Source: Mosigvirus mar005p1
Reading direction: 5' to 3' (one strand)
Sequence record: OZ035759.1
DNA: 64,000 nucleotides
In this document: one piece after another, positions 1 to 64,000 of the stretch
How the letters are laid out: each line of letters starts with the position of its first letter
Position numbering within the stretch: the stretch's first letter is position 1
Notes under the pieces: generated by a model
The model's database searches: none
What the model saw: only the letters and a program-made list of their open reading frames with translations
Told to the model about the DNA's origin: nothing
Position numbers and translations under genes: made by a program

Positions 1-254
1 TCTTCAGACGGAGCCAAGTTTTTACGTGCTTCAGCCGATTGTTCTTTCCACCATTTCATAGTGGATTTAGCGAAAACTCGCTTCCCTTTCTGAGAAGCTA
101 AATTAAATTTAATTCGCTTACCTCGTTGAACAAGTTCTTCAAATGATTCAACAACTTCAGGGTCGGAATTATATGCAATAACCGCAAGGTCAATAACAGC
201 CGCTTTTGATGTATTGCCGAATGTTTCAAAATCTATAATAACATCAGTGCTCAT
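1..254 (-). CDS. dexA: Exonuclease A (DexA), N-terminal part; 3' end lies beyond window start
   Basis: Minus-strand ORF starting at ATG 252-254, translating MSTDVIIDFETFGNTSKAAVIDLAVIAYN...; DEDD-type exo I motif (IDFET); sits downstream of dda as in T4. Confidence 0.65.
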   Translation of the reverse strand, partial: MSTDVIIDFETFGNTSKAAVIDLAVIAYNSDPEVVESFEELVQRGKRIKFNLASQKGKRVFAKSTMKWWKEQSAEARKNLAPSE

Positions 255-263
255 AATTTTCTC

Positions 264-1577
264 TCAAATAAAATGGACGTCAAAACGACCACGAGTTGTG
301 CCGACATACAATAACTGTTTAGCTAATTCTGAATCGGCATAATGGATACACGGTGTATAAACAAAGGCCGTGTCAACAGACATACCCTGGGCCTTATGGA
401 AGGTTGATACTGGTAGTGCCTTCACCTTAGTGAACATACGTTTAGCATCCCAGAATTCGCTCCATGGAGCTTTACCACCTTTATTCCAGAATTTGTATGT
501 TTCTGCGGTCTTAGCCAAAAACAAATTGAATTTATAAAGCTCTTCTTCAGAAGAAATAACCTTTATATCTTCGCGGATGTATTCTTCATCATCGCCATAT
601 GTTTCTACTGTAAGATTCCAGTATCGTATCATATACTCGCCTGAAACACCACGTGCTTTAACGAATGTAGACGTTTCTACAGCATCTCGAATACGAACGA
701 ATTGCCCGTTATTGAAAAGCATTTCGGTCATATTTTTACCATCTAGCTTATATGTCTTAGTAAATGGCTCTTGTAGAACAATGACTTCATCTTTAATAAA
801 TGGTTTTTCTGTTTCAAGAAGTTTTCGGCGAATAATTGAATTTAACTTGTCCACCGACTTATTTGTGAATGCCATCATTCGATTTTCGAAAAGGTCTTCA
901 GGAGTTTTAACGACGTTAAAATAGTTCATCATATACGATTTAAGGTCTGTATATCCATGAACGCCGTGTCCATCAACTACTTTATCGTAAATCCATTTGC
1001 CATTACGAATATCAGTCGCAACGTCAATAATTGGTGCATTGCTACGTTTAACTTCTGTAAGGTTGCATTGCACGAAGTCTTTGTGAGTGAAGAAAGGACT
1101 TAGATACGCAGTTGATTCGCCTGGGTCTACCGGTCGAATCTGGCATCGGTCACCAATTCCAATTACTGTGCACCATTTAGGGATACTAGCTAACATTATT
1201 TTAAACAGAGAACGGTCGCACATTGATGCTTCATCAAATAACAGTACACGACACAAGGCTAAGTCGGGAACCTTTTTCTGTTCAAACAATACGTTTTCTT
1301 CGTATGTAGTTGGGTTGATTTTAAGAATGCTATGAATAGTCGATGCTTCTTGACCTGCAAGTTTGCTTAGAACCTTTTTAGCTGCATGTGTAGGGGCTGC
1401 TAAAATAATACCTGATTCTCCGGCAGAAATAAGAGCTTCAACAATAAATCTAGTAAGGGTTGTTTTACCTGTACCGGCAGGCCCATTAATAGTTACGTGA
1501 TGTTTCTTTTCTTTAATAGCTTTCATAACAACGTTGAAGGCGTTTTTCTGGCCGTCAGTCAAATCATCAAATGTCAT
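264..1577 (-). CDS. dda: Dda DNA helicase (SF1B)
   Basis: 437 aa; Walker A GPAGTGKT; near-colinear with T4 Dda as recalled. Confidence 0.93.
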   Translation of the reverse strand: MTFDDLTDGQKNAFNVVMKAIKEKKHHVTINGPAGTGKTTLTRFIVEALISAGESGIILAAPTHAAKKVLSKLAGQEASTIHSILKINPTTYEENVLFEQKKVPDLALCRVLLFDEASMCDRSLFKIMLASIPKWCTVIGIGDRCQIRPVDPGESTAYLSPFFTHKDFVQCNLTEVKRSNAPIIDVATDIRNGKWIYDKVVDGHGVHGYTDLKSYMMNYFNVVKTPEDLFENRMMAFTNKSVDKLNSIIRRKLLETEKPFIKDEVIVLQEPFTKTYKLDGKNMTEMLFNNGQFVRIRDAVETSTFVKARGVSGEYMIRYWNLTVETYGDDEEYIREDIKVISSEEELYKFNLFLAKTAETYKFWNKGGKAPWSEFWDAKRMFTKVKALPVSTFHKAQGMSVDTAFVYTPCIHYADSELAKQLLYVGTTRGRFDVHFI

Positions 1578-1885
1578 CGTAAAGTCCCTGCAATTGGAAT
1601 ACTAACAATACGGCCTGTGTCCAGGATTCGTTGATACAATCTTTGCGTCCCCGCATCTAGTTTAATGTGTTTCATTTCAAGCTTATTAAACCAGAACTTA
1701 CGCGGAGTTTCGACCATTCTTAGAACTCCCATTTTTAAATCTGTTTTATACTGGGTTTTCAAAGTATCGAAAACTTTATCTGCAATATCCTTTCTAAAAA
1801 ATACTGCAGGACGATGCTCATCAAGTGGAACCGGGACAGTAAATCCTTCCATATCTCGATAAACTATTGCATATACATAAACCAT
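1574..1885 (-). CDS. hypothetical protein (dda.1 position)
   Basis: 103-aa ORF; ATGA start/stop overlap with dda. Confidence 0.55.
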   Translation of the reverse strand: MVYVYAIVYRDMEGFTVPVPLDEHRPAVFFRKDIADKVFDTLKTQYKTDLKMGVLRMVETPRKFWFNKLEMKHIKLDAGTQRLYQRILDTGRIVSIPIAGTLR

Positions 1886-1887
1886 AA

Positions 1888-2634
1888 TTAACCTTTAATC
1901 AGTTGGAATAATGATGCGCTAAGTGGTAAGCCACGTTTCAATTTTAATTTACCAATGAAACCAATCTTTTCAAAACGTTGCAGACCTTGGATAACTTTAT
2001 CATATGTATCGAAAAGCGATTCAGCGTCAGTTAATTTAGTTTTAGTTTTCCAGTCAGAGCCTTTAAGAAGAACGTTGAGTTTAGTAAGTTCATGGCCTTC
2101 TGCTTGATGTGAGCCGTTAATGCGTGCTTTCAAAGCAACAATTCTAAGTTTAGATTCGTTAGATAAAGGTTGATTTTTCATCATGTTCGCCATATGCTTA
2201 ACACGATTTTCACGTTTTGCTCGGATTTTTAAAATAGTGCCATAAACATTTTTAATTTGGGCCCATTTCTTCTCGTCGAGATTAAGTTTCTCTACTTTAC
2301 GGGCAGAAGGATTAGCAATACGTCTTGCAACAGCGTCGCGTTTCTCAATAAGTTCTTCTAATGTTAAATCAGAACGAGCCGTGTTATATTTTTTCTTAAC
2401 TGGGATAACATTACCTTTAATGTAGCCTATATCATTATTAAAACGTTCTAAGGATAATTTCTCACCTTCAACAGAGTTATTGAAAGATTCACCTGAGTAA
2501 GCGCAGACCTTTTGATCAAGAATGTTTTTAAGGTAATTAAAGTCTAAGTTAAAATCCTTAGAGCGTCTCTTCGCAGAAGCTCTGGTGTGGTCAAGACGAC
2601 GATTGATTTTGTTAATTTTATTATTTGATAACAT
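1888..2634 (-). CDS. hypothetical basic protein at the T4 srd position (possible anti-sigma Srd-like)
   Basis: 248-aa ORF; identity inferred from position only; preceded by early promoter. Confidence 0.45.
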   Translation of the reverse strand: MLSNNKINKINRRLDHTRASAKRRSKDFNLDFNYLKNILDQKVCAYSGESFNNSVEGEKLSLERFNNDIGYIKGNVIPVKKKYNTARSDLTLEELIEKRDAVARRIANPSARKVEKLNLDEKKWAQIKNVYGTILKIRAKRENRVKHMANMMKNQPLSNESKLRIVALKARINGSHQAEGHELTKLNVLLKGSDWKTKTKLTDAESLFDTYDKVIQGLQRFEKIGFIGKLKLKRGLPLSASLFQLIKG

Positions 2635-2684
2635 AATATTTTCCTCTGTCTTACGGACGTTAAGGTCATTTAGCTGATAAGCTT

Positions 2685-2712
2685 ATAATATCATGCCCTC
2701 AGGTAGTGTACA
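2685..2712 (-). promoter_or_regulatory. T4-type early promoter (-35 TGTACA, -10 TATTAT)
   Basis: Minus strand reads GTGTACA-16 nt-TATTAT upstream of the 1888..2634 gene. Confidence 0.45.
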
Positions 2713-2787
2713 CTCTTTTTTCATAAAATGCTTTAATTTTTTATGTGTTATAATGGTTCTGAGTTCCATCCGGTTATTCCAATTCAG

Positions 2788-3396
2788 TCAGTAACTGACA
2801 ATAGACAGATTCCAGATTGTATAACGTCCATCCTGAATAATAGAATCTACACGCAGTGTAGTCCCTATAGGGAGCATAAATTCACATTCGTCAGATATAA
2901 GTCTAGCATTAGACCGTCTTGTCGCTTCAGGGAAAGCTCCATTGAACTCACAAGATGGCGCAGCCAGAATCATGTTAAGCATATGTTCACGGAAGTTGAA
3001 AGCAAATGGTGCATCTTTAATGCAGAACATATTAAATGTTCCGTAAAAATTATACGAAGCAAAGTTACGTGCTACACCGAACACTGGACTAAAGCTCATT
3101 ACTCTGTCAAATTTAATAATACTACCAACGCCTTTATCGTCGAGTGTGGCCATAGTTTTCTTAGAGATTCCACGATACATTGTCTCAGGAACTGAAGAAG
3201 ACCAATTTCTACGAACAATTGCACTTAAATCTTGTTGGATGCTATCAGGCTTGTTTTCCATACACTGCCACAGTACACTTTGTTCAATGTCGCTGAATTG
3301 CTCATCGATTTTGTACTGAAGCATATCTTGATAATCTGGACATTGGGCACGACGAACCATTTCTTCAATTTCACACTCGTTATACGGCATAAACAT
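2788..3396 (-). CDS. modA: ADP-ribosyltransferase ModA-like
   Basis: 202 aa; R-S-ExE ART signature elements (YRG, ECEF); position after srd slot as in T4. Confidence 0.65.
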   Translation of the reverse strand: MFMPYNECEIEEMVRRAQCPDYQDMLQYKIDEQFSDIEQSVLWQCMENKPDSIQQDLSAIVRRNWSSSVPETMYRGISKKTMATLDDKGVGSIIKFDRVMSFSPVFGVARNFASYNFYGTFNMFCIKDAPFAFNFREHMLNMILAAPSCEFNGAFPEATRRSNARLISDECEFMLPIGTTLRVDSIIQDGRYTIWNLSIVSY

Positions 3397-3424
3397 TTTG
3401 GTTTCTCCTCTGGGTGATAGATCT

Positions 3425-3453
3425 ATAATATCATCGTCTGTAGAGTTTGTACA
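3425..3453 (-). promoter_or_regulatory. T4-type early promoter upstream of modA
   Basis: Minus strand TGTACA-17 nt-TATTAT, followed by AGGAG SD and ATG. Confidence 0.45.
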
Positions 3454-4035
3454 CTAAAAATTCAACATTTTCAAATGAATGATTTTGTATAATCGAGATA
3501 AAGGGTCATATTCTAAGTCTTCAATTTCCACAATCTCAAATCTAGAGATACCTGAGACCATGTACTCTTGTTCAGATTCAATCATATCTAGGACGTCAAC
3601 ACGCGTTTCTTCCATAACATGCTTAGGGTTCTTTCCGGCGAGTACAATGTTAACCATGTTTTGGTAGTAATCAAAAATGAACGGAGCATTCCTGAGACTA
3701 AGAATAGTGTACGTCTGATATTCCCATCTCCCAGAGAATTGACGAGCTGTACTGAAATCAGTTGTGAACGATGTTACTCGTCCAGGAGACCAATGGCATC
3801 CAACAGAAAGAAGTGAAAGACGTTCTACTTCTTCTGGAGTTACACCGCGGTAGAGTTCTACTGGTACTGTAGAAGTCATATGCTTACGAACAAGATGGTC
3901 TAATTCATAGTGGAAATCCGGGTCTTCCTTAGAATCGGTGCAAGCCCAGAGAATGTTTTGTTCTTGGCGGGTGAATTTGCTATCAATCAGATTTGTTAGG
4001 TATTCGCGTTCTTGAAGTTCAGATTGACATGTCAT
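3454..4035 (-). CDS. modB: ADP-ribosyltransferase ModB-like
   Basis: 193 aa; YRG...STAR...ESEQE motifs; paralogue of adjacent modA. Confidence 0.65.
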   Translation of the reverse strand: MTCQSELQEREYLTNLIDSKFTRQEQNILWACTDSKEDPDFHYELDHLVRKHMTSTVPVELYRGVTPEEVERLSLLSVGCHWSPGRVTSFTTDFSTARQFSGRWEYQTYTILSLRNAPFIFDYYQNMVNIVLAGKNPKHVMEETRVDVLDMIESEQEYMVSGISRFEIVEIEDLEYDPLSRLYKIIHLKMLNF

Positions 4036-4062
4036 GATAGACCTCCATTTAAAGATAAGCCT

Positions 4063-4091
4063 ATCATAACACGAGAGGAGGGAATGTAAAC
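4063..4091 (-). promoter_or_regulatory. T4-type early promoter upstream of modB
   Basis: Minus strand GTTTACA-16 nt-TATGAT, then SD and ATG at 4035. Confidence 0.55.
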
Positions 4092-4255
4092 TATTTTTTA
4101 AGCTTTCCTACTAAAGGTCCATCAGGGCCAGGTTGTTCTAACATGAATAACGATGCTTTAAAAAGCAATGTCAACCCTTTCACCATTCGATACCATGTCT
4201 CAAAGTCTTTTTCCTTGATTTCTAGTAAGAATTTCTCTTTAAATTTCTCTTTCAT
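4091..4255 (-). CDS. small hypothetical protein (54 aa)
   Basis: ORF below the 60-aa track threshold; ATGA overlap with upstream ORF suggests translational coupling. Confidence 0.3.
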   Translation of the reverse strand: MKEKFKEKFLLEIKEKDFETWYRMVKGLTLLFKASLFMLEQPGPDGPLVGKLKK

Positions 4256-4440
4256 TTCCAAGGACTCCATGGTGGAGGGTCGTCATAATAAGACGCTAGG
4301 TCTTTCAGGACTTCTAACGGTAAACTAAAACCATGACGTTGTATAATATTACCAATTTCATTGACAAGTTCACCACGTTGTTCTTTAGGAGCCTCAACTT
4401 CGGACTCATCAAACATACTCATCAAGTCCATATTATTCAC
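4252..4440 (-). CDS. hypothetical protein
   Basis: 62-aa ORF, start overlaps stop of upstream gene. Confidence 0.45.
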   Translation of the reverse strand: MNNMDLMSMFDESEVEAPKEQRGELVNEIGNIIQRHGFSLPLEVLKDLASYYDDPPPWSPWK

Positions 4441-4897
4441 CGAGATAAAAACTAGCCGGTTCAGAGAATGTTTCTAGTGCTACACCTTTTGTCTTAAAAA
4501 ATTTCCAAATAGCTCGTTGCAAATGGATTAAATCTGCTAATGATGTAATAAAGTATTTTTTGGCAAAATACGTATGGTCTCGCTTTTCAAACAGGTCTAA
4601 ACGCTTTTCAGGATTCACATAAACGGCATTTTCTGTAGATTCATACCCTAAGTCCTTTATGCCTTCTTCAAGACTAAACGGAGAATTTTTAGAATGAGTA
4701 ATAGCTCCAACTCGCTCTACACGAATTTTGTAACCTTTAGGAATCTGCAATTTGCAGAATTCTTCTACGATATATTGCGGATTATTTAGACTTTTGTTAA
4801 TGAGAATAGCTATTTCTAGTGGAGTCTTATCTTCCACTGGTATATGTTTAAATGACTTGGCTTCAAGCAAATACATTTTAAATAGCATAGCATCCAT
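4433..4897 (-). CDS. hypothetical protein (T4 mrh-region position)
   Basis: 154-aa ORF in operon context. Confidence 0.55.
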   Translation of the reverse strand: MDAMLFKMYLLEAKSFKHIPVEDKTPLEIAILINKSLNNPQYIVEEFCKLQIPKGYKIRVERVGAITHSKNSPFSLEEGIKDLGYESTENAVYVNPEKRLDLFEKRDHTYFAKKYFITSLADLIHLQRAIWKFFKTKGVALETFSEPASFYLGE

Positions 4898-5076
4898 TAT
4901 AATTTCCTCGATGGTTCACCCATATAAAGTTTTACAATACGTTCGCCTTCATCTTCGACGAGCTTCTCTTCATGTTTCTGGAATTCTTTAGCCATATTCT
5001 CTTCAAGAACATCCAGCCAATCTTCTGGTCCGACACCATCATTCCAGCTTTTAAACCATTTTACTATTCTGTTCAT
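4897..5076 (-). CDS. small hypothetical protein (59 aa)
   Basis: ORF just below track threshold; ATGA overlap with upstream gene, TAATG overlap with downstream gene. Confidence 0.4.
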   Translation of the reverse strand: MNRIVKWFKSWNDGVGPEDWLDVLEENMAKEFQKHEEKLVEDEGERIVKLYMGEPSRKL

Positions 5077-5309
5077 TCGCAGCTCCCTGAGTCCGAACTA
5101 CAATCGGAATAACTTGAACCAGAATCTCCAGACCAGGATGATACGTAAGAATGATTATAACTTGAAGAGTTTGAAGCAGACTTAGGACGAATAACTTCTT
5201 CCATCATGCCGTCACCAATGTATTCCCAACTTTTTTCGTGTGTATCAGGAATAGGCATCATACCTTCGCCCGGTTTAGCAGCAAACAACTTCTTCAGCAT
5301 CGTAAGCAT
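5073..5309 (-). CDS. hypothetical protein with Ser-rich low-complexity C-terminus
   Basis: Track ORF 5073..5384 trimmed to internal ATG with AGGA SD; start uncertain. Confidence 0.4.
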   Translation of the reverse strand: MLTMLKKLFAAKPGEGMMPIPDTHEKSWEYIGDGMMEEVIRPKSASNSSSYNHSYVSSWSGDSGSSYSDCSSDSGSCE

Positions 5310-5502
5310 TAATTGTTCCTCGAACAAAACGAACACCACCATCATCCCAACGGATTTCGGCATTAAATTTGACGTCTTCACCATCCATCATGAATGAGTG
5401 TACGACTACGTCATCATAATATCCAAGACCGTATTTCAACGAAACTTCTTGTGCAATCAAAGCACCTAATGTGTTATTAGGTTTAATCCAACGATTTAAC
5501 AT
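5275..5502 (-). CDS. hypothetical protein
   Basis: Track ORF 5275..5571 trimmed to internal ATG preceded by GAGGAG; 5' extension overlaps promoter. Confidence 0.45.
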   Translation of the reverse strand: MLNRWIKPNNTLGALIAQEVSLKYGLGYYDDVVVHSFMMDGEDVKFNAEIRWDDGGVRFVRGTINAYDAEEVVCC

Positions 5503-5530
5503 ATTGTTCTCCTCTTGAGTAAGTAAAAAT

Positions 5531-5560
5531 ATCTTAACACAGTTTTTAGTGGTTGTAAAC
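5531..5560 (-). promoter_or_regulatory. T4-type early promoter
   Basis: Minus strand GTTTACA-~18 nt-TAAGAT. Confidence 0.4.
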
Positions 5561-5565
5561 TGTAG

Positions 5566-5594
5566 AAACAAAAAAGGAATCCCGAAGGATTCCT
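5566..5594 (-). terminator. Rho-independent terminator downstream of soc (UUCG tetraloop hairpin + U-run)
   Basis: Minus strand AGGAAUCC-UUCG-GGAUUCCU followed by UUUUUUGUUU. Confidence 0.7.
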
Positions 5595-5602
5595 TAAATT
5601 AT

Positions 5603-5839
5603 TTAACCACTTACTGGTGTAGGGGTAAACATTGCAGCATTCTTAGTTTTCCAGTCAGCTGCATCAGAAACTACAGTAGAATATGCTGCCTTTTCTGATG
5701 GAAAGATTTGGTAATGAGAATCCGCAATCCGATGTTCGTTTGAATAAATCTCAAACGGTACAGAAACTTCCATACCTTTAACTTCTTTGCCTTCACCAGC
5801 AGGATGCGTAAAGGTTTTGATATTAACGTAACCACCCAT
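5603..5839 (-). CDS. soc: Small outer capsid protein Soc
   Basis: 78 aa; GYVNIKTF...HYQ.FPSEKAAYSTV resembles T4 Soc as recalled. Confidence 0.8.
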   Translation of the reverse strand: MGGYVNIKTFTHPAGEGKEVKGMEVSVPFEIYSNEHRIADSHYQIFPSEKAAYSTVVSDAADWKTKNAAMFTPTPVSG

Positions 5840-5884
5840 AATTAACTCCTTTGTTGTTTAATTACAGGTGTATTTATAACTTAA

Positions 5885-6406
5885 TCAGTAACCATTATCC
5901 TGACGTTCAAAGTTGTGTTGGTTTTTCAAGTAGTAAAGTTTAAAGATTTCTTCTGCAGTGAGTCCAAGACCCTGGAACATATTCAGAACAAAGTGGAGGA
6001 TATCAATCATCTCGAATTTAATTTCAAGCTGGTCTTCAGGGGACAGTTCATCGATACGACGATTACGATATTCGGCATGTTGTGCTTTCCAAGGCTTCCA
6101 TACAGAGCTAGCGGCTTTTTCACCATTGCTCATACCACCAAGTGAAGTCAGCAGTTCACGGAATTCATCATCAATATAATCTTTCTGATTACGCAGCCAA
6201 TCAACAACATCACCAGCAGTAGCCAATTCATCAGGATGTTTGTTATGTTCAGGCTTGTCATTTGCCAGACGAACCTGTAAAGATTTCTGCATATCAAGCA
6301 TTACCTGCAGTGGGTCTTTATCTTCGTGAATCAGAGCATTAAAATAAGCTTCTTCTGCTTTATCAACACCAGAAATAAGTTGTGAACATTCGTTAAAGTG
6401 TGCCAT
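5885..6406 (-). CDS. 56: dCTP pyrophosphatase (gp56)
   Basis: 173 aa; colinear with T4 gp56 (MAHFNEC...LYYLKN...ARQDNGY). Confidence 0.88.
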   Translation of the reverse strand: MAHFNECSQLISGVDKAEEAYFNALIHEDKDPLQVMLDMQKSLQVRLANDKPEHNKHPDELATAGDVVDWLRNQKDYIDDEFRELLTSLGGMSNGEKAASSVWKPWKAQHAEYRNRRIDELSPEDQLEIKFEMIDILHFVLNMFQGLGLTAEEIFKLYYLKNQHNFERQDNGY

Positions 6407-6496
6407 TATTTTTTCCTTTCAATTCAGTATAAGAGAGTTAATTCTAACATTAATTTTATAAAGCGTAATAAATAATAAGGTAACTAAGGAGATATT

Positions 6497-6694
6497 ATGT
6501 TTAAACTTCCATCGTTAATCAACGCTATTAAAGGCAATAAAAAGAAAACTGCTATCGCTGCAATAGTTGTAGGTGGCATTATTTCATGGAACTTCGGGAT
6601 TGCACCATTGTTAGTTGCCCATGGTATTATAGTTCCTTCTGTTCCATTGGATACTGTAGTTGATTTGGCCTTTGCTATTGTAGGACTGGTTTAA
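6497..6694 (+). CDS. small hydrophobic membrane protein, plus strand
   Basis: 65-aa ORF preceded by canonical RBS TAAGGAGATATT-ATG; lies in the 56-61 gap. Confidence 0.5.
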   Translation: MFKLPSLINAIKGNKKKTAIAAIVVGGIISWNFGIAPLLVAHGIIVPSVPLDTVVDLAFAIVGLV

Positions 6695-7713
6695 ATCTTC
6701 GAATAACGAGATAATCTCATTTTAGCATGCAACCCACTCGAAATATTCTGTTTCATATATTCTAAAATTTCTTGTGGTGTTGCATTTTCTTTCATTACCA
6801 TATCATTCACATCCTTTGATCTCCATGGAGCTCGGTCCCAGAACATGACACGTTCGCCTGCATCAACTAATCGCTTCATGCGAGCTATAGTATCCGGATG
6901 CCTAGGTTCATTATCCATTACCCATACCCGACGTTCTTTAAATGGTACCACATCTAAATCTATTGAGCCGCCTGTAATAGCGATTGCATTGGGTATGAAT
7001 AAACTATCAATAGGGCCTTCCATTACCCAGACGTCTCCTTCCTTAACACGTTCAACACCATAAATTTTTGTTGCCGACTCAAACGCTTTAATAGTGATAT
7101 ATTTCTGAGGAGCATCTTTACGAAGTGCACGCCCTTGGAATGACTCGGCCTTCCCATCTTTATTAAAAATAGGAATCACTAAACGTGGTTCGGGAATCTC
7201 TTTCTTATACGTACCAGGTTGAATCTTGTTGACCAATTTGGGCCATTCTAATGTGAACCATAGTCTATTCCATGATTCTTTAGGAATGCATCTAGACTTA
7301 ACATATTTCACAATAGGATGCTCTTCAGGCAGCTTGTCCAGACGAGAACAAGACGGCAAAGAATTTATAGTCTTTTTCTCCGGTTCTGGTTTATGTTCAG
7401 GAACCTTTTCAATCTTTGGTTCCATTCTAGCTTTTTCTTTACGAACTTCCATTAGATATTCGCGATAAAGCTCTTCATCATACTCTTTTAAGTATCCGGA
7501 AATTGTATTGTGGTATTGACAGTTATAGCAATGTACATTACCAGGAGTACCGCCATAATACCATCCGCGAGCTTTCATTGCATCTGTCTGGGAGTCGCCA
7601 CAAACTGGACATCGAAATGTTAATTTAAATGTGCTTGAATTATTGATTTGTCTAAAACGAGGTAGGTGAGAAAACGCACGATAAGCAAATTCATTATCTA
7701 TCCATTCAGCCAT
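6691..7713 (-). CDS. 61: DNA primase (gp61)
   Basis: 340 aa; N-terminal zinc ribbon CPVCGDS...C..C; position between 56 and 41. Confidence 0.82.
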   Translation of the reverse strand: MAEWIDNEFAYRAFSHLPRFRQINNSSTFKLTFRCPVCGDSQTDAMKARGWYYGGTPGNVHCYNCQYHNTISGYLKEYDEELYREYLMEVRKEKARMEPKIEKVPEHKPEPEKKTINSLPSCSRLDKLPEEHPIVKYVKSRCIPKESWNRLWFTLEWPKLVNKIQPGTYKKEIPEPRLVIPIFNKDGKAESFQGRALRKDAPQKYITIKAFESATKIYGVERVKEGDVWVMEGPIDSLFIPNAIAITGGSIDLDVVPFKERRVWVMDNEPRHPDTIARMKRLVDAGERVMFWDRAPWRSKDVNDMVMKENATPQEILEYMKQNISSGLHAKMRLSRYSKI

Positions 7714-7752
7714 AGTATTCTCCAGAGGCCTTAAATTAATAAGGCCATCTTA

Positions 7753-8247
7753 TCACAACTTATTAATATTTACTTTAATTCGCTTTCTTTTCTTGGAAGG
7801 AATTTGTTCTGGACCTTTATTTACGACTGCACCTGTAGTTGTTCCTGATGCAATAGCTTGAGGACTGCCGCCTGAATCACCAGCAACCATATCCTCAAAT
7901 AAAGGGAGTTCTTTAAATATTTCTTTCTGTTGTTCTTCAGTAATGTTATAGCGTGAAGCTACAGCACTCCAGGCAGACATCATTGAGGCCATTCCATTAA
8001 GACCCGGAACAGTGCTCATCATTCGCTTCATTGAACGAACTGAAGCATGAAAAGGTGTATAAGCCGCTTTCTCTTCAGGAGTGGAAGGACGTTTAAGAAC
8101 ACTTCCACGTTCATCGATGATTTTGGCTTCATATGCTTTCCATTCGGTAAAAGGTTTTTGCATTAGTCGAATAAACTTATATGCGTAAACAGAATCTATT
8201 GTAGTGTTAATAATACCCATAGGTACCTCCTGAGTATATTTAATCAA
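7753..8247 (-). CDS. hypothetical protein (61.1 region)
   Basis: 164-aa ORF. Confidence 0.55.
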   Translation of the reverse strand: MIKYTQEVPMGIINTTIDSVYAYKFIRLMQKPFTEWKAYEAKIIDERGSVLKRPSTPEEKAAYTPFHASVRSMKRMMSTVPGLNGMASMMSAWSAVASRYNITEEQQKEIFKELPLFEDMVAGDSGGSPQAIASGTTTGAVVNKGPEQIPSKKRKRIKVNINKL

Positions 8248-8437
8248 TCACAAAGATCGCTTTATCACCGTTCGCATCTGTGACTTCATATGTAGTGCCT
8301 TCATACTGTGGAATATTCCAAATTACACCGTCATTAGCTTTTACGCTAATACGGCATTGGTGTTTTGAAACAACTTCATAATCTTCAAAACTTGTAAAAA
8401 CACTAATTTTAGAACCGGTGCAAATTGCAGTAGTCAT
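8240..8437 (-). CDS. hypothetical protein
   Basis: 65-aa ORF, overlapping stop/start with neighbours. Confidence 0.5.
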   Translation of the reverse strand: MTTAICTGSKISVFTSFEDYEVVSKHQCRISVKANDGVIWNIPQYEGTTYEVTDANGDKAIFVID

Positions 8438-8438
8438 T

Positions 8439-9098
8439 TTAACCTCGATTCATAAATGCATTAAATATTTGGTCATCAACAGAAATTTCTAATTCGACTT
8501 CAATTGCTTCGGCCTTTTCTTCAGGTGGTAATTCGTATCCACACACTACAATTTTTTCATCGATATCAAAATATACAGAAGCAATACGATTAATGTTACT
8601 TTCAGTTAAGTCTAAATCAACATCAACATCTTTTTGACCTACACTTAAAGGATAACTAATACGGGTTATTTTATTATCTTTAACAAAGAGTCCACCAACA
8701 TACTCTGTACTACGTTTAAAGTTTACACGTTTCCGAATTGAAAGATATGATGCATCTTTACCATGAGCTCGGCTCATAGGACATAATGAATAGCTAGAAT
8801 AAGAGATGTCAAATCCTACACCTTCAATATGAGCCAACGTGTCATGATTAAACCAATTATAATCATATGCCAAATCCATTATATTGTAATATGTGAAAGG
8901 CACAGGATTAACATCATATGTTGTACCTTTAAAATCTGCCCAGGCAACGATTTCATTATCTTTAACAATTACAAAAATTACACCAATATGATATCCGTTA
9001 TTATTTTCGTTCGGCGTTATATTATAACATTGTGCATTAGGAAATTTACCATATTTAAATGGTGCGTTTTTGTGCATATAATAAATCATATTATTCAC
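8439..9098 (-). CDS. hypothetical protein
   Basis: 219-aa ORF. Confidence 0.55.
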   Translation of the reverse strand: MNNMIYYMHKNAPFKYGKFPNAQCYNITPNENNNGYHIGVIFVIVKDNEIVAWADFKGTTYDVNPVPFTYYNIMDLAYDYNWFNHDTLAHIEGVGFDISYSSYSLCPMSRAHGKDASYLSIRKRVNFKRSTEYVGGLFVKDNKITRISYPLSVGQKDVDVDLDLTESNINRIASVYFDIDEKIVVCGYELPPEEKAEAIEVELEISVDDQIFNAFMNRG

Positions 9099-9384
9099 CT
9101 GTGATTTCGGTTACGATATCTTTGTTATCGAAATTAGGGTCACAATACAAAACATAGTTGTACTGCATGATACCACCAGACTTAAGTTGTTCAACAACTT
9201 TATTAACCATATTAGGACGGTCTCGTTTAGTGATGTTCATAATATCAGAGAAGATTTGTTGTTCAACATCTTCTTGATTTGCAGTCATTGACCACTCACA
9301 GAGGTCTTTATCATAACCTGCCGTAACTGGAGCCGGTGCACATGATACTGCAAGTAAGATTGCTGCCAATGATAACTTTTTCAT
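9091..9384 (-). CDS. sp: Spackle-like periplasmic protein (inhibitor of gp5 lysozyme)
   Basis: 97 aa with signal peptide MKKLSLAAILLAVSCAPA; size and position match T4 sp. Confidence 0.65.
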   Translation of the reverse strand: MKKLSLAAILLAVSCAPAPVTAGYDKDLCEWSMTANQEDVEQQIFSDIMNITKRDRPNMVNKVVEQLKSGGIMQYNYVLYCDPNFDNKDIVTEITGE

Positions 9385-9413
9385 TTTAACTCCTTAGTTG
9401 ATTTGATAGGACT

Positions 9414-9443
9414 ACTATACTATAGTCCATCTATAATGTAAAC
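9414..9443 (-). promoter_or_regulatory. T4-type early promoter upstream of sp
   Basis: Minus strand GTTTACA-~17 nt-TATAGT. Confidence 0.5.
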
Positions 9444-9447
9444 AAGT

Positions 9448-9696
9448 TTATTCTTTTTCGCGAATAATAATTACTTGTTGAGGCTGCTGAGCCGATTTCT
9501 TTTCGGCAACGATAGACCAAATTAAAGTTCCAATCCAACCAACCATCGTCCAGTTAAAGAGTAAAGATACAAAGAAGATTGCTGTTGTGCTTTTTGTGCC
9601 ACGAATAAGTGCGATTACCCAAGGCAACATGTAAATGATGATTGAACCAATACCTGCGATTAAAACTGCTACTGAACTAGCTACGAATAATTCCAT
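9448..9696 (-). CDS. small membrane protein (two predicted TM helices)
   Basis: 82-aa hydrophobic ORF. Confidence 0.55.
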   Translation of the reverse strand: MELFVASSVAVLIAGIGSIIIYMLPWVIALIRGTKSTTAIFFVSLLFNWTMVGWIGTLIWSIVAEKKSAQQPQQVIIIREKE

Positions 9697-9757
9697 GTTA
9701 ATTTCCTCTTGATTTGTTATGTTTATAATATCTTGTTTTAACTTTGGTGTAAACCAA

Positions 9758-10126
9758 TTAATTAAATTTGTTTAAACGTTCAATACACTGGACGTAGTTA
9801 TTCGCGATTTGTTTCTGGGTAGGCTCTTTACCAGTTGTTTCAACATAGCGAATGAATGCGATTTCAGTAGCCTGTAAGCAATGTTCTTTAACGCGTTGTT
9901 CTTTTGACAATGCTACAGTATCAGAGTCACGATAACGTTGAGCATGAGCATCAGCTTGAATCATTCGATTACCTACAGTAACCGGGTCTTCCACTTCAAC
10001 TTTAGGTTGGTCGTACTGTTTAACATTCGGATTGTAAATCAGTTGGCCAACATTATTAGGGATAAAGCCATGGGCACCACAACCGGTTAATCCAAATACC
10101 ATTGCTAAAGCGATTAATTTTTTCAT
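9758..10126 (-). CDS. putative lipoprotein
   Basis: Track ORF trimmed to internal start MKKLIALAMVFGLTGC (lipobox LTGC); 5' extension overlaps promoter. Confidence 0.55.
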   Translation of the reverse strand: MKKLIALAMVFGLTGCGAHGFIPNNVGQLIYNPNVKQYDQPKVEVEDPVTVGNRMIQADAHAQRYRDSDTVALSKEQRVKEHCLQATEIAFIRYVETTGKEPTQKQIANNYVQCIERLNKFN

Positions 10127-10149
10127 TTCAATTTCCTCTGTAGTTGATA

Positions 10150-10186
10150 GAAAGATAGTAACACAGTATTTGGTGCTTGTAAACAC
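10150..10186 (-). promoter_or_regulatory. T4-type early promoter upstream of lipoprotein gene
   Basis: Minus strand GTTTACA-17 nt-TTACTAT. Confidence 0.4.
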
Positions 10187-10399
10187 CTATTTTAAACTTT
10201 TGCGAAATTTGCGTTTTTCCTGACGAATCTGTCGTTTAGTCGGACGTACAGCAAATTTAACGAAGTCCACTTTACCATGTGGAAACTTTTCAGATGCTTC
10301 ACAGTCCATCATTAGTTCCCATCCTTCCAGAATAAGAGCTTTCCATTGTGTAGTTGATGCAAATTCGTATGTTGATGGTTTAAACACAGTTGAATACAT
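10187..10399 (-). CDS. hypothetical protein with C-terminal VRPTKRQ-R-basic motif
   Basis: Track ORF trimmed to ATG preceded by GAGGA SD; paralogue of 39362..39532. Confidence 0.45.
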   Translation of the reverse strand: MYSTVFKPSTYEFASTTQWKALILEGWELMMDCEASEKFPHGKVDFVKFAVRPTKRQIRQEKRKFRKSLK

Positions 10400-10400
10400 A

Positions 10401-10592
10401 TTATCCTCTGAAATCAGCTTCAAAAACTTTCTCGTCATTAACAAATGCTTTAACTAATGCGTTGTTCACTTCAGCAAGTTGTACCGCAACCCACTCGATT
10501 TCTTCGCGATCACCTGATAACATGATATCTTTAGTGAACATCTCACCGCTTTTAAACCAGCCAATAAAAGTAACTTTAGTTAATTTGCTCAT
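10401..10592 (-). CDS. dmd: Dmd-like (discriminator of mRNA degradation) small protein
   Basis: 63 aa from ATG with GAGGAAAT SD; FIGWFK...MFTKDI resembles T4 Dmd as recalled; position next to sp/41. Confidence 0.5.
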   Translation of the reverse strand: MSKLTKVTFIGWFKSGEMFTKDIMLSGDREEIEWVAVQLAEVNNALVKAFVNDEKVFEADFRG

Positions 10593-10906
10593 ATTTCCTC
10601 GCAAAAGGCCCATTCAGCATGATATACTGTAGCGCCTTTAGTATCATTTAAACAAACCACGTCTACCGGAGAAATTACTCGATAGAGACGTGGTTCACCT
10701 CCATAAGAGCGTGCCGCTCGTCCTGCATAAATCTTTGCTAAACCGATATCTTCAGTAAAGAATACACGATCCAAGTTTTTCTTACGTCCGGTTTCAGACA
10801 GAACTCCTGTTTCTTCAGGAGGACAAAGCATGTTTTCGATGTTAGCTGAACTACTTGAACCGTGATAAAAAATCTTAAATTCTGCTTTACAATCGATGGT
10901 TTTCAT
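10589..10906 (-). CDS. hypothetical protein
   Basis: 105-aa ORF, ATGA overlap with dmd. Confidence 0.55.
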   Translation of the reverse strand: MKTIDCKAEFKIFYHGSSSSANIENMLCPPEETGVLSETGRKKNLDRVFFTEDIGLAKIYAGRAARSYGGEPRLYRVISPVDVVCLNDTKGATVYHAEWAFCEEI

Positions 10907-10922
10907 TTTGTTCTCCAGTAGT

Positions 10923-10951
10923 TGATAGGTCTATAATAACACAACTACTGG
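10923..10951 (-). promoter_or_regulatory. T4-type early promoter
   Basis: Minus strand GTTTACTTCTCC...17 nt...TATTAT, then GGAGAA SD. Confidence 0.55.
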
Positions 10952-10961
10952 AGAAGTAAAC

Positions 10962-11336
10962 TTAAAAACGTAATTTAGATATATCTGCGTTGATTTCGTT
11001 TTGGTTTGCGTCGTATGCAATTAAACGAACCGCTTTAGATGGGTCATTCAATGCATAGAAATGATGGAACATTGCTCGAACGATATCACCATTTACGAGT
11101 TCTACCTGGATAGGAGAACCTTTTTCGAGTTGGAAATGTTCATAAGCTTTGATGGTTCGTAGATAATCAAGTTTTTGATTTCCGGCTCCAACGATTTGTA
11201 CGATACGTTTGCCCATGTTTTCCATACGAGATACAATAGTTTTAGGAGCAAGAATAACGTAGGTTGCCAGTGGAGAAACTACTTCAACAGTTGTGTTTTC
11301 GGTGATTGCAGTAAAAATTGCTTGAGACATATTCAT
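10962..11336 (-). CDS. hypothetical protein
   Basis: 124-aa ORF. Confidence 0.55.
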   Translation of the reverse strand: MNMSQAIFTAITENTTVEVVSPLATYVILAPKTIVSRMENMGKRIVQIVGAGNQKLDYLRTIKAYEHFQLEKGSPIQVELVNGDIVRAMFHHFYALNDPSKAVRLIAYDANQNEINADISKLRF

Positions 11337-11365
11337 AATGTTTTCCTCTTGGTTAGTGTAAGTAC

Positions 11366-11395
11366 ATCATATCATGCCTAGAGGAAGATGTAAAC
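11366..11395 (-). promoter_or_regulatory. T4-type early promoter
   Basis: Minus strand GTTTACA-18 nt-TATGAT. Confidence 0.45.
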
Positions 11396-11398
11396 CCC

Positions 11399-11424
11399 GA
11401 AAGGAGACCGAAGTCTCCTTTTTA
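11399..11424 (-). terminator. UUCG-tetraloop hairpin after gene 41 (possibly bidirectional terminator)
   Basis: GGAGAC-UUCG-GUCUCC; U-run weak on minus strand (UUUCGGGGUUU), strong T-run on plus strand. Confidence 0.5.
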
Positions 11425-12867
11425 TTAAAATTTTAACTCGTTGGCTAAGCTATCTAGGTCAGCACGTGTTGCTTTGGCTTTACCTACGCGTTCCGTACGA
11501 TTCACCTCTGCCTGACGCATCTGAGCACCTGCGTTTTCATTTACTGTGTTAGGTGTGTTCATGCCTTCTTGCTCAATCTCAATCCATTTCTGGTTGCCTT
11601 TACGTACACCCATCAGGAATTTATTCCACTTATTCTTATCGCCATATCGTGATTTGATTTGTTTGATAAGTTGTTGTTCAGCTTGTGCAAGTTCTTCGGT
11701 TTCAATTACAGCCAACATGAAATCTGCCGTTGCTGGTAAACCTGCTGATTCTGCAATATCACTCATGTTCATATCCGAAGCATCCCATGCTGCACGTCCT
11801 ACTTGAGCTGCAGTCCATAGAACTGTTTCAGATTCTACTGCTAATGCACGAAGTTCTTCTGCGATAGCTTTAACTAATGTGTAGCTATTTTCAGTGTAAA
11901 CTCTGATACGACAAGACCCACAAATACCTAAGTAATCAACCATGATTACAGATGGCACAAAGTTCTTCTTAAGTTTTAACTCATTAAGCAATGCACGAAA
12001 TGTATTAGCATTAGCTCCACCAGTAGGATACTGTTTAACTACTAAACGTCCTAATGTGGATTTTGAACGCCATTTTTCCATCTTGGCTTTATATTCAGCA
12101 TAAGATACGTTACCATCATCGATATCATCGAGCGATACATCAAGCATGTTTGCATCTATACGCTTAGCACAAACTTCTTCAGCCATTTCCATGGAAATAT
12201 AAAGAACATTATGACCTGTTTGAAGATAATCTGCAGCAAGTGAACAAAGGCCTAAAGATTTACCAACGTTAACACCGGCCATTAAAACATTCAGTGTACC
12301 GGTTTCAGCACCACCTTTAGTGATTTTATTCAGAATGTTTAATTTGAACGGGACCTTACGTGCTTTGTTCAGATAAGAAAGCCAGCGTGCTTCATAGTCT
12401 TCCATCCAGTCATGCCCAACATAACTATCAAACGAAATTGAAAGTGCTTGACGCATAATATCAGGAATAGCTCCTACGTCAGGCATTTTCTTGTTACGTT
12501 GTTCTGGAGGTAGTTCAGCATTAGACTGAATCTCAATGATTTTGGATGTAGCATTATACATCGCTTTTTGCTGGACATATTTCTCAGTTTCTTTAACCAA
12601 CCATTCATGGTCTTCAGGAGTATCAGCCAATTTTTCAATTAGGTCTGAAGTTCCTTTATATTCGGCTTCAGTTAAAGAACTGTTATCTAAAGCCACCTTT
12701 AATGCATTGATAGATGGCATTGCATTATATTCGTTAACGTGGCTCTTTATAATTTTAAAGACATTTTTTGCCGGTCCACGCTCAAAATACTCAGAATCCA
12801 TATAAGGCCAGACCTTAGAAAAATAAGCCTGGTCATATACTAGATGAGACAAAATAATTTCTACCAC
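11425..12867 (-). CDS. 41: Replicative DNA helicase gp41 (DnaB-like)
   Basis: 480 aa; Walker A GVNVGKS; size and position as T4 gp41. Confidence 0.9.
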   Translation of the reverse strand: MVEIILSHLVYDQAYFSKVWPYMDSEYFERGPAKNVFKIIKSHVNEYNAMPSINALKVALDNSSLTEAEYKGTSDLIEKLADTPEDHEWLVKETEKYVQQKAMYNATSKIIEIQSNAELPPEQRNKKMPDVGAIPDIMRQALSISFDSYVGHDWMEDYEARWLSYLNKARKVPFKLNILNKITKGGAETGTLNVLMAGVNVGKSLGLCSLAADYLQTGHNVLYISMEMAEEVCAKRIDANMLDVSLDDIDDGNVSYAEYKAKMEKWRSKSTLGRLVVKQYPTGGANANTFRALLNELKLKKNFVPSVIMVDYLGICGSCRIRVYTENSYTLVKAIAEELRALAVESETVLWTAAQVGRAAWDASDMNMSDIAESAGLPATADFMLAVIETEELAQAEQQLIKQIKSRYGDKNKWNKFLMGVRKGNQKWIEIEQEGMNTPNTVNENAGAQMRQAEVNRTERVGKAKATRADLDSLANELKF

Positions 12868-12876
12868 GATAACTCC

Positions 12877-13239
12877 TTAAAAGAATTTAAATTTTTTCTT
12901 GGTCCGTTCATTAAAAGCTTGTTGTACTTGCATTGTAACACATTTTTCAACATGTGGTGCAAGTTCTGCTTTTCTGTCCTGGTCAAGAACTGCAAAGTCC
13001 ATTACGATTTTACCATCAACCCAGTCTAGTTTTGTAATATAGACTATATGATGAGAACCGTCTTCAAGCGTAATCAGAATCTCTTGAATGACATTTTCCA
13101 TTGCCGAACGGATAATTTTAAGAGATTCATTAAACACTCGTTCTTTGCGAATGTCTTCCCCTTCCGAAGAAGGGGATTCATCAACGATTTCTAGATTTAA
13201 ATCATCGAGATTATTCATCGAAATCTTCCATTTCGTCAA
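12877..13239 (-). CDS. 40: hypothetical acidic protein at gene 40 position
   Basis: 120-aa ORF between 41 and uvsX; assignment positional. Confidence 0.45.
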   Translation of the reverse strand: MTKWKISMNNLDDLNLEIVDESPSSEGEDIRKERVFNESLKIIRSAMENVIQEILITLEDGSHHIVYITKLDWVDGKIVMDFAVLDQDRKAELAPHVEKCVTMQVQQAFNERTKKKFKFF

Positions 13240-14383
13240 GGTCGTTTTCTATATCTGCTGCAGACGGAGCATCAGAAGTTTTAACCGGAACTTTAGTTGT
13301 TGCTTTGCAATTAATAAGGTCATTAACAGCGTCATCAACTTCTTTAATAGAAGAGATAGCACCTAGTTTATATTTAGTTTCAATTGCATCTCGGAAAGGT
13401 TTGTGTTTAAACAACGGTCCCCAGAATTCTACACAATCAGTAGCTTTAGCACGCCATGATTTTTCTTCACGAATCATTTCGCCTGTTTCTTCGTCAAGGA
13501 ATTCGCGAGCATACCACCCGGCTTTAGGCTTAACTACAAATCCAATTTCAGTTGCCATTTCTAACAAGCCACTGAATGGGTCGATACCACCATCAAAATT
13601 AACCGTGATTGGGAAAGTAGATTTTTCTTTAACGGTACGAGATTTTTCCGCTTTCAACGTGAAGTCATAACCGGTCAATTCTGTACCTTCTTTAACCTGA
13701 CGTTTAGAGATAAAGAATACAGTGTTAGCAGAATAAAGAATACCTGTACCACCACCCATAATCTCTTTAGGATATAGTCCGCCGATTTCCATTGCGGTAT
13801 GGTTGATTGCAACACATGGAATATCTTTAATAGTCAGATAAGGAGTCACAATGCGGAACAGAGATTTAAGTGCCTTAGCACGAGACATATCACCTACGAC
13901 TTTCTCGTTCAATGCATCTTCGGTTTCTTTCTTAGATGCAGTATTACCGATTGAATCGATAAAGATAATAACTTTATCACCGCGTTCAATAGCGTCAAGC
14001 TGATTAGTCATATCAACTTTAAGTTGTTCGACGGACTGAATTGGTGTATGAACTACACGGTCTAAATCAACACCCATCGAACGAAAATAAGATTCTGAAG
14101 CACCGAATTCCGAATCATAGAACAAACAGATTGCATCTTTATATTTCTTCATATATGCTGCAACCATGGTCAGCCCAAACAATGTTTTAAAATGTTTAGA
14201 AGGAGCAGCAAAAATAGTTAAGCCTGATTGCAACCCAGCATTCAGTGCACCACCTAATGCAATATTCAACATCGGAATACGAGTAGGGACTTCATCACGA
14301 TTATTAAACAGCTTAGACTTAGTCAAGTCTGCAGTCATTTTAGAAGTAGAAGCTTTAATCAGACGAGATTTTAAATCAGACAT
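13211..14383 (-). CDS. uvsX: UvsX recombinase (RecA-like)
   Basis: 390 aa; RecA-fold P-loop region; size matches T4 UvsX (391 aa). Confidence 0.88.
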   Translation of the reverse strand: MSDLKSRLIKASTSKMTADLTKSKLFNNRDEVPTRIPMLNIALGGALNAGLQSGLTIFAAPSKHFKTLFGLTMVAAYMKKYKDAICLFYDSEFGASESYFRSMGVDLDRVVHTPIQSVEQLKVDMTNQLDAIERGDKVIIFIDSIGNTASKKETEDALNEKVVGDMSRAKALKSLFRIVTPYLTIKDIPCVAINHTAMEIGGLYPKEIMGGGTGILYSANTVFFISKRQVKEGTELTGYDFTLKAEKSRTVKEKSTFPITVNFDGGIDPFSGLLEMATEIGFVVKPKAGWYAREFLDEETGEMIREEKSWRAKATDCVEFWGPLFKHKPFRDAIETKYKLGAISSIKEVDDAVNDLINCKATTKVPVKTSDAPSAADIENDLDEMEDFDE

Positions 14384-14481
14384 TGTATTTTTCCATAGGC
14401 ATCATTATATTTTACTCATGTTTAAAAGATAAGACGATTATATACTAATGGTTATACAGCATTTAAAACTTTAAATGGCTC

Positions 14482-15030
14482 TTAACGAGCCCATTTGATA
14501 ATTTCTGTAATCAAATAATTACGTTCGCTTGCATTAAATCCTATAACTTTGTTAGCACCATCATGATTAAGTAATTGATACGTTTGGATTTCGTTATGAA
14601 TTGCAAACTCTTCAAAATGTGAAATGACTGTATTAAAACCGAATGAAGACAAAGTAATAAGGTCGTCTTCAAAACTTTCAGTCATTTCGTTACGTGTTAA
14701 AATAATTGTGAACACATCATGGTTTTGGCAAAGACGAATATAATCCTGTTCATAAACGTCAAGAACCGAGTCCGCATCTTGTCGAATACGTCCGTAAACC
14801 CAGTTACTAATATATCCACGGTCTAATAGATAAATCTTAGTAGGGTCTAAATAATTCAACATCGTTTCGAAACAGCCAACTTCGTTTCGAGACTTAACAT
14901 CGAAACGCCCATCAACTGTTCGTTTAGGGAAATCAATCTTTACATATCTTTCACTAATTTCCATTATGTCATTAATGAAAGTTGTTTTACCAGCATTATC
15001 CGGGCCATCTACTAAAATAATTTTAGCCAT
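14482..15030 (-). CDS. P-loop nucleotide/nucleoside kinase-like protein (thymidylate-kinase fold)
   Basis: 182 aa; P-loop VDGPDNAGKTT and DRG(Y) motif; not present at this locus in T4. Confidence 0.55.
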   Translation of the reverse strand: MAKIILVDGPDNAGKTTFINDIMEISERYVKIDFPKRTVDGRFDVKSRNEVGCFETMLNYLDPTKIYLLDRGYISNWVYGRIRQDADSVLDVYEQDYIRLCQNHDVFTIILTRNEMTESFEDDLITLSSFGFNTVISHFEEFAIHNEIQTYQLLNHDGANKVIGFNASERNYLITEIIKWAR

Positions 15031-15031
15031 T

Positions 15032-15931
15032 TTATTCCTCGATTACGACATCTTCGTATTTAGGTATATTATACGGCGAAGAAATTAAAGCATTAAAGTA
15101 GATGAACTCGCCAAGACCTGGATGGAATACTTCTTCAGGATTTTCGAAATATTGAATCTTCGGACGTCCTTTAAGAATTTGATAGTACTCAGTTTTAGTT
15201 GGTTTAAAAATTCGAATCAGCGCTTCTTCAGGATACTTATTTCTGTCGAAGCTATTATTTGGATCGGTTATATAAAGCGGTTGACCTAATTGAATTGCAC
15301 ATTCAACCACTTGTTCAAAACGATAACATGGGTCACTAATTCGAAATGGATGAAAAATACCATCTAGATGAATAGGAGCCAAATCACCTACAAGACGCTG
15401 CATGATGGAAGGACGTATAACTTTCTGGGTTATGATAATCTTATTACCATCGGCACCCGCGTTAACCAGCACTTCCTTTTGACGTTTATTCAACACAGTA
15501 GTTTGAAGTGAACGATTAACAGACAACATGTCGGTTTTTAAGAATTCGTCAATATAAAAACGTGGTTTATTAGGGTCTGCAGTGATATTGAAATTGAATT
15601 CTACATCAAAAGCGCCGTCATATCCAGTGATATCTGTGATTAGAAAATCACAATCATAATAAGCAATTAATGAATCAACCACAAATTCATTTTCAGACCA
15701 AAAATATTTACGAGTGTTATACGCGTTATCTTTATACCATAATGGAACAAACTTAAATTCCGGGAAAAGACGTTCACATTCTTTAATATCAGATGCATTA
15801 CGTGGATATGTAATCACATCACCCGGATTAGCACGGTGCAAATGAAGTTGGAAGTTGCCATCCTTAAGGATAGCATACTGTCCAGTTTCATAAGACCGCA
15901 TACTCAAGATTGGTACGCGGAAAATAGCCAT
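15032..15931 (-). CDS. hypothetical protein occupying the beta-glucosyltransferase slot (candidate DNA glycosyltransferase)
   Basis: 299-aa ORF between kinase and gene 42; no recognisable similarity to T4 Bgt; function inferred from context only. Confidence 0.45.
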   Translation of the reverse strand: MAIFRVPILSMRSYETGQYAILKDGNFQLHLHRANPGDVITYPRNASDIKECERLFPEFKFVPLWYKDNAYNTRKYFWSENEFVVDSLIAYYDCDFLITDITGYDGAFDVEFNFNITADPNKPRFYIDEFLKTDMLSVNRSLQTTVLNKRQKEVLVNAGADGNKIIITQKVIRPSIMQRLVGDLAPIHLDGIFHPFRISDPCYRFEQVVECAIQLGQPLYITDPNNSFDRNKYPEEALIRIFKPTKTEYYQILKGRPKIQYFENPEEVFHPGLGEFIYFNALISSPYNIPKYEDVVIEE

Positions 15932-16647
15932 TAGTCAAGGAATCCTTTAACATAATCAAAATCACGTTCAAACACATGGGCACTTACCATGGTATGAGTA
16001 TAATCACCAACTTCTACACCACATTCGTTAGCGATATAATGAAGTAATTTTCCTTGGAGATAAAAATCTAACTGCATAACAACAGCACAGTTCTGAGAAC
16101 GCATATGACAGTGGGTATAAAGCTTACCATCACGAATATAATAAGTCACTGAGTCAGTACATGGATATTCAAGCGTTTCGTCCGAATCAAGCAAAGCCTG
16201 ATCAGAACTTTCTAGAATTTGGAACACAACTCTTCGAGAGTTAGGCTTCTCTTTAAGTTCTTTTAGAAGAGCTGGTAATTGGGCCGCAATGCGAGGACCA
16301 TAGAAAGTGTTGAAGTTCGCCGGCAAAACATCTGATTTTGGTTTAGAAATAAATTTAGCGACATTAGGATATGCCTTAAACGCTTCTTCTGCGTTGGTAC
16401 CACCAGAAATCATAAACTTCCAGAAGTCTTCGGCATATTCATAAGAGATGCGGTTAATACGTGGGTCGGTCATTTTGAATGATGATGGAGTGTCAACAAC
16501 TACTGTCATAGACCCAATTTCATTACAACGTCCAATACGAGAATCAGTTACGAATTCCGGGTTTTCTAAAATTTCACGATTGACTGCTTTAAATGCGGCT
16601 TGAAAATCTGCGGCTTTGATATATTTCATTGTGTTATGTTTTCCCAT
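15931..16647 (-). CDS. 42: dCMP hydroxymethylase homologue (thymidylate-synthase fold)
   Basis: 238 aa; position after uvsX; ...CHMRSQNCAVVMQLDFY... resembles the T4 gp42 core as recalled. Confidence 0.7.
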   Translation of the reverse strand: MGKHNTMKYIKAADFQAAFKAVNREILENPEFVTDSRIGRCNEIGSMTVVVDTPSSFKMTDPRINRISYEYAEDFWKFMISGGTNAEEAFKAYPNVAKFISKPKSDVLPANFNTFYGPRIAAQLPALLKELKEKPNSRRVVFQILESSDQALLDSDETLEYPCTDSVTYYIRDGKLYTHCHMRSQNCAVVMQLDFYLQGKLLHYIANECGVEVGDYTHTMVSAHVFERDFDYVKGFLD

Positions 16648-16654
16648 GTTTACC

Positions 16655-16685
16655 TCAATACAATTTATTATATACTCAATTCGTA
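16655..16685 (-). promoter_or_regulatory. candidate MotA-dependent middle promoter upstream of gene 42
   Basis: Minus strand AGCTTTA (MotA-box-like) -11 nt- TATAAT. Confidence 0.35.
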
Positions 16686-16689
16686 AAGC

Positions 16690-16929
16690 TTATTTGAATT
16701 TCTTGGCAATGTTGATATAACGTAAAGCTTCAGCATCGATATTTCCAAGAACACTATGAAGAAATGCATCAGCATAGTATTCCAATTGAACAGGTTCTTT
16801 AATCACTTTAGCCGCTTTAGTTTCAAACAGGCCCATCAGGGCCTTTTTAAGAATTTGTTCGTTGCTGTTAATTTTAATAGTCAAAATCTCTTCATTAAGT
16901 TGGTGGTTAAAAGTTTTTCTAGAAATCAT
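16690..16929 (-). CDS. hypothetical protein
   Basis: 79-aa ORF. Confidence 0.5.
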   Translation of the reverse strand: MISRKTFNHQLNEEILTIKINSNEQILKKALMGLFETKAAKVIKEPVQLEYYADAFLHSVLGNIDAEALRYINIAKKFK

Positions 16930-18086
16930 TCCGGGTACCTCAAAGCGTCATCAGAGTTAGTTATATCAATAATAGATATAGAGTTTTCTGCTAACCCGTT
17001 TTTAGATAATTGACGTTTATAATATCTTTCACAATATGTACACGTCGTCCCGCAGATCTCATTAGCACAATCGAAATCTGGATGTCTGAACCACCTTTTT
17101 TCTAAAAAGCCATCTAACAAAGAGGTTTCAATATTTACTGTATGTGAAAACTCAGTTTCGTTTTCAAGAGTGAAAATAGTCTCTAAAGGCTTCCACAGTT
17201 CTAACAAATTACCTTCAAACTTTTCAGAAGCGTATGCTTCAAGAACTTTCAAAATGTAGTCTGTGCTACCTGTACGTCCTGAAACTTTGAATTGAGTGAT
17301 ACCAATATCATTATAAAGTTTCAAATCTTGAGGACGAACAAAACGAGTTCTCAACCAGTTAAATGGGTCTGTATCACGAGCTTTAATACAGTGTTGCATT
17401 GGATATCCGTTTAAGGATTTAGCATCATCAGCTGTAACATCAGTACTATGGAAAATATAGCAAGAGTCACGATAGCTACAATGTGTTGTATACCCTTTAC
17501 CAGCATTAGAACAGAACTCATTTACAAGAACTTCAAATATTATATTGTTCTTATTGCAAAACTCTGCTGCACGCTTCAGGAAAGAAACTGAACGGTTCTT
17601 ATGAATTCCACAGCAGACCTTTTTGATATTATATTGGTCATGCAAGTATTTGATTTGAGTTACAGCATCGACATGTAGAATTGTTGAAACTTCAATCTCA
17701 ATGTCTTTATTGACTTCACGAACAATTTCCATAACAACAGGGTTAGCGATAGTAATACGCCATACGCCTATTGACCAAAGATACTGAACATAATCCTGAA
17801 TAGCTTTCTTCTTCCACTCAACTAGTTCTCTTTTTGAACCAGGATTTATCGTGTTGAGTGTATAGTTAAAGCAAATACCTAATTCGTTACAACGTTTAAC
17901 GTAATCTTCTAACATCTTTTTGTCAACGTCAGGAAGCCTAAAATCAGGTCTGGCTGCTACAAAAGCCATTTCTCTTGTAGAGCCGTATACTTCATTTATC
18001 AAGCTATTAGGATAAGTTTTATTGAGCTCTACGATTTTATCAAGAAGAGCTAAATCAAAATTCGTTCCGATTTTAAAAGTATTCAT
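16926..18086 (-). CDS. hypothetical Cys-rich protein (possible metal/Fe-S binding), modification-cluster member
   Basis: 386 aa; C-terminal C-x4-C-x3-C-x2-C (CANEICGTTCTYC) plus several other Cys. Confidence 0.55.
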   Translation of the reverse strand: MNTFKIGTNFDLALLDKIVELNKTYPNSLINEVYGSTREMAFVAARPDFRLPDVDKKMLEDYVKRCNELGICFNYTLNTINPGSKRELVEWKKKAIQDYVQYLWSIGVWRITIANPVVMEIVREVNKDIEIEVSTILHVDAVTQIKYLHDQYNIKKVCCGIHKNRSVSFLKRAAEFCNKNNIIFEVLVNEFCSNAGKGYTTHCSYRDSCYIFHSTDVTADDAKSLNGYPMQHCIKARDTDPFNWLRTRFVRPQDLKLYNDIGITQFKVSGRTGSTDYILKVLEAYASEKFEGNLLELWKPLETIFTLENETEFSHTVNIETSLLDGFLEKRWFRHPDFDCANEICGTTCTYCERYYKRQLSKNGLAENSISIIDITNSDDALRYPE

Positions 18087-18147
18087 TTTTTTTTTTGCAT
18101 CCCACGTTAATTGATGCGATGGTTTTTTGCAGGTCTTACTTAAATTA

Positions 18148-18549
18148 TTATAGATTCGGTTTATACGATTTAAATGTTTCGAATTCGCCTTTATTCATAA
18201 GAGCTTTGAATTCGTCAGGACGCATAGCTTTGTCGTCGATAATCCAATCATATACTGGTTTATGTGTTAGCAAATTATGGTACTTCAATCCAATGTTTGC
18301 TAAGTTCTGAATCAGACTCGGGAGAATGTCAATTGCTATACGACCAGGACCTACTGACTTCATACCGCGAGCAGTGTAAAGCGTTATGGTATGCCCTGCA
18401 TCATACAGGGCATTAATGGCAGACACCATTTCGACGTCCGGCTTGAAGTTCACGTAATCACGATTGTTATTCCACTCTGTTATACAATCATCGACATCAA
18501 AACAAAGATTAAGCATGTTTTCTACACGGCGCATTAGATTCGTTCCCAT
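18148..18549 (-). CDS. HAD-superfamily phosphatase
   Basis: 133 aa; N-terminal DxDx(T) motif FDVDDCIT. Confidence 0.6.
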   Translation of the reverse strand: MGTNLMRRVENMLNLCFDVDDCITEWNNNRDYVNFKPDVEMVSAINALYDAGHTITLYTARGMKSVGPGRIAIDILPSLIQNLANIGLKYHNLLTHKPVYDWIIDDKAMRPDEFKALMNKGEFETFKSYKPNL

Positions 18550-20219
18550 TGATGAGTGATATCGCCACCGATTGGACGATAGGAAACACCAGTTTCTTTA
18601 TCAGTTAGTACCCATTTACCAGGATTTTTTGTAATAAGAGTAGCCGTTACAGGTTCTGCTACGTCATAACTAATAGAGCCGTCCTGAAGTACACGGCCCA
18701 TGTTACGTAATTGCTTAGTCAGAAGTTCCATACCTTTATAATATGCGGCTACCGCTTTAAGTGGATTATTCTTGAAATAACCACCTAATGCAATCCAGAT
18801 AATTGCCACTGCCAAATGATGATACTCGTTAAACGAACTCATCTTTCCATATTTGTAAACTAATGGATTGATGTTAATAGTCACATTACAAGTTGTTTCA
18901 TCAATAGTAAACTGTCCCCAGGTCGGATTAGCGTTGAATTCATCATAACCTGAAACAGCGTAAAGCACTTTAGCTTCATCATACAATTTTGGTCCGTAAA
19001 TCTTGGTTTCACCAAAATATCCACGAGGGTCGATAAACTTGACTTCGCCATTATCAGTAATCATAGTATTACTGAAGTTAGGGTCACCATGAATAACAGA
19101 GTACTGTCCCTGAGAACGGTTATGATAACGAATAAGGTGTTCTAAAGCTTGTTTCAGCATTGGCTTCAGACGTCCAATCTTAGTGTAGTTCACATGTGTG
19201 ATTTTACCAAATGAATCAATCAGCGGTTGAATGCTTTCACAACGATCAATAACTTTCGTATAGAATTCTTTAGTGAAATCACGACGGACAGTTTCAGGAC
19301 TTACAAAATAAGTGTCTGTGCTGAATTTCAGTGCATCTAAAATTGCATCAACAATTTGTGGACGAGCAAGACTTGATTTGGATTTAATATATTCAAATGC
19401 CGGCTTACCTTTAATGCGTTCCATTTCAAAGTTATTTTCATTAACAGAAACTAACTGAGGAACTGAATCTGATTTCACTTTAAGATACCACGAAATCTCA
19501 TCTTTCTGAAGAGCTCGACCCTGTTCGGTTAATGCGAATTTAGTTACAGTTTCTTCGCCAATTTCAACTGCATTAAAACTACGATTAAGTTCACGAACTT
19601 CATGAGCCTTTTCAAGTTTAGGCATATCACCTAAATCAATTAGATTCATAAGCTCTGATTTATTGAATGCGCCACTGTAAAGGAATTCTACGAAATCACG
19701 TCCTTTGCAGTATTCATGAATTTCCTCATCAGTAGAACCCATGTAGAATTCCCAGTCTTTGAACTGATAAATTCCTACAACATTACCGCCTGTTGCACCT
19801 ACATTAGTGATATTTTCACCGTCGAAATTATATCGACATTCGTCACCCTTAACATAGATTGCGTTAACATTCCAAGACCATGAACCAAAATCGGGAATAA
19901 TATCACACCAGTTAACAATTACGTTATGGCCGTCTAAATCTTTGTGTAATTTGGCAAGAGCATAAGCAGAACCATACGCTTCATCAACTGTACGAATAGT
20001 CACATTGAACCCTTCTTGCTCACAATAAGCTCGAACAGTTTCAGCAAATTTTGAATGAACTACTACAATAATTTCATCTGCGCCAAGGTCAGAATAAATT
20101 GTATACAAATTGCTCAGAATAGTGTCTTGTTTATAGTTAACAAGCACCTTAGGAATATGATGCGTTATTGGATACAAACGAGTTGCCAGCCCAGCACCAA
20201 GAATAACAGCTTTTTTCAT
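18534..20219 (-). CDS. bifunctional sugar-1-phosphate nucleotidyltransferase / kinase-like phosphotransferase
   Basis: 561 aa; N-terminal ILGAGLATRL...PK.L (RmlA/GlmU-type NTase); C-terminal VIHGDPNFSNTMI (APH/choline-kinase-like). Confidence 0.65.
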   Translation of the reverse strand: MKKAVILGAGLATRLYPITHHIPKVLVNYKQDTILSNLYTIYSDLGADEIIVVVHSKFAETVRAYCEQEGFNVTIRTVDEAYGSAYALAKLHKDLDGHNVIVNWCDIIPDFGSWSWNVNAIYVKGDECRYNFDGENITNVGATGGNVVGIYQFKDWEFYMGSTDEEIHEYCKGRDFVEFLYSGAFNKSELMNLIDLGDMPKLEKAHEVRELNRSFNAVEIGEETVTKFALTEQGRALQKDEISWYLKVKSDSVPQLVSVNENNFEMERIKGKPAFEYIKSKSSLARPQIVDAILDALKFSTDTYFVSPETVRRDFTKEFYTKVIDRCESIQPLIDSFGKITHVNYTKIGRLKPMLKQALEHLIRYHNRSQGQYSVIHGDPNFSNTMITDNGEVKFIDPRGYFGETKIYGPKLYDEAKVLYAVSGYDEFNANPTWGQFTIDETTCNVTININPLVYKYGKMSSFNEYHHLAVAIIWIALGGYFKNNPLKAVAAYYKGMELLTKQLRNMGRVLQDGSISYDVAEPVTATLITKNPGKWVLTDKETGVSYRPIGGDITHQWERI

Positions 20220-20260
20220 GTTGAAGTCCTCGTTGGTAAGTAGGAGTATTGTACACTATT

Positions 20261-20404
20261 CTAGTTAAAGCATTCATACTTTGCTTGTAGTCCAATCATA
20301 ATCCATCCAATTACAAGTGTTGGAATCATTACTGGAGCCGTTAAGCTCCAGTAGATAGTCATGACAAGCATCAATAGTAAAAGTCCTATTGTTATTGCTT
20401 TCAT
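20261..20404 (-). CDS. small hydrophobic peptide (47 aa)
   Basis: ORF below track threshold; ATGA overlap with SIS gene stop; two TM-like segments. Confidence 0.3.
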   Translation of the reverse strand: MKAITIGLLLLMLVMTIYWSLTAPVMIPTLVIGWIMIGLQAKYECFN

Positions 20405-21036
20405 TGTTCGCCTCGTAACATGGCACCTAGTGCACCGCCTGGATGGAACTTAAGGAAATCATTAGAGGTAAATCCACGTTCAGACGAAAGGTTGATAGCG
20501 AACGTATCGATAAGCGCTAACAACAATGTAGTAGACATTGTCGGAGCTAAAGAGTTCTCGTCAACTTCTACCGCGATACCGGTACAGAACGTATAATCAA
20601 AAAGAGCTTCGTATTCTTGTGGAATGTCAGGGTTACAATGTAACAGAATCTGTTTAACCTGAGGACGAATCATACGAAGATGCTTAGCAACACCTATCAT
20701 TTCTTCAGTCTTACCAGAACGACTGATGTGAACTAATACATCATTAGGTGCAATAAATCCTGCGTCGCCATGAGAATAATGCCCAGTGTTCAAGTACATA
20801 CTCGGGATACCGAGTGAAGCAAATGTCTCAGAAGCTTTAGTTGCGATATTAGCGTTCTTACCAACACCTGTAATAATTACACGACTTTCATAATTACTCA
20901 GTCCAGGGCGACGAAGAGTTTCAAGAATAGCATTATATCGGGCCGGGTTTTGACTAATTACTTTAGCCATAGTGGCAAGAGATGAAGCTTGTTTTACGAT
21001 TGCGTCAATAGCGATAGTGATTGGTGTAGTTTTCAT
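20401..21036 (-). CDS. SIS-domain sugar-phosphate isomerase (arabinose-5-P/phosphoheptose isomerase-like)
   Basis: 211 aa; SIS motifs GVGKNANIA...VHISRSGKTEE. Confidence 0.7.
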   Translation of the reverse strand: MKTTPITIAIDAIVKQASSLATMAKVISQNPARYNAILETLRRPGLSNYESRVIITGVGKNANIATKASETFASLGIPSMYLNTGHYSHGDAGFIAPNDVLVHISRSGKTEEMIGVAKHLRMIRPQVKQILLHCNPDIPQEYEALFDYTFCTGIAVEVDENSLAPTMSTTLLLALIDTFAINLSSERGFTSNDFLKFHPGGALGAMLRGEQ

Positions 21037-21076
21037 ATTTCTCTCATTTAATTAGTTGGCCGTCCTTGGCATTATA

Positions 21077-23788
21077 TCAAAAATCAAACATATCGAACAG
21101 AGATGCTTTCTTCTCGTAATCGAGTTTCGCTGCTGATGTGAATCCTTCAAGTGGTTTAATAAATGTCTTCTCAAGGAGAACAGTGTAGTCCATCCAATGA
21201 AGTACGTCGTCTTTAATTAAATCTGTGATTTCAGTACCAGAAGGCCATGCGATACATTTATCACCGAACGGGTTTCCATCACGTAAAGGCAGAACGTATA
21301 CCTTTTCGCCTTCTACAACTTGTGGAGCATCAATATTACCTTTGATAGCTCGGTTATATGTTAGAATTCCACGAATATGGAATGGGCATTTAGGTCCTGG
21401 ATATCCACCTACATCATATTTAGCAATGTTATTCGCAGAAGATACCGACGCGATGCTAATATAATTCAATTGACGGAATTCTTTTTCAAACTCTTTAAAA
21501 TATTCTTGTAATGATTCTTCACCTTCTTGAAGCATACGACGAATACATTCTTTAAGAGCTTTCTGTACTGCTTTAGGGGTCGAAGATTTCTGAGTCTCTA
21601 GACCCATGATTTTGAGTTTAGGCTCAGCGTAACGAGTACCTTCCATATCCCACACGTTTAATGCATAACGTTTCTTACCAGTCCAGAATCCACCAATACC
21701 TTTAGAACCGAGCGGAGGACCAGCGATAGCTTCTCGGTCCATGAACATTAAGTGTTGTTTATTGTTCATGTATTCACACATTTCACGGAAACCTCTATCA
21801 ATAGCAGGTTCCATACGTTCACGTGCAAACTTATCTAAGAAGTCTACCCAATGGTTGGTATCACGGAATTTAGATTCACCAACCTTATCGATAATTTTAT
21901 CGGCGGATACGTAAATAGAGTCTGTATCACCATAAAGAACGAAAGCTTCACCTTCTGTACCACAAACTTCATTCAGATATTCATTAACTTTACGTTCAAT
22001 CCACTGTAAAGCCATTTGCCCGAATGTTGTGATTGCAGTAGCATTACGCAAATCGTAATAACGGAACCATACGTTACCAAGTGCACCATAAAGTGAGTTG
22101 ATAAGCAATTTACGGTTAATTTGGGCAGTCATACCTGCAACTTCAGTACGTTGAGCTCTGAACAACATTTCATTAAGAGATTTAGCAGACAACTTTTTAA
22201 TCTTTTCTTTAATCTCATCACTGAAGTCGAAACGATAATCAACATCTAATGGTTCATCAACAGAAAGATTAGGATTATGCAATGCCTCTTTAATTATTTC
22301 ACCATTACGTTGAGCTGCAAGCATGTAACCTTTATGTTCTTTACGTTGATTAAAGACCTTAGTGATTTCAGTTGGAACTACACCATCACGGTCTTTATAA
22401 TACATCATGCCGTTAGGAGAGCAACTGTACACATCTGAAGGACGTTCAGCGATTGCGTTAATATAATCATGCAGTGGAGCTACTTTAAACGTTCCTGCTA
22501 TTGTTTCTGGGCTAATATTCACTTGGCGAATAATACTTGGATACAGAGATGTGAGGTCGAAGCTCATCACATATTTGTATCGATTTGGAATAGGTTCCTT
22601 AACAAAAGCGCCAGGATAAGGTTGAACCGGATGAGAACGACCTTGTGGAATCACCTTGTTCTGCTCTTTAAGGCTATTAAAAATAATAGCATCCCATGTT
22701 TTAATTGGGCTAAACACAGATTGAATCTGTATCTTAGCATAATAACCCATGTCCAAACTCAAGTTGATGAACTGACGCTTAGCATCAATTTGCAATACAC
22801 GATACACGTCGATAATGTTATAAGAAATATATCGTTGGTGATTGCTTTCACGAAGCTTAGAAATAGGGCCGTCATATTTCAGTTTACCGACGTTCAATTC
22901 AAATTCTGAAATGTAATCCAGAGAATACGACGGTTGATTGGTAAAAGAGAATTTTTTGTAAAGGTCAATGTAATCAAGAACAGAGATACCGAACAATGTA
23001 ATGATTTCACGAGAACCATACATGTTTTCGATAACTTTAACACGAGTTTTACGATGTGGTGATAAACGTTTCGCAGTTGATTCGCCAAAAATATTCTTGA
23101 TTCGGTTATACACATATGGAATATCAAATGACTCAACGTTCCATCCAGTCAAAATGACAGGAGTTTTCTGTTGCCAGAAGTTGAGATATTCCATCAACAA
23201 TTCTTTTTCGTTATCGAACGGCATATAAATGATTTTATCGATAATTTCAGATGGAACTTCATCACCGCCTTGTTCTTGAAGCTTAGCAGCGATTTCAATA
23301 GACCATTCTTCTACATTACCATATGGAGAATTCAATAGATCAAATACGTAGAACCTGTCGTCAATTGAGTCATAATGGGTGATAGCATCAATCGGATGTT
23401 TTGCTTGTGACGGCTCAGGGAACCCATCCGGGGATGTTACTTCGATGTCGAAGTTAGCCACACGAATTTTTGTATGGTCGTATTTGATTTCATAGTTATA
23501 AGTGTCAGACAAATACGCCAATTTGAAATCGTCCATACCTAATGCTTCAAGACCGATATCTTCCATGCGTTTAATCCATTGGGAAGCATCACGCATATTA
23601 GCGAACAACTTACGAGTACACGGCTTACCGTAGATATCGAAATATTTCGTAGCCTGACTTTCTGGACAATGAGCAAACAGTGATGGTTTATATTCTACTT
23701 CACGAGTACGTTCACGGCCATTAGAATCGATGTAACGTTCAAAAATTGAATCACCAATCTGTTCAACCGTTAAGTAAAATTCTTTCAT
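21077..23788 (-). CDS. 43: DNA polymerase gp43 (family B)
   Basis: 903 aa; exo motif FDIEV, pol motifs SLYPS and YGDTDS; sequence matches RB69 gp43 from memory. Confidence 0.97.
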   Translation of the reverse strand: MKEFYLTVEQIGDSIFERYIDSNGRERTREVEYKPSLFAHCPESQATKYFDIYGKPCTRKLFANMRDASQWIKRMEDIGLEALGMDDFKLAYLSDTYNYEIKYDHTKIRVANFDIEVTSPDGFPEPSQAKHPIDAITHYDSIDDRFYVFDLLNSPYGNVEEWSIEIAAKLQEQGGDEVPSEIIDKIIYMPFDNEKELLMEYLNFWQQKTPVILTGWNVESFDIPYVYNRIKNIFGESTAKRLSPHRKTRVKVIENMYGSREIITLFGISVLDYIDLYKKFSFTNQPSYSLDYISEFELNVGKLKYDGPISKLRESNHQRYISYNIIDVYRVLQIDAKRQFINLSLDMGYYAKIQIQSVFSPIKTWDAIIFNSLKEQNKVIPQGRSHPVQPYPGAFVKEPIPNRYKYVMSFDLTSLYPSIIRQVNISPETIAGTFKVAPLHDYINAIAERPSDVYSCSPNGMMYYKDRDGVVPTEITKVFNQRKEHKGYMLAAQRNGEIIKEALHNPNLSVDEPLDVDYRFDFSDEIKEKIKKLSAKSLNEMLFRAQRTEVAGMTAQINRKLLINSLYGALGNVWFRYYDLRNATAITTFGQMALQWIERKVNEYLNEVCGTEGEAFVLYGDTDSIYVSADKIIDKVGESKFRDTNHWVDFLDKFARERMEPAIDRGFREMCEYMNNKQHLMFMDREAIAGPPLGSKGIGGFWTGKKRYALNVWDMEGTRYAEPKLKIMGLETQKSSTPKAVQKALKECIRRMLQEGEESLQEYFKEFEKEFRQLNYISIASVSSANNIAKYDVGGYPGPKCPFHIRGILTYNRAIKGNIDAPQVVEGEKVYVLPLRDGNPFGDKCIAWPSGTEITDLIKDDVLHWMDYTVLLEKTFIKPLEGFTSAAKLDYEKKASLFDMFDF

Positions 23789-23846
23789 TTAATTTCCTTT
23801 AGACGAGTTATTGTCTTTTGTTTGTTGATGAACTTATTATACTCCA

Positions 23847-23866
23847 AATGGGACCGAAGTCCCATT
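23847..23866 (-). promoter_or_regulatory. UUCG-tetraloop RNA hairpin between regA and gene 43 (possible stability or translational-control element)
   Basis: Minus strand AAUGGGAC-UUCG-GUCCCAUU, no U-run; followed by UGGAGUAUAAU and the gene 43 leader. Confidence 0.4.
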
Positions 23867-23869
23867 GCT

Positions 23870-24238
23870 TTAATTACCAATTGTATATTTTGCTTTCAAA
23901 GTCCAGTCATCTTTCTGTTTAAAAGAGATAACACGGAAGTTATTAGTCAGGCCAAACAGATCTTCACGAGCAGAGTCTTCAATAACAATCAAGCCCCAGT
24001 CTTCAAGCAACTGAGCAATCGAATCACGACGCTGATAGTCTTCACCATCAATATCAACCTGACGTCCATCCATACGCAACATTTCTTTAAAGTGGACAAT
24101 ATAGTACTTACCTTGCTTTTGGAGGATATGACAGGACTGATAAAGAACTTTATCCTTGTTATTAGCGATGCCCATACGGGTTAGAGTCTCTTTGACTTTC
24201 AGAAAATCTTCAGGGTTCTTCAATTTAATTTCAATCAT
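23870..24238 (-). CDS. regA: Translational repressor RegA
   Basis: Track ORF trimmed to MIEIKLKNPEDFLKVKETLTRMGIANNKDKVLYQSCHILQK..., colinear with T4 RegA (122 aa). Confidence 0.85.
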   Translation of the reverse strand: MIEIKLKNPEDFLKVKETLTRMGIANNKDKVLYQSCHILQKQGKYYIVHFKEMLRMDGRQVDIDGEDYQRRDSIAQLLEDWGLIVIEDSAREDLFGLTNNFRVISFKQKDDWTLKAKYTIGN

Positions 24239-24240
24239 TT

Positions 24241-24804
24241 TTACCATTCCAATGCTAATTTTTTAAATTGTTTTTGTTCTTTCACGTTTTTGGTAACTTC
24301 TTTGAGAAATTCATCAGTGACCATGGCCTTCAGTTCTTTAAGGACTATTGGCAACTTGTTATTTTTTTCAAGGAGCCGCTTATACTCGGTAGCATCATTC
24401 ATGTTGATTGTGTAATGTTTCATCAACAGTTTGATAACTAGTAACTCTGAAGTGTCTTCGACTAGTTTAGCCCATTTAGAGAATCGTCGACCACGCGGAA
24501 TTGCTGCCATCATATAGTTGAAGTGCGCTTCATCACTTAATTCAGAGCCGACTAAGTTCATCATGTAAACGGCTGGCATACATTCTGGGAACTGGGATAA
24601 TGAGTTCTCAACCATAAATTTTGAGTAGTCGACCTGAGCAATTGACATAGATTTCTTTTCATTAATAGCATTAATGATTTTAAAGAATTCATTTTCAGGT
24701 TTTTCTTTAAACATATCAGCACATTTTTGAATCGCATCAGCGTCATTAGACTTCCATGCAATTTGGTGCTCGTTAAGCTGGACGTCATCATCGAATAAGT
24801 TCAT
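24241..24804 (-). CDS. 62: Clamp-loader subunit gp62
   Basis: 187 aa, same size and position as T4 gp62. Confidence 0.8.
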
Positions 24805-24805
24805 A

Positions 24806-25768
24806 TTATTTCCAAGTCAGTTCGCAGGTCAGTTGAAGAAGCATATACATAACATGTAATTCAATATTACTTGCTAGTCCATGAAACTTATTATTTTCGC
24901 CTGCAATTTCGTAAAGCGAAATAATACTTTTACCAGGTGCAACTTTGTCATAACACTCAGAAACTAATTTATCGATGAACCATGAATAATCAGCGGCGTA
25001 TTTTGGAGCTAATGCACGAAGCTGTTTGATATCTTTATTTTTCATTGCTTCTATGACATCATCTACCGTGCCACGATCATTGGTTACAATCGACAAAATA
25101 CCTGCATCAAGAACACCTTTAGACGAGTACTGGTCTAATTGACCAATTGTACGACGAAAGTCCGGGAAGTTCTTTTTAACAAGAGCTGCAACAACTTTCA
25201 TATCAGCGATTTCAATATTTTCGTTCTTACAGATTTCAACCATACGATGAATCATTTTCTTCATCATTGAGATTTTATCTTCTTCGGTTGGACGTCCGAA
25301 TTCGATAACTCGACAACGACTACGCAATGGTTCAATAATTCCATCGATGTTGTTGGCAGTAATAATAATAGAACAGTTACTAGAGAATTCTTCCATGAAT
25401 GTACGAAGGTGTCGTTGTGATTCAGCAAGGCCACTACGGTCAAATTCATCGATAACGATAACTTTCGGCCTGCCTTCCATTGAGACTGAACGAGCAAATG
25501 CAGTTAACGGGCCGCGTACAAAATCAATCTTACAATCAGAACCGTTGACAAACATCATTTCGGCATTGATATCATTACATAATGCTTTTGCTACGGTTGT
25601 TTTACCGGTACCAGGAGATGGAGAGTGTAAAATAATATGAGGAAGTTTTCCTTTAGATACTAAAGACTTGAATGTTTCATGGTCATACGCAGGCAGAATA
25701 CATTCGTCAATGGAAGAAGGACGATATTTCTGTTCTAGAATGTGTTCTTTGGAATTGATAGTAATCAT
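24806..25768 (-). CDS. 44: Clamp-loader ATPase gp44 (AAA+)
   Basis: 320 aa; Walker [11 protein letters not shown], Walker B VIVIDEFD. Confidence 0.9.
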
Positions 25769-25843
25769 GTAATTTTCCTCATTATCATTAAACTGGAGGA
25801 TTTCTCCTCCATAATCGTACTACATTAAACGTAAAGCTTTGAC

Positions 25844-26530
25844 TTAGAAGTCGTGAGTAGAATCGGCTTCCATCGCAATAACATAACTTACTTGAGAGCT
25901 TTCAAACTTGGCTGCAACTTTATCACCAGCTCCCCACAACATTACTTTATAGTTACCTGGCTGGATTTTCATATTAGCCATATTGATTACGAAGTTAAAG
26001 TTGTTAGAACCATCATAATCGGTAAGAGTCAAAGAATACTTAGGACGAGTTAGTCCAGAATCTTCAACTTTATTATAGCCATTGATAACAATTTTACCAT
26101 CTTTATTTGTAATAGCAATTGTATCAATCTGAAGACCACGTGAAACTCGAAGCAATTGTTGAAGGTCTTCGGCTTTAATTTCAGTAATCACAGAAGCCAC
26201 TGGAAATTGAATTGGCTTATTAGGAAAAACAATGGTGCTCTTGTCAGCGGCAGGCCAATAAACTGTGGAACGTGTATCTGCAATTTTAATATTGCCATCA
26301 GTGTGCATTGAAATTTCAGCATCATCAGACACTAGACTCAAAATGCTTAAGAAGCTATTCAAATCATAAAGTGCTACGTCAAAATCAATTTCATCAGAGA
26401 TATTTGCTTCCGCATAAGTGGTGCCATTAACTGCACGAGTCATAATAAATTTACCTTGACTCAGCAGAATGCCGGAGTTAATAGAGGCAAAGTTTTTCAG
26501 AATAGCGATAGTATCTTTAGACAGTTTCAT
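25844..26530 (-). CDS. 45: Sliding clamp gp45
   Basis: Track ORF trimmed to MKLSKDT...; 228 aa colinear with T4 gp45. Confidence 0.88.
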   Translation of the reverse strand: MKLSKDTIAILKNFASINSGILLSQGKFIMTRAVNGTTYAEANISDEIDFDVALYDLNSFLSILSLVSDDAEISMHTDGNIKIADTRSTVYWPAADKSTIVFPNKPIQFPVASVITEIKAEDLQQLLRVSRGLQIDTIAITNKDGKIVINGYNKVEDSGLTRPKYSLTLTDYDGSNNFNFVINMANMKIQPGNYKVMLWGAGDKVAAKFESSQVSYVIAMEADSTHDF

Positions 26531-26572
26531 TTTATTTCCTTTCAAGACAATTCAAAGTTTATAACAAATTTA

Positions 26573-26989
26573 TTATGCAGCAACCATCTGCTTTTTAATA
26601 GCTTCAGGCAGTGATTCAATATATTCTGGAATTTTAGAAGCAACAATTTCGCCAGCTGCAATTAGTTGTTCGTCGGCATCAACACAGTAGAAATCTTCCA
26701 GACGCTCAGAACCGTCTTTATCAAGAACGATTTTTCCGCCAGCTTCAATAGAATCTTTATAGTGCTTACGCATCAGATGAATCCACATATCAGATACATC
26801 GTTATCAATAAAACCATAAATCATAAAACGAGTTTCTTGTGGCAAAGATTGGAGTTTTTTAGCACTTGCGTCATCACAATGCAGGACCCATGCTTTACGA
26901 ACACGATTATGGTTATGTGGGTTAGAGTCAGTACGGATAGAAGTAACTTTCAGATCAGCAGCAGTGAAACCTTTAGCAGTAGTAAACAT
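26573..26989 (-). CDS. rpbA: RpbA-like RNA polymerase-binding protein
   Basis: 138-aa ORF directly downstream of 45, as in T4. Confidence 0.5.
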   Translation of the reverse strand: MFTTAKGFTAADLKVTSIRTDSNPHNHNRVRKAWVLHCDDASAKKLQSLPQETRFMIYGFIDNDVSDMWIHLMRKHYKDSIEAGGKIVLDKDGSERLEDFYCVDADEQLIAAGEIVASKIPEYIESLPEAIKKQMVAA

Positions 26990-27001
26990 ATTATTTCTCT
27001 C

Positions 27002-27193
27002 TTATTCGTAGAAGTCGGTAACTGTCCATGCGGAATTGCGATTAGACATTATTTTATTATACTCATCTTTAAAAGCAGATTTGAGCATTTGTTCAGTAAC
27101 AATATGTTCTTCACCTGAAAACGTATTGGTCAAAACATATTTTTTAATTTCAGGGACAACAAGAAGATGTTGTCCGGTTGAATACTCCGCCAT
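27002..27193 (-). CDS. hypothetical protein (45.2 position)
   Basis: 63-aa ORF. Confidence 0.45.
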   Translation of the reverse strand: MAEYSTGQHLLVVPEIKKYVLTNTFSGEEHIVTEQMLKSAFKDEYNKIMSNRNSAWTVTDFYE

Positions 27194-27239
27194 TATAAAT
27201 CTCCATGATTAAAGCAATATAAATAGGTTTATCAATTTA

Positions 27240-27990
27240 TCTGTTGCTGTATCAAATAAGGATTTAGTAAATGAATTATAACTCAATATACGAAAAGCTT
27301 ATCACCAATGCTAAATCAAGAAGTTTAGATGGTTACACAGAACGTCATCACATTATACCACAATGTTTAGGTGGAAGTGATGATGCTTCAAACTTAGTAG
27401 ACTTAACACCAGAAGAACATTATTTGGCACATCAACTGTTGGTAAAAATCTATCCAGATAATGCCTCTTTAATATACGCTGCTCGTATGATGACCATATC
27501 ATCTCCTAAAGCAGATAGAAGCAAAAACAAATTATTTGGATGGCTTCGTCGTAAGAATCAAGAAGTTCAAAAGAACAAAGAATTCACGGCTGAAACCCGT
27601 AAGAAAATGTCCGAGTCTGCAAAAAATAAACCAAAGATTACCTGTCCACATTGTGGTTTAACTGGAACTGAAGGAAACATGCGTCGTTGGCATTTTGATA
27701 ATTGTAAACAAGGTCCAACGCCTAAAATAGTAAAATTATCTGATGATGAAAAACAGAGGATAAGTTCTAAACTTAAAACAATAGAGTGGAAACTCCACAC
27801 ATGTGTACACTGTGGTCTAGAAGGAAAAGCTTGCAATATAGTTCCTCATGAGAAAAACTGCAAACTTAATCCTAATAGAATAAAACCTAATGTAACAATA
27901 GTGGAATGTCCATACTGCTCTAAAAGTGGTTCTATATCAAATATGAAAAGATGGCATTTCGATAATTGTAAATATAAGCCTCATTAAGAG
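27240..27990 (+). mobile_element. free-standing homing-endonuclease gene insertion between 45.2 and 46
   Basis: Only sizeable plus-strand gene in a minus-strand operon; HNH family typical of T-even mob/seg elements. Confidence 0.5.
27271..27987 (+). CDS. HNH homing endonuclease with three C-terminal Cys/His zinc-finger-like repeats
   Basis: 238 aa on opposite strand; HNH motif ERHHIIPQCLGGSDDASNLVDLTPEEH; repeats CPHCG...GNMRRWHFDNCK (x3); converges on gene 46. Confidence 0.8.
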   Translation: MNYNSIYEKLITNAKSRSLDGYTERHHIIPQCLGGSDDASNLVDLTPEEHYLAHQLLVKIYPDNASLIYAARMMTISSPKADRSKNKLFGWLRRKNQEVQKNKEFTAETRKKMSESAKNKPKITCPHCGLTGTEGNMRRWHFDNCKQGPTPKIVKLSDDEKQRISSKLKTIEWKLHTCVHCGLEGKACNIVPHEKNCKLNPNRIKPNVTIVECPYCSKSGSISNMKRWHFDNCKYKPH

Positions 27991-29672
27991 GCTTTCATCA
28001 CAGTAAATCGTCCAACTTTGCTCATTTGAAGATGTTGTCCATAAGCTTGTGGGTCATGGTCTCTGTGACTAATTATAAACACGTTTGCATCGGTTAGAGA
28101 GTTAAGAATTGTTGAAATAGCTTTAATACCTTCAGAATCAGTCGCGGAATCCATGACTTCGTCCATAATTAATGTATTGATTCTAACACCAGAGACCTTT
28201 TCAGCAATATCTCGCCATGTAAACAACAACGCGATATCGATACGTGCCTTTTCACCTTGACTAAATGAAGCATAACTAAAATCTTCACGACCACGTGATT
28301 TTATAGATTCATTGAATTCTTCATCAATAGAAAACACGTAATCAGCTTCCATGATTTTAAGATAATGGTTAATCTGCTTGTTGAACAGAGGCACGTATTT
28401 TTTAATGATAGCACCTTTAATACCAGAATCTTTTAACATATCTGTGATAATACCACGATGATATTTTTCAAGAACGATGTCTGATTTTGTTTTAATGATT
28501 TTATCAAGTTCTTTTTGAAGCAAAGCTATCTCATCGGCATGGTCGATAAACTCCGCCGAGGCTTGTTCTATTGCAGCTTTAACTTTCTTAGCTTTATCAA
28601 TAGTGGCAATCATTGCTTGTTTCTTGGTACGAATATCAGATGCAAGGTCCTGTTTAGTCTTAACATTAGCTCTATATTCGTCCACTAGGACACTCAGATT
28701 ATCTCTGTGACATGTAAGTTGCTCGAATGAGTGATTACATTCATGAAGCTTATCGGTAATCTTAGAGACAATAGGATCACCCTGGTGCAACTGTGATGCA
28801 CAAGTAGGACATGTGCCACCGTCATGATACATCTTAATAACTTTGTTATATGAGTCGATTTTAGATTTAATCAAGAATGCTTCTTGTCCGATCTTGTTGA
28901 ATGCCTCAGTAGGGTCTTCATCAAGAACGATATTAAGTAGTCGCTCATTAGCTTCTTCGATTTCTGCTTTTAATGAACGAGCTTCTTTGGCTAGGTCGTC
29001 ATACATATTCTGTAGACGCGCTACATTATCACCAGATAATTTCTTTTGACGTTCGATATTCTCGTTATAAATCTTAATTTGTTGGATAACACCATCTTTC
29101 TTGGCATCGAGAACTTGCCCTTGGGAATTAAGTTCTCGAACTTGAGACTTATTGATTTTATCCATTTCGGCGAGTGTGCCGACTTCTAAAAGGTCTTCGA
29201 CAAGTTTTCTACGAGCAGGGGTGCTAAGAGCCATGAAAGGGGTATACCCTGCCGTCCCAAGCACAACGATTTGTTTAAAAGACGCGTATGACATTCCGAT
29301 GCTACGTTCAAATTCTTCTTGGAAGTCACGACTGCTGGCAGATTCATCGAGACGAACACCGTCAACGGAGATTTCGAAAATATTGGGCTTTTGGCCACGT
29401 CTAATGAAGTATTTTTTATCATCGAATTCCATCCAAAGCTCAACTAAGAGCTCTTTCTTGTTCGTGCTATTAATGATTTGTCCTTTCTTAACATCACGAA
29501 ATGGTTTACCGAAAAGTCCGAAAGTAATGGCTTCTAACATCGTAGATTTACCACCGCCATTTTTACCAGTGATTAATGTCTTTTGGACTTTATCTAATTG
29601 GATATCAATAGGATTCCCACCTACCGACATGATGTTTTGATAACGAACACGATTTAATTTAAATGATTTCAT
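27984..29672 (-). CDS. 46: Recombination nuclease subunit gp46 (SbcC/Rad50-like ATPase)
   Basis: 562 aa; Walker A GKNGGGKST, coiled-coil middle, signature/Walker B region; T4 gp46 ~560 aa. Confidence 0.9.
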   Translation of the reverse strand: MKSFKLNRVRYQNIMSVGGNPIDIQLDKVQKTLITGKNGGGKSTMLEAITFGLFGKPFRDVKKGQIINSTNKKELLVELWMEFDDKKYFIRRGQKPNIFEISVDGVRLDESASSRDFQEEFERSIGMSYASFKQIVVLGTAGYTPFMALSTPARRKLVEDLLEVGTLAEMDKINKSQVRELNSQGQVLDAKKDGVIQQIKIYNENIERQKKLSGDNVARLQNMYDDLAKEARSLKAEIEEANERLLNIVLDEDPTEAFNKIGQEAFLIKSKIDSYNKVIKMYHDGGTCPTCASQLHQGDPIVSKITDKLHECNHSFEQLTCHRDNLSVLVDEYRANVKTKQDLASDIRTKKQAMIATIDKAKKVKAAIEQASAEFIDHADEIALLQKELDKIIKTKSDIVLEKYHRGIITDMLKDSGIKGAIIKKYVPLFNKQINHYLKIMEADYVFSIDEEFNESIKSRGREDFSYASFSQGEKARIDIALLFTWRDIAEKVSGVRINTLIMDEVMDSATDSEGIKAISTILNSLTDANVFIISHRDHDPQAYGQHLQMSKVGRFTVMKAS

Positions 29673-29923
29673 ATGTATTCTCTTCGAATGAAGTCCTCTA
29701 CATATTTTAACATGTCATCTCTATCAGCAAAATATTCATCTAGTTCTGCATACATAACAACACCTGGTGCGTACTCACAGGTAACATACATTGTTCCAAA
29801 GAAACGAGGAGTTGATTCCTCGTAATTCTCAGTCCATTCAACGATACCAATATAACCGTCACCAATACTAAATTCATGACGATGGATTTCATAATCAGTC
29901 TTCGTCATTATACGCATCCTCAA
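29669..29923 (-). CDS. hypothetical protein
   Basis: 84-aa ORF between 46 and 47. Confidence 0.5.
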   Translation of the reverse strand: MRMRIMTKTDYEIHRHEFSIGDGYIGIVEWTENYEESTPRFFGTMYVTCEYAPGVVMYAELDEYFADRDDMLKYVEDFIRREYI

Positions 29924-30152
29924 TACACGCTTCAGCCATTTTAAGAATAGAGCCAGGAGTATCGTTGTCCATTATATTAAAGCTAAATTCAATAGCCCAG
30001 TCGGTGCAGACATGAACTGCTTTAACTTCATTGCCTTCAACGCGTAATGGCTCAATCCAATACTTGATAGTGTTCTCGAATCCATCATCATCTTTAACAT
30101 CTATTTCAACTTCAAGCCCGAGCCCAGCATTGTTAAATTCATCTAAAGTCAT
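29895..30152 (-). CDS. hypothetical acidic protein
   Basis: 85-aa ORF. Confidence 0.5.
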   Translation of the reverse strand: MTLDEFNNAGLGLEVEIDVKDDDGFENTIKYWIEPLRVEGNEVKAVHVCTDWAIEFSFNIMDNDTPGSILKMAEACIEDAYNDED

Positions 30153-31168
30153 TGTGTTGCCTCAATATAAAGTTCGTTGGAATATTTGACCAGCGCTTCT
30201 CTGTCTTCGTCTGAGATATCTGGAATCGCGTCAATATATTCTTTAATGATATCTTGAAGTGATTTAATCTCGATTTCCTGGTCGTCATCAGATTCAACAC
30301 TGTTATCAACTTTAGAAACCATACGAAGAGAGTGAACTACTTTTTCAAGTTCAGATTCAAACTTAGTCAACTCTGAATCAATTTCTGATACTATAACACG
30401 TAAGGCTAGATTAGTATAATCAGAATAATTGATTTTGCCTTTAAACGGATAAGTGATTCGTCGATGCCATGTTGTTTCATTAGGAATAAATTCCATACGT
30501 TCAACATCAGTGTCAAATACCCAGAATCCGCGCGGGTCGTTCTCATCGCCTGCAGTAAGGGTCCATGGTGTCCCAATATATTTGACGTTAGCAGCTTCAG
30601 AGATTGTGTGGAAGTGGCCGGACCAGACTTGTTTATAGGTCTTTAAGAAATCAGGTTCAAGCCCATGAGACTTCATTCCTTTATAGAAATAAAAACCATT
30701 CAGTTCCCAGTGCCCAACACAATACGCAGCAGAAGAAGTCTTGATGTGCTCTAAGATTTCACCTGTATTTTCTTCACACATCCATGGAACGATATCAATC
30801 AGACATCCGTCAAAATCTACAGTAGTTGGATGCTCGTAAATAGTAAAGTTTTCAAATTGAGTTAACAATTCAGAAACAGTGTTAGGTGTTATGGTATTCT
30901 TAAACGCCATGTCATGATTTCCTATCGTGACATGAACGTGAATGCCTGCTTTAGAAATCATATCAACGATTTCACGATTGAATTCCATTGTACGATGTGT
31001 TATTGCTTTACGGACGTCAAACCAATCACCGTACTGAATCCAAGTTTTAATCCCGTGTTTCTTAGAGTATTCAATTGCTTGACGAATACCATCACGTTGA
31101 ATATCTTGAACCCATGGGTCGTCTTGTTTGACTCCGATATGGAAGTCGCCTAAGTGCAAAATTTTCAT
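30149..31168 (-). CDS. 47: Recombination nuclease subunit gp47 (SbcD/Mre11-like)
   Basis: 339 aa; phosphoesterase motifs LHLGDFH, GNHD; same length as T4 gp47. Confidence 0.9.
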   Translation of the reverse strand: MKILHLGDFHIGVKQDDPWVQDIQRDGIRQAIEYSKKHGIKTWIQYGDWFDVRKAITHRTMEFNREIVDMISKAGIHVHVTIGNHDMAFKNTITPNTVSELLTQFENFTIYEHPTTVDFDGCLIDIVPWMCEENTGEILEHIKTSSAAYCVGHWELNGFYFYKGMKSHGLEPDFLKTYKQVWSGHFHTISEAANVKYIGTPWTLTAGDENDPRGFWVFDTDVERMEFIPNETTWHRRITYPFKGKINYSDYTNLALRVIVSEIDSELTKFESELEKVVHSLRMVSKVDNSVESDDDQEIEIKSLQDIIKEYIDAIPDISDEDREALVKYSNELYIEATQ

Positions 31169-31210
31169 ATTATTTCCTCATTAGTTAATTCATTCTATCA
31201 TCCGTTTATA

Positions 31211-31239
31211 AAGCAAAAAAGGAACTCCGAAGAGTTCCT
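31211..31239 (-). terminator. Rho-independent terminator (UUCG tetraloop) upstream of gene 47
   Basis: Minus strand AGGAACUC-UUCG-GAGUUCCU followed by UUUUUUGCUUU. Confidence 0.7.
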
Positions 31240-31411
31240 ATCCACATAGTACACCGTACAGAGGCTCATTTGAACTTTTAAATCTAATGGGCTTGTATGT
31301 AATAGTTCCTTCGGCTTTAGCTTTATCATAAGACTCTTTAAAACGTCTCATTCTTTCTGCTTTGCCTTTACGGATTTTATCGAAATTTTCAGAAGTCGGG
31401 ATGTTCGTCAT
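31238..31411 (-). CDS. small hypothetical protein (57 aa)
   Basis: ORF below track threshold; stop codon lies inside the terminator hairpin. Confidence 0.3.
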   Translation of the reverse strand: MTNIPTSENFDKIRKGKAERMRRFKESYDKAKAEGTITYKPIRFKSSNEPLYGVLCG

Positions 31412-31449
31412 GCATAATCACCCCTCAGAAATACCTAAATCGATTTCTC

Positions 31450-31656
31450 TCATCGTTTCCACCATTTCTTAACTTGAAATGAATCAACCCACACGAGTTG
31501 TTTTGGGTCTGCCTTTACAATAGGCGGACAAATTTCTGTAATAGAACCGTCGTGATATTCCTTTTCAGAGATTTTAACACAAAGAGGACCTCCCAATTTA
31601 AGGGTGAACCCTGCGTTCAGCTTCAGACGTTTAAACTTTGTTTGAACTAGCGCCAT
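31450..31656 (-). CDS. hypothetical protein
   Basis: Track ORF 31450..31671, start uncertain. Confidence 0.4.
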   Translation of the reverse strand: MALVQTKFKRLKLNAGFTLKLGGPLCVKISEKEYHDGSITEICPPIVKADPKQLVWVDSFQVKKWWKR

Positions 31657-31954
31657 TAATGATGTCCTCAATAGCTTGACGAGTAGTAACCCACTGGATT
31701 TTAATTAACTTGTCATTATATGGTTGTCGTAGAATATCCCGAGATTTCTTAATAGCATATTCGTAAGCTTCGAAGTTGTTTTGAATTGCTGCTTCTTGAG
31801 CATGTGCATAAAGACGGTTTAGTTCAAAACGATTCTTTTTAAGAATCTTTTCGGATTTTTTACGTGCTTCAGCTTCATTTTTCTTTTGGATTTCTTGTAG
31901 CATTTTAGCTACTGCATCTTCTGCTTCTTTATTTTCAATAATCTCGGTAGTCAT
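31631..31954 (-). CDS. hypothetical protein
   Basis: 107-aa ORF in the slot where T4 carries alpha-glucosyltransferase. Confidence 0.5.
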   Translation of the reverse strand: MTTEIIENKEAEDAVAKMLQEIQKKNEAEARKKSEKILKKNRFELNRLYAHAQEAAIQNNFEAYEYAIKKSRDILRQPYNDKLIKIQWVTTRQAIEDIINGASSNKV

Positions 31955-31955
31955 A

Positions 31956-32171
31956 TTATCTCATTAAATTAAAATAAAAACGTCCATCCTCTTCAATACA
32001 GAACTCGTACTCAACTGGAGTTCCATTTATCGAAAATGACACGTCATGTGGGTTCAAAGGGTCGATGTCAAAATTAATTTTAAATTCTCGACCCAACAGT
32101 TTTACCAAATAAGGGATTGCTTCGTCAAAAGGTTCTTCTAAGTAGTTAGAGATGTCAATTGTCATCCTCAT
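31956..32171 (-). CDS. hypothetical protein
   Basis: Track ORF 31956..32249 trimmed to internal ATG just downstream of the gene 55 stop. Confidence 0.4.
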
Positions 32172-32712
32172 ATAAAAAATCCAAACTAGGCGAATCGCTA
32201 ACAACTTCCTTCTTTTCAGCCCCAGGAGCTTTATAAGCGGATTCTTCATAATGCGTCATTTTATCGTAGATGTCTTGAATAAACGTTTCATCTACCAACG
32301 CTACCATATCATCGTCATGACTGTCGTAGACATTATGAACGAAGTAACTATATTTCTTTGCAACTTCCTTACGTTCTTTTTTGATACGTTGGACAAAAGC
32401 ATTAAAACAAGCTCGAGTTATGTATGCATGTGGGTTATTGTACTTAGTTTCGTCGAAATTATGAAGTCCCTTAATAGAGGCTTCAATCCCATCTGCAATC
32501 ATCTCCTGCTTCCAAGACTGGGTATATCCTGAAAAGTTGAAACGTTTGGACAGGCCTTCGGCGATAAGCATAATTGCTAAACCGATGGTATCATTCTGAC
32601 GAATAATTTTGTTTGGGTCTTTATTATTTAAGAGCTCCTTTTTCCACTCGATTATAGCGGCGAGAAGCTCTTTATTATTCACATAGTTATTTTTAGGTTT
32701 TTGTTCAGTCAT
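32155..32712 (-). CDS. 55: Late-transcription sigma factor gp55
   Basis: 185 aa from ATG; near-colinear with T4 gp55 (NYVNNKELL...[25 protein letters not shown]...). Confidence 0.88.
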
Positions 32713-32784
32713 AAGTACCTCTTGGCTCAATTCATAGGTCTATTATATCATAATATTTAGAGACCTATCTTAAAGCACGAGATA

Positions 32785-33054
32785 CTATCGGAGCAAACAA
32801 TAAGCCTGAAACACTTTTTCCATTAAACGTTTGAACTCATGGATATCGATATAAAGCTCAGTAAGACCGGCATTATAAAGAAAATCTAAAAAGTTCTCAT
32901 GTGTTTCGTTATAGTCGCCTTCGTTTAATTGAGATACATGAGTTTCCCAAAAACCAACACCTTTAACGAATGGAAAATACGTGACTTTCATGTATTCGTC
33001 AACATAAAATTCGCCCAGCTTTTCTTCAGTTATACTGATTCGAGTTAATTTCAT
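32785..33054 (-). CDS. hypothetical protein
   Basis: 89-aa ORF. Confidence 0.5.
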   Translation of the reverse strand: MKLTRISITEEKLGEFYVDEYMKVTYFPFVKGVGFWETHVSQLNEGDYNETHENFLDFLYNAGLTELYIDIHEFKRLMEKVFQAYCLLR

Positions 33055-33278
33055 TCTAGTTCCTTTGCTGCTTCAAGAGCAGCATCCAGCGAATCAAATT
33101 GGTCAACGAAATCAATATTCAACGCATCGTCAACCGTAGCATATAACCACCATTGTTTGAATTCGTATTCTAGAATAAATCCAGGACCTTCAATCTGAGG
33201 AAGACCTAGGCTATTTGTACCAACTTCGTAACCAGCTAGACGCAGGTCATTAATCAAAGTTTCTGTTAATACGCTCAT
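33051..33278 (-). CDS. hypothetical acidic protein
   Basis: 75-aa ORF, overlapping start/stop. Confidence 0.5.
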   Translation of the reverse strand: MSVLTETLINDLRLAGYEVGTNSLGLPQIEGPGFILEYEFKQWWLYATVDDALNIDFVDQFDSLDAALEAAKELE

Positions 33279-33655
33279 TTTGCCGCCTTAACAATTTTCA
33301 GATCAACGAATTTTTTCTTACGTTGATTTTTCATACGACGGATAGTCTTTTCAGAGATTTCATGTTTCTGATAAGCTTTAGATTCAACACCAAATGCAGC
33401 AACGTCAAATTCAGAAAGAATATATTGTACTAGAATTTCACGAATAGAATTGCGTCCAATTTTCTGGTCGTGTTTTTGCATAATTTCATAAAGACGGAAT
33501 TCCCACGCGTCAAGAACTTGAGGAGTAACAATATTGCCAGATTCCAGAAGAGCAACAACTTTATCGAAAGCGAAAGAATTAACTACGTTTTTGATTTTAG
33601 TAGACATATTATTTTCCTCGGTTATTTTATTATCCAACGAGAGAATTATACTCAT
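33275..33655 (-). CDS. hypothetical protein
   Basis: 126-aa ORF. Confidence 0.5.
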   Translation of the reverse strand: MSIILSLDNKITEENNMSTKIKNVVNSFAFDKVVALLESGNIVTPQVLDAWEFRLYEIMQKHDQKIGRNSIREILVQYILSEFDVAAFGVESKAYQKHEISEKTIRRMKNQRKKKFVDLKIVKAAK

Positions 33656-33673
33656 CTCTCAAGAGTTTGTATA

Positions 33674-33913
33674 CTATTTTTTAAGCATGAAAAGTAAGTA
33701 ATTTGTATCACGTGGAGTAATATCAACACCCATATCAAAGATGCCTTTATAGATTGGGTATTTGTTTTCAGTTGTATCGAAGCTGAAACTATTTCCATCA
33801 CAACTAACAGTAATAGCATCTGTTAAAATGTCATACTCAATCCTAACAATTGAATCCCCAATTTTAACGTCGAGATGTTTTTTGAATTTGATAAAATCTA
33901 ATTCTTGGGCCAT
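33674..33913 (-). CDS. hypothetical protein
   Basis: 79-aa ORF. Confidence 0.5.
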   Translation of the reverse strand: MAQELDFIKFKKHLDVKIGDSIVRIEYDILTDAITVSCDGNSFSFDTTENKYPIYKGIFDMGVDITPRDTNYLLFMLKK

Positions 33914-33976
33914 GATATTTTCCTCATTTTAAGACGATAGGAAGATAATAACATGTCTTCCTATCGTTGTACATTA

Positions 33977-34177
33977 TTAACCGAACTTTTTGGCACCTTT
34001 CCAGCCTTCGTACATAACTGCACAAGTCAGTAGTACAGCGTGCTGGCATTCTTTGTATTTGTAAATCCAGAACCAGCGTAAGAAGTCTTCATCCTCAACA
34101 CCGTTGAGTTTCATATTGGCAAAGAATTCAGCACGTTCTTCACGAAGCTTTTGCGATAACATAGATTCAGGATTCAT
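33977..34177 (-). CDS. hypothetical protein
   Basis: Track ORF 33977..34189; start trimmed to second Met. Confidence 0.45.
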   Translation of the reverse strand: MNPESMLSQKLREERAEFFANMKLNGVEDEDFLRWFWIYKYKECQHAVLLTCAVMYEGWKGAKKFG

Positions 34178-34308
34178 TTTGTGTTCCACGCCCCATTTTC
34201 ATCGATGAACTTAATCCAGTCATTTACAGACCATTTAGTTGTATCACCCTTTGGATTAACATTTAAAGTATATAATCCCTGCTTAAAAAGCATTCGTTTG
34301 ATATTCAT
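34174..34308 (-). CDS. small hypothetical protein
   Basis: Track ORF 34174..34401 trimmed to internal Met to remove overlap; low confidence. Confidence 0.3.
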   Translation of the reverse strand: MNIKRMLFKQGLYTLNVNPKGDTTKWSVNDWIKFIDENGAWNTK

Positions 34309-34315
34309 AATTTCC

Positions 34316-34609
34316 TCAACTGTAACGATAACATTCGTTAGCTTTACGTTTGGCTTCAGTATGAGAAGTATTATAATCATACTCTTCTTTACTGTAAACA
34401 TCTTTTTTCAACTTACGAACTTCTTTGCGGAGTTGTCGATTCATTTCATTCTTGACTTCAGAATCAACGCCTTTCATACGTTTCCATTTATCTGAGCGGA
34501 AAATGTTTTCAACCATGTCTTTGTGGCTAACACCGTCAGGAGCTTTACGCTTACCAAAATAGTCGTAATCGCGAACTTTCAAATCTTTACGACGATATGT
34601 TTTACCCAT
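34316..34609 (-). CDS. hypothetical basic protein
   Basis: Track ORF 34316..34636 trimmed to Met after upstream stop. Confidence 0.45.
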   Translation of the reverse strand: MGKTYRRKDLKVRDYDYFGKRKAPDGVSHKDMVENIFRSDKWKRMKGVDSEVKNEMNRQLRKEVRKLKKDVYSKEEYDYNTSHTEAKRKANECYRYS

Positions 34610-34616
34610 AAGTACC

Positions 34617-34865
34617 TCAGAGGTTGATTGATACAATGCGTTTGATAAAATTCACTTCACTTACTGAAAGGTCTTTAAGACCGATTGATTCTAAACGCTG
34701 AGTAAGCGTCAACATCGGGATATAATCCCAATGGGTTTTATTTGCTTGATAAGTACGAACGCCATTAGCAATTTCAACATACAAATCGGAAATGGTAACG
34801 AATACCGGTCGCTCGTCATTAACTTTAAGGGTTAGAACAACCTTCTTTGAATCTAAACTAATCAT
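34617..34865 (-). CDS. hypothetical protein
   Basis: 82-aa ORF. Confidence 0.5.
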   Translation of the reverse strand: MISLDSKKVVLTLKVNDERPVFVTISDLYVEIANGVRTYQANKTHWDYIPMLTLTQRLESIGLKDLSVSEVNFIKRIVSINL

Positions 34866-35044
34866 AGCTTAATTTCCTTCGCAATTGAACAGAAGATACC
34901 ACGGTCACAAAGCATTTCGCCAATTTCTGGATATTTGATTGAACGATACCAAACATCCAGGCTTGAAACTCTGGTTATCTGTACTGCATTACCGTTGACA
35001 GAATAGTACTGATCAACCTTAATTTCTTTATCTTCAATTGTCAT
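34862..35044 (-). CDS. hypothetical protein
   Basis: Track ORF trimmed to ATG preceded by GAGGAAA SD. Confidence 0.4.
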   Translation of the reverse strand: MTIEDKEIKVDQYYSVNGNAVQITRVSSLDVWYRSIKYPEIGEMLCDRGIFCSIAKEIKL

Positions 35045-35174
35045 TTTATTTTCCTCTATAGTAGATGGTTTAATCTTAACACATCTATTGAGGATGTAAA
35101 CTGTTTTATGAAAATATTTTTGATTTGAGAGGGGCACAAGGAGATAGTGAAGTGAAGATTCCAATGGATTATAT

Positions 35175-35211
35175 TAGAAATGAGATAAAGAAGACCAGGC
35201 GGCACCTGGTC
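35175..35211 (-). terminator. Rho-independent terminator overlapping the nrdH-like stop
   Basis: Minus strand GACCAGG-UGCCG-CCUGGUC followed by U-rich UUCUUUAUCUCAUUUCU. Confidence 0.55.
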
Positions 35212-35533
35212 AATCTTCTATGATATCAGAGTCATATCCTAATGAAATCAATGACTTTTTAAACTCTGCAATATTCTTTTGTTTCTTATCATTTAAAAAT
35301 ATGACAGGATAACGAATATTAAGTGAAGTGAATCCTGCACGTTTAGCAAGAGATACGATTAAAGGACGGTCATATTCAATCTTACCATTATTAGTGAGGA
35401 CTTTATAAAATGTATAAGGAGCATTGAGCTCCTTTAAAAGTTTTGTAACAGTATAACATCCTGGACAACGTCCAACTTCTTCAGGGATGCCATAAATTTC
35501 AATCTTGTTCTTTAAGTTCGAGTTTTGTTCCAC
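35210..35533 (-). CDS. nrdH: glutaredoxin/thioredoxin-fold protein (NrdH-like)
   Basis: CPGC redox motif; proposed GTG start with AAGGA SD; N-terminal part of track ORF overlaps upstream gene. Confidence 0.5.
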   Translation of the reverse strand: MEQNSNLKNKIEIYGIPEEVGRCPGCYTVTKLLKELNAPYTFYKVLTNNGKIEYDRPLIVSLAKRAGFTSLNIRYPVIFLNDKKQKNIAEFKKSLISLGYDSDIIED

Positions 35534-35816
35534 GAGAAATAATTCCTTGGTAAGCCCAATAAGGAGGATTAACAGAATCCTCACCAGAGTTTTCTTCAGG
35601 AAAATAAACCTGGATAACGAAGCCGGATTCATCAAAGGTAAAATAAACCGTAGGCAGTTCACCTAACAAATCGGCATGAGCGTTGATTTCTTCGAGGTCT
35701 TGTTCACGTCCAGCCCAGAAGCTTGGGTTCAGACTACATTCATAGAAATAATAGTCATTACCGAACATATCAAAACCATTCCAACTCTCTACTACATACC
35801 GCTCAAAACTAATCAT
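35499..35816 (-). CDS. hypothetical protein
   Basis: 105-aa ORF. Confidence 0.5.
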   Translation of the reverse strand: MISFERYVVESWNGFDMFGNDYYFYECSLNPSFWAGREQDLEEINAHADLLGELPTVYFTFDESGFVIQVYFPEENSGEDSVNPPYWAYQGIISRGTKLELKEQD

Positions 35817-35818
35817 AA

Positions 35819-36034
35819 TTAAGCCTTTTTATCAAGAACAGAATTCAGTTTATTAGTAATTTTGTCCAAACGTTCATTGAATTCGTTGGAGGATAAACCC
35901 TTTTCTGGAGAAATTAAACTAATCACGAAAAATACACCAGTAAAAGGAATAAGAAAAATAGCTCCAACTGCCATAAACAAAAAGAACGTTACAGTTGTAA
36001 GAAAATCAGCTAAACCTTTACGAAATTTATACAT
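35819..36034 (-). CDS. small membrane protein
   Basis: 71-aa ORF with one long hydrophobic segment. Confidence 0.5.
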   Translation of the reverse strand: MYKFRKGLADFLTTVTFFLFMAVGAIFLIPFTGVFFVISLISPEKGLSSNEFNERLDKITNKLNSVLDKKA

Positions 36035-36144
36035 ATTTACCCTTAATTAACTAAGCATTGATAAGCATTAAACTATATTGCGAATAAAATTCTGGACCAA
36101 AATTAAAAATCATATCATTTATAGTATCCATAATGTAATTCAAT

Positions 36145-36615
36145 TTAATCATGTTTCCACACCCCATCGGTATTTGACCAAAGTCGCTGGTTATCTGATC
36201 CTCGCCACAGCTTTTTAGTCGGAAGATTTTTCTCATACTTCCCATCAATAATAACATCAACATATTTAAGCATTTCTAGTTGTTTAATATCTTCAAACTT
36301 ATATCCTGTCCACAACCAAATGCTTTTATTTGGATAAAGATTTTTTACTGTTTGAACAATGCAATGAATAACATCTCGGTTATCAGGATAGAGAGGGTCA
36401 CCTCCGGTTATAGTCAATCCTTCTATATAATCATTATTCAAACATTCAATTAATTGTTCTAGTGTCTCTCTAGTGAATGGAACACCATTTCTAGCATTCC
36501 ATGTTGATTTATTATAACACCCTTCGCATTTATGCAAACAACCCGTAACGAAAAGAACGACCCTGCATCCGGGGCCATTCACAAAATCGCAAGGATAAAA
36601 TCTATCATAATTCAT
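36145..36615 (-). CDS. nrdG: Anaerobic ribonucleotide reductase activating protein NrdG (radical SAM)
   Basis: 156 aa; Cys-rich radical-SAM region GCLHKCEGCYN; directly downstream of nrdD. Confidence 0.85.
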   Translation of the reverse strand: MNYDRFYPCDFVNGPGCRVVLFVTGCLHKCEGCYNKSTWNARNGVPFTRETLEQLIECLNNDYIEGLTITGGDPLYPDNRDVIHCIVQTVKNLYPNKSIWLWTGYKFEDIKQLEMLKYVDVIIDGKYEKNLPTKKLWRGSDNQRLWSNTDGVWKHD

Positions 36616-38429
36616 TGGTGTTTAACCCTATGCATGATTTCTTTATTTTTACCGAGATTAAATCCGCGTTCGTTCGGATTTCCCAAATAACCGCATGTTC
36701 TTCTTATGGTGTTCATCTTTTTAGGATCAGTTTCTCCGCAAACTGAACAAACAAATCCGTTTTCAGTAGGAGTCATTTCATGGGTACTTCCGCATGTAAA
36801 ACATTTATCTACTGGCATATTAACACCAAAATAATCTAAATGTTGTGCAGCATAATCCCATACAGCCTCAAGGCCCTTTAAGTTATTTTTCATATCAGGA
36901 AGTTCAACATAAGAAATGTGACCACCTGTCGCAATGAAATGATATGGCGCTTCACGAGAAATCTTTTCAAACGGAGTAATATTTTCTTCTACTGAAACAT
37001 GGAAACTGTTAGTGTACCAGCCTTTATCGGTAACATCCTTTACATTTCCGTATTTTTCTGTATCGAGTTTACAGAAGCGATAACAAAGGTTTTCAGCAGG
37101 AGTAGAATATAAACTAAAAGCAAATCCGGTTCTTTCAGTCCACTGTTTAAGATGAGCATTCATTTTAGTTAAAATTTCTTGTCCAATATCACGACCGACA
37201 AGAATATTCAATTCGTGAATACCAATGTATCCCAAAGACACTGAACTTCTACCATTTTTAAATAACTCAATTATGTCATCATCAGGTTTAAGACGAACCC
37301 CGAATGCACCTTCTTGGTAAAGAATAGGAGCAACAGTAGCTTTAACTCCTTTTAAGGAACTAATTCTACACATCAAGGCTTCAAAACACAGATCCATTCG
37401 TTCATTAAATAGCTCAACAAATTTCTGTTCATTGAACTGTGTTCCAATATAAGAATCTAATGCGATGCGAGGAAGATTCAGTGTTACAACGCCAAGATTA
37501 TTACGTCCATCAAGAATTTCATTACCAGTCGAATCTTTCCATACGCTCAAGAAACTACGGCAGCCCATTGGAGAAACTGGAACTGAAGAACCGGTAATAG
37601 CTTTATTATTCTTAACCGAAATAATGTCAGGATACATTCTTTTGCTTGCACATTCTAACGCAAGTTGTTTAATATCATAGTTCGGATCGTCTTTATAAAG
37701 ATTAACACCTTCTTCAACGAACATAACAAGCTTAGGGAAAATAGGAGTTATTCCATCACGACCAAGACCTTTAATGCGGTTTTTAAGAATTGCCTTCTGA
37801 ATCATTCGTTCAGTCCAATCGGTTCCCGTACCAAATGTAATTGTTACAAAAGGAGTTTGTCCGTTTGAACTAAAGAGAGTATTTACTTCATATTCATAAG
37901 CTTGGAATGCGTCATAGACATCTTTTTCTGTTTTAGATTGAGCATAATTCAGAATGTCTGGTATTTGCCATTTTTCTGCATCTTCAACATGTTTAGCGTA
38001 TGTGCGTTTAACATAAGGAGAAAGAACTTTATCTACATTAGCAAAAGTCGTTCCGCCGTATTGATGGGAAGCAACCTGTGCAGTAATTTGTGCCATAATT
38101 GCAGTAGCAACACCGATTGATTTAGGAGTTTCAATCTGTGCATTACCAAGCTTAAATCCATTCTCAAGCATCCCCTTTAAATCTACTAAACAGCAATTAG
38201 TAAAAGGAAGAGCAGGGGAATAATCAATATCGTGCACGTGAATAATTCCGCTTTCATGCGCTTTCATAATAAAAGACGGGACCATATTTTTGGCAATGTG
38301 TTTAGACACAATACCAGCCATAAGGTCCCGTTGAGTTGGAAAAACACGAGAATCTTTATTAGCATTCTCGTTTAAAAGGTCTTTATTAGTTTTATGAATT
38401 AATCCTTCAATTTCTTTTTCAATTGTCAT
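36612..38429 (-). CDS. nrdD: Anaerobic ribonucleoside-triphosphate reductase NrdD
   Basis: 605 aa; C-terminal glycyl-radical motif RRTCGYLG and Zn-ribbon CFTCGS...CSVCG. Confidence 0.92.
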   Translation of the reverse strand: MTIEKEIEGLIHKTNKDLLNENANKDSRVFPTQRDLMAGIVSKHIAKNMVPSFIMKAHESGIIHVHDIDYSPALPFTNCCLVDLKGMLENGFKLGNAQIETPKSIGVATAIMAQITAQVASHQYGGTTFANVDKVLSPYVKRTYAKHVEDAEKWQIPDILNYAQSKTEKDVYDAFQAYEYEVNTLFSSNGQTPFVTITFGTGTDWTERMIQKAILKNRIKGLGRDGITPIFPKLVMFVEEGVNLYKDDPNYDIKQLALECASKRMYPDIISVKNNKAITGSSVPVSPMGCRSFLSVWKDSTGNEILDGRNNLGVVTLNLPRIALDSYIGTQFNEQKFVELFNERMDLCFEALMCRISSLKGVKATVAPILYQEGAFGVRLKPDDDIIELFKNGRSSVSLGYIGIHELNILVGRDIGQEILTKMNAHLKQWTERTGFAFSLYSTPAENLCYRFCKLDTEKYGNVKDVTDKGWYTNSFHVSVEENITPFEKISREAPYHFIATGGHISYVELPDMKNNLKGLEAVWDYAAQHLDYFGVNMPVDKCFTCGSTHEMTPTENGFVCSVCGETDPKKMNTIRRTCGYLGNPNERGFNLGKNKEIMHRVKHQ

Positions 38430-38899
38430 TTTAAACTCTTTCTAAGCTGCTTCTTAAATGAAGCTATTAACTGTGTTTTGGTGTCAGATTCATTATATTC
38501 AAATCCTCTTTGAAGCATCTCGGCCATCATTTCCTCTTTTCCTAAACGAGAAAATTCCTTTGATTTATCTCCAACAAAATTAGGATGGATATTATTATCA
38601 GAATAATCTTGTTTCAAATAAGCAAGAAGAGCTTCAAGCCATTCGAGGTAGTCGACATCACGACCTTTAAGACCAGAACGGTTGAACTTATGCTTCATTT
38701 GACCTTCTGCTGCGTTGCACAGGTTACATAGTAAACCACGAACCTTACCAGCTTTTGGCCCGTTTAATTCATGGTCGTGGTCAAGATGGTTACCTTGAAC
38801 ATCAGGGTCTAATTCACGGTGGCAAATAGGACACTTACCGTTCTGTGCATCATAAAATTTTTGTTTTTCTTCTTTATATTTTGCGCCGGATAATAACAT
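38426..38899 (-). CDS. 49: Recombination endonuclease VII (gp49)
   Basis: 157 aa; near-identical to T4 endo VII as recalled (CPICHREL...HLDHDHELNGPKAGKVRGLLCNLCN). Confidence 0.93.
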   Translation of the reverse strand: MLLSGAKYKEEKQKFYDAQNGKCPICHRELDPDVQGNHLDHDHELNGPKAGKVRGLLCNLCNAAEGQMKHKFNRSGLKGRDVDYLEWLEALLAYLKQDYSDNNIHPNFVGDKSKEFSRLGKEEMMAEMLQRGFEYNESDTKTQLIASFKKQLRKSLK

Positions 38900-38934
38900 G
38901 ATAAACCCTTACCTTAAATAGATAAGGGTATTTA

Positions 38935-39360
38935 TTAACTTAAACGTCTTTCTAAATATTCAATGTATTCTGCGGCTGCTTGCATCAGGTTACCTTCATA
39001 GCCGTCGTTATTTTCTTGTCCGGCTAATTTAGCTAATGCATAAGAAATTCGTTCACCTTCGAATTCACCAAGTTTACTACCTAGCACATCCGCAATATCA
39101 GCCGAATCAATTTCTTCGAGTTCATCTATTGAATGTGATTCCCAGAAGCACCAAAGAGAAGTATCACGGTCATAGATGCAAAGTTTCTCACCAGTGTTCA
39201 ACATCACTTCAATAATGCCATGGTCGCCATAACCATCTTCGGTCGTAGTACCAATTACCTTGATGATTGTATCTTTCTTTAATTCAGGAAACTTGACTTG
39301 TAGTTCTTCATCTTCTTTAACAATCTTGAACCATTTACCGCGAGTTTCAGAAATATTCAT
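38935..39360 (-). CDS. hypothetical acidic protein (T4 pin-region position)
   Basis: Track ORF trimmed to MNISETRG...; start uncertain. Confidence 0.45.
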   Translation of the reverse strand: MNISETRGKWFKIVKEDEELQVKFPELKKDTIIKVIGTTTEDGYGDHGIIEVMLNTGEKLCIYDRDTSLWCFWESHSIDELEEIDSADIADVLGSKLGEFEGERISYALAKLAGQENNDGYEGNLMQAAAEYIEYLERRLS

Positions 39361-39361
39361 A

Positions 39362-39532
39362 TCAATATTCTCTATAAAAGTTACGATGAGAACGTTTAGC
39401 TTTGCGAAGCTGACGTTTAGTAGGACGAACTGTAAATGGTTGTCCAGAGAAAAAATTCGGATCGGTTTTAATAAGCAAATACCAATCATGTTTGCCATTT
39501 TTTAATAAACGGTACAATAATTTAACTTGCAT
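39362..39532 (-). CDS. hypothetical protein with C-terminal VRPTKRQ-R-basic motif
   Basis: Track ORF 39362..39559; paralogue of 10187..10399. Confidence 0.4.
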   Translation of the reverse strand: MQVKLLYRLLKNGKHDWYLLIKTDPNFFSGQPFTVRPTKRQLRKAKRSHRNFYREY

Positions 39533-39660
39533 AATAATCTCTTCCCATTTCCATATCAATTAATTCATTTATTGAAGGTTCATCATAACATGGTTCTTCG
39601 TCGTTGTAAACCGTTTCGACGTCTGGCTCGACAGTCTCCCATCGAGCAGAATACCACGGT

Positions 39661-40017
39661 TTAACCCCGGAGTTTATTGAGCTCTTCATAATCAATCCAG
39701 GATTCTAGCCCTGACGGCAGGTCACATTCAATGTTCCACAGAAGCTCTTCAATGGCTTGCAGGCGATTATATTCTTCAACGGTAATGGTAACCATTGGTG
39801 CAACCGGTTCTGCCTTTTTAACCATCATATCGTTCATCAGGACGTAAAGGTCATCACGAACGACAGTGTCGTTCCAACCCCATGATTTGGCTTCGTAAGC
39901 TAATGATGAAGGGAGCACATTTAAAACTTCAATAATAGTTGGAGCATCAGGACCAAGTTCATTGGCACAAACTTCGTATACATCTTGGAAATCTTTAAGA
40001 TTTAATGAATATGTCAT
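39661..40017 (-). CDS. hypothetical protein
   Basis: 118-aa ORF. Confidence 0.5.
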   Translation of the reverse strand: MTYSLNLKDFQDVYEVCANELGPDAPTIIEVLNVLPSSLAYEAKSWGWNDTVVRDDLYVLMNDMMVKKAEPVAPMVTITVEEYNRLQAIEELLWNIECDLPSGLESWIDYEELNKLRG

Positions 40018-40277
40018 TTAAAATATTCTCGCAGTTGATCAAATCCACCAATGTGACTTCCATCAGGAGCAAACACTTGAGGCATAGTCAATCCAACTTG
40101 TGATTCACGTCCAAGCTTAACAAGAAGCTCAGTAATTTTCTCATCGTCGAACACACCTTTTTCTGGCATAACATTAATGAATTCGAATGGCTGTTTCTTA
40201 ACAGTCAGCAATCGTTTCGCATTATCACAATAAATGCATTTATGAATAGTAGAGTCATACCCGTACACTTTAAACAT
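40014..40277 (-). CDS. nrdC: Thioredoxin/glutaredoxin NrdC
   Basis: 87 aa from MFKVYGYD; CIYC active site; near-colinear with T4 NrdC. Confidence 0.85.
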   Translation of the reverse strand: MFKVYGYDSTIHKCIYCDNAKRLLTVKKQPFEFINVMPEKGVFDDEKITELLVKLGRESQVGLTMPQVFAPDGSHIGGFDQLREYFK

Positions 40278-40683
40278 TATTTTTCCTTTCATCGATTAAA
40301 TATGCAACGCCAAATACAATACATGTAATAAAACCTGTGATACAGATAGAAACCAACAACACTGTACCAAAGAACCAAATCAAGTTATCTTTAGTAGTTT
40401 GTTTGATATCCATCTCACGAATTTCTATAGCTATCGTATCACCTTTATTCAGAAGCGTATAAAATGACGGTGATACACGCCTGTCAAAAACTCGTCCTTG
40501 CTCATCTTTATAGACTGCAATAAATTCTAATTTAGAATATTTTCCTGTAGATTGGCCTGAGATTAATTCCACTACCTCCACAGGAATTACTTTAGTTTCC
40601 ATGTAAGTATTCTGGCTGTTCCAAATGAATGGGATGATGGCAAAAACTAAAGCTGCAATAAAACAACGAAGGCTATATCTCAT
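40270..40683 (-). CDS. membrane protein
   Basis: 137-aa ORF with N- and C-terminal hydrophobic segments. Confidence 0.5.
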   Translation of the reverse strand: MRYSLRCFIAALVFAIIPFIWNSQNTYMETKVIPVEVVELISGQSTGKYSKLEFIAVYKDEQGRVFDRRVSPSFYTLLNKGDTIAIEIREMDIKQTTKDNLIWFFGTVLLVSICITGFITCIVFGVAYLIDERKNNV

Positions 40684-40988
40684 TATAATGTTCTCTCAAA
40701 TTTGTGGAAGCATTTACGGCATTTCAATTTCAAGTTATCAGTGGTCCAGTTAACCAGTTGGACTTGGATAGTTCCACATTCCGGACATGGATGTTTTGCT
40801 GCCGATTTGGCAGCATTTTCACGTCGTTCAACCATTTTCATAATTTCGTTCCATGCCGGAGGAACGAACTCTTCTTCACTATGAATTTTATCTCGTTGAA
40901 CAAATTCAATCTTTGAACTATCGTCAATAAACTTAACCAAGCGGTGATTAGTGTTCATATCAATATCTTCTAAAAGACGTAGTTTCAT
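40683..40988 (-). CDS. hypothetical zinc-ribbon protein
   Basis: 101 aa; CPECG...CRKC. Confidence 0.5.
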   Translation of the reverse strand: MKLRLLEDIDMNTNHRLVKFIDDSSKIEFVQRDKIHSEEEFVPPAWNEIMKMVERRENAAKSAAKHPCPECGTIQVQLVNWTTDNLKLKCRKCFHKFERTL

Positions 40989-41938
40989 TATAACACCTCA
41001 ATGGCATTTCGTAAACCGTCCGCTTTCGCATTCAGAGCTTTTAACGATTTAGTTTGTTCTTTAATCTGGGCTTCGACTTCTTTCAGACGAGATTTGAGGT
41101 ACTCACGTTCTTCGCTCAAGTTGTCAACTTTTTCTACTTTAGGTTCTTTAATAGTCTTAAGTTTATACTCGTTAGGGTTCTTCAACTTAATTCGGGTACG
41201 AGAACTATATAACATTGAACCGTTATCTTCGGATTCGTCGAACGTTTCAACAACATCCATAGTCTCTAACAATGTAATAAGTTTATAAGACAACGAACGA
41301 ATAGTTTTGTTGTGCTTATTAATTTCTTCGGCTTTCATGGTGCCGAGATTACGTGAGTAGTAATAAGGAACCTGGATATCAATTGATAATGATGCGTTAC
41401 CGTTACCAGTTGGTTTGAATACTGCAGTAACCCAATCTTTAACATGAACTTTATTTGTACGATCATCGCCGCCTGTGAATAATTTACGTGAATGTTTAAA
41501 AAGCATATTCACTTGGTTATTGAATTCACAAGCAAATTTATCAGCAAATTTAGTTTCAGGAATGATAGCTAACCAATCAGCCAAATGAGTCTTTTTAACA
41601 TCATTAACAATAGTGAATTCAACCAAATCGGTTTTAGTTGTCACAGATTTAATAAAGCTCGGCTTCATAAAGTTTTTAATGTTATCGCGAGCTACAGTAG
41701 AAGATAATAAACGAGAACGTTTGAACCATTGAAGCAACGTCCCTAACGAATGAGAATACGCATTTTGAGTATCTTTACAGATATGATTTTCTTGGCCTAT
41801 GTATGTACAAAAATCGCGAAGAATACCACTTACTACATCTCGGTGTGGAACATCAAATCCTAGTGCACCAACAGCGCGCTGGGCATGAACGTTAGCGATA
41901 AGACCGGCAAAGTATTCAATGTAATGTGAACGTGTCAT
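40988..41938 (-). CDS. hypothetical protein with C-terminal coiled coil
   Basis: 316-aa ORF. Confidence 0.55.
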   Translation of the reverse strand: MTRSHYIEYFAGLIANVHAQRAVGALGFDVPHRDVVSGILRDFCTYIGQENHICKDTQNAYSHSLGTLLQWFKRSRLLSSTVARDNIKNFMKPSFIKSVTTKTDLVEFTIVNDVKKTHLADWLAIIPETKFADKFACEFNNQVNMLFKHSRKLFTGGDDRTNKVHVKDWVTAVFKPTGNGNASLSIDIQVPYYYSRNLGTMKAEEINKHNKTIRSLSYKLITLLETMDVVETFDESEDNGSMLYSSRTRIKLKNPNEYKLKTIKEPKVEKVDNLSEEREYLKSRLKEVEAQIKEQTKSLKALNAKADGLRNAIEVL

Positions 41939-41966
41939 AATATTTTCCTCTCGTTAAGATAGATTC

Positions 41967-41996
41967 ATTATACTCCAACCATCCTTGGTTGTAAAC
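41967..41996 (-). promoter_or_regulatory. T4-type early promoter (palindromic spacer CCAAGGATGGTTGG)
   Basis: Minus strand GTTTACA-~18 nt-TATAAT; cassette repeated at ~42985-43015. Confidence 0.5.
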
Positions 41997-42000
41997 TATT

Positions 42001-42960
42001 TTATGATTTTAACGCATTCATTGCGTTAAAAAGTTTAGAATACTGCAACTGGAGATTCGTTACAACACTTTGAGCATCACGAAGCTTAGCTTGTGCTTTG
42101 TCAAGTTCAACGGACAGTTGGTCTACAGTAGCCTTGATTTGATTGTAATGGTAATCTTCGGCCGGAAGAAGGTCATTAGAAACATTTAGTTTTACTGCAG
42201 ACAGTTTGCACACATTTGGCAAACCTTTAAACATTGATTTACCCGAAGTAGAATAAGCACTTAGGACTTCGGCTTGTTCAATTGGGGTCCCAGTAAGCGA
42301 TGCTTCAAACAATGCATTTTCCTTTTTAAGATTTTGATAGTATTCAGAGTCTTTGTGCCACCATGGCGCAGGAACCTTTTTACCAATAGATACACGAGCC
42401 TGGATAGCGATATGGCCCTTATTCTTGATAATGTCAATAATATTAAGCTCACGAGAATAAATCGCTTTAATCTGGTGGATATTATCACCTAAAACTTCCA
42501 ACGCTTGGTGGAATACACGAGCAACGTTATCATTCTTAGGTTTATACGTAAGAGTGAACTCGTTCTCACTGATAACCATGATTTCTAACTTATCGTAAGT
42601 ATATTTCAAATGTTTCATGTTAATTGCTTGAGGACGAATACGAGAAGCAATGGCCATCAGATTGTTAAGGTTATTCCGGAACTGCTTAGCGAAATATTGT
42701 CCTTCACCACCAATACAAAAATTACGAAGTTTCTGTTTGGCTAATAAACGGCTGAACTCACCATTTTTAATGAACTCTTTAACGGGTGTGTTAGTAACGC
42801 ATTCAAATTGAGTAAACTTACGAGAAGTAATCCCATAATATGAACAGACTTCCTCAATCTCTTCAGGAGTCTTTACAGGCATACGGATAGGATTAGGTCC
42901 TGGAGTATATGCGTTCGAGGTAAATTCTTTGATAAGTTCTCTACGTGTAATAAAAGCCAT
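42001..42960 (-). CDS. hypothetical protein with C-terminal coiled coil
   Basis: 319-aa ORF. Confidence 0.55.
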   Translation of the reverse strand: MAFITRRELIKEFTSNAYTPGPNPIRMPVKTPEEIEEVCSYYGITSRKFTQFECVTNTPVKEFIKNGEFSRLLAKQKLRNFCIGGEGQYFAKQFRNNLNNLMAIASRIRPQAINMKHLKYTYDKLEIMVISENEFTLTYKPKNDNVARVFHQALEVLGDNIHQIKAIYSRELNIIDIIKNKGHIAIQARVSIGKKVPAPWWHKDSEYYQNLKKENALFEASLTGTPIEQAEVLSAYSTSGKSMFKGLPNVCKLSAVKLNVSNDLLPAEDYHYNQIKATVDQLSVELDKAQAKLRDAQSVVTNLQLQYSKLFNAMNALKS

Positions 42961-43015
42961 TTTATATTCCTCATGTTGAAAAATTTATTATACTCCAACC
43001 ATCCTTGGTTGTACA

Positions 43016-44011
43016 TCATTCCTTAAGAAGTTTTACTACTTGAATAAGATTAGCTCGTTCTGTTTTATTTTTACCGTTTAAGCCTGCTAATCGTGAGATT
43101 TCATCGTCAGTCTGTTGAATAGTTACATTAAGTTCGTTAATCAAAGCTTCAAAGTATTTGATTTGCTCAGCATGTTTTGATTCAAATTTCTGAACCGGAA
43201 TAACGTCTTGGTTTAGTTCGTCAATAAGGTCTTTAAGAGCATCTTCTTGGTTGATATCATATTCAACTTCTTTTATTTCTTCAACGAGCTCGTCTTTATA
43301 TCTAACGTCTTTTAGTCCTGGAGCTGGTCCTGAAATCTCTTCTTTAAGAGTACAAACATACCCAATACGGTATCCAATGCCGTCTCGCTTGATATCAACT
43401 TCGTCGATAAATCCACAATGTTTAAGACCAGAGCCGATTAGGTTAAAATATCCTTGACGTCGTCCTTCAAACGTTACACGAACTACTAAGACAGTTTTGC
43501 CACCGACCTTTTGAAGCTCACATTTATAAAAGTCAGTTGAACCTGAATAACGTGGATGAGTTTTAAAGTTCATCTGACGATCTAGGCCCATTTGTAAACG
43601 TGCTGCTACGGCCATAAAACGTGTTTGGTTCTCGTTAAGATGAGCAACAATCCATTTCAAAGGCATTTTACACTGTTCACGACCGAACAAATCAGTACGT
43701 CCTAGATTACGCAGGATGTTGTTAGAGTTAATCATCGACAGAACGTTAAGTTTATTCAGCGCGCTGAAGATTCCATCAGCCATTGATTTTCCATAACCTT
43801 TACACGCTTTAATAAGTGCTCGCGGCAGATTAGTATAGATTTCAGACGGCATATGAAAATCAAATTTACTAACCAGTAATTGATGAACTTGGATAGCAAT
43901 TTGTTCATAATTAAGTGCTCTGCGATCGTTATGGTCTTTAAACCACACTTTAATCTGTGAAGCACATAAACCGTTAATTTCATGTTTTACCGCATCAGAT
44001 GTAATGCTCAT
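43016..44011 (-). CDS. hypothetical protein with C-terminal coiled coil
   Basis: 331-aa ORF. Confidence 0.55.
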   Translation of the reverse strand: MSITSDAVKHEINGLCASQIKVWFKDHNDRRALNYEQIAIQVHQLLVSKFDFHMPSEIYTNLPRALIKACKGYGKSMADGIFSALNKLNVLSMINSNNILRNLGRTDLFGREQCKMPLKWIVAHLNENQTRFMAVAARLQMGLDRQMNFKTHPRYSGSTDFYKCELQKVGGKTVLVVRVTFEGRRQGYFNLIGSGLKHCGFIDEVDIKRDGIGYRIGYVCTLKEEISGPAPGLKDVRYKDELVEEIKEVEYDINQEDALKDLIDELNQDVIPVQKFESKHAEQIKYFEALINELNVTIQQTDDEISRLAGLNGKNKTERANLIQVVKLLKE

Positions 44012-44073
44012 AACTATTTCCTCAGATTGAATTGGAACTCAAAACCATTATAACCCGTCCTTGGGTAAAGCGT

Positions 44074-44601
44074 TTATGCGTGAACCGTCTTTAAACGTTC
44101 TTCAAATTTCCGAAGAGTACTAATACGTTCTGCTTTCTGTTTTGTATAGTTTGCAATACGTTCTGAAGTGAGAGCGTATCGTTCGTTTACTGTTTCTTTC
44201 ATGAAGTCAGGGATTTCACGAGAAGCTTTAATTTCATCAAACTTATCGAGTACTGCCTGGTCTTCAGCGATTAAATTTTCGTACATCTCGATATCTTTCT
44301 TGATAAACTCGATATCTTCCTGGGTTACTTTGGATAAACGAGATGCTTTATCCTTTTTGTACTGCTCGTTAGTTTCACGAGACCAGAATAATGTACGTTT
44401 TTTGTTAGTGTTTTTGTAGACTTCCACAATTCCAACTGAATCGATGATAACAATCCAATTCCAGCGAGATTTGAAAATCTGACCTCCGTCCACGGTAATC
44501 TCGTTACCATAAGCAACGTCATTAAAGAACTTGCTTTGTGCTTCAGATTTAAATTTACCGTCGTTATAATTTACCAGGTTGAAAATATCTTTAGCGTTCA
44601 T
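44074..44601 (-). CDS. hypothetical protein
   Basis: 175-aa ORF. Confidence 0.55.
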   Translation of the reverse strand: MNAKDIFNLVNYNDGKFKSEAQSKFFNDVAYGNEITVDGGQIFKSRWNWIVIIDSVGIVEVYKNTNKKRTLFWSRETNEQYKKDKASRLSKVTQEDIEFIKKDIEMYENLIAEDQAVLDKFDEIKASREIPDFMKETVNERYALTSERIANYTKQKAERISTLRKFEERLKTVHA

Positions 44602-44628
44602 GTTTTACCTCCAGTAGTTGATAGGTCT

Positions 44629-44657
44629 ATAATAACATAACCATAGACCTTGTAAAC
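44629..44657 (-). promoter_or_regulatory. T4-type early promoter
   Basis: Minus strand GTTTACA-17 nt-TATTAT. Confidence 0.55.
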
Positions 44658-44659
44658 AA

Positions 44660-44947
44660 CTAAAAGAAACTTTTTTCGGTATTTTTTCCACTGAACCAAA
44701 CAGACTTCGGGATTTTTTGTAATTTTTCAGATTTAAGTTTCTCTTCCTGTTCTTTCTTATATACACTCTTGTCGTACTGGAGCATCTCTATGGCATTCTT
44801 TTGCAAATGATCTAAGGTAATTAAGGCTTTAGTTTTTCCTTTCAAGGAAGAGTCCTGGCGAACCTCCTCGCTATATTGCATCGTAGAACTAACCATACGA
44901 TGAGCATAGAGTTCGACTGCGGCTTTAATTTTTTGCATAAAATCCAT
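44660..44947 (-). CDS. hypothetical protein
   Basis: 95-aa ORF. Confidence 0.5.
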   Translation of the reverse strand: MDFMQKIKAAVELYAHRMVSSTMQYSEEVRQDSSLKGKTKALITLDHLQKNAIEMLQYDKSVYKKEQEEKLKSEKLQKIPKSVWFSGKNTEKSFF

Positions 44948-45084
44948 AACATATCCTCTTTGATTTGTACATCATTATTTTAAATATTTCTATGCCCTCA
45001 GTAGGTTCCTGGTGTCCTTCTTTGAGGTAAGCCATATGATTATTCATCTTTATGGCTTTTGTTACCTCAGAACTTCCTATAAGC

Positions 45085-46086
45085 TTATTTCAGTAAAGTT
45101 ACTTCAGAGATTTCCTCCCAACCATCTTTATCAGTTGAAATAAAATCTGCTACATAAAGAGCCGTACGTAATGATACATTGCGAAGACGAGATACGTTAG
45201 CCTTCATCCAGGACAATGCTTTATACGTTTCTGCATCCGTCAGACCACGTTTCTGCATCATGTCAGTAGATAATATTACATCTTCAACTCGAACCATAAT
45301 CTCTTCATTAGAGTGTACTCCAAGGTCGAGATACACTGAACGAGATACTAAAGCTTGAAGGTGTGGAGCAAGTTTCGAACCCCGTTCTAACTCTTTATCG
45401 ATATCAACGTTTGTAATGAAAACGATAGTACCTTCAAACTCAAATTCTTTATCAATACCCTTATCATCGAGATAAGATGACGCAGTGCTCCAACAAACTT
45501 TGCGTTTATCTCCGGTATCTAATGCTGCTTTAAGAAGGTTCAAGATGTCCATATCTGAGAATACGTCAACGTCGTCGATTAAGAGAACGCTGTCTGCATC
45601 ACGGTTGAGCCAAAGTTGTTCGTAAAGGCCAATACCAGAGATTTTACCATTAATGCTTTTGTATTTGATGAAACCATTATCATTAGCATTATTAAGTGCT
45701 CTATCCAGAGAATACGTCTTACCAATACCGGCTGCACCTGAAATAATGAGTGAACGAATTTTGCCATCGATAATGCCATTCGTCATCATGTTCATTACTT
45801 TAAAGCGTTTGTTGATACGAGTTTTCATATCTTCAGTGCTTTCAACAACTGCAACTGGTGATGTCTCAACTCCTTCCATTACGATGTCTGATTTGAAGAC
45901 CCATACTCCACGTTCAGAACCATCAATCATAACGAAAATTTTACCGTCACCTAAGTGGGAGCATTCAGGATTAAGCTTTGCCGGGAACCAGGTCTTTGTG
46001 GCAACATAAGAACCAGAGATTTCGTTATTACGATAGATACCTTTTTTGATTTGAACGTTGAACATTTTATTCTCCAATTTACTCAT
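45085..46086 (-). CDS. P-loop AAA-type ATPase with N-terminal domain of unknown function
   Basis: 333 aa; Walker A GAAGIGKT, Walker B LLIDDVD. Confidence 0.6.
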   Translation of the reverse strand: MSKLENKMFNVQIKKGIYRNNEISGSYVATKTWFPAKLNPECSHLGDGKIFVMIDGSERGVWVFKSDIVMEGVETSPVAVVESTEDMKTRINKRFKVMNMMTNGIIDGKIRSLIISGAAGIGKTYSLDRALNNANDNGFIKYKSINGKISGIGLYEQLWLNRDADSVLLIDDVDVFSDMDILNLLKAALDTGDKRKVCWSTASSYLDDKGIDKEFEFEGTIVFITNVDIDKELERGSKLAPHLQALVSRSVYLDLGVHSNEEIMVRVEDVILSTDMMQKRGLTDAETYKALSWMKANVSRLRNVSLRTALYVADFISTDKDGWEEISEVTLLK

Positions 46087-46154
46087 TTCGTTTCGATAGG
46101 TCTATAATAACATATCCTAAAAGCATGTACACTACTTTTTAAAAATATTTTAAC

Positions 46155-46180
46155 CCCCTAAAGGGACCCGAAGGTCCCCA
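46155..46180 (-). terminator. hairpin (UUCG-type loop) downstream of the secreted-peptide gene
   Basis: Minus strand GGGACC-UUCG-GGUCCC followed by UUUAGGGGGUU; weak U-run. Confidence 0.4.
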
Positions 46181-46183
46181 CAT

Positions 46184-46465
46184 TTACTTATCGCACTTAG
46201 CAACATAATTAGGCATATCACAGAATACAGAGCGAGTAACTACTCGGCCCTTTGACCATGCTTCAGTTGCTTGTCCGGCCGTGCTATTAATATAGCTTGA
46301 TTTGATATTCTCAATACCCTGAGAATGTGATGCATTTACCGAACCATTGGAAGGCCCAGAAGACTGGTTACCACCAGCTCCTGCACTACCGCCGCCTGGA
46401 CCTGTGGTAGCACCAACAGAGAATGCCATCATTACTGCGAATAAACCAATTACTAATTTTTTCAT
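46184..46465 (-). CDS. small secreted Gly/Ser-rich protein with C-terminal Cys pair
   Basis: 93 aa; signal peptide MKKLVIGLFAVMMAFSVGA; Gly-rich linker; C-terminus CDMPNYVAKCDK. Confidence 0.5.
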   Translation of the reverse strand: MKKLVIGLFAVMMAFSVGATTGPGGGSAGAGGNQSSGPSNGSVNASHSQGIENIKSSYINSTAGQATEAWSKGRVVTRSVFCDMPNYVAKCDK

Positions 46466-46496
46466 ATTTACCTCAAGTTAAGGGTTATTTATCTAT

Positions 46497-47486
46497 TTAT
46501 TTATAGTAAGAATTATGATTTTCGAGATAGACTTGCTCAAGGAAATCATCCCAGAAACTCATATCTACTTTTTGTTGCATACCGTTCTTAGCGGCTTGTT
46601 CTGACGCATGTTCAACTTGGTCAACGATATCTTCTAGGAATTCTTGTACAGTTTTAAACGTATGTTTACCAAGCTTAACATCGAGAATAAATGGAGCATC
46701 CTGAAGTGGGTAAACCAGGTCGCCGGTTTTGTAAATTTCCAATAATTGAAGTCCACCACGACATGCATGACTCAATGCTTTCCAGTCAATACCTTCGTTA
46801 GCTTCTGCCTTACGAGCACGTTCACCGTAGTTCTCTTCCAGTTTAACCAGGATGGCATTGAACTCTTTATTGGTTAACGTGTCTTGGAATTTACGGTCTA
46901 ACAGATTATAGAATGTTTGCTTACCTGTTTTCTCGTTTTCGGTTTCAACCCACGAAGCAAATTCACCTACAGGCAGAACATTCTTCATATGTGATAAACG
47001 AATTACTGCACCATTATCAAAGTATTGTCCCCATTCATTAGAACGTTTAAGGGCTTGTCGAAGAACAGCCAGTCGAGAGCCCTTGACACCGTATTTGGAA
47101 GCTTGCTTACGGACATACCCTAAATAAGATTTCATGTTAGTGGTATAGAAACGAGACCTGTTATCTTGAATATACTTCCACACGACAGGCAAATCAGATT
47201 TAACTACTAGACTTGGTGGAGTGTGAAGCATATCTAATGCGACGGTTTCACCATCCGCAGCTAGTTTAAAGAAATATTTGAGACTATACAACTCATGGTC
47301 CACGTCGTCTTTTGTGTTCTTAGAAGATGTGTTATTCGTGTTCTTGCTCATGTGTTCTTTAACGTTACCGGTCAAGATATCACGAGCATGAGGGACATAA
47401 ATTTCTTTAAAATCGACGTCAGATTCAGGAGTAGACGTTCCATAAAGGTGGCTACCAAAGTAAGTTTTCACAATTGTTTTCATCAT
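46497..47486 (-). CDS. nucleotidyltransferase-fold protein (Pol-beta superfamily motif)
   Basis: 329 aa; N-terminal GSHLYGTSTPESDVDF (GS...DxD NTase signature). Confidence 0.5.
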   Translation of the reverse strand: MMKTIVKTYFGSHLYGTSTPESDVDFKEIYVPHARDILTGNVKEHMSKNTNNTSSKNTKDDVDHELYSLKYFFKLAADGETVALDMLHTPPSLVVKSDLPVVWKYIQDNRSRFYTTNMKSYLGYVRKQASKYGVKGSRLAVLRQALKRSNEWGQYFDNGAVIRLSHMKNVLPVGEFASWVETENEKTGKQTFYNLLDRKFQDTLTNKEFNAILVKLEENYGERARKAEANEGIDWKALSHACRGGLQLLEIYKTGDLVYPLQDAPFILDVKLGKHTFKTVQEFLEDIVDQVEHASEQAAKNGMQQKVDMSFWDDFLEQVYLENHNSYYK

Positions 47487-47956
47487 TTAGCCTTATATTC
47501 AAGAGTAGGACAGACTTTTTCTTTACGAGCTTTAAGGTATTCACCTATTAATGATTTCTTACGTTCAATAGGCTCAAGTCCATTTTTAATTCGTTCTTGG
47601 TTTTGTGCAATGAGCTCAACTTCTTTATAATACTTCCGCTCTCTGTATAAGTCGATTAGCCACGGTATGCCTAATACTAAAACTATAGAAATACCAACAC
47701 ATAATGCAATGAATAAAACACCTACACCAATTGAAGCCGGAACTAATGTCCATAAACTACTAAAAACAAAGAATTTAGTTAAAATTTCCTGGCCAATGAT
47801 TGTGACTGCTGCTAAAATCGCAAATCCAATAATTGAAACAGACAATACTGGGATTAACGTTTTCCAAAAATAAGCACACAACGTTTTCGGACGATTCCAT
47901 GTACTATTGAACGCGGCATAAATTTTAAAGTGCCAAGAGTTTTCATTGATAATCAT
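47483..47956 (-). CDS. membrane protein
   Basis: 157-aa ORF with multiple hydrophobic helices. Confidence 0.5.
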   Translation of the reverse strand: MIINENSWHFKIYAAFNSTWNRPKTLCAYFWKTLIPVLSVSIIGFAILAAVTIIGQEILTKFFVFSSLWTLVPASIGVGVLFIALCVGISIVLVLGIPWLIDLYRERKYYKEVELIAQNQERIKNGLEPIERKKSLIGEYLKARKEKVCPTLEYKAK

Positions 47957-47965
47957 AATAATTCC

Positions 47966-48496
47966 TTATTTCAAAGTCGGGATAATAGAATCGAGATAAG
48001 CTTTAAGAGCAACTGCTTCATCTTTGTCTAATGTAACGATATGTTGACGAAGGTCATCAATTTGACGAATAACTACGACATCACCGTCTTCATAAGAAGG
48101 ATTAACGCCTAGGACTGTTGTATAGTCAGGGCGGTCCTGATTTGTAATAAAAGCATTACGGCATTTAGCCCATTGAAGTTTGGCCTTTTTGGCTGTTTCA
48201 GATTCCATGAATTCTTTCACCTTAGTGACAAATGTTTTCCAATTATTAATAGAAAAACATTCATCTTCAGTTTCGATATTAACCCCACTATAAAGTCCGT
48301 GATAAAAACGAACTTGAAGGTCTTCATCAATGTTAATTACAGATGCATGTCCGGGTGGATTGAGTTTCAAAATCTTGTCCAGTTCCATAGGAAGAATAGT
48401 AGCAGCATCATCTTCTTGTGTCAGAACATACACATAACCACGTTTTTCGATACATAAATCACCAAACAACTCGGTTGTTTCAATTACAGTTTTCAT
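47966..48496 (-). CDS. hypothetical protein
   Basis: Track ORF trimmed to ATG with GGTGA SD. Confidence 0.5.
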   Translation of the reverse strand: MKTVIETTELFGDLCIEKRGYVYVLTQEDDAATILPMELDKILKLNPPGHASVINIDEDLQVRFYHGLYSGVNIETEDECFSINNWKTFVTKVKEFMESETAKKAKLQWAKCRNAFITNQDRPDYTTVLGVNPSYEDGDVVVIRQIDDLRQHIVTLDKDEAVALKAYLDSIIPTLK

Positions 48497-48508
48497 ATTA
48501 TTCACCAA

Positions 48509-48776
48509 TTAAAGTTTCAACAAAATTCACCAAATCATTCTTACGAGCATCAACCTGATTTCTATAAAAATTAAATAAGATCCATCAATTTATTAGCTTG
48601 TTCACGGGTCATTTTACCGTACTCGTTTCAATAAGATTCACTATGCCGTTTACCATGTTATAAGTAAACATCGGATAATTGTATTGTACTATAACATAAG
48701 CGATAAGCAAAAGTTTCATTTTGTTCTCCATTTGTTTTGGTAGGACTACTATAACATAGTCCTACCAAGATGTAAA
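48509..48776 (-). pseudogene. possible decayed gene remnant or cluster of tiny ORFs
   Basis: 268 bp without an ORF of 60 aa or more; three short consecutive minus-strand frames (36, 13, ~20 codons). Confidence 0.25.
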
Positions 48777-48777
48777 C
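48748..48777 (-). promoter_or_regulatory. T4-type early promoter
   Basis: Minus strand GTTTACA-~17 nt-TATAGT within the conserved GGACTACTATAACATAGTCC cassette. Confidence 0.5.
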
Positions 48778-49010
48778 TACCGATTGTGTTTTAAATGTTG
48801 ATAAAGTTCTTCAACTTGTTTAGGGTCCAAAACAATTAAGTCATTTTCTTGACGAAGATAAATCCATCCCTTATCCCCAGGGCCATTTTTACAAAACATC
48901 ACCACCATATCATCATCTTCAGCGCTTTCAGGTAAAAGTTCAAGTACACCGTCTTCAGATTTTCCAGTATAATCGTAAAGCATAATATCCTCACATAATC
49001 TCGTTAACAT
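48777..49010 (-). CDS. hypothetical protein
   Basis: 77-aa ORF. Confidence 0.5.
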   Translation of the reverse strand: MLTRLCEDIMLYDYTGKSEDGVLELLPESAEDDDMVVMFCKNGPGDKGWIYLRQENDLIVLDPKQVEELYQHLKHNR

Positions 49011-49170
49011 ACATTTGCAATTCGGTGTGGGCGTCAGCCATCTTTTTCATAGCTCTGTTAATGTCGATGTCTCCATCTTCGCAACCATGAGCATTTTCCC
49101 AATCAGATACCGCATTAGCGTACTCTTCAATCAAAAACATTAACTTAGAAATTTTTTCTTTACGTGACAT
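48991..49170 (-). CDS. hypothetical protein
   Basis: Track ORF 48991..49239 trimmed to ATG with GAGGAG SD. Confidence 0.45.
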   Translation of the reverse strand: MSRKEKISKLMFLIEEYANAVSDWENAHGCEDGDIDINRAMKKMADAHTELQMYVNEIM

Positions 49171-49197
49171 AACGTTCTCCTCTAGTAAGTAAGGTTT

Positions 49198-49226
49198 ACT
49201 ATAACACAACCTGAGGAGAAGTAAAC
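49198..49226 (-). promoter_or_regulatory. T4-type early promoter
   Basis: Minus strand GTTTACTTCTCC...17 nt...TATAGT. Confidence 0.55.
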
Positions 49227-49235
49227 TGATAGATG

Positions 49236-49265
49236 CCAAAAAGCCCCGACCTTTCGGAAGGGGCT
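49236..49265 (-). terminator. Rho-independent terminator
   Basis: Minus strand GC-rich hairpin AGCCCC...GGGGCU followed by UUUUUGG. Confidence 0.6.
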
Positions 49266-49271
49266 AGTAAA

Positions 49272-49574
49272 TTAGATAGATGTAGGCTCTAATTTTATTT
49301 TCATGAACTCGGCAAATTGTCTGGCAGTTTTTATGCCTTGTTCATGACATTCAAATGCATCATCACAGGGGCTATTTTTGTAATGCTTTGCCATATACTT
49401 ATAGAATTTTTCAGAATTCTCGACATTTTGAATTTCAAACAAAGTATATACGTTTTTAATCCCTGATTCCATAAAGTTATCAAAATATGGGTCGATATAT
49501 GCAGTACCAACGATAGGAGTTGTTGCTGCAAAAAACCCCAGCATCGCCATGACAGCTATCGCTCTTAAGGCCAT
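49272..49574 (-). CDS. secreted protein (signal peptide)
   Basis: 100 aa; N-terminal MALRAIAVMAMLGFFAATTPIVGTA. Confidence 0.5.
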   Translation of the reverse strand: MALRAIAVMAMLGFFAATTPIVGTAYIDPYFDNFMESGIKNVYTLFEIQNVENSEKFYKYMAKHYKNSPCDDAFECHEQGIKTARQFAEFMKIKLEPTSI

Positions 49575-49586
49575 ATAGGCCTCCTG

Positions 49587-49799
49587 TTAATTTTGGCCAG
49601 TATTTATTTTTCGCCTTTGGACGGCCTTAACATCTGTGAGGTATTTTTCCAGCTTGCGCTTGCGTGTATAATCAGCTTTAGAACCAGTTTGACGGATATC
49701 CTCGTTTAAATGAGAAATAGAATGTCCTAATTCTCTTCGGATTTCATCCAATTGGGTTACAGTAAGATTACGAAGTTGTCTTTCGTTTAATTGCTGCAT
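49587..49799 (-). CDS. hypothetical protein
   Basis: 70-aa ORF. Confidence 0.5.
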
Positions 49800-49826
49800 A
49801 TATACCTCTTGGTTAGATATTAGTAT

Positions 49827-50408
49827 TTATAACAACCCTGTCAAATCGTTCCAATGCTTCCGGCATAATGACACATATCTATCGGTATCACCAATTTCAA
49901 TTTGACTGCCATCTGTAATTGGAAGTCCATCTTCCGTGACTCTAGCTACCATTGTGGCCTTTTTACCGCAATGACAGACACCTTTAAGTTCAACAAGCTT
50001 ATCGGCAATAGCCATTAATGCTTGAGAACCTTCAAATAGATTACCTTTAAAATCTGTTCGTAGTCCATATGCCATTACCGGCACATTGTATACGTCAACA
50101 ATACGACTAAGTTGATACACCTTTTCAGTAGTTAAGAACTGAGCTTCATCAACAAATACACAGTGAATATCCTTTTGTGCTGCAGCCCATTTATAGAATT
50201 CAAAGATATCCATGTCTTTTGTAATTATATTGGCATCCTGACGAATACCAATACGAGAGACTATTTCACCTTTTGAATCGCGAGTATCAATAGCCGGTTT
50301 AAGAACTAATACACCCATGCCACGTTCTTTATAGTTATGTGCGGCAGTAAGTAATGAAGCGGACTTACCAGCGTTCATAGCGGCATAGGTAAAAATTAAA
50401 CTAGCCAT
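49827..50408 (-). CDS. tk: Thymidine kinase
   Basis: 193 aa; P-loop AAMNAGKS; C-terminal Zn motif CHCGKKA...C; T4 Tk is 193 aa. Confidence 0.88.
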   Translation of the reverse strand: MASLIFTYAAMNAGKSASLLTAAHNYKERGMGVLVLKPAIDTRDSKGEIVSRIGIRQDANIITKDMDIFEFYKWAAAQKDIHCVFVDEAQFLTTEKVYQLSRIVDVYNVPVMAYGLRTDFKGNLFEGSQALMAIADKLVELKGVCHCGKKATMVARVTEDGLPITDGSQIEIGDTDRYVSLCRKHWNDLTGLL

Positions 50409-50417
50409 AAGAGTCCT

Positions 50418-50600
50418 TTATAGTGAATTCACATAGTCAATGAGTTCTTGTTCTTTCCTGTCAAATGATTCCATCAATGCGTGATATTCTTCATCTGTTA
50501 AAGGAGCATATTCATCATACGCATTGGTGGCCGCTTGCTCATCCAATAGGTCGTGGATAAGTTCGAACAGTTTAGTTTTCTCTTCTTTAGTCAATTTCAT
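50418..50600 (-). CDS. hypothetical acidic protein
   Basis: 60-aa ORF. Confidence 0.45.
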   Translation of the reverse strand: MKLTKEEKTKLFELIHDLLDEQAATNAYDEYAPLTDEEYHALMESFDRKEQELIDYVNSL

Positions 50601-51091
50601 TTAGGTTCCCAATCAACAATCACAATTTCTAGTTTAGTGGAATACGTATCTAAAATCTCTTCGATGACATCCCAGTTTCCACCACCAATACCTGCACCAA
50701 TTCTTGGCATATAAATTACAGGCTTTGTTATCTTATTCTTTCCGAATTCATTTAATTCTATTATACAATTCATTAAAGCAGAGTACTCAAAATTAGGTCC
50801 CGGTTCAAACTGCGTATAAAGATTAAAGCAATAAGCTTTATGGGTCTTAAAATATTTTTCATAAACCGAATAAGTTCCGAGTTTAGACTCATCTCCGAAT
50901 TCGGTTTGAAGTTTATCGGCTTCCAGAATTTTTGGATAAGCCTTTGCTAATTGTCCTGCTACACCGGCGCCCATTGTATGAAAACAATTACACCCATGAG
51001 CAATATTATTACCTTTAGAAAACAGGGCGACAATATCGCCCTTGATATAGTTTTTAATCACTTGCTGCAAGTCCTCTATTATAAGAGTCAA
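50597..51091 (-). CDS. macro-domain protein (ADP-ribose binding/hydrolase family)
   Basis: 164 aa; GDIVALFSKGNNIAHGCNCFHTMGAGVAGQLAKAYP resembles macro-domain signature. Confidence 0.6.
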   Translation of the reverse strand: MTLIIEDLQQVIKNYIKGDIVALFSKGNNIAHGCNCFHTMGAGVAGQLAKAYPKILEADKLQTEFGDESKLGTYSVYEKYFKTHKAYCFNLYTQFEPGPNFEYSALMNCIIELNEFGKNKITKPVIYMPRIGAGIGGGNWDVIEEILDTYSTKLEIVIVDWEPK

Positions 51092-51401
51092 CTAGACGGT
51101 CCACCATAGAATTGCATGCTGCCTTATCTTTAGGTTCCGCCACCGAGCATTCTAATATTTGCCATTTTTTATAGTATCTTTTAATTAAGGTAGACGCCTT
51201 GAACCTACTAGACGCCCCATCTTTTTCTCCGTCTTTATATGCGTATAACAATTTTTGTGAAAAATCTACTTTACACTCTTGACTTTTACCACAATAATCA
51301 GACGCCGTTCTGTTTGTATACTCCGTTACATCAGTATATGTAGTATTAGCAAGAGCGTTAAATGAAACCAAGCCAACTATTAAAGCCAACATTTTGGTCA
51401 T
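51054..51401 (-). CDS. secreted protein (signal peptide)
   Basis: 115 aa; MTKMLALIVGLVSFNALA; overlaps macro gene start. Confidence 0.45.
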   Translation of the reverse strand: MTKMLALIVGLVSFNALANTTYTDVTEYTNRTASDYCGKSQECKVDFSQKLLYAYKDGEKDGASSRFKASTLIKRYYKKWQILECSVAEPKDKAACNSMVDRLVDSYNRGLAASD

Positions 51402-51940
51402 TCTTTTATTTCCAGTAGTTTATTTGATTTAAGGTAATTAGCCTTTTCTAGGACTTCAGAAGCATATTTACTTCCAGCACTTGTCTTCCATCCCGCATTA
51501 TATGAGGATATAGCTTTTCTTATATCCCCGTTATGTATATTTAACCAATAAGAAAATTCGATATAAGCCCATCTGGCTGAATTAGACCGCTTAGATAGCA
51601 TTTTCTTAATTTGGGCATCAGTCATATTATAACCAAGCTGGTTAATTCTTGCCCTCATTGTTGGTAGATAGTTTTGGAACATTCCATACGCATGGTGACC
51701 TTTCTTATCTTTAAGATTAACACCGGCAGATGATTCTTGCCATAGTATTGCGGCCATTATGTATCCAAGTCCTTTCTTATGCATATTTTCATGCGTTTTA
51801 AATTTTCCGTCCTTAGAAAACTGTTCCCCAAACTGATAAGCATAATTCAAGTTATCGAGTTGGACATTACTAAAAGTATGCTCGGAGCTATGTGCTGATA
51901 ATGAAAGAGCAAATAGACCAGCGAGTAGTGCTTTTCTCAT
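51398..51940 (-). CDS. periplasmic protein, lytic-transglycosylase-like
   Basis: 180 aa; signal peptide; ILWQESSAG / HAYGMFQ motifs reminiscent of SLT domain. Confidence 0.45.
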   Translation of the reverse strand: MRKALLAGLFALSLSAHSSEHTFSNVQLDNLNYAYQFGEQFSKDGKFKTHENMHKKGLGYIMAAILWQESSAGVNLKDKKGHHAYGMFQNYLPTMRARINQLGYNMTDAQIKKMLSKRSNSARWAYIEFSYWLNIHNGDIRKAISSYNAGWKTSAGSKYASEVLEKANYLKSNKLLEIKE

Positions 51941-51948
51941 GTTTACCT

Positions 51949-52407
51949 CTAGATTTTAATCACTGCTTTAGAAGCTTTTCCTGGTAGTCGTTTACTGTTA
52001 ATAATAGCCATTCTGCATTGAAGAGTCTTCATTTTGAATGCTGGATTTTCGCGACAAACTGTAAGTCCTAACCAAAGATTTCCATCAGTTATTTCTAAAC
52101 GGCCTGGGCGGTATTCGACACCTTCGACAAAATCTTCATCAACGTCTGGACGTGCCGGCATTGATAAAAATTCTGTAACTTCTTTAACATGATTTTTTAC
52201 TTTATGAAATAATTCAAAAACGTAATTCTCATCTATTTCTCTCTGGATGGCACGATCTAAGAGATGTTGAGAATACTTGATATGAAAGCCTGGTAGTCCA
52301 AGAGACTTTGCAGCATCTTTTATACCGGCATTTATTTTGCGGAACTCCGTTTCAAAGATTCGACGGAGTTTATTACGGCGGATAAAAACTTCCGAATTGA
52401 TAGTCAT
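51949..52407 (-). CDS. regB: Sequence-specific endoribonuclease RegB
   Basis: 152 aa; near-colinear with T4 RegB as recalled (YSQHLLDRAIQREIDE...LQCRMAIINS.RLPGKASKAVIK). Confidence 0.88.
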   Translation of the reverse strand: MTINSEVFIRRNKLRRIFETEFRKINAGIKDAAKSLGLPGFHIKYSQHLLDRAIQREIDENYVFELFHKVKNHVKEVTEFLSMPARPDVDEDFVEGVEYRPGRLEITDGNLWLGLTVCRENPAFKMKTLQCRMAIINSKRLPGKASKAVIKI

Positions 52408-52435
52408 TTTGATTTCTCCTCTAGTTGACAGATCT

Positions 52436-52464
52436 ATAGTAACACAACTAGAGGAGAAGTAAAC
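52436..52464 (-). promoter_or_regulatory. T4-type early promoter upstream of regB
   Basis: Minus strand GTTTACTTCTCC...17 nt...TACTAT, then GAGGAGAAAT SD. Confidence 0.55.
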
Positions 52465-52805
52465 TACTCTTTGAAAGGAATTAACTTTTTAACTGCTTTA
52501 GATACTTCGTCACGAACCTGGTGGAAGTTCTTGAGCTGTTCAAGGCGTTGTTCGTAATACGCAATCTCATCTTCTTCAAGACAATCGTCAGCGTCTTCTT
52601 TCAGATATGCCTTGTACTCATTAAAGAGGGCCCATAGGCGGTTCTCAAAGTCATCAAGGCTTTGAATTTTCTTGTGCTTCGGAACAAGGCCAAAAGGATT
52701 GCTTTCAGTTATGCGTCGAGATGCTTCATAATGAGTTCCAAAGCCTGATAGGATTTGAGCCATTAGTATTTTTCCTCTGGTTGAAATACCGCACGACAAG
52801 CCCAC
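52464..52805 (-). CDS. hypothetical protein
   Basis: 113-aa ORF. Confidence 0.5.
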
Positions 52806-53008
52806 ATACTAGCTTCCTTTAGGCGTTCTTTAGCACAGTTCAATTGGGACAAAGCTGTCAAAGCTTCAGGAGTATTCGCAGACAACGCTTCTTCCGCCAA
52901 GGCATCGAAAATAAGCCCTAATCGAACTTCTGCATCTTTAATAGCGTTCACTTTACCGATTTTATCATCGGTATGCGGCTTGTAGCCTTTGATGTCTTCA
53001 ATCGACAT
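52763..53008 (-). CDS. hypothetical protein
   Basis: Track ORF 52763..53176 trimmed to ATG with GAGGAAA SD. Confidence 0.4.
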
Positions 53009-53222
53009 AAGGAATTTCCTCATCGGTGGCAAGGTCATATTCGACCAATTGGATAGGCTCATTAATACCATATCCACGTACAGTGATATCAGTTGTCGGA
53101 TAGTTTCCAGTAATATCACCCATTCTAAATGCTTCAGTGAATGATTGCTCTCCAGAGCAACTAAACCAGGCGGCAAAACATTTTAAAACATCTTCAGACC
53201 CTTCTATAATCAATTTAGCCAT
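52998..53222 (-). CDS. hypothetical acidic protein
   Basis: 74-aa ORF. Confidence 0.45.
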   Translation of the reverse strand: MAKLIIEGSEDVLKCFAAWFSCSGEQSFTEAFRMGDITGNYPTTDITVRGYGINEPIQLVEYDLATDEEIPYVD

Positions 53223-53584
53223 TATAGACTCTCAGTAAAGGTACGAGCGATAACGTCGCGCTGCTGTTCCGGAGTCAGAGAGTTAAAGCGAACTGCATAA
53301 CCGGATACACGGATGGTCAGCTGCGGATATTTTTCCGGATGCTTAACTGCATCTTCTAGAGTTTCACGACGCAGAACGTTAACGTTCAGGTGTTGACCAC
53401 CTTCAATTTTAACTTTAGGTTGACGTTCAATTTCAATTTCACGGGCATGCAAACCGTAGAAAATTTCCGGGTCTACAATAGCGTCTTCTTTAAAAGTCTT
53501 AGAGACAATAATCCGGGCTTGAGTACCGTCTTCAAAATAAATAGTGCCTTTATGTGCACCTTCAAGAATTTGATATGCTTTCAT
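53222..53584 (-). CDS. grcA: autonomous glycyl-radical cofactor (GrcA/YfiD-like)
   Basis: 120 aa; C-terminal ~60 aa ([60 protein letters not shown]) essentially identical to enterobacterial GrcA/PflB glycyl-radical domain as recalled. Confidence 0.85.
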
Positions 53585-53590
53585 ATAACC

Positions 53591-53899
53591 TCAATTAGAA
53601 AATAAATTTATCCAAGTTTTTTCTTTAATCAAAAATGGGTCGGAATTAAACGCCATTAAACTTTGAGTGATTAATCCCTTAAATGGCCCATCAATAAATT
53701 CCATTTTGAAATGCGGAATACTAGTCATCAACCGTGCATTAGGAGCAGTACAAAGAACCTGCTGCCCTGCGAAAGGACCTTTAGTCAAACGGTATCGTTT
53801 AGGTTTAAAATGGTAAATCTCGTAATTTTCTACAAGGGCCCTTTTATTGCATACTAGGCTGTTATAACAATATTCAAAAACTTCAATAGTGGTCATCAT
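53591..53899 (-). CDS. hypothetical protein
   Basis: 102-aa ORF. Confidence 0.5.
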   Translation of the reverse strand: MMTTIEVFEYCYNSLVCNKRALVENYEIYHFKPKRYRLTKGPFAGQQVLCTAPNARLMTSIPHFKMEFIDGPFKGLITQSLMAFNSDPFLIKEKTWINLFSN

Positions 53900-54435
53900 T
53901 GCATTCCAATCACAAAAAATTGAGGACGAGCATTACCGCCGATGCAATATTTGCTTTTGCAACAGTGTTGGACTGTTTTAATATGGATGTCGTAAATCTT
54001 ATCCATATCAGGAGCTTTAATAGGCTCGTCAATTATATACAGAATACGAGAAAGCGTTAATCCACGGAATTTAGAACCTTCATTGCCAATAAAACTACGG
54101 ACAGAATCAGTAAATAAACGGAATCGAATATCGTCGCTAGAATAACGAGAAAATTCTTTTTCAATGTTGCCAGCAGAAATTTTAGCATAAGCTGAAGTAT
54201 TAGAAAGAACAATAACTGTTCCACCATCATACAGCCAATTAGCAGCAAAGTTAGTCACAGCAATTGATTTACCTGATTGTCTGCCACCGTCTAAACGAAG
54301 TGTACAGTACTGCTTGAGTACGTCTTCAAATGGTGGGACATAACCGTTCTTACAAATTTCTTCTACTCTAGCATCAGAATGGTGTGTAAAAGCATTCATC
54401 AGGGATAGATAAGGACCAGTTAAAAATGTTCTCAT
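53896..54435 (-). CDS. hypothetical P-loop-like protein
   Basis: Track ORF 53896..54504 trimmed to ATG with GAGAGAA SD; GGRQSGKS and ILYIIDEP motifs. Confidence 0.45.
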   Translation of the reverse strand: MRTFLTGPYLSLMNAFTHHSDARVEEICKNGYVPPFEDVLKQYCTLRLDGGRQSGKSIAVTNFAANWLYDGGTVIVLSNTSAYAKISAGNIEKEFSRYSSDDIRFRLFTDSVRSFIGNEGSKFRGLTLSRILYIIDEPIKAPDMDKIYDIHIKTVQHCCKSKYCIGGNARPQFFVIGMQ

Positions 54436-54606
54436 TTTATTCTCTCTAAATTTGGGCCATTCCATGGCGCATGTTAGGTCCTTCGACTCGCTATGTAAAC
54501 CCATTACCGCATTGCGCTCGACCTTATTACAGGTTGGAAAAGGTACATCACTCAGAGGACTCGACGTTCATGAGGAGAGGTTGCGTTTCCCTTTATTAGG
54601 CAAGAA

Positions 54607-54936
54607 TTATACTCTAGGCTTTTGAGCTTGTTTGGTATTGGATTCCCATGCGGCTTTGGTAATTTTGTTAGCGGCATAACCAAAGGCATTAGATAGAACA
54701 CCTTTAGAGTTGAATACATCCAATCCAATAAGTACACCGGCTGTGTTAAATTTAGGAGCAAAGTACGCATTAGTTTTAGAAAGAGCTTTTTTCAATTCAG
54801 GGTCTTGAACCAAGCCATCAAAAACGCCTTTACTATTTACTTTATATGTTACTTTGGGATTTTTACCTTCTTCGATAGCAGCTTTCTGTTCCGCAGATAA
54901 TGTAACTTCAGTGATAAACTCCTGATATGTTTTCAT
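54607..54936 (-). CDS. internal protein (capsid-targeted, CTS leader MKTYQEFITE)
   Basis: 109 aa; N-terminal MKTYQEF leader typical of T4 IPI/IPII/IPIII. Confidence 0.7.
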   Translation of the reverse strand: MKTYQEFITEVTLSAEQKAAIEEGKNPKVTYKVNSKGVFDGLVQDPELKKALSKTNAYFAPKFNTAGVLIGLDVFNSKGVLSNAFGYAANKITKAAWESNTKQAQKPRV

Positions 54937-54961
54937 TTTGTTCCTATTGATTTAATTTATG

Positions 54962-55276
54962 TTATTCTTTAGGGAAGTTTTTAGAGTATGCATCATAAAG
55001 TTTATTACCAATACGGCGGAAGACTTTAGCTGCAAAACGGTTTTCAGGGTTTTTAATCATAATTTGCATCATGTAAGTTCCTGCATCCGAAAGAGCTTCT
55101 TCATAGTACCCATTAATTTCTTTAAGAGTCCTACGTTTACCACCAGGACCATCAACAGTAATTTTCCATTTACCTGTAGAAGTGCGGCTCGGTGGCTCAA
55201 CTTGTTCAATCCAAATATAACCACCTTCAACGCGTTGGTTGGCGGATTCTGCAATAAATTCTTTATACGTTTTCAT
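54962..55276 (-). CDS. internal protein (CTS leader MKTYKEFIAE)
   Basis: 104 aa; same leader family. Confidence 0.7.
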   Translation of the reverse strand: MKTYKEFIAESANQRVEGGYIWIEQVEPPSRTSTGKWKITVDGPGGKRRTLKEINGYYEEALSDAGTYMMQIMIKNPENRFAAKVFRRIGNKLYDAYSKNFPKE

Positions 55277-55340
55277 TTTTTGTTTCCTTGTTTGTTTTGA
55301 TAGAGTAATTATACCATATTAATACTTAAGCGTAAACAAT

Positions 55341-55601
55341 TTAAGCTTTACCGCCAGAAATAATTCCGAAGTTGTTAAAATCATATCCAATATCGTCAAC
55401 ATCTACTTTAGGGCTTGCTACAACATAAGCAATTTCACTACGTTTTGCATAGGTGTTGATTTCTTTACCATCGCCACCTAAGAAAGAATACCCATTACGT
55501 TTTAATGAGCCAAAGTCTTCGGCATCACCAACGAAAGCTTTAACTTTAAATTTAGGACCTTTGGCAACTGCTTCAGCGATAAATTCTTGATACATTTTCA
55601 T
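55341..55601 (-). CDS. internal protein (CTS leader MKMYQEFIAE)
   Basis: Track ORF 55341..55667 trimmed to MKMYQEFIAEA. Confidence 0.6.
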   Translation of the reverse strand: MKMYQEFIAEAVAKGPKFKVKAFVGDAEDFGSLKRNGYSFLGGDGKEINTYAKRSEIAYVVASPKVDVDDIGYDFNNFGIISGGKA

Positions 55602-55608
55602 TTTTTCC

Positions 55609-56022
55609 TTAGTAAATTGATTTACCATAGTATTTGTACCAAGTCGGACGTTGAGCAATTTTTTCATCTAAGCGTGCTTGACTTATCGCAATAGACGCTT
55701 CAGACGGGACATAATTATTACGAAATTCGACAGGGATGTCGGAAATATCCTGGACTGACGTGTCCTTGATTTTGAAACCACGTTTCAAACATTCAGCGAT
55801 TAGCTCGATTTGTCGTAAACGTAAAAATTCGAGTTTGTCGTAAAAGAATGTTACGTGACCTGTGCCTAAGATAAATGTTGGAGAGATTTTAAAATCCTTT
55901 ACACGTTTACCGTTTTGAACATGTTTACGGACTGCACCAAATACGCGTGGTAATTCACGATACTCAGCCATAAGATGTTGGTCGGTCAGTTCAGAAACAA
56001 GTGTTAAATTGATACGAGTCAT
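55609..56022 (-). CDS. denV: Endonuclease V (pyrimidine-dimer DNA glycosylase DenV)
   Basis: Trimmed to [12 protein letters not shown]...; near-identical to T4 endo V as recalled. Confidence 0.92.
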
Positions 56023-56049
56023 AATTTCCTCCAAGTAGTTGATAGATGT

Positions 56050-56079
56050 ATAGTATCAAAGTCCTTGGAGGAAGTAAAC
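56050..56079 (-). promoter_or_regulatory. T4-type early promoter upstream of denV
   Basis: Minus strand GTTTACTTCCTCC...18 nt...TACTAT. Confidence 0.5.
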
Positions 56080-56080
56080 A

Positions 56081-56362
56081 CTATTTTTCTGAAGCGCCTG
56101 AAATATATTTTTCAAGACGTTGTTTCATCAGCGAGCCGTTCTTAGCGATTTCTTCCGGTTTATCGCACATACGTAACAAGGCTTCAAGCTTAGCGATATC
56201 GCTGGTACGTTCAAATTTGCGAGTATCTATCTTACTAGCAAGTTCAGAAATACGTGCTAGTAGACTTTCGGCTTCAACCAAAGCTGCACCTAGCTTAGTT
56301 GCAAATGTGTCAGTAGCTTCGTTAAGAATAGATTCTGATAAAAATTCACTATATGTTTTCAT
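56081..56362 (-). CDS. internal protein (CTS leader [10 protein letters not shown])
   Basis: Track ORF 56081..56377 trimmed to MKTYSEF. Confidence 0.6.
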
Positions 56363-56847
56363 ATATACGCTTTCCAAGTTCCTGTTTTAAATGTTGAGAT
56401 TACGCGTTTCGCGCGATTAGGTGTCTGACGATACCATTTAGATTGGGCGAGATTTACTGCCGCTTCATCCCAACGTTTCTGTTGAAGCATACGAAGAGAA
56501 TTAGTAAAACCGGCGACGCCTGATACACCCATTTGGAAGACCATATTGACCAATGCACATCGACGAACCGCATCTAAAGAATCATATACCGGTTTAAGTT
56601 TAGCATTACCCAAGATTCCGCGAACGGCTTTATCAACGTCTTCATTAAATAGCTTTTCAGCCTCATCAAGGGTAATTGTACCGTTGCATTTACGACCGAT
56701 CATTCTGTCAAGTTCAGCTTTAGCTACGGCTAAAGACGGGTTCTTTGTTACTAAATGGCCTATGCCAATCGTCCAAAAGCCTTCAGTGTCTTTGTATAAA
56801 GTCAGTCTAAGACCTTCGTCATTACGAAGCATTTCAAATATATTCAT
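56359..56847 (-). CDS. e: Endolysin (T4 lysozyme e)
   Basis: Trimmed to MNIFEMLR...; catalytic E11/D20/T26 context DEGLRL..YKDTEG..TIGIGH; colinear with T4 lysozyme. Confidence 0.93.
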
Positions 56848-56881
56848 AATACCTCCCACGTTTATAGGAGGTATTTATTAC

Positions 56882-57340
56882 TTATAGGAGGGTAGTGAGC
56901 ACCTTATATAATGATTTACCCATTACATATTCCCATTGAGAAGGTTTAATTAAAGCGAATGCATCAAATTCAGGAATCTGTCGTCCGTCTGGGAATGTAT
57001 GATAGGAATTACAAACACTGTTTCTGAATTGCTCGTGCTCTACAGGGATGGTATATAGGAACAGATGAATATTCTTATTATCTGAGTAATGATGTTCACC
57101 TAGGTCTTTCAGGAAGGCAGGGTCATATTGTGTAAACCCAGTTTCTTCTTCGCATTCACGAATAGCGGCTTCAATAGGAGATTCACCGGGCTCGACACGT
57201 CCTTTAGGAATATCCCACCGATGAGCTAAAGAACCTTTAGGACGAGAACCAGTTACACGCCCCATGAATAATTCTTTATCTTCGGTAAGGAAAATAATAC
57301 CGGCTGATAGTTCTTTCACTTTATTTTTCTTACTCATCAT
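56882..57340 (-). CDS. nudE: Nudix hydrolase NudE-like
   Basis: 152 aa; Nudix box GRVEPGESPIEAAIRECEEETG. Confidence 0.8.
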   Translation of the reverse strand: MMSKKNKVKELSAGIIFLTEDKELFMGRVTGSRPKGSLAHRWDIPKGRVEPGESPIEAAIRECEEETGFTQYDPAFLKDLGEHHYSDNKNIHLFLYTIPVEHEQFRNSVCNSYHTFPDGRQIPEFDAFALIKPSQWEYVMGKSLYKVLTTLL

Positions 57341-57581
57341 CTCGGCCCCATGATTTGGCCATTAATTCGGACATAAATTCTTCAATGCGCGTTTCTTTAG
57401 ATGGACTTTCACTATTAGAGACCGCAAGTTTGTAATCTGCAATAGGACAGAACATATCAAGGTCCATATTAAGATCGTCTTTGATTTTTTCTTCTGACAC
57501 ATCTTTATCGTATGTGTACAGATAACTATCACATGATTCTGATTTAATGTAAATTGCTATACTCATCTCAAATTCCTGCAT
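57330..57581 (-). CDS. hypothetical acidic protein
   Basis: 83-aa ORF. Confidence 0.5.
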   Translation of the reverse strand: MQEFEMSIAIYIKSESCDSYLYTYDKDVSEEKIKDDLNMDLDMFCPIADYKLAVSNSESPSKETRIEEFMSELMAKSWGRDDE

Positions 57582-58054
57582 TCGGTAATAAAACGTTCAA
57601 CTTCATTATTCTTGGCTTTTATCTTGTCTTTATGTTCTTGTAAACTACTTTTAACAAGATTAATAATGATGCCTACAGTACCTCCACCAATAATACCACC
57701 AACAACACTTATGATAATAGATGCTAATAAGATAGCAATAATATCAACAAAACCGAAAGAACTCACCTTAGTACTGAAAAACCATACCGACGGTACAAAT
57801 ATAATCCATCCTGTTATCCATTGGCACTTATTGAAAAACTTTTCAAGCTCAGCTTGAGTTGTTCGTATTACTTCATCGATAGGTTGATATCCATTAATGT
57901 ATCTGTTCACAATAATACCTGCTGGCTGGTCGATTTTAAATTCTTGGCAAATATGTTTCACTAAGTAGGATGGACATCCTGTCCAATCCACTGAATAGTA
58001 CGAAATACCTTCATTGCCGTCGTCTATATTAGACCAATATGTTTTGTTAATCAT
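57563..58054 (-). CDS. membrane protein, xFIxECR C-terminal-motif family
   Basis: 163 aa; TM helices; C-terminus ...ERFITECRNLR. Confidence 0.55.
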   Translation of the reverse strand: MINKTYWSNIDDGNEGISYYSVDWTGCPSYLVKHICQEFKIDQPAGIIVNRYINGYQPIDEVIRTTQAELEKFFNKCQWITGWIIFVPSVWFFSTKVSSFGFVDIIAILLASIIISVVGGIIGGGTVGIIINLVKSSLQEHKDKIKAKNNEVERFITECRNLR

Positions 58055-58740
58055 TACCAGCCTTCCATAGGGAATTCCAGATAAACTTGGGCATTGACAC
58101 GAATTTCATTGGTAATCTTTTTAACTCGGTCTGTATTACGAGATACACGTCCGAACCAACGCCATCCGTTACTAATTGCACGAGAACCAGTGTGCCATGT
58201 TTGCCAATCAAACTGAAGAAGAGTACGATCTGGAGCTTCCCATTTCTCTAGTTCACCTTTTTCAATTTTTTCGAGGACTTCTTTGTGCCACTGGCGATAG
58301 ATAAGTTCGCCATCAGGAATCTGACTGAACTCTGCAGTTCCTGTTGCAAAATGAGTAGGACACACGTCAGCGTTAACAAGACCAAGAATATGTTCAGAAT
58401 GGTAACGAGGGTTGTCATAGTCAGGTTGTCCTGCAGTAATAAAGTGTTGACCAACTGGAATATCAGGGCGTGGAACATCGTCATGGTGATATCCAGGAAT
58501 AGCAGGGTACCAGCCAGGCATCAGCATGTGGACTCGTGAATCAAATACTACATCCGAGTCTTTCCAATCGTCAGGAAGATTTTGGATAAAGCTACGAGTA
58601 ATTGGGCCGCCATTATCAAAAGCAAAATTCAAATCGCAGTTAAAGAACATAGGCTCGTTTTTAATCTGGTCGTTTTTAATCGCATGAGCAAAACCACCTA
58701 CTGCACGAGCTTGACTATTAAACACTTTAGAACTATTCAT
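58054..58740 (-). CDS. hypothetical protein (His/Asp-rich, possible metal-dependent enzyme)
   Basis: 228-aa ORF; no confident family assignment. Confidence 0.5.
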   Translation of the reverse strand: MNSSKVFNSQARAVGGFAHAIKNDQIKNEPMFFNCDLNFAFDNGGPITRSFIQNLPDDWKDSDVVFDSRVHMLMPGWYPAIPGYHHDDVPRPDIPVGQHFITAGQPDYDNPRYHSEHILGLVNADVCPTHFATGTAEFSQIPDGELIYRQWHKEVLEKIEKGELEKWEAPDRTLLQFDWQTWHTGSRAISNGWRWFGRVSRNTDRVKKITNEIRVNAQVYLEFPMEGW

Positions 58741-58741
58741 A

Positions 58742-59047
58742 TTATTTTCCTCGGCATTCTTTAATGAAATTTTCTAGATTGGTAGATTCAATAGCTTTTT
58801 TACGAGCTTCTGCGTGTTCTTCTTCGGACAATTTACGTTTATAATTGACCCAGACATTATGGTCGAAACCAGACGTGGCATATAATAACAAAGCTCCAAC
58901 GAATAGCAAAAATGGTGATAAAAATATACAACCAGGAACACCATCCATACTGTAAGCCTTTTGTAATACTGCAACAGAAAGAGTTGCGTAAAAAGGTGAT
59001 GCAAGTATTGTTAAAAGACCAATTCGATTGGTTTCTGTTAATTTCAT
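58742..59047 (-). CDS. membrane protein, xFIxECR C-terminal-motif family
   Basis: 101 aa; C-terminus ...ENFIKECRGK. Confidence 0.55.
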   Translation of the reverse strand: MKLTETNRIGLLTILASPFYATLSVAVLQKAYSMDGVPGCIFLSPFLLFVGALLLYATSGFDHNVWVNYKRKLSEEEHAEARKKAIESTNLENFIKECRGK

Positions 59048-59075
59048 AATATTCTCCTCATGTTTTAATAGGACT

Positions 59076-59105
59076 ACTATAACATAGTCCTATAATTGTG
59101 TAAAC
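59076..59105 (-). promoter_or_regulatory. T4-type early promoter
   Basis: Minus strand GTTTACA-~18 nt-TATAGT within GGACTACTATAACATAGTCC cassette. Confidence 0.5.
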
Positions 59106-59117
59106 AGTTTTGTGAAG

Positions 59118-60074
59118 TTATTTGAAAGGTTTTACCATATGGAAATTTTGTTTGAAACGTTTGACGTAATCATTTTTGCCGAGCTTATGATACATAGCCA
59201 CTACTTCATAATAGTTCTCGTATGCGTACTCACGGAACCAACCAGAGGTGATGCTTGTGCAGACTTTTTCTAATGCCATCATGAAACTGGCTTCAGGGTT
59301 AATTTTAAAGTCATTAGGAATCTGAGAACGTTCTAACGCTAGTACACATGATTCTTCGTATACGCCGGCCAATTTGACCATTTCTGGTAATGATTCGAAC
59401 TTCTCGCGTGAGGTCATGACTTCAGAACCATCTTTCATATAAAATGTATACGCTGGACGGTCTGTTAGTGCAATGGCTTCATGAATAGTATCATGGTCAT
59501 ATGTATAGATGTCATCTTTAAAGAACGCACTTTTAGAAGTGTCAAGAACTGGGTGAGCATAATTCAAGGTTTCTTTCTGGCGTTTCAGCATAATTTCAGT
59601 AAGTTCATCGTTCAGTGTAACACCTTTACCACGAAGATACTGAATATGGTTCATAGTCTTTAAAAAGAATGGATTATTTTTCTTGAAACGATGAGACATC
59701 TTAATTGCAAGACATATCTCGGGAGTTGCCCAGTAAAACCCGTTCAAACGGTCTTTAGTCAAATTTTTCTTGGCATATTTTAAAAGGTCATAAGAAGACG
59801 TGAAATCTTCAGGAGTGAGTTCACCAACTAATTCACGGACATTAGTGATTGCCGGAACAATATATGCTTCAAAATGAGTTTCGCGTCCATTATGGAAGCA
59901 TTTGAAAACTTGGACATCAGGGTTATCTTGGTGAACATATACACCCATCATTTGATTTTTGAATGCATTCCAAGAACATTGGTCCGCAATAAAGTCCCAA
60001 TCACTATTTTTGATAGCGCTAGAATCAATAAGACCGTGATAGTGAAGTGCACGAGAACCAATAACTAACAACAT
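59118..60074 (-). CDS. hypothetical protein
   Basis: 318-aa ORF. Confidence 0.55.
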   Translation of the reverse strand: MLLVIGSRALHYHGLIDSSAIKNSDWDFIADQCSWNAFKNQMMGVYVHQDNPDVQVFKCFHNGRETHFEAYIVPAITNVRELVGELTPEDFTSSYDLLKYAKKNLTKDRLNGFYWATPEICLAIKMSHRFKKNNPFFLKTMNHIQYLRGKGVTLNDELTEIMLKRQKETLNYAHPVLDTSKSAFFKDDIYTYDHDTIHEAIALTDRPAYTFYMKDGSEVMTSREKFESLPEMVKLAGVYEESCVLALERSQIPNDFKINPEASFMMALEKVCTSITSGWFREYAYENYYEVVAMYHKLGKNDYVKRFKQNFHMVKPFK

Positions 60075-60102
60075 AATATTTTCCTCGGATTAATTCATTA
60101 AC

Positions 60103-60354
60103 TTAAATTTCACGACATGCGATATTATATTCATCCCAGAGGTCATCATGTGAAGCCTCTACCAATGGAACGATTGTACCGTTTATGTCTTCATTATAAG
60201 GGCAAATTGTACAGTGCGCATCTTCGAATCGGATGCCTTTGTGTTCAGATTTTTTATAACGCATATCGAATATCTTTGCAAACTTTTCACGAGTAATGGT
60301 TTTACCAACCACTTTGGTTCCGATACTTTCGTAATAAATCATTGTGGACTCCAT
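60103..60354 (-). CDS. hypothetical protein
   Basis: 83-aa ORF. Confidence 0.5.
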   Translation of the reverse strand: MESTMIYYESIGTKVVGKTITREKFAKIFDMRYKKSEHKGIRFEDAHCTICPYNEDINGTIVPLVEASHDDLWDEYNIACREI

Positions 60355-60370
60355 TTGTTTTGATAGGACT

Positions 60371-60400
60371 ACTATAACATAGCCCTATCTTGTTGTAAAC
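60371..60400 (-). promoter_or_regulatory. T4-type early promoter
   Basis: Minus strand GTTTACA-~18 nt-TATAGT. Confidence 0.5.
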
Positions 60401-60404
60401 TGTT

Positions 60405-60602
60405 TTAGCAAGAATAACTAGATGATACCCAGCCTTGAACAGTGATACTATTGTGGGATAATGAGATCGCGTCCTGGAGATTCAGACCTGCGTTATCTTC
60501 AATCCATAATGTAACTTCTTCGCGTTCTTCTGTTGCAATTTGGAACAGGTTTTCCAGAGCAGCTACTGCCGTACGTACAGCACAATCTAATTCACGAGAC
60601 AT
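60405..60602 (-). CDS. small protein, WV(S/A)SSxxC C-terminal family (member 1)
   Basis: 65 aa; C-terminus QGWVSSSYSC. Confidence 0.5.
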   Translation of the reverse strand: MSRELDCAVRTAVAALENLFQIATEEREEVTLWIEDNAGLNLQDAISLSHNSITVQGWVSSSYSC

Positions 60603-60611
60603 ATTGTTTCC

Positions 60612-60884
60612 TTAGCAAGTGTGAGAAGATGCGACCCAACCACCAGTTTCGAGGCTCAGGTTGTAGTCGTATTGGTAAACGTCGGCCCATTCAGCATAGC
60701 CGTTTTTTGTACAACGTTCAAGATCGGCTTTAAGATGTCCGGGTGAATGATAGGTTCCACCCATACCATAAGCTGGATACAAGTCGAATGTTGTGTTTTG
60801 TTTATCAGCAATTTCTTTGGCAGCCTCAATAGCAGCATAGATTTTTGCTACAGCTTCAGCCAGTTCGGTTTGTTCTTTAGACAT
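60612..60884 (-). CDS. small protein, WV(S/A)SSxxC C-terminal family (member 2)
   Basis: 90 aa; C-terminus GGWVASSHTC. Confidence 0.5.
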   Translation of the reverse strand: MSKEQTELAEAVAKIYAAIEAAKEIADKQNTTFDLYPAYGMGGTYHSPGHLKADLERCTKNGYAEWADVYQYDYNLSLETGGWVASSHTC

Positions 60885-60893
60885 AATGATTCC

Positions 60894-61199
60894 TTAGCAC
60901 AACGCAGAAGACGAAACCCAAGCACCTTCAGTAATAACGTAACCATTACCTTCACGCTTAACATCGCCACCATTATTTTCAATTTCATCTTTCATCCACT
61001 GGGATACGATTTCACCCTTAGGATAATAAGTACGACCGCTACCATAATCACCTACAGAAAACGATACTGCATATTGGTCTGCGATCTTTGTTGCTTCTTC
61101 TTCGATACGTTCAGCTTGATTCAGAAGTTTATAAATTGCATCTGAAGCAGATTTGGCATCATTAAACTCTGGTACTTTAATTTCAATAATCTTACTCAT
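60894..61199 (-). CDS. small protein, WV(S/A)SSxxC C-terminal family (member 3)
   Basis: 101 aa; C-terminus GAWVSSSALC. Confidence 0.5.
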   Translation of the reverse strand: MSKIIEIKVPEFNDAKSASDAIYKLLNQAERIEEEATKIADQYAVSFSVGDYGSGRTYYPKGEIVSQWMKDEIENNGGDVKREGNGYVITEGAWVSSSALC

Positions 61200-61555
61200 T
61201 TTCTACATTCCTTAATAAAGTTTTCGATTGTTTCATTTTCACGTCTAGCTAGGAGTTCATTATAACTAATCATTTGAGAAGCGTAAACCTTTTTATTTTT
61301 CTTGTTATGGTTTATAAAATCATAGTAAAAATAGACTACAGTACAAAATGATGCGATGGATGCAAAGGCTTGGGTATACCGTAAGTCCTGCCATTGGTCT
61401 GTGAATCCGCCGGTATTCCCTATAAATCCTAACACAACTCCGTCAATAAGAAATCCAACTAATCCAAAGGCAAATCCCATGCCAATACCCATAATAAAAA
61501 TTAGAATGTTCTCACCAAGAGAAGGCCATACGGTTAAGAGTTGAGGCTTTTGCAT
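61196..61555 (-). CDS. membrane protein, xFIxECR C-terminal-motif family
   Basis: 119 aa; C-terminus ...ENFIKECRK. Confidence 0.55.
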   Translation of the reverse strand: MQKPQLLTVWPSLGENILIFIMGIGMGFAFGLVGFLIDGVVLGFIGNTGGFTDQWQDLRYTQAFASIASFCTVVYFYYDFINHNKKNKKVYASQMISYNELLARRENETIENFIKECRK

Positions 61556-61959
61556 CTTATTTCCTTAACGAATTCCATAGCTTCTTCATATTCATACTTT
61601 TTAACAGCTTCATCATACTGAGCTTGGGCTTTTGCGCACTGAACTTTCCATTCTCTTAATCGGGCTCTGTGATGACGGCCTTGGTGCCAATATCCCACCC
61701 AATTAATAGGCATTAATAAAAACGGTACAATAAGTGGTGCGACGAACATTAATGAAAATGCTGCATCAGACGATATAACTTTATTGGAATCTAAAACAGC
61801 TCCTATAATCATAAAGATTAAAAATGCTAAAGCTAAAATAGGGCCAAATAGTACTTCGTTTGGGATTAATTTACGTTTGTATTCGTATGCCCAGGGCTTA
61901 ATTGGCATGTACAGGGTTGGCTTTGACATATTCTCTACATTCCATAATAAATTGCTCAA
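61534..61959 (-). CDS. membrane protein, related C-terminal motif (EFVKEIRCK)
   Basis: 141-aa ORF with TM helices. Confidence 0.5.
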   Translation of the reverse strand: MSNLLWNVENMSKPTLYMPIKPWAYEYKRKLIPNEVLFGPILALAFLIFMIIGAVLDSNKVISSDAAFSLMFVAPLIVPFLLMPINWVGYWHQGRHHRARLREWKVQCAKAQAQYDEAVKKYEYEEAMEFVKEIRCKSLNS

Positions 61960-62515
61960 GGATTAAATTGTTAGTGAAATTAGGACTAACAACCATAGTT
62001 TCATAAAGCGCATCAATAGCACTTAAAGCATCAACTCTTTTAAGCAAAGGCTTGCCTTCATACATAGTTTCAGAATCGACGATTAAAGTGAAGTAGTATT
62101 TTTTATTATTGACCAGAACTTCTGTATCAATATAAAACATGTTAGACCTTAAAAGCTTGTCTCTAAAACCATAATAATCTTTAGAGCGTTCGCTGATATA
62201 TTCCCATTCAGTGTTTAAACAACAAACAGACCATGTAGGAGCAACGAAATCGGTGAATCTAATATCATGGTCTGCAACTAGTTTAGCAATAGCTCCGATA
62301 TCATGAATCATAATACCTGGGGCTAATAAAGATTTTCGGTTATTTGCATATTCAGTTGTCTCATAAGAAGACGACCAGTACCATTTACGTCCAGTTGCAA
62401 CATATCGTAATGAATCAACTAAAGACGTAGGTGGATTTACCTTATCTCGGAACTCTTCGAACATTGAGTCAATATCATTATTTTGGTTTCGCATGTTAAC
62501 TCCTTTATTATCCAA
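61898..62515 (-). CDS. hypothetical protein with C-terminal QFIMECR motif
   Basis: 205-aa ORF. Confidence 0.5.
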   Translation of the reverse strand: MDNKGVNMRNQNNDIDSMFEEFRDKVNPPTSLVDSLRYVATGRKWYWSSSYETTEYANNRKSLLAPGIMIHDIGAIAKLVADHDIRFTDFVAPTWSVCCLNTEWEYISERSKDYYGFRDKLLRSNMFYIDTEVLVNNKKYYFTLIVDSETMYEGKPLLKRVDALSAIDALYETMVVSPNFTNNLILEQFIMECREYVKANPVHAN

Positions 62516-62526
62516 AAGGAGGACCG
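62500..62526 (-). terminator. Rho-independent terminator
   Basis: Minus strand GGAGGAC-UCCG-GUCCUCC followed by UUUUGG. Confidence 0.6.
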
Positions 62527-62543
62527 GAGTCCTCCGTATTATT

Positions 62544-63152
62544 TTATTTCAAAGAGTTAATATATTCTTGTACATCAGCAGAAGTGGTTTCGACACCGGC
62601 TGGAGTGCCATTGAACGTTTCAACACGAGTTAGAGTGTCTTCGATATCAACCTTAGTCAGTGCAGCGATTTCAATTACATCATCGGCCGTAGAGATACCA
62701 AGGGCATTGGCTGCTCGAGTTTCACGAATGTATTCAAGTTTGATTGCCAGGTTCTGACGAGCATCATCAAGTTCAACCACCTTACGAGCAATTTCAATTC
62801 GCATAGCGGCATACCCGTCAGCTTTTGTATTAAGTTGTTCGGCAGTTCGACGATACAGAAGACCAAGCTTAGCATGCATAGTAACATCTTGTCCTTCGGC
62901 CAGGAGCTTACGAATTTCACGTTCCTTAGAAGCGGCTTGCTTGTTCTTTTCATTAACAAGTTCGCGAATACGTTTTTCTTCATTAATAGATTTAACAGAA
63001 GCCGTTTTTAGTTCTTTGATTTGGGTAATCAACTTATCTGCAGCTGCGTTATACTGTTCTTCGACAGTCAGATTTTTAGCCATAGCAGTACCCAGTTTAG
63101 TGCGGATGAATTCAACAAGTTTCTTCAGTGTGTTCATATTATTACCTTTCAA
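62544..63152 (-). CDS. coiled-coil protein (PspA/IM30-like?)
   Basis: 202 aa, predominantly helical heptad-rich sequence; family assignment tentative. Confidence 0.45.
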
Positions 63153-63207
63153 TTGGTGGTTTATTATCCAACGAGAGCATTATACTCTGCTCTCAAGAGT
63201 TTGTAAA

Positions 63208-63435
63208 TTATTTTTTAATCAAATTGACATAAAACTTGGCGTCTTCAGGGTGCATACCTTCGCAGTATTCTTCAACCATGAACTTCTTAACAGCTTCATA
63301 AGGACCACTCAGATTAAGCTCAGTTGTCCAGAACTTGGAATCTTGGACTGAATCGATACGAACTTCAGGGTGGCGGTTGCGAATAACTTCTTCGGTGTAT
63401 TCATAATCAACGACATCAATACTAACTTTAGCCAT
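63208..63435 (-). CDS. hypothetical acidic protein
   Basis: 75-aa ORF. Confidence 0.5.
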   Translation of the reverse strand: MAKVSIDVVDYEYTEEVIRNRHPEVRIDSVQDSKFWTTELNLSGPYEAVKKFMVEEYCEGMHPEDAKFYVNLIKK

Positions 63436-63481
63436 TTTGTTTTCCTCTTGATTTGATGTGATTACTATAACATAAACTTAC

Positions 63482-63646
63482 TTAGATGTAAATTATTTCA
63501 ACGTCACCTTTAGCTGCTTTATAACCTTCAGCCCAAGATACAACAGAGTTTTTATCTGAGGATTCAAATTCAGGCATTGGACTTTCACCAATATTCACAC
63601 AGTACGTTTCTTCATTTTCATCGAACCAAATAATTAAAGTAGTCAT
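63482..63646 (-). CDS. small hypothetical protein (54 aa)
   Basis: ORF below track threshold, flanked by early-promoter cassettes. Confidence 0.3.
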   Translation of the reverse strand: MTTLIIWFDENEETYCVNIGESPMPEFESSDKNSVVSWAEGYKAAKGDVEIIYI

Positions 63647-63714
63647 TTTGTTTACTCCTCTGTAGTTGATAAGTCTATAGTATCACCGTCCTTGGTGCTT
63701 GTACATCGTTATTT

Positions 63715-64000
63715 TTAATTTTTCCAACTTAACAACTTGTAGTGTCCTTCATTCATACGTGGTTTATCCCAAGAAATACTAATATATGATTCGCTGTCAA
63801 TAGAAGTCGCCGGGTTTTTCTCTACCGTAAGACCTTCACTTTCCAGCCATTCAATAGTATTTGCGCATAAATCGGAAGAACACCTCATCGGGAACCGGCA
63901 AGATTTTTCACCTTTAGCCGCAGTGTTATACATCTTTTCTAAAATACGCTTTTGCACGTTTTTAAAAATAGTTTCAGCAGATTCTTCAGATTTTTTATTC
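63715..64000 (-). CDS. hypothetical protein; reading frame stays open to the window end, so the true start may lie beyond it
   Basis: Track ORF 63715..63957 begins at GTG; in-frame codons continue without a stop to position 64000. Confidence 0.4.
   Translation of the reverse strand, partial: NKKSEESAETIFKNVQKRILEKMYNTAAKGEKSCRFPMRCSSDLCANTIEWLESEGLTVEKNPATSIDSESYISISWDKPRMNEGHYKLLSWKN

Follow-up and report, generated by a model that had tools for sequence, protein, structure and literature searches.

Bacteriophage T4 is the reference organism of its phage group, and transcriptomic, proteomic and knock-down screens take their list of genes from its curated annotation. Its middle promoters have an established consensus architecture of a MotA box, a spacer and a -10 hexamer, soc, lysozyme e, rI and gene 49 are classic late-promoter genes, and phages of the T4 type already possess T, RI and RIII. 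The late motif of T4 spans positions -13 to -6 relative to the transcription start, with a T at -13 that RB69 and other phages conserve poorly (PMC1524935); in 9 of the 50 listed T4 late promoters this T is replaced by A (PMC2988020).

The stretch of DNA analysed here (64 kb, hereafter the window) belongs to a Mosigvirus, an RB69/HX01-like phage of the T4 type. The space of about 290 bp between gene 61 and gene 56 contains a gene with its predicted promoter, back-to-back predicted promoters of the middle and late classes, and a convergent overlap of gene ends. Across 6300..6800 the DNA shares 99% identity with phages JM17 and FL18, and 98-99% with HX01 and some 150 further records.

The 65-codon gene and its family

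The gene and its flanks comprise the following features.

6497..6694, plus strand: coding sequence for a 65-aa protein, with a TAA stop at 6692..6694; same family as RB69ORF029w and phrog_2024
6485..6491, plus strand: Shine-Dalgarno sequence TAAGGAG, followed by a 5-nt spacer, ATATT, before the ATG
5885..6406, minus strand: gene 56 (dCTPase), divergent from the ORF; phrog_173 (E 1.5e-45), HX01 and RB69 annotation
6691..7713, minus strand: gene 61 (DNA primase), convergent with the ORF; phrog_47 (E 1.1e-101), HX01 and RB69 annotation
6691..6694, convergent: 4-nt overlap (TTAA) of the 3' ends of the ORF and gene 61, made up of shared stop-codon bases

The ORF begins with ATG and its product is MFKLPSLINAIKGNKKKTAIAAIVVGGIISWNFGIAPLLVAHGIIVPSVPLDTVVDLAFAIVGLV. 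Between 3000 and 10500 the minus strand carries all substantial neighbouring ORFs, which bears out the description, in an earlier note made from the sequence of this DNA, of an isolated plus-strand ORF set against all of its neighbours; the strong ribosome binding site that the note had placed before the ATG is likewise present, as TAAGGAG and a spacer of 5 nt. GGAG or GGAGG occupies the matching place in 16 of the 16 lineages examined, a comparison made on the sequences upstream of the first plus-strand ORF, and the leader at 6480..6560 is essentially without structure (MFE -5.3 kcal/mol, z +1.28). At the other end, the stop codons of the ORF and gene 61 overlap so that both genes share 6691..6694, and given this 4-nt overlap there is no room for a terminator between them.

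It is close to certain that the ORF is a protein-coding gene under purifying selection, given its match to the phrog_2024 profile (E 1.4e-27, residues 1-65 of a 65-position profile), its occurrence by tblastn in 692 phage records at equal length and position (685 of them at a coverage of at least 80%), and a low dN/dS with changes concentrated at third codon positions. Between the window and ESCO47 the Nei-Gojobori method gives an Sd of 30.5, an Nd of 16.5 and a dN/dS of 0.10, the differences at codon positions 1, 2 and 3 numbering 14, 3 and 30; among Mosigvirus pairs dN/dS is 0.05-0.16, and elsewhere it reaches 0.47. Conservation in related phages, which had been proposed as a check on the ORF, is thus strong (692 records, dN/dS around 0.1). 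An ORF on the minus strand was considered as the source of this conservation and rejected: there is only one, of 31 aa (6484..6579), and the codon-position pattern fits the plus frame. A scan of 6200..6900 against Rfam gave no match. The existence of the gene is not new: hundreds of automated annotations list it as a 'hypothetical protein', and it has a PHROG family.

The RB69 counterpart, RB69ORF029w (NP_861719), is 97% identical and has an equal position and orientation between genes 56 and 61. The T4 orthologue, of 66 aa and 55% identity, is encoded at 17738..17938 (+) of NC_000866 after AAAGGAGG and sits next to gene 61 in the 309-bp gap between dam and 61; it is without annotation in AF158101.6 and NC_000866.4, and the automated annotation of another T4 record gives it as a hypothetical protein, phrog 2024. 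The earlier note had taken this interval in T4 to hold dam and gene 69, and had described the interval in the window as otherwise empty. The placing of dam stands, but the T4 interval also contains the orthologue, and gene 69 would not be part of it: segF, which we take to be the former 'gene 69', lies between soc and 56 in the T4 record, outside the 56-61 interval. RB69 ORFs that had no T4 match were classed as 'novel ORFs' (Nolan et al. 2006, PMC1524935), and RB69ORF029w presumably fell among these, the T4 copy being without annotation. The absence of the orthologue from the curated T4 reference is a new observation; a gene absent from the curated list is invisible in screens built on that list, and with its T4 coordinates known the gene can be tested directly in the best genetic system there is.

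The family profile retrieved 111 members from 5.8 billion proteins. When 1.84 billion cluster representatives were scanned in full with an HMM, only 17 clusters came up, their listed members having 33-70 aa and most of these 57-70, and a pattern scan of IMG/VR gave only 3 loci, all of them Gaprivervirus-like; phrog_2024 was matched by 20 of 20 diverse family members. The subtype and tandem-copy structure of the family is added by the present analysis. Subtype A, ML-KL..LI.AIKG.KK...WNF..AP...AHG...P.V.LD..VD.AFA.VGL, is that of the window, T4 and Gaprivervirus. Dhakavirus, Marfavirus, Gelderlandvirus and one Kanagawavirus (ZX14) have subtype B, MGT.FYQIWKL.DKKD...LALDVFLWNLLVVPIAATQG..LPQV..EH; some Mosig- and Gapriverviruses carry it too, as a second copy. 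Jiaodavirus, Moonvirus and further Kanagawaviruses (CIP9, KLB31) have more divergent forms. Tandem pairs of the subtypes have A first in UPEC01 and VR26 but B first in ESCO47; CJ20 and L009 have a broken B copy, since it begins ATG TGA. Given this broken copy in some Gapriverviruses, and a frameshifted copy of the gene in one T4-derived record, the gene is probably dispensable in the laboratory.

Gene order was compared in the window, RB69, HX01, T4, ESCO47, UPEC01, CJ20, Marfa, KP1079, Moon, WG01, ZX14, SEA1, CIP9, KLB31, pzk-kv8 and a metagenomic locus (L023). Length, position and orientation are kept in at least nine genera of T4-like phages, T4 included, and in every T4-like genome examined that has the gene (Tevenvirinae genera and Marfavirus) it lies on the strand opposite the primase gene and converges on the 3' end of the latter. 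The overlap of the two genes is usually 4 nt across these genomes, and is exactly that of the window in RB69, T4, ESCO47, Marfa, WG01, CIP9, KLB31 and Moon; in KP1079 a GC-rich hairpin sequence, recognised by reading alone, lies between the ORF and the primase gene. What lies upstream differs: gene 56 occupies this place in Mosig-, Gapriver-, Dhaka- and Gelderlandvirus and dam does so in T4; Marfa-, Moon- and Kanagawavirus have a MazG-like gene there, and Jiaodavirus has a homing endonuclease. In Krischvirus (GEC-3S) and Slopekvirus (Matisse) gene 56 directly follows the primase gene, and in Biquartavirus and Lazarusvirus the gene is without annotation beside the primase gene. The simplest reading would be that an ancestor of the Tevenvirinae acquired a cassette of promoter and gene between 61 and 56.

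Distant homologues exist outside T4-like genomes. Two of these (L021, L024) are oriented in the same way as a tail-tip gene, a gene for a 94-aa transmembrane and coiled-coil protein, and an EndoVII gene; another (L020) has a lysozyme gene nearby and lies where a contig stretch ends against bacterial genes, and a fourth (L019) adjoins a gene with a RelA/SpoT domain. A search with the EndoVII gene, made to place the phage type of these loci, gave only matches of less than 60% identity. These contexts fit a late function without defining a role.

Candidate promoters and transcripts

The 90-bp intergenic region between the two divergent start codons carries two predicted back-to-back promoters of different temporal classes.

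6467..6474, plus strand: predicted late promoter of the gp55 type, AATAAATA, which has A at position -13 of TATAAATA; 22 nt before the ATG
6480, plus strand: predicted late transcription start, placed from the -13 to -6 span of the motif and giving a 17-nt leader
6441..6465, minus strand: predicted MotA-dependent middle promoter of gene 56, with the MotA box CGCTTTA at 6465..6459, a 12-nt spacer and the -10 hexamer TAGAAT at 6446..6441

The plus-strand motif AATAAATA is the commonest known variant of the T4 late promoter. In 14 of the 16 lineages xATAAATA stands 19-30 nt upstream of the ATG: the perfect TATAAATA is found in Marfa, pzk-kv8, ZX14 and CIP9, AATAAATA in the window, RB69 and WG01, CATAAATA in Gaprivervirus, ESCO47, KP1079 and KLB31, and GATAAATA in T4, and Moon and SEA1 have TATTAAATA in its place. 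The flanks of the motif are otherwise unalignable between genera, and in Marfa-, Kanagawa- and Moonvirus the start codons of the divergent genes leave an intergenic region of less than 50 nt for it. Counted over both strands, WATAAATA is rarer than expected in the 64-kb window (10 sites against 18.4), and 7 of the 9 distinct sites are 22-32 nt upstream of a Shine-Dalgarno sequence and an ORF; the ORFs behind these sites include soc, lysozyme e, an rI-like gene, gene 49 and the 65-codon ORF. Given the conservation of the motif across lineages, the documented A at -13 and this distribution of sites, the late element is assigned to the plus strand and to the ORF, which would very probably be a late-class gene served by AATAAATA. 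The first base of the motif in T4 (GATAAATA) and in Gaprivervirus and Jiaodavirus (CATAAATA) is less usual than T or A. Furthermore, in Gaprivervirus and ESCO47 this base overlaps the MotA box of the opposite strand, and part of the motif conservation could therefore stem from the promoter of gene 56.

On the minus strand, CGCTTTA is the predicted MotA box of the middle promoter for gene 56, and the reverse complements of the regions upstream of the ORF in ESCO47, UPEC01 and WG01 have the same layout, with TGCTTT(A/T) or CGCTTTA, a spacer of 11-12 nt and TATAAT. The earlier note had seen both a late-promoter-like and a MotA-box-like element upstream of the ORF and had left their strands ambiguous. 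Both elements are upheld, the former by its conservation in 14 of 16 lineages and the latter by the layout common to the three phages named, and the ambiguity is settled with the late motif on the plus strand and CGCTTTA on the minus strand. This assignment of the two promoter-like elements to strands and genes, and the recognition of a conserved late-promoter cassette, are new.

From 6694 to 8300 on the plus strand, and from gene 61 to gene 56 on the minus strand, no terminator-like site was found. Transcripts that read through from gene 61 at early and middle times are thus inferred to run antisense to the ORF, and the late transcript of the ORF, given that there is no terminator between the two genes, would continue into gene 61 as antisense RNA. 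In T4 both strands are documented to be transcribed, at different times (PMC2988020). A link between the late promoter and the activity of oriA was considered and dropped, as the review ties dependence on late transcription to oriC and not to oriA.

The predicted membrane protein and its possible role

The product of the ORF can be divided into three segments.

6497..6547, plus strand: basic N-terminal segment (codons 1-17), net charge +5, with a short helix in the AlphaFold2 (AF2) model; predicted cytoplasmic
6548..6622, plus strand: transmembrane helix (codons 18-42), which carries W31, N32 and P37; from hydropathy and AF2
6623..6691, plus strand: G43...P47 loop and acidic-hydrophobic C-terminal helix with D52 and D56 (codons 43-65), net charge -2; predicted periplasmic

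The Kyte-Doolittle mean over 19 residues has its maximum, 1.93, over residues 20-41 and indicates one strong transmembrane segment at about 18-42. AlphaFold2 with the family alignment gives a model of pLDDT 80.7 with helices at 4-12, 15-41 and 51-62 and a loop at 42-50, the helix at 15-41 having a pLDDT of 86-92; the hydropathy and this helix agree with the largely transmembrane peptide that had been described from the translation. Across 45 members the mean charge is +2.5 for the N-terminus and -1.2 for the C-terminus, with that of the N-terminus the higher in 42 of the 45. Given the basic N-terminus, the acidic C-terminus and the positive-inside rule, the orientation is predicted to be N-in/C-out, and a single-pass inner-membrane protein of this orientation is considered very probable from sequence and model. 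The conserved core W-N-[FLY]-x3-P-x5-G-x2-[LIV]-P-x-[VIL], in a protein of about 60-70 aa, is present. W31, N32, P37 and P47 are invariant in 32 sequences, with G43 and V49 at least 90% conserved, and in a wider set of 20 W31, N32 and P37 are at least 90% conserved. This conservation within the helix (W31, N32, P37) and within the loop (G43, P47, then an acidic residue) suggests a specific interaction and not a generic membrane anchor.

The reading preferred here, which is held to be fairly probable, is that of a small late-gene cassette for an inner-membrane protein, placed in opposite orientation between the early/middle genes 61 and 56. In this scheme RNA polymerase with gp55 would start late in infection at about 6480 from AATAAATA at 6467..6474, and the resulting mRNA, with its 17-nt leader, would be translated to the 65-aa protein. 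The protein would then insert into the inner membrane with its basic head in the cytoplasm, a helix of 25 residues and an acidic-hydrophobic periplasmic tail of 22 residues. The W31-N32...P37 face of the helix may make intramembrane contacts, either by self-association or with a phage or host membrane protein, as is suggested by a polar Asn in a tightly conserved helix. Its role might be some late property of the envelope, for instance the timing or inhibition of lysis, the integrity of the membrane or superinfection, which is offered as a tentative guess. Somewhat more doubtful is the wider proposal that the overlooked T4 late gene could be an unrecognised player in lysis timing or inhibition, late superinfection exclusion or anti-membrane defence, acting by means of the W-N...P face.

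Searches for known relatives gave little to define the role. Pfam, NCBIfam and PADLOC scans with the window protein and with the T4 or subtype-B proteins returned nothing even at E <=10. A sequence search of the PDB with the family profile returned only transmembrane segments of nicotinic receptors at E about 0.1, which are taken to be compositional, and Foldseek with the AF2 model found only family members in BFVD and nothing below E = 4 in the PDB. The protein has no sequence match to the Imm family in Pfam, and a separate Imm-like gene lies at 9448..9696. A literature search found no paper on the 65-codon ORF or RB69ORF029w, and the advance is a modest one unless a phenotype is found.

Given that the protein is small, has a predicted late promoter and has one transmembrane helix with polar residues (N32, and Asp in subtype B), it may be an auxiliary holin, pinholin or antiholin-like lysis-timing protein that builds up in the inner membrane at late times and modulates hole formation by the T-holin or the membrane potential. 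Two distant members weakly match the holin family phrog_3427 (E 5e-4 and 2e-3), some homologues are labelled 'holin' or 'putative holin' by their depositors, and the lysozyme gene near one distant homologue points the same way. However, this role is unlikely: the weak PHROG matches arise from hydrophobic segments and concern only 2 of 20 members, database labels are no test, and the window protein has no holin match in Pfam or NCBIfam even at E <=10. Furthermore, its C-terminal 23 residues are hydrophobic with two Asp only and its charge cluster is N-terminal, unlike the charged hydrophilic tails of holins, no endolysin gene adjoins it (the lysozyme e homologue is about 50 kb away, near 56.8 kb), and T4-type phages have T, RI and RIII already. 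A different fate for the same hydrophobic segment would be that residues 1-43 form a cleavable Sec signal peptide and that a 22-residue acidic-hydrophobic peptide is released to the periplasm or the outer leaflet. The K/R-rich head, the hydrophobic core and P37 (-6), A41 (-3), H42 and G43 (-1) do resemble n, h and c regions, with G43 at least 90% conserved and P37 invariant, but signal peptides are normally poorly conserved, whereas W31, N32 and P37, the best conserved residues, would lie inside this one. Given also that an h-region of about 24 hydrophobic residues would be a long one, that several members have F or W at -3 and that AF2 gives one continuous helix at 15-41, such processing is improbable.

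The position of the gene raises two further possibilities, both of which turn on antisense transcription. A membrane-active toxic peptide, similar to a type I toxin, might be silenced by gene 61 antisense until late times, when it would depolarise or kill the host or act against a membrane-based defence, and a small hydrophobic peptide, encoded in opposition to all neighbouring genes and fully under the read-through path of gene 61 with no intervening terminator, would be suited to this. There is, however, no dedicated antisense RNA gene, structure or Rfam family, no separate minus-strand unit of promoter and terminator was found, and the peptide has no relation in sequence or fold to toxins of the Hok, TisB or Ldr type; moreover the conserved loop motif G..LP.V.hE/D points to a specific partner and not to general membrane damage, and a toxin is accordingly given little chance. 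Alternatively the late promoter itself may be the functional element, producing either an antisense to the primase mRNA for the shut-off of gene 61 or an origin-related transcript, with the ORF incidental. Late transcripts must enter gene 61 in antisense where there is no terminator, both strands of T4 are transcribed at different times, as noted above, and T4 oriA is annotated nearby. This is nevertheless the least probable of the alternatives, very improbable in itself, given the purifying selection at the protein level, the conserved Shine-Dalgarno sequence, start codon and length, the distant homologues in unrelated contexts that have no primase gene, and the hairpin sequence that, by reading alone, separates the ORF from the primase gene in KP1079.

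Comparison with known systems

The product of the ORF is similar to holins of the T7 gp17.5 type and to T4 RI, with its N-terminal signal-anchor-release helix, in that it is of like size, has one helix, is predicted to be late and is predicted to reside in the inner membrane; in the Mosigvirus version the transmembrane helix is rich in Gly, Ala and Ser, as in small single-helix phage holins and antiholins. It differs from small holins and RI in having no sequence or profile similarity to them, no charged C-terminal tail, no RI-like periplasmic globular domain and no adjacent endolysin gene. As with Hok, TisB, Ldr and Ibs, the ORF encodes a hydrophobic peptide of less than 70 aa and is overlapped by transcription of the opposite strand, but unlike these type I toxins it has no dedicated antisense sRNA, Rfam match or homology, and it belongs to a virulent phage and stands behind a predicted late promoter.

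The T4 late genes that lie in early regions (soc, e, rI and 49, with gp55 promoters of the TATAAATA type) provide a further comparison. The ORF differs from these in being opposite to its neighbours, in its 4-nt convergent overlap with the primase gene, in having no terminator and in that its promoter is a predicted one. It nevertheless resembles them in its motif, short leader and strong Shine-Dalgarno sequence, and the distance from motif to start is 22 nt for the ORF and 22-32 nt for the other late genes in the window.

Promoter motifs at the locus and across the window

The late-promoter motif WATAAATA is rarer than expected, with 10 sites in the whole window against 18.4 expected, and at least 10 were present in all 100 of the shuffled controls. 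Nine of the sites are distinct (5871, 6467, 27218, 38929, 46494/46498, 49601, 49824, 53536 and 56872), and for seven of these nine a Shine-Dalgarno sequence and an ORF are located 22-32 nt downstream. The genes preceded in this way include soc, lysozyme e, gene 49 and an rI-like 100-aa gene, together with a 70-aa ORF at 49.8 kb and, at 46.5 kb, a 93-aa ORF whose product looks secreted; no ORF lies behind the sites at 27218 (+) and 53536 (+).

The predicted late promoter of the study ORF, the small membrane-protein gene between genes 56 and 61, stands back-to-back with a candidate middle promoter of gene 56. In Gaprivervirus and ESCO47, the first base of the corresponding late-promoter motif, CATAAATA, is overlapped by an opposite-strand MotA box, TGCTTT.

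Neighbouring genes and annotation

Features near the locus in the window:
2788..3396 and 3454..4035, minus strand: two paralogous ORFs side by side, 202 and 193 aa long, matching HX01-annotated RNA polymerase ADP-ribosyltransferases (ModA/ModB type)
5574..5595, both strands: terminator-like hairpin just downstream of soc, with a perfect 9-bp stem, a 4-nt loop and a T-run on either side
6441..6465, minus strand: candidate MotA-box-like middle promoter of gene 56 (CGCTTTA, N12, TAGAAT)
9091..9384, minus strand: Spackle homologue
9448..9696, minus strand: 82-aa membrane protein with two helices, labelled 'immunity to superinfection' in the HX01 annotation

The hairpin is likely to act as a bidirectional terminator, and no second terminator-like site was found in 5500..8300. 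The Spackle homologue and the 82-aa gene lie about 2.4 kb past the primase gene, indicating that several small envelope-directed genes cluster around gene 61. The HX01 RefSeq record (L001) also annotates tiny plus-strand ORFs of 25-37 aa (3099..3176 and 1757..1954), and one of these overlaps the gene 56 start; the present comparisons give them no support, and they look spurious.

Orthologues, second copies and distant relatives

T4 carries a 66-aa orthologue with a strong Shine-Dalgarno sequence on the plus strand of the 309-bp dam-61 gap (L002 3239..3439, equivalent to NC_000866.4 17738..17938). It is absent from the annotation of the curated records NC_000866.4 and AF158101.6, and is assigned to phrog 2024 by the automated annotation of OZ209057. 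In the T4-derived T4_ev240 (LR597657.1; L031 1411..1608), the A-run is 1 nt shorter (AATAAAAACG versus AATAAGAAACG in T4) and the ORF is consequently frameshifted after codon 16; this is either a genuine null allele, in a phage that is viable nonetheless, or a sequencing error in the homopolymer.

Some Gapriver- and Mosigviruses possess a tandem second paralogous copy, of subtype B (L004 2707..2907; L006 2305..2508; L005 about 2707; L009). UPEC01 and VR26 have it downstream of subtype A, ESCO47 upstream. The subtype B copy of CJ20 and L009 opens with ATG TGA and is thus inactivated.

Distant family members were also found outside T4-like genomes, at four loci. Those at L021 4001..4210 and L024 4001..4159 each follow a tail-tip gene, a gene for a 94-aa transmembrane and coiled-coil protein and an EndoVII gene. 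The member at L020 4001..4213 has a lysozyme gene nearby, on a contig stretch abutting bacterial genes (HSP70/MreB-like, AlkA_N/HhH-GPD and PAS/GGDEF by Pfam), and that at L019 129..308 lies directly upstream of a gene for a 352-aa RelA/SpoT-domain protein.

Follow-up and report, generated by a model that had tools for sequence, protein, structure and literature searches.

A probable arabinosyl-5-hydroxycytosine DNA hypermodification cluster in Mosigvirus mar005p1, and a candidate prephenate-dependent hydroxylase encoded within it

The stretch of DNA analysed here (64 kb in length, and referred to below as the window) derives from a Mosigvirus, that is, from an RB69-like phage, and comparison of its sequence indicates that the block of genes between uvsX and gene 43 is very probably the Mosigvirus cluster for arabinosyl-5-hydroxycytosine (ara-5hoC) DNA hypermodification, corresponding to gp45-gp55 of RB69. 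This assignment in mar005p1 follows from the 97-100% identity of the block to characterised relatives. The ara-5hoC cluster, by which RB69-like phages substitute arabinose-bearing 5-hydroxycytosine for all of their DNA cytosine, is itself already published, with three experimental papers appearing in 2025-2026, and its literature comprises Thomas 2018 (PMC6024577), Mahler 2025, He 2026 and Lee 2026 (PMC13326640). Also encoded within the block is a member of the U32 family, for which we modestly favour, on the basis of its sequence and of analogy with characterised relatives, a role as a phage-subfamily, prephenate-dependent and O2-independent C5 hydroxylase of pyrimidines, acting on a deoxynucleotide or on DNA.

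All of the block proteins were matched to RB69 gp45-gp55 (p045-p055), at 96.7-100% identity, and the whole block displays 98.6% DNA identity to phage Bas46 and 98.1% to NicPhage. At least 80% of the block is present in 151 phage records, and it is therefore no chance feature. The original prediction described seven genes, all of them on the minus strand; each was found at its position and length, the motifs quoted from them (DGPDNAGKTT, DRG, DVDDCIT and HGDPNFSN) are found in the ORF translations, and the family calls were borne out by profile scans (Thymidylat_synt, 2e-15; NTP_transferase, 8e-10, at residues 3-99 of the 561-aa ORF; SIS domain, 8e-10; and the NCBIfam capsule biosynthesis phosphatase subfamily for the HAD protein, 4e-13). 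The block nevertheless consists of nine ORFs (Table 1), packed with overlaps or with gaps of at most 61 nt; the two that had been missed, of 79 and 47 amino acids, are both annotated in relatives. The smaller is identical to RB69 p054 over 36 aa (100%), and an ORF of equal size is annotated at its position in Bas46, KLB31, Virsaitis27, LC53 and HY126, with the KLB31 annotation reading 'contains transmembrane domain'.

Table 1. Coordinates of the block genes and of one pathway gene located outside the block
Feature	Position in window	Strand	Basis
Thymidylate-kinase-fold P-loop nucleotide kinase, RB69 gp45 equivalent, 182 aa	14482..15030	-	Identity, PHROG
GT-B glycosyltransferase, proposed first (base-proximal) arabinosyltransferase, RB69 gp46:47 equivalent, 299 aa	15032..15931	-	
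ThyA-fold O2-dependent 5-hydroxy-dCMP synthase, RB69 gp48 equivalent, 238 aa	15931..16647	-	Identity, signature residues
79-aa ORF, RB69 ORF049c equivalent	16690..16929	-	98.7% identity to RB69 p049
U32-family putative Fe-S-type Cys-rich protein, RB69 gp50 equivalent, 386 aa	16926..18086	-	Family match
HAD-type phosphatase, RB69 gp51 / HY126 AfhF equivalent, 133 aa	18148..18549	-	PDB 9iqw match
Nucleotidyltransferase + APH/choline-kinase-like kinase, RB69 gp52:53 / HY126 AfhE equivalent, 561 aa	18534..20219	-	
Hydrophobic (membrane-type) 47-aa ORF between SIS and NT-kinase genes	20261..20404	-	ORF list, relatives
SIS-domain predicted arabinose-5-phosphate isomerase, RB69 gp55 equivalent, 211 aa	20401..21036	-	Domain matches
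dCTPase gp56, outside block, pathway member	5888..6406	-	97.7% identity to RB69 gp56

In T4, as had been noted, the interval between uvsX and gene 43 carries b-gt, 42 and imm (the full set being segA, b-gt, 42, imm and imm.1). The claim that the block had replaced imm was incorrect: an Imm homologue (64% identical) is encoded at 9448-9696 and imm.1 at 9773-10120, such that imm is relocated rather than replaced, as in RB69. The corresponding statement on glucosyltransferases held, with tblastn searches of the 64 kb using T4 alpha-gt and beta-gt returning best E values of 1.3 and 4.8, respectively.

In near-identical relatives, the DNA chemistry and the hydroxylase, kinase/pyrophosphorylase and phosphatase steps have been demonstrated, in part as related at second hand in PMC13326640. 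RB69 DNA was found by MS/MS and NMR to contain 5-hydroxycytosine with ether-linked arabinofuranose (PMC13326640): the base fragment appeared at m/z 128.05, that of 5hoC, rather than at 142.06, that of hmC, and the arabinose is joined directly to C5 via oxygen. NicPhage DNA contains 5-ara-dC and 5-ara-ara-dC (PMC13390438), and that of Bas46 was reported as 5-arabinosyl-arabinosyl-hydroxy-cytosine. Expression of RB69 gp48 generated 5hodCMP, with incorporation of 18O2 and with bound flavin, and the same study defined a 5hodCMP synthase signature, consisting of Asn169 (E. coli ThyA numbering), Cys146, an acidic residue at 143 and Asp177 (PMC13326640). The 238-aa ThyA-fold protein of the block is 98.7% identical to RB69 p048 and 97.9% identical to the hydroxylase copy of HY126, and differs from PDB 9iqc/9ir2 at 6 of 238 residues (E 8e-161). 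When aligned with E. coli ThyA and T4 gp42, both of which have Asp at ThyA position 169, it keeps C146 and has L143E, D169N and N177D; its identity to gp42 is 25%, and the 60 PDB matches listed for it, of 106 in all, do not include the T4 dCMP hydroxymethylase.

These observations bear directly upon an older model, based on the ara-hmC reported by Thomas et al. in 2018 (PMC6024577) and shared by the original prediction, in which the ThyA-fold protein is a dCMP hydroxymethylase homologue and NDP-arabinose is transferred onto hydroxymethylcytosine. While that model accords with the presence of a ThyA-family protein at the T4 gene 42 position, and with a dCMP hydroxymethylase annotation in many GenBank records, it conflicts with the fragment mass and C5-O-arabinose linkage of RB69 DNA and with the 18O2-labelled product of gp48, and its hmC assignment was called erroneous in PMC13390438. 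A T4-type gp42 identity was likewise rejected on the grounds of Asn169 and of the low identity to gp42. Already refuted for RB69 and NicPhage, ara-hmC is very improbable here; the acceptor is to be corrected to 5-hydroxycytosine, and the enzyme to an O2-using 5-hydroxy-dCMP synthase.

The broader proposal, of an RB69-type module that combines DNA hypermodification with nucleotide-sugar synthesis and places activated arabinose onto a modified cytosine, agrees with the chemistry of those relatives, and the UDP-arabinofuranose branch is complete in the block (SIS, kinase/nucleotidyltransferase and HAD, at 96.7-99.7% identity to RB69 p051-p055). The HAD protein is 98.4% identical to RB69 p051 and matches PDB 9iqw (E 9e-87), while the 561-aa ORF spans RB69 p053 (98.2%) and p052 (99.7%), matches PDB 1jyk (2e-5) and displays weak APH/choline-kinase-like matches at residues 308-409. 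According to He et al., as cited in PMC13326640, AfhE is an A5P 1-kinase and UDP-arabinose pyrophosphorylase, AfhF (the HAD enzyme) converts Ara-1,5-bisphosphate to Ara-1-P, and the two together make UDP-arabinose, in the order A5P to Ara-1,5-bisphosphate (kinase domain), to Ara-1-P (HAD) and to UDP-Araf. The sugar route first envisaged for the block thus retains its RB69-type start, from ribulose-5-P via a SIS A5P isomerase, and loses its order of dephosphorylation followed by salvage, the kinase preceding the phosphatase in that cited account. The SIS protein, which is 96.7% identical to RB69 p055, is best matched by KpsF, KdsD and GutQ (KpsF/GutQ 9e-32, KdsD 4e-30) and by solved A5P isomerases (PDB matches being 3etn, 1e-24; 5uqi, 2e-22; and the A5P isomerase 2xhz, 2e-18), and we infer that it converts Ru5P to A5P; both profile scores lie below full-length cut-offs because the 211-aa phage protein covers only the SIS part (about 41-202) of profiles 321-328 positions long.

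The names of these best-matching families (KpsF/GutQ/KdsD, 'capsule biosynthesis phosphatase' and GlmU/MurU-like nucleotidyltransferases), together with the PHROG category 'moron, auxiliary metabolic gene' for two block proteins, might instead point to an auxiliary metabolic module that supplies host LPS/Kdo or capsule precursors and has no role on DNA. That explanation is rendered barely credible by the arabinose that is covalently carried by virion DNA of near-identical phages, by the interleaving and translational coupling of the sugar genes with those for the base hydroxylase and the GT-B transferase, by the co-travel of these same sugar genes with those two partners across many phage genera, and by the synthesis of UDP-arabinose by AfhE and AfhF that is attributed to He et al.

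The transferase had been left unassigned, and the 299-aa protein had been listed as an unknown; that protein is in fact a glycosyltransferase of GT-B fold, whose gene adjoins that of the hydroxylase, and is presumably the first (base-proximal) arabinosyltransferase. Individual DLP3 transferases proved inactive on 5hoC-DNA, and the authors of that study leave undecided whether the first arabinose is added to the mononucleotide or to DNA (PMC13326640). A tblastn search of the window for a second arabinosyltransferase, of the RB69 ORF003c type, found none (best E 1.0); ORF003c is located at 2520-3620 in RB69, about 6-7 kb before the window's start point, and its absence is therefore due to the window boundary and not to the genome. 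The 182-aa kinase is 98.9% identical to RB69 p045, matches PHROG 761 ('thymidylate kinase', 3e-45) and has no close relative among solved structures. TMK-like kinases are found in the cluster at all 15 of the 15 T4-like loci examined, and the protein, termed a 'nucleotide kinase' from fold matches only in Table 1 of PMC13326640, is probably a kinase for the modified dNMP. The first phosphorylation of 5hodCMP has been shown for a gp1-type dNMP kinase, none of which was found in the 64-kb window by tblastn.

In the pathway envisaged from these assignments, gp56 (named as the pathway dCTPase in Table 1 of PMC13326640) would remove dCTP and supply dCMP, and the ThyA-fold enzyme, with which flavin co-purifies, would hydroxylate the latter at C5 using O2. 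Nucleotide kinases would then convert 5hodCMP to its triphosphate, with a gp1-type dNMP kinase acting first and the block's TMK-like kinase serving as a presumed helper, and the phage polymerase would incorporate that triphosphate in place of dCTP. In parallel, the SIS isomerase would turn ribulose-5-P into arabinose-5-P, which would be phosphorylated at C1 by the kinase domain of the 561-aa protein; the HAD phosphatase would strip the 5-phosphate, and the nucleotidyltransferase domain would generate UDP-arabinofuranose. The 299-aa GT-B enzyme would set a first alpha-arabinofuranose on the 5-hydroxyl, and a second transferase of the ORF003c type, encoded outside the window, would add the second sugar.

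The 386-aa protein matches Peptidase_U32 (7e-11) and has a U32-type TIM-barrel fold. Characterised members of that family (RlhA, TrhP and UbiU/V) are O2-independent, prephenate-dependent hydroxylases, and RlhA forms 5-hydroxycytidine 2501 in 23S rRNA. Their canonical pattern of cysteines, CX6CX15CX3/4C, differs from that of the phage proteins (CX10CX5CX23C, with a C-terminal CX4CX3CX2C), which form a separate subfamily. As we read the hhalign alignments, phage C203, C209 and C233 align with UbiU C169, UbiU C176 and TrhP C197 / RlhA C196, respectively; the third canonical Fe-S position lacks a cysteine in the phage protein, with C192 located in an adjoining 10-residue insertion, and C192, C203, C209 and C233 are invariant in 36 sequences.

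Further indications come from the genomic context of U32. A true CM_2 chorismate mutase, with conserved catalytic residues, adjoins U32 in 54 records from related phages. U32 accompanies the same glycosyltransferase family in 32 loci of distant phages, none of which has a ThyA-type hydroxylase, such that the hydroxyl on which the transferase acts must come from elsewhere; in 12 of the 32, U32 has a chorismate mutase or a DAHP synthase as its neighbour. The 79-aa ORF, which is found only in Mosigviruses, with many copies shortened to 47-58 aa, occupies the slot of the chorismate mutase in the related phages; the slot is intact in the window, while that of HY126 holds no more than a 40-aa ORF. 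An AroQ chorismate mutase identity for this ORF, which would call for a CM_2 match and the catalytic Arg/Lys/Glu/Gln residues, was rejected: no Pfam family, CM_2 included, matched at E values up to 10, and hhalign against phage chorismate mutases gave a probability of 0.2%. No chorismate mutase remnant was found in any frame, and the window encodes no chorismate mutase of its own.

The alternative that U32 is not a base hydroxylase, and acts upon a sugar, upon host RNA (as do TrhP and RlhA) or as a peptidase, is a serious one, which we nonetheless consider somewhat doubtful. It is favoured by the missing third Fe-S ligand, by the frequent placement of U32 near NT-kinase, SIS and transferase genes in distant phages, and by its absence from some cluster-bearing phages (E. 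coli Dhakaviruses and Acinetobacter phages); moreover, the ThyA-type enzyme alone suffices for aerobic 5hoC, and the entry for gp50 in Table 1 of PMC13326640 goes no further than 'sugar or heterocycle reductase', a label drawn from fold matches. Yet every characterised U32 member in the literature consulted is tied to O2-independent C-H hydroxylation, and the adjoining chorismate mutases are translationally coupled to U32 as well as catalytically conserved; a DAHP synthase lies beside U32 in further lineages, the distant loci pair the base-proximal transferase family with U32 and contain no ThyA-type hydroxylase (0/32), other close homologues lie among dCMP deaminase, dNK, NT5C and thymidylate-kinase genes, and no peptidase-type neighbour or substrate is evident at any locus examined.

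If U32 is indeed a prephenate-dependent hydroxylase, it may, in T4-like phages of facultative anaerobes, make 5hoC as a back-up in an anaerobic host, in which the ThyA-type enzyme would be idle for want of O2; in distant phages, including jumbo-sized contigs, it may be the sole hydroxylase that supplies this DNA glycosyltransferase family. Many T4-like phages would provide the oxygen donor, prephenate, through their own chorismate mutase, and mar005p1, with none in the window, would draw it from host PheA/TyrA. No report of U32 as an anaerobic cytosine-5 hydroxylase was found in the literature, He et al. 2026 and Mahler et al. 2025 aside, and it is rather unlikely that either of those already describes its function.

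Across hundreds of Mosigvirus records, annotations such as 'dCMP hydroxymethylase', 'peptidase' and 'phosphoheptose isomerase' are either incorrect or carry little information, and propagation of the 'ara-hmC' label should stop. The proposed role of U32, if true, would explain replication in the anoxic gut despite a full cytosine replacement through an enzyme that requires O2, and would provide, in dCMP, a small, soluble and commercially available candidate substrate for the U32/prephenate hydroxylase family. It would also predict glycosylated hydroxy-pyrimidines in many uncultured large phages that have no ThyA-type enzyme, which the D169N ThyA signature, the current predictor of 5hoC phages, would overlook.

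In comparison with known systems, the RB69 gp45-gp55, HY126 Afh and Bas46 clusters are all alike to this block in gene content, order and uvsX-to-gene 43 position, with differences at the strain level only. The 46:47 and 52:53 genes, each split in the RB69 reference, are single ORFs in the window, which supports sequencing errors as the source of both splits, as was demonstrated for 52/53 by Thomas 2018 (PMC6024577). The T4 hmC-glucosylation system (gp56 dCTPase, gp42 dCMP hydroxymethylase, gp1 kinase, alpha-gt and beta-gt) differs in its base substituent, which is hydroxymethyl and made by folate chemistry, whereas that of the RB69-type system is a hydroxyl made with O2 and flavin by a D169N enzyme; and also in its sugar, with arabinofuranose in place of glucose requiring that the phage produce its own NDP-sugar. 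The glycosyl-5hoC clusters of DLP3 (an Acinetobacter phage, gp76-83) and RL38J1 (a Rhizobium phage) share with the block a triad of kinase, GT and ThyA-type hydroxylase, and both lack U32 and chorismate mutase. DLP3 also has SIS, HAD and NT-kinase genes, and adds a third arabinose via extra transferases, while RL38J1 encodes a UDP-galactopyranose mutase together with transferases of glucosyl/galactosyl type.

RlhA offers the same base chemistry as that proposed for the phage U32, on RNA rather than on the presumed deoxynucleotide or DNA. In the ubiquinone system, the flavin/O2 enzymes have counterparts in U32 Fe-S enzymes, for which prephenate serves as the oxygen donor, and the cluster's pairing of an O2/flavin hydroxylase with U32, to which relatives add an enzyme that makes prephenate, resembles the pairs UbiI/H/F and UbiU/V, and TrhO and TrhP. 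Within phages, the proposed duality of ThyA-type enzyme and U32 would parallel that of nrdAB and nrdDG; nrdD/G/H are present in the window.

The block between uvsX and gene 43 was found to contain nine ORFs, all on the minus strand, which either overlap or are separated by gaps of no more than 61 nt (see the table). Translation of the window's ORFs reproduced the coordinates, lengths and motifs of the seven genes in the original prediction, and scans of Pfam, PHROG and NCBIfam families matched the folds assigned to them; two small ORFs, of 79 and 47 aa, had been overlooked. A composition scan of GC content and skew gave no discontinuity at the block, and a search for regulatory signals was uninformative, because promoter-like matches (23, against 27.3 expected from shuffled sequence) and terminator-like matches (3 against 3.7) were at or below expectation. 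The source phage is a Mosigvirus, and every protein of RB69 p045-p055 was matched in the window at 96.7-100% identity, with flanking genes in the RB69 order (41, 40 and uvsX on one side; 43, regA, 62 and 44 on the other). At the DNA level the block is 98.6% identical to that of Escherichia phage ChristianSchoenbein (Bas46), and 151 phage records contain 80% or more of it. The RB69 ORF pairs 46+47 and 52+53 each correspond to one intact ORF in this phage, in support of the published explanation that sequencing errors split them in the RB69 record (PMC13326640; PMC6024577). The 47-aa hydrophobic ORF is conserved, in size and in its place between SIS and NT-kinase, among phages of the genera Mosigvirus, Kanagawavirus and Winklervirus, and its counterparts in KLB31 and LC53 are annotated as a transmembrane segment.

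Coordinates of features in the window and, where a locus is named, in U32-bearing loci of related elements
Feature	Position	Strand	Match or remark
dCTPase gp56	5888-6406		
imm	9448-9696	-	64% identity to T4 Imm
imm.1	9773-10120	-	
TMK-like kinase, thymidylate-kinase-type P-loop protein (182 aa)	14482-15030	-	PHROG 761, 3e-45
Proposed AraT1, GT-B protein (299 aa)	15032-15931	-	RB69 46+47
ThyA-like protein (238 aa)	15931-16647	-	Pfam ThyA family, 2e-15
79-aa ORF	16690-16929	-	
U32 protein (386 aa)	16926-18086	-	Pfam Peptidase_U32, 7e-11
HAD phosphatase (133 aa)	18148-18549	-	NCBIfam capsule phosphatase subfamily, 4e-13
NT-kinase (561 aa)	18534-20219	-	RB69 52+53; family scans: N-terminal sugar-1-P nucleotidyltransferase plus APH/choline-kinase-like domain (weak match)
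47-aa hydrophobic ORF	20261-20404	-	overlaps end of SIS gene
SIS isomerase (211 aa)	20401-21036	-	KpsF/GutQ/KdsD type, 9e-32
nrdH, nrdG, nrdD (anaerobic ribonucleotide reductase)	35213-37870	-	81-88% identity to T4
Endonuclease-type gene or ORF of equal size, L011	4352-4990		
Endonuclease-type gene or ORF of equal size, L023	4195-4833		
Endonuclease-type gene or ORF of equal size, L018	424-1062		
Endonuclease-type insert, L020	1432-2115		
Distant U32 locus L024 (SRR33454321, 60.9 kb)	7777-16179		
Distant U32 locus L012	7447-9939		
Distant U32 locus L016	7504-9826		
Distant U32 loci L013/L014	8001-14360		

In 2018, Thomas et al. found arabinose in RB69 DNA and named the modified base ara-hmC; the pathway genes that they proposed were ORF003c, ORF53_52c and ORF055c (PMC6024577). 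Subsequently, Lee et al. (2026) re-determined the chemistry by MS/MS and NMR, identified the base fragment at m/z 128.05 as 5-hydroxycytosine (5hoC), and established that RB69 DNA carries beta-D-Araf-(1-3)-alpha-D-Araf in ether linkage to C5 of 5-hydroxy-dC (PMC13326640). The same investigators demonstrated that the RB69 ThyA homologue, gp48, makes 5hodCMP with incorporation of 18O from 18O2, that flavin co-purifies with it, and that D169N is a predictor of 5hodCMP synthases (PMC13326640). He et al. (2026), as cited in that paper, are described as having obtained a crystal structure of the HY126 homologue with a flavin cofactor, together with in vitro reconstitution. Bas46 DNA is reported to carry 5-arabinose-arabinose-hydroxy-cytosine, in a preprint by the same group as Mahler et al. 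2025, and the DNA of NicPhage, which is 98.1% identical across the block, to carry 5-ara-dC and 5-ara-ara-dC, in a paper that calls the hmC assignment erroneous (PMC13390438). The ThyA-like protein of the window has merely 25% identity to T4 gp42, and in alignment with gp42 and E. coli ThyA it keeps C146 and carries E143, N169 and D177. It differs at 6 of 238 residues (E 8e-161) from PDB entries 9iqc/9ir2. We infer these to be the HY126 enzyme on two grounds: the copy encoded by HY126 has 97.9% identity to the window protein, and a HY126 glycosyltransferase belongs to the same 9iq* deposition series. The outline first proposed for the block, an arabinose modification of RB69 type, is right, but the base and enzyme first assigned, hydroxymethylcytosine and a dCMP hydroxymethylase, were wrong.

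In the account of He et al. given in PMC13326640, the HY126 kinase/nucleotidyltransferase fusion AfhE converts Araf5P to Araf1,5P2 and also makes UDP-arabinose, and the HAD protein AfhF removes the 5-phosphate; the window's HAD protein matches PDB 9iqw at 9e-87, and its SIS protein matches solved A5P isomerases. The transferase, at first left unassigned, had been overlooked within the block itself, where gp46:47 is the proposed arabinosyltransferase 1, with gp3 the proposed arabinosyltransferase 2 (PMC13326640). The gene for this second transferase (RB69 ORF003c; RB69 2520-3620) and that for the gp1-type dNMP kinase fall outside the window. The TMK-like kinase, assigned by fold and conserved position, most likely serves as a dedicated kinase of 5hodCMP or, should arabinosylation begin before replication, of arabinosyl-5hodCMP. 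The tests were made on the window's own proteins, and the main explanation is therefore a call of membership: the block is an RB69-type arabinosyl-5hoC cluster, with every feature open to testing found in place, and as a whole it is already known.

The remaining interest of the block lies in the U32 protein and the chorismate mutase (CM) module. Related T4-like phages have, between their U32 and ThyA-like genes, a small gene for a genuine AroQ chorismate mutase. Six of these enzymes, encoded by Klebsiella, Erwinia, Yersinia, Shewanella, Proteus and Morganella phages, scored 32.8-46.8 bits, above the CM_2 cut-off of 27, and their alignment has invariant columns of R, R, K, E, S and Q, which appear to correspond to the AroQ catalytic residues. 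The product of such an enzyme is prephenate. The gene was found by tblastn in 54 phage records, and adjoins the ThyA-like or U32 genes among the matches listed; among the records are LC53 and 92A1, both reported to have arabinosyl-5hoC DNA (PMC13326640). The corresponding slot in the window is occupied by the unrelated 79-aa ORF. The possibility that this ORF is a diverged chorismate mutase was rejected, as it has no Pfam hit, aligns poorly at 17-21% identity and gives an hhalign probability of 0.2%, and no frame holds a CM remnant. It occurs in Mosigviruses only, with many database copies shortened to 47-58 aa, and in HY126 the slot has just a 40-aa ORF and then a gap of 160 nt; the gene may be in decay or have been replaced. 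With no chorismate mutase in this slot, a Mosigvirus would have to draw its prephenate from host PheA/TyrA.

The U32 gene was found in 221 phage records, with at least 80% identity in all of them; its 10 named host genera are enterobacteria, and Shewanella occurs among the matches listed. The ThyA-type hydroxylase turned up in 373 records, of which 57 are from Acinetobacter phages and 20 from Rhizobium phages. Acinetobacter is a strict aerobe. The cluster of the Acinetobacter phage DLP3 lacks U32 (PMC13326640). The pattern is not absolute, since in the E. coli Dhakavirus UP19 the cluster includes neither U32 nor CM. Across genera no other protein of the cluster is as well conserved as U32, with at least 80% identity in 221 of 221 records, Shewanella phage Thanatos included, compared with about 76-85% for the hydroxylase among enterobacterial phages and values down to about 44-74% for the first transferase; this conservation suggests strong purifying selection on the protein. 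The phage's only characterised route to 5hodCMP needs O2. The nrdD, nrdG and nrdH genes in the window equip the phage for anaerobic dNTP synthesis, and their presence bears on the question of its replication without O2.

More distant U32 homologues (40-58% identity) were found on phage-like contigs with genes for PolIII-alpha, primase, RecA, SSB and others, in some cases among genes for dCMP deaminase, thymidylate kinase, dNK, NT5C and nucleoside deoxyribosyltransferase. One such locus, L015, reads AraT1-like GT, SIS, NT-kinase, U32, DAHP synthase (237 bits as such, against 63 as KDO8P synthase) and epimerase, and in four more an AraT1-like GT directly precedes U32 (24-27% identity to the 299-aa protein; tblastn E 3e-8 to 3e-14). 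An IMG/VR scan gave 47 loci, in which co-occurrence was scored within about 10 kb on each side. U32, GT1 and ThyA-like genes were present in all 15 T4-like loci, and CM in 13. Among the 32 distant loci (24 clusters at 90% identity), the AraT1-like GT occurred in 23, or 20 of the 22 with at least 5 kb on both sides, NT-kinase in 16, SIS in 9, CM in 10, DAHP synthase in 6, and either CM or DAHP synthase in 12. A ThyA-family gene was found within about 10 kb on each side in only 1 of the 32, and since it carries L143/D169/N177 it is an ordinary thymidylate synthase; that the rest were missed through poor sensitivity was rejected by phmmer and HMM searches extended to E 10. Transferases of the base-proximal family require a hydroxyl group on the base as acceptor, and their neighbour in these loci is U32, not a ThyA-type hydroxylase.

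The simplest reading, and on balance a somewhat probable one, is that U32 would hydroxylate C5 of dCMP, or of DNA cytosine, in a prephenate-dependent reaction independent of O2, as suggested by family membership, conserved cysteines and gene neighbourhood. The protein is predicted to bind two Fe-S clusters, one at C192/203/209/233 and the other at C340/345/349/352. In comparisons with E. coli UbiU, UbiV, RlhA and TrhP, direct MAFFT alignment was unreliable in the cysteine region, and profile-profile alignment was used instead. In air the Mosigvirus protein would duplicate the work of the ThyA-type enzyme, and under anoxia it would become necessary. A search of the papers open to searching found none linking chorismate mutase, prephenate or U32 with phage hydroxycytosine, and a phage Tn-seq preprint, consulted for gene essentiality in Bas46, reports just proof-of-concept insertions.

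On the phage-like contig of L024, an AraT1-like GT and U32 precede a TAGT-type glycosyltransferase (weak Pfam hit), a dCTP deaminase/dUTPase and a UDP-galactopyranose mutase, and a Gly_transf_sug protein is encoded upstream; the arrangement resembles another kind of glycosylated hydroxy-pyrimidine system, centred on U32. In L012 and L016, whose contigs (one of 466 kb) carry PolIII-alpha genes, a dCMP deaminase and U32 precede a conserved protein of about 250 aa that has no Pfam hit and is 58% identical between the two; an AraT1-type glycosyltransferase was not found in either, and U32 might act on dUMP or dCMP in these two loci. In L013/L014, two U32 paralogues (47.5% and 22% identity to the window protein) enclose genes for NT5C, an NMN transporter, dNK, an AlaRS-like protein and a radical SAM/SPASM protein, with a nucleoside deoxyribosyltransferase-like gene after them and Dockerin and GH43 genes nearby. 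The cluster also appears to be a target for mobile endonucleases: Winklervirus Virsaitis27 and LC53 carry a Seg-like or homing-endonuclease-type gene between the HAD and U32 genes, Tegunavirus fHe-Yen9-01 has an unannotated ORF of equal size in the same spot, and in Proteus phage PM2 (Bragavirus) a homing endonuclease gene separates U32 from chorismate mutase.

Finally, the block had been described as replacing the glucosyltransferase and imm genes of T4, in which the order is uvsX-segA-b-gt-42-imm-imm.1-43. The first part of that description was borne out, as no homologue of alpha-gt (best E 1.3) or beta-gt (best E 4.8) was found anywhere in the 64 kb. The second was not: imm is retained elsewhere in the window, and together with imm.1 adjoins the spackle gene rather than gene 43, as it does in RB69 and Bas46; in Dhakavirus UP19, imm is still beside gene 43. 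At residue 169, T4 gp42 and E. coli ThyA both carry aspartate, whereas the ThyA-like protein of this phage carries asparagine.

Follow-up and report, generated by a model that had tools for sequence, protein, structure and literature searches.

Several systems in which a pyrimidine or ring carbon is hydroxylated serve as a reference for the locus described here. RB69-like phages coat their DNA cytosines with arabinose by a known system (Lee et al. NAR 2026), for which the 5-hydroxy-dCMP synthase function of RB69 gp48 has been demonstrated experimentally. The conversion of Ru5P to UDP-Araf is covered by an isomerase, AfhE and AfhF; AfhF-like phosphatases convert arabinose-1,5-bisphosphate to arabinose-1-phosphate and AfhE-like enzymes make UDP-arabinofuranose (Lee et al. 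NAR 2026). In ubiquinone synthesis and tRNA modification, two non-homologous hydroxylases exist per product, one flavin/O2-dependent (UbiI/H/F, TrhO) and one U32/prephenate-dependent (UbiU-UbiV, TrhP). Characterised U32 members are Fe-S hydroxylation factors which use prephenate as oxygen donor and carry a [4Fe-4S] motif of four conserved cysteines (CX6CX15CX3/4C or a variant), although direct reconstitution of the hydroxylase reaction has not yet succeeded with any of them. In phage TET + TAGT systems, O2-dependent hydroxylation is followed by glycosylation of cytosine, and a hydroxyl-making enzyme is likewise encoded beside a DNA glycosyltransferase.

The hypermodification cluster in the window

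The stretch of DNA analysed (the window, 64,000 nucleotides of Mosigvirus mar005p1) belongs to a Mosigvirus (RB69-like) genome. The two ORFs singled out by the original prediction are real and were found on the minus strand at exactly the positions given there. They had been considered unassigned proteins; both are, however, already contained in Lee et al. (NAR 2026) as RB69 gp46:47 and RB69p050, and both are parts of the published arabinosyl-5-hydroxycytosine DNA hypermodification cluster of Mosigvirus. The near-identical phage RB69 carries the same genes, with a U32 protein 99.5% identical to the one in the window, and both the cluster organisation and the prediction of a GT-B fold for the 299-aa protein agree with RB69, DLP3 (gp79) and the Afh cluster of HY126. 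The relevant features are as follows.

5885..6406, minus strand: dCTPase-like protein (gp56-type; Bas46 annotation agrees)
14482..15030, minus strand: Tmk-like nucleotide kinase, 182 aa (PHROG 761)
15032..15931, minus strand: compact GT-B glycosyltransferase, 299 aa, orthologous to RB69 gp46:47, DLP3 gp79 and Thanatos TH1_063 and predicted to attach the first arabinose to the 5-OH of 5-hydroxycytosine
15931..16647, minus strand: thymidylate-synthase (TS) homologue, flavin/O2-dependent 5-hydroxy-dCMP synthase by near-identity to PDB 9iqc and signature (previously taken as gene 42)
16690..16929, minus strand: 79-aa ORF, its start codon overlapping the stop of U32 (ATGA); not a chorismate mutase
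16926..18086, minus strand: U32-family Fe-S protein, 386 aa (RB69p050); putative prephenate-dependent, O2-independent pyrimidine C5 hydroxylase
18086..18096, minus strand: 11-A homopolymer entering the U32 start codon
18148..18549, minus strand: HAD-type phosphatase, AfhF-like (PHROG 1238; role according to Lee et al. NAR 2026)
18534..20219, minus strand: AfhE-like bifunctional enzyme, sugar kinase and nucleotidyltransferase in one (Pfam NTP_transferase; C-terminus resembling a kinase)
20401..21036, minus strand: SIS-domain arabinose-5-phosphate isomerase (Pfam SIS; PHROG 5670)
36145..38429, minus strand: NrdG activase (36145..36615) and anaerobic ribonucleotide reductase NrdD (36612..38429); Bas46 annotation agrees

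With NrdD and NrdG encoded in the window, the phage is equipped for replication without O2. The annotated function of the dCTPase-like protein is removal of dCTP, which would tie the phage to its modified nucleotide.

The predicted glycosyltransferase and its acceptor

The 299-aa ORF lies between gene 42 and uvsX in the place of the T4 beta-glucosyltransferase gene, as had been noticed before and in agreement with Thomas 2018. Consistent with the earlier statement that no fold is evident from its sequence, the protein yielded no Pfam match (E 0.1 or lower) and no NCBIfam match, and only PHROG 3891 (unknown function) was detected. A 55-sequence profile of its family likewise gave no meaningful NCBIfam or PDB sequence match, the PDB matches being spurious, and the protein is not a sequence member of CAZy GT4 or Pfam Glycos_transf_1 as judged by the respective HMMs. 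Nevertheless, its fold is GT-B, with two Rossmann-like domains and an inter-domain cleft. Known enzymes for comparison are the T4 alpha- and beta-glucosyltransferases and the GT4-type GT-B enzymes BshA, PimA and sucrose-phosphate synthase. In line with the original prediction, the sequence does not resemble the T4 beta-glucosyltransferase (GT63), which is not the closest fold either.

The acceptor of the sugar follows from the neighbouring gene. The TS homologue differs from PDB 9iqc in only five of 238 residues, possesses the catalytic Cys and carries N at the position of ThyA-D169 and D at that of ThyA-N177, a combination published as characteristic of 5-hydroxy-dCMP synthases of the flavin/O2-dependent type. 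It is therefore a 5-hydroxy-dCMP synthase instead of the dCMP hydroxymethylase assumed for gene 42, and the sugar acceptor is thus 5-hydroxycytosine and not hmC.

The 299-aa protein is likely to be a GT-B glycosyltransferase of minimal size which moves the first arabinofuranose from UDP-Araf to the 5-hydroxyl of 5-hydroxycytosine, as has been published for its orthologue in the form of a hypothesis only. UDP-Araf would be delivered to it by the adjacent isomerase, kinase/uridylyltransferase and phosphatase. The suggestion that one or both ORFs transfer the pentose thus holds for this protein as a predicted arabinosyltransferase, but not for the 386-aa protein, a member of the U32 family.

It is possible, if doubtful, that the first arabinosylation takes place on the mononucleotide before replication, with the glycosyltransferase acting on 5hodCMP and the adjoining Tmk-like kinase phosphorylating the bulky product. 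Homologues of this kinase were detected in most loci of the glycosyltransferase (GT299) family, adjoining the glycosyltransferase gene in the non-T4 phages L031-L038 and in most IMG/VR loci, and a separate gp1-type dNMP kinase of the phage already handles 5hodCMP. Moreover, the glycosyltransferase is unusually small, the purified DLP3 glycosyltransferases, each tested alone, failed to act on 5hoC DNA, and Lee et al. (NAR 2026) do not decide at which level the first transfer occurs. Such a route would, however, depart from the post-replicative T4 paradigm, followed by all phage base glycosylations characterised so far (Lee et al. NAR 2026), and it would need a polymerase accepting an arabinosylated dNTP, whereas the Tmk-like kinase could simply serve 5hodCMP.

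A function as UDP-pentose pyrophosphorylase, activating the sugar instead of transferring it, appears very unlikely. It goes back to the Thanatos orthologue TH1_063 (the Thanatos-2 copy is 47% identical to the 299-aa protein, E 1e-84), for which a mass peak of UDP-xylose was obtained in vitro with UTP and xylose-1-phosphate as substrates. That result comes from one LC-MS end-point assay; the protein folds as GT-B and not as a nucleotidyltransferase, and a dedicated nucleotidyltransferase/kinase encoded two genes off is assigned that role. The negative transfer assays of the Thanatos paper were performed with unmodified C as acceptor and not with 5hoC.

The U32 protein and its proposed chemistry

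For the 386-aa ORF, the absence of a recognisable fold was not borne out, since Pfam Peptidase_U32 (PF01136) was matched at residues 94-286 with 42.2 bits against a cutoff of 22.4. Its fold is the TIM barrel known from the solved structure of Mk0906, a U32 protein, so that of the folds proposed for comparison (GT-A/GT-B or U32-like) the glycosyltransferase type applies to the 299-aa protein and the U32 type to this one. Searches of PDB sequences with the protein and its family profile gave spurious matches only; the best profile match of the family was RlhA.

The C-terminal motif pointed out before, CANEICGTTCTYC (C340-x4-C345-x3-C349-x2-C352), is present together with further cysteines. Throughout 53 homologues, with identities as low as 46%, none of its four cysteines varies, nor does C158, C192, C203, C209 or C233. 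C203, C209 and C233 align with [4Fe-4S] ligands of UbiU, RlhA and TrhP, whereas the canonical position of the fourth ligand is aligned with Ala/Arg; C192, C158 and C177 are candidate replacements. Judged from the alignment, the C-terminal four-Cys cluster represents an invariant second site. With RlhA, the 23S rRNA ho5C2501 synthase, and TrhP, which forms ho5U34 in tRNA, the phage protein has the U32 domain and the three aligned Fe-S cysteines in common, and the 5-hydroxypyrimidine chemistry of these enzymes is that of the product proposed here. The similarity is nevertheless remote, with 386 aa in the phage protein versus 653 and 453 aa, the fourth ligand would be displaced, and the C-x4-C-x3-C-x2-C site is an extra, family-specific feature. 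Presumably the phage protein unites in one polypeptide with two Cys sites what is divided in the UbiU-UbiV heterodimer with one cluster each.

By analogy with RlhA, TrhP and UbiU/UbiV, we consider it on balance probable that the U32 protein is an Fe-S enzyme that takes oxygen from prephenate and, independently of O2, hydroxylates a pyrimidine at C5, either in a nucleotide or as cytosine in DNA. Its substrate would accordingly be a deoxynucleotide or DNA in place of the RNA used by RlhA and TrhP. Under anaerobic conditions it may stand in for the adjacent 5-hydroxy-dCMP synthase, which depends on flavin and O2; the phage pair analogous to UbiU-UbiV/UbiIHF and TrhP/TrhO would consist of the TS-type synthase and the U32 protein, with the difference that the O2-dependent partner has a thymidylate-synthase fold. 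A phage equipped with NrdDG and dCTPase could then continue to produce 5hoC DNA while the gut is anoxic. What was observed directly are the folds, the conserved cysteines, and the linkage and distribution of the genes; from these we infer substrate, chemistry and physiological role of the U32 protein and the glycosyltransferase.

For these phages, the one established route to 5-hydroxycytosine requires O2, and their hosts live largely without it. If true, an O2-independent hydroxylase would resolve the conflict between an O2-dependent base and an anaerobic NrdD with a predicted dCTPase, and would add DNA to RNA and quinones as targets of U32/prephenate chemistry. In addition, this small, soluble, single-chain protein could permit the first in vitro reconstitution of U32 hydroxylation.

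Gene linkages and distribution among phages

In many phages, U32 adjoins a chorismate mutase gene or a DAHP-synthase/chorismate-mutase (DAHPS-CM) fusion, and linkage to DAHP synthase was also seen. These phage enzymes supply prephenate, and the hydroxylase proposal, if true, would explain why phages carry shikimate-pathway genes. The use of prephenate by CmoA for carboxy-SAM was considered as well; among the cluster genes scanned (Pfam, PHROG) no match to a methyltransferase-type family was obtained. In the Mosigvirus, the 79-aa ORF was evaluated as an AroQ chorismate mutase (CM_2) and rejected, as it showed no Pfam or NCBIfam match and an hhalign probability of 0.16% against the phage chorismate mutase profile, whereas genes syntenic to it in other genera pass the same test. 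The ORF forms a separate small family, homologous to an extra small ORF between U32 and chorismate mutase in Yersinia TG1 and also matched in Pectobacterium and Serratia 92A1 phages. A six-frame HMM scan revealed no chorismate mutase elsewhere in the window. The Mosigvirus enzyme may have been lost, in which case host PheA/TyrA would supply prephenate.

On viral contigs, the glycosyltransferase and kinase are accompanied by U32, by the O2-dependent synthase of TS type or by the two together. U32 adjoins or overlaps a GT299-family gene in 23 of 32 distant viral loci, and is the sole partner of the glycosyltransferase, with no TS homologue nearby, in 3 of 52 loci seeded with it, absence being judged within 6 to 10 kb of flank and the loci being phylogenetically non-independent. 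Only two short contigs (≤4.5 kb) carry the glycosyltransferase with neither TS homologue nor U32, and at least two distant U32 loci are devoid of glycosyltransferase although their flanks span 7 kb or more. Distant U32 loci retain the glycosyltransferase without the arabinose genes. Other neighbours of U32 are dCMP deaminase, dNK, NT5C, Tmk and a TAGT, the latter Pfam-valid and located directly downstream of U32 on contig L031. Compared to TET + TAGT systems, U32 takes the place of the Fe/2-oxoglutarate dioxygenase, and the glycosyltransferase of the window is not a TAGT: the TAGT-like protein of L031 was rejected as a GT299 homologue (hhalign 1.3%), having only an 11-residue SYETGxYxxLK-like motif in common. 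A conserved protein of ~330 aa upstream of U32 in PolIII-type phages turned out to be a GT299 homologue (100%) and not a UbiV-like U32 paralogue (0.1% probability).

A strict link between U32 and facultatively anaerobic hosts is only partly true, since E. coli Dhakaviruses are devoid of U32 despite the shared gut host. No Acinetobacter phages were among the U32 matches, and 57 of them carry the glycosyltransferase. DLP3 possesses no U32 and makes tri-arabinosyl-5hoC (Lee et al. NAR 2026).

These distributions bear on other roles of the U32 protein. A function of the protein on the sugar side, reductive or otherwise, in UDP-arabinose biosynthesis or sugar tailoring is unlikely, although its gene lies between those for sugar activation and base modification, the Bas46 record reads 'putative enzyme involved in UDP-arabinose biosynthesis', and Table 1 of Lee et al. 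(NAR 2026) labels RB69p050, without discussion, 'sugar or heterocycle reductase'. Isomerase, AfhE and AfhF already account for UDP-Araf, DLP3 attaches three arabinoses despite lacking U32, distant U32 loci dispense with the arabinose genes while keeping the glycosyltransferase, and pentose activation gives no rationale for the linkage to chorismate mutase and DAHP synthase. Similarly improbable is a hydroxylation of RNA separate from DNA modification, by which host or phage tRNA (like TrhP) or 23S rRNA (like RlhA) would be modified to tune translation. The sole characterised nucleic-acid U32 enzymes do act on RNA, RlhA is the best profile match, and prephenate dependence would equally explain the chorismate mutase linkage. 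This role is nevertheless at variance with the location of U32 inside a DNA-modification operon, its frequent contact with GT299-family genes, the loci in which it is the sole partner of the glycosyltransferase, the restriction of glycosyltransferases lacking both partners to two short contigs and its deoxynucleotide-related neighbours; furthermore, E. coli already possesses RlhA and TrhP. A genuine collagenase-like peptidase, suggested by the family name and by the annotation of many GenBank records ('peptidase', 'collagenase-like protease'), is hardly credible given a family without defined catalytic peptidase residues, whose characterised members are hydroxylation factors, nine invariant cysteines and a nucleotide/shikimate gene context.

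Returning to O2-independent hydroxylation, a wider proposal has in our view even chances: phages would have recruited U32/prephenate chemistry, so far known only from rRNA, tRNA and ubiquinone, for 5-hydroxypyrimidine DNA precursors, with U32 and the TS-derived flavin/O2 enzyme as interchangeable front ends of one conserved glycosyltransferase-kinase module, chorismate mutase or DAHPS-CM raising host prephenate in many phages, and U32-only phages having undescribed glycosylated 5-hydroxypyrimidine DNA made wholly without O2. The many uncultured phages with U32, glycosyltransferase and kinase but no TS homologue would then be likely carriers of undescribed DNA hypermodifications, which would bear on evasion of restriction and CRISPR and on the choice of phages for therapy at anoxic sites. 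The chorismate mutase linkage and the alternation of U32 and TS homologue are not mentioned in Lee et al. (NAR 2026) and are new here; within the full-text literature covered, to which He et al. (Nat Chem Biol 2026) and Mahler et al. (Cell Host Microbe 2025) did not belong, no paper connects these DNA modifications of phages with chorismate mutase or U32 or suggests an O2-independent hydroxylase role for the U32 protein.

Finally, the 11-A run preceding the U32 gene differs in length among Mosigvirus genomes.

Gene order around the TS homologue

The region is 98.6% identical to that of Escherichia phage ChristianSchoenbein (Bas46), an RB69-related Mosigvirus. On the minus strand, genes for UvsX and a Tmk-like kinase, the 299-aa ORF, a TS homologue and a 79-aa ORF are followed by the 386-aa ORF and genes for a HAD phosphatase, a nucleotidyltransferase/kinase, an SIS isomerase and DNA polymerase. 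The 299-aa start overlaps the stop of the TS homologue (TAATG), and the 79-aa start overlaps that of the 386-aa ORF (ATGA).

Genes flanking the TS homologue
14482..15030, minus strand: Tmk-like kinase
15032..15931, minus strand: 299-aa ORF
15931..16647, minus strand: TS homologue
16690..16929, minus strand: 79-aa ORF
16926..18086, minus strand: 386-aa ORF

The two flanking ORFs of the original prediction, with the features it described, were confirmed. Its framing of the central gene as gene 42 in an hmC pathway is outdated, since the TS homologue carries the published signature of 5-hydroxy-dCMP synthase (N at ThyA-D169, D at ThyA-N177) and differs from PDB 9iqc in 5 of 238 residues. RB69 DNA contains mono- and di-arabinosylated 5-hydroxycytosine (5hoC) and not ara-hmC; RB69 gp48, the TS homologue, is a flavin-containing 5-hydroxy-dCMP synthase using O2 as source of the oxygen atom, and UDP-arabinofuranose is provided by an isomerase, an AfhE-like kinase/uridylyltransferase and an AfhF-like phosphatase (Lee et al., NAR 2026, PMC13326640).

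Clusters without the SIS arabinose-5-phosphate isomerase were observed in two Klebsiella phages (loci L011, L020) and Dhakavirus CLB_P2 (L009), with a nucleotidyltransferase/kinase only 43-44% identical to that of the window; the sugar, or the route to its precursor, may differ in these phages.

The 299-aa glycosyltransferase

The 299-aa ORF corresponds to RB69 gp46:47, designated "arabinosyltransferase 1" by structure prediction; purified DLP3 glycosyltransferases tested one by one on 5hoC DNA were all inactive, and whether the first transfer occurs at the nucleotide or DNA level was left unresolved by the authors (Lee et al., NAR 2026, PMC13326640).

Fold comparison of the 299-aa protein
Sucrose-phosphate synthase: 17.4
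BshA: 16.7
PimA: 16.0
Phage HY126 GT (9iqz): 14.2
T4 alpha-GT: 13.2

T4 beta-GT was absent from the top 60 fold matches. Based on this ranking, the protein is a compact, sequence-orphan GT-B enzyme, which is independent confirmation of the published prediction. UDP-xylose formation in vitro has been reported for the orthologue from Thanatos (47% identity for the Thanatos-2 copy) and would instead make it a UDP-pentose pyrophosphorylase. This is a weak alternative: the evidence is a single LC-MS peak, such an enzyme would not have this fold and a dedicated nucleotidyltransferase is encoded nearby.

The glycosyltransferase family (GT299) has an invariant N-terminal motif, SYETGxYxxLK (residues 13-23 of the protein encoded by 15032..15931). 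It recurs as LYETGFYDFLK at residues 37-47 of an otherwise unrelated protein of the TET-associated glycosyltransferase (TAGT) family on viral contig L031 (7098-8000) and may represent a common acceptor- or donor-binding element.

The 386-aa U32 protein as a candidate hydroxylase

RB69p050, the 386-aa ORF, appears solely as a table entry, "sugar or heterocycle reductase", and Lee et al., citing two directly relevant earlier papers, assign no hydroxylase role to U32 (NAR 2026, PMC13326640). The protein matches Pfam Peptidase_U32 with 42.2 bits (cutoff 22.4), and nine cysteines are invariant among 53 homologues. Alignment with E. coli UbiU, UbiV, RlhA and TrhP placed C203, C209 and C233 on C169/C176/C193 of UbiU, C169/C176/C192 of RlhA and C170/C177/C193 of TrhP, which are experimentally defined [4Fe-4S] ligands (PMC6747719). 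The fourth canonical ligand position is non-Cys; invariant C192 or C158 may stand in for it. The C340/C345/C349/C352 cluster is a second site, specific to this family. The original interpretation was partly right: this protein is a metal enzyme, and the 299-aa ORF encodes a glycosyltransferase, as already predicted in print.

Among the four E. coli enzymes, the family profile matched best RlhA, a 5-hydroxycytidine synthase (82%, E 1e-5, versus 16% for TrhP, 5% for UbiU and 0.4% for UbiV). U32 enzymes carry Fe-S clusters and have been implicated in hydroxylation that needs no O2 and takes its oxygen from prephenate, based on labelling for UbiU/V and genetics for RlhA (PMC10990095, PMC5727448); hydroxylase activity has been reconstituted for no family member. 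By analogy, the 386-aa protein is probably an O2-independent, prephenate-dependent DNA-base hydroxylase, and this reading is what the present analysis adds to the published glycosyltransferase prediction.

No other protein of the cluster is as uniformly conserved as U32, with cross-genus identities of 82-89% versus 46-72% for the glycosyltransferase and 67-91% for UvsX, which U32 exceeds in Proteus, Providencia and Shewanella phages; this uniformity points to strong constraint or recent horizontal spread.

Chorismate mutase (CM) genes above the Pfam cutoff adjoin U32 in Klebsiella, Yersinia, Pectobacterium, Providencia, Serratia, EcS1 and Shewanella Thanatos phages. A Pfam-valid CM gene overlaps the U32 stop in Enterobacter phage Entb_45, and in Thanatos both genes were relocated together to a new position. 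In the phage CMs, the Arg, Lys, Glu, Ser and Gln residues that correspond to the AroQ active site are invariant. CM was present at 23 of 47 U32 loci versus none of 34 U32-less glycosyltransferase loci (Fisher p = 2e-7, relatedness ignored). It was found in 56 phage records. The matches listed, none of them a Mosigvirus, are to T4-like phages from lineages that carry U32; where annotation exists, the match falls on a TS-homologue or peptidase feature. No CM was found anywhere in the window. The gene has been lost in Mosigvirus, at least Klebsiella phage Clarke_MM3 and one 168,532-bp Klebsiella-type contig; in these, prephenate supply would fall to host PheA/TyrA. Among unrelated viral contigs, some have a DAHP synthase beside U32 and others a DAHP-synthase/CM fusion in which each domain exceeds its Pfam cutoff; such genes are phage-borne auxiliary genes of the shikimate pathway.

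DAHP synthase, alone or CM-fused, directly beside U32
L064:8399-9430
L067:7290-8354
L068:8323-9384
L003:9145-9891

Alternative partners and host oxygen use

Metagenomic phage contigs abound in U32 homologues (45-58% identity) beside nucleotide-metabolism genes. In four PolIII-type contigs, the protein directly upstream of U32 lacks a Pfam match and is homologous to GT299 (hhalign 100%, E 7e-39); a Tmk-like kinase gene is close by, and a TS homologue is not. The reverse holds in other large contigs, where a signature-bearing TS homologue and the kinase, but no U32, flank distant GT299 homologues. The IMG/VR sample comprised 52 GT-seeded and 32 distant U32-seeded loci, partner absences being judged within 6-10 kb.

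Partners in GT-seeded loci (52)
TS type and U32: 15
TS only: 32
U32 only: 3
Neither: 2 (both contigs <=4.5 kb)

The distant U32-seeded loci contained a glycosyltransferase within 1-6 kb in 23 cases, CM in 10 and a signature-bearing TS in none of the 32. Such a distribution would be expected with U32 and the TS-type synthase as alternative sources of the hydroxylated acceptor for one GT-plus-kinase module. In L031, U32 precedes TAGT and therefore occupies the slot of an O2-dependent hydroxylase.

The L031 cluster (3777-12179), a different putative DNA-glycosylation cluster, encodes Gly_transf_sug, Tmk-like kinase, GT299-like, U32, TAGT, dUTPase/DCD and UDP-galactopyranose mutase proteins and no TS homologue, a composition that suggests a galactofuranosylated 5-hydroxypyrimidine. 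In two large phage contigs, the signature-bearing TS homologue has a Flavodoxin_2 gene immediately upstream (L037:4715-5275, L038:4739-5293); its product resembles FMN-dependent NAD(P)H oxidoreductases and is plausibly a dedicated flavin reductase for the flavin-dependent 5-hydroxy-dCMP synthase. Contig L004 carries two U32-family genes (8001-9098 and 13227-14360, the second matching at hhalign 99.4%) among NT5C, dNK, nucleoside deoxyribosyltransferase and radical SAM genes, as well as a dockerin/GH43 protein; they may form a UbiU/UbiV-like pair for nucleotides.

Radical SAM/SPASM proteins recurring beside the kinase-GT-U32 module of PolIII-type phage contigs
L032:3980-5011
L033:3972-5000
L002:1-249
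L004:12160-13185

The established TS-type hydroxylase, RB69 gp48, requires O2 (Lee et al., NAR 2026, PMC13326640). The window also encodes NrdD/NrdG and a dCTPase-like protein. Acinetobacter phage DLP3 has neither U32 nor CM, and no Acinetobacter phage is among the U32 matches, versus 57 with the glycosyltransferase. Acinetobacter is a strict aerobe. U32 presence does not correlate strictly with host oxygen use, as E. coli Dhakaviruses also lack U32.

An 11-nt A-homopolymer (18086..18096, minus strand) runs into the U32 start codon; in seven other Mosigvirus genomes, where the flanking sequence hardly varies, it measures 11, 9, 8, 7, 7, 6 and 5 nt. Depending on its length, 7 to 13 nt separate the SD-like GGGA/GAGA element from the ATG, and the reading frame of an upstream ATG changes (mini-uORF ending in ATGA, in-frame extension or out-of-frame overlap). 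Slippage may tune U32 expression, with homopolymer sequencing error as a caveat. The 79-aa ORF belongs to PHROG 8601 and was rejected as a CM; in Yersinia TG1, homologues separate U32 from CM, with further matches in Pectobacterium and Serratia 92A1 phages, and the protein may be a U32 accessory.
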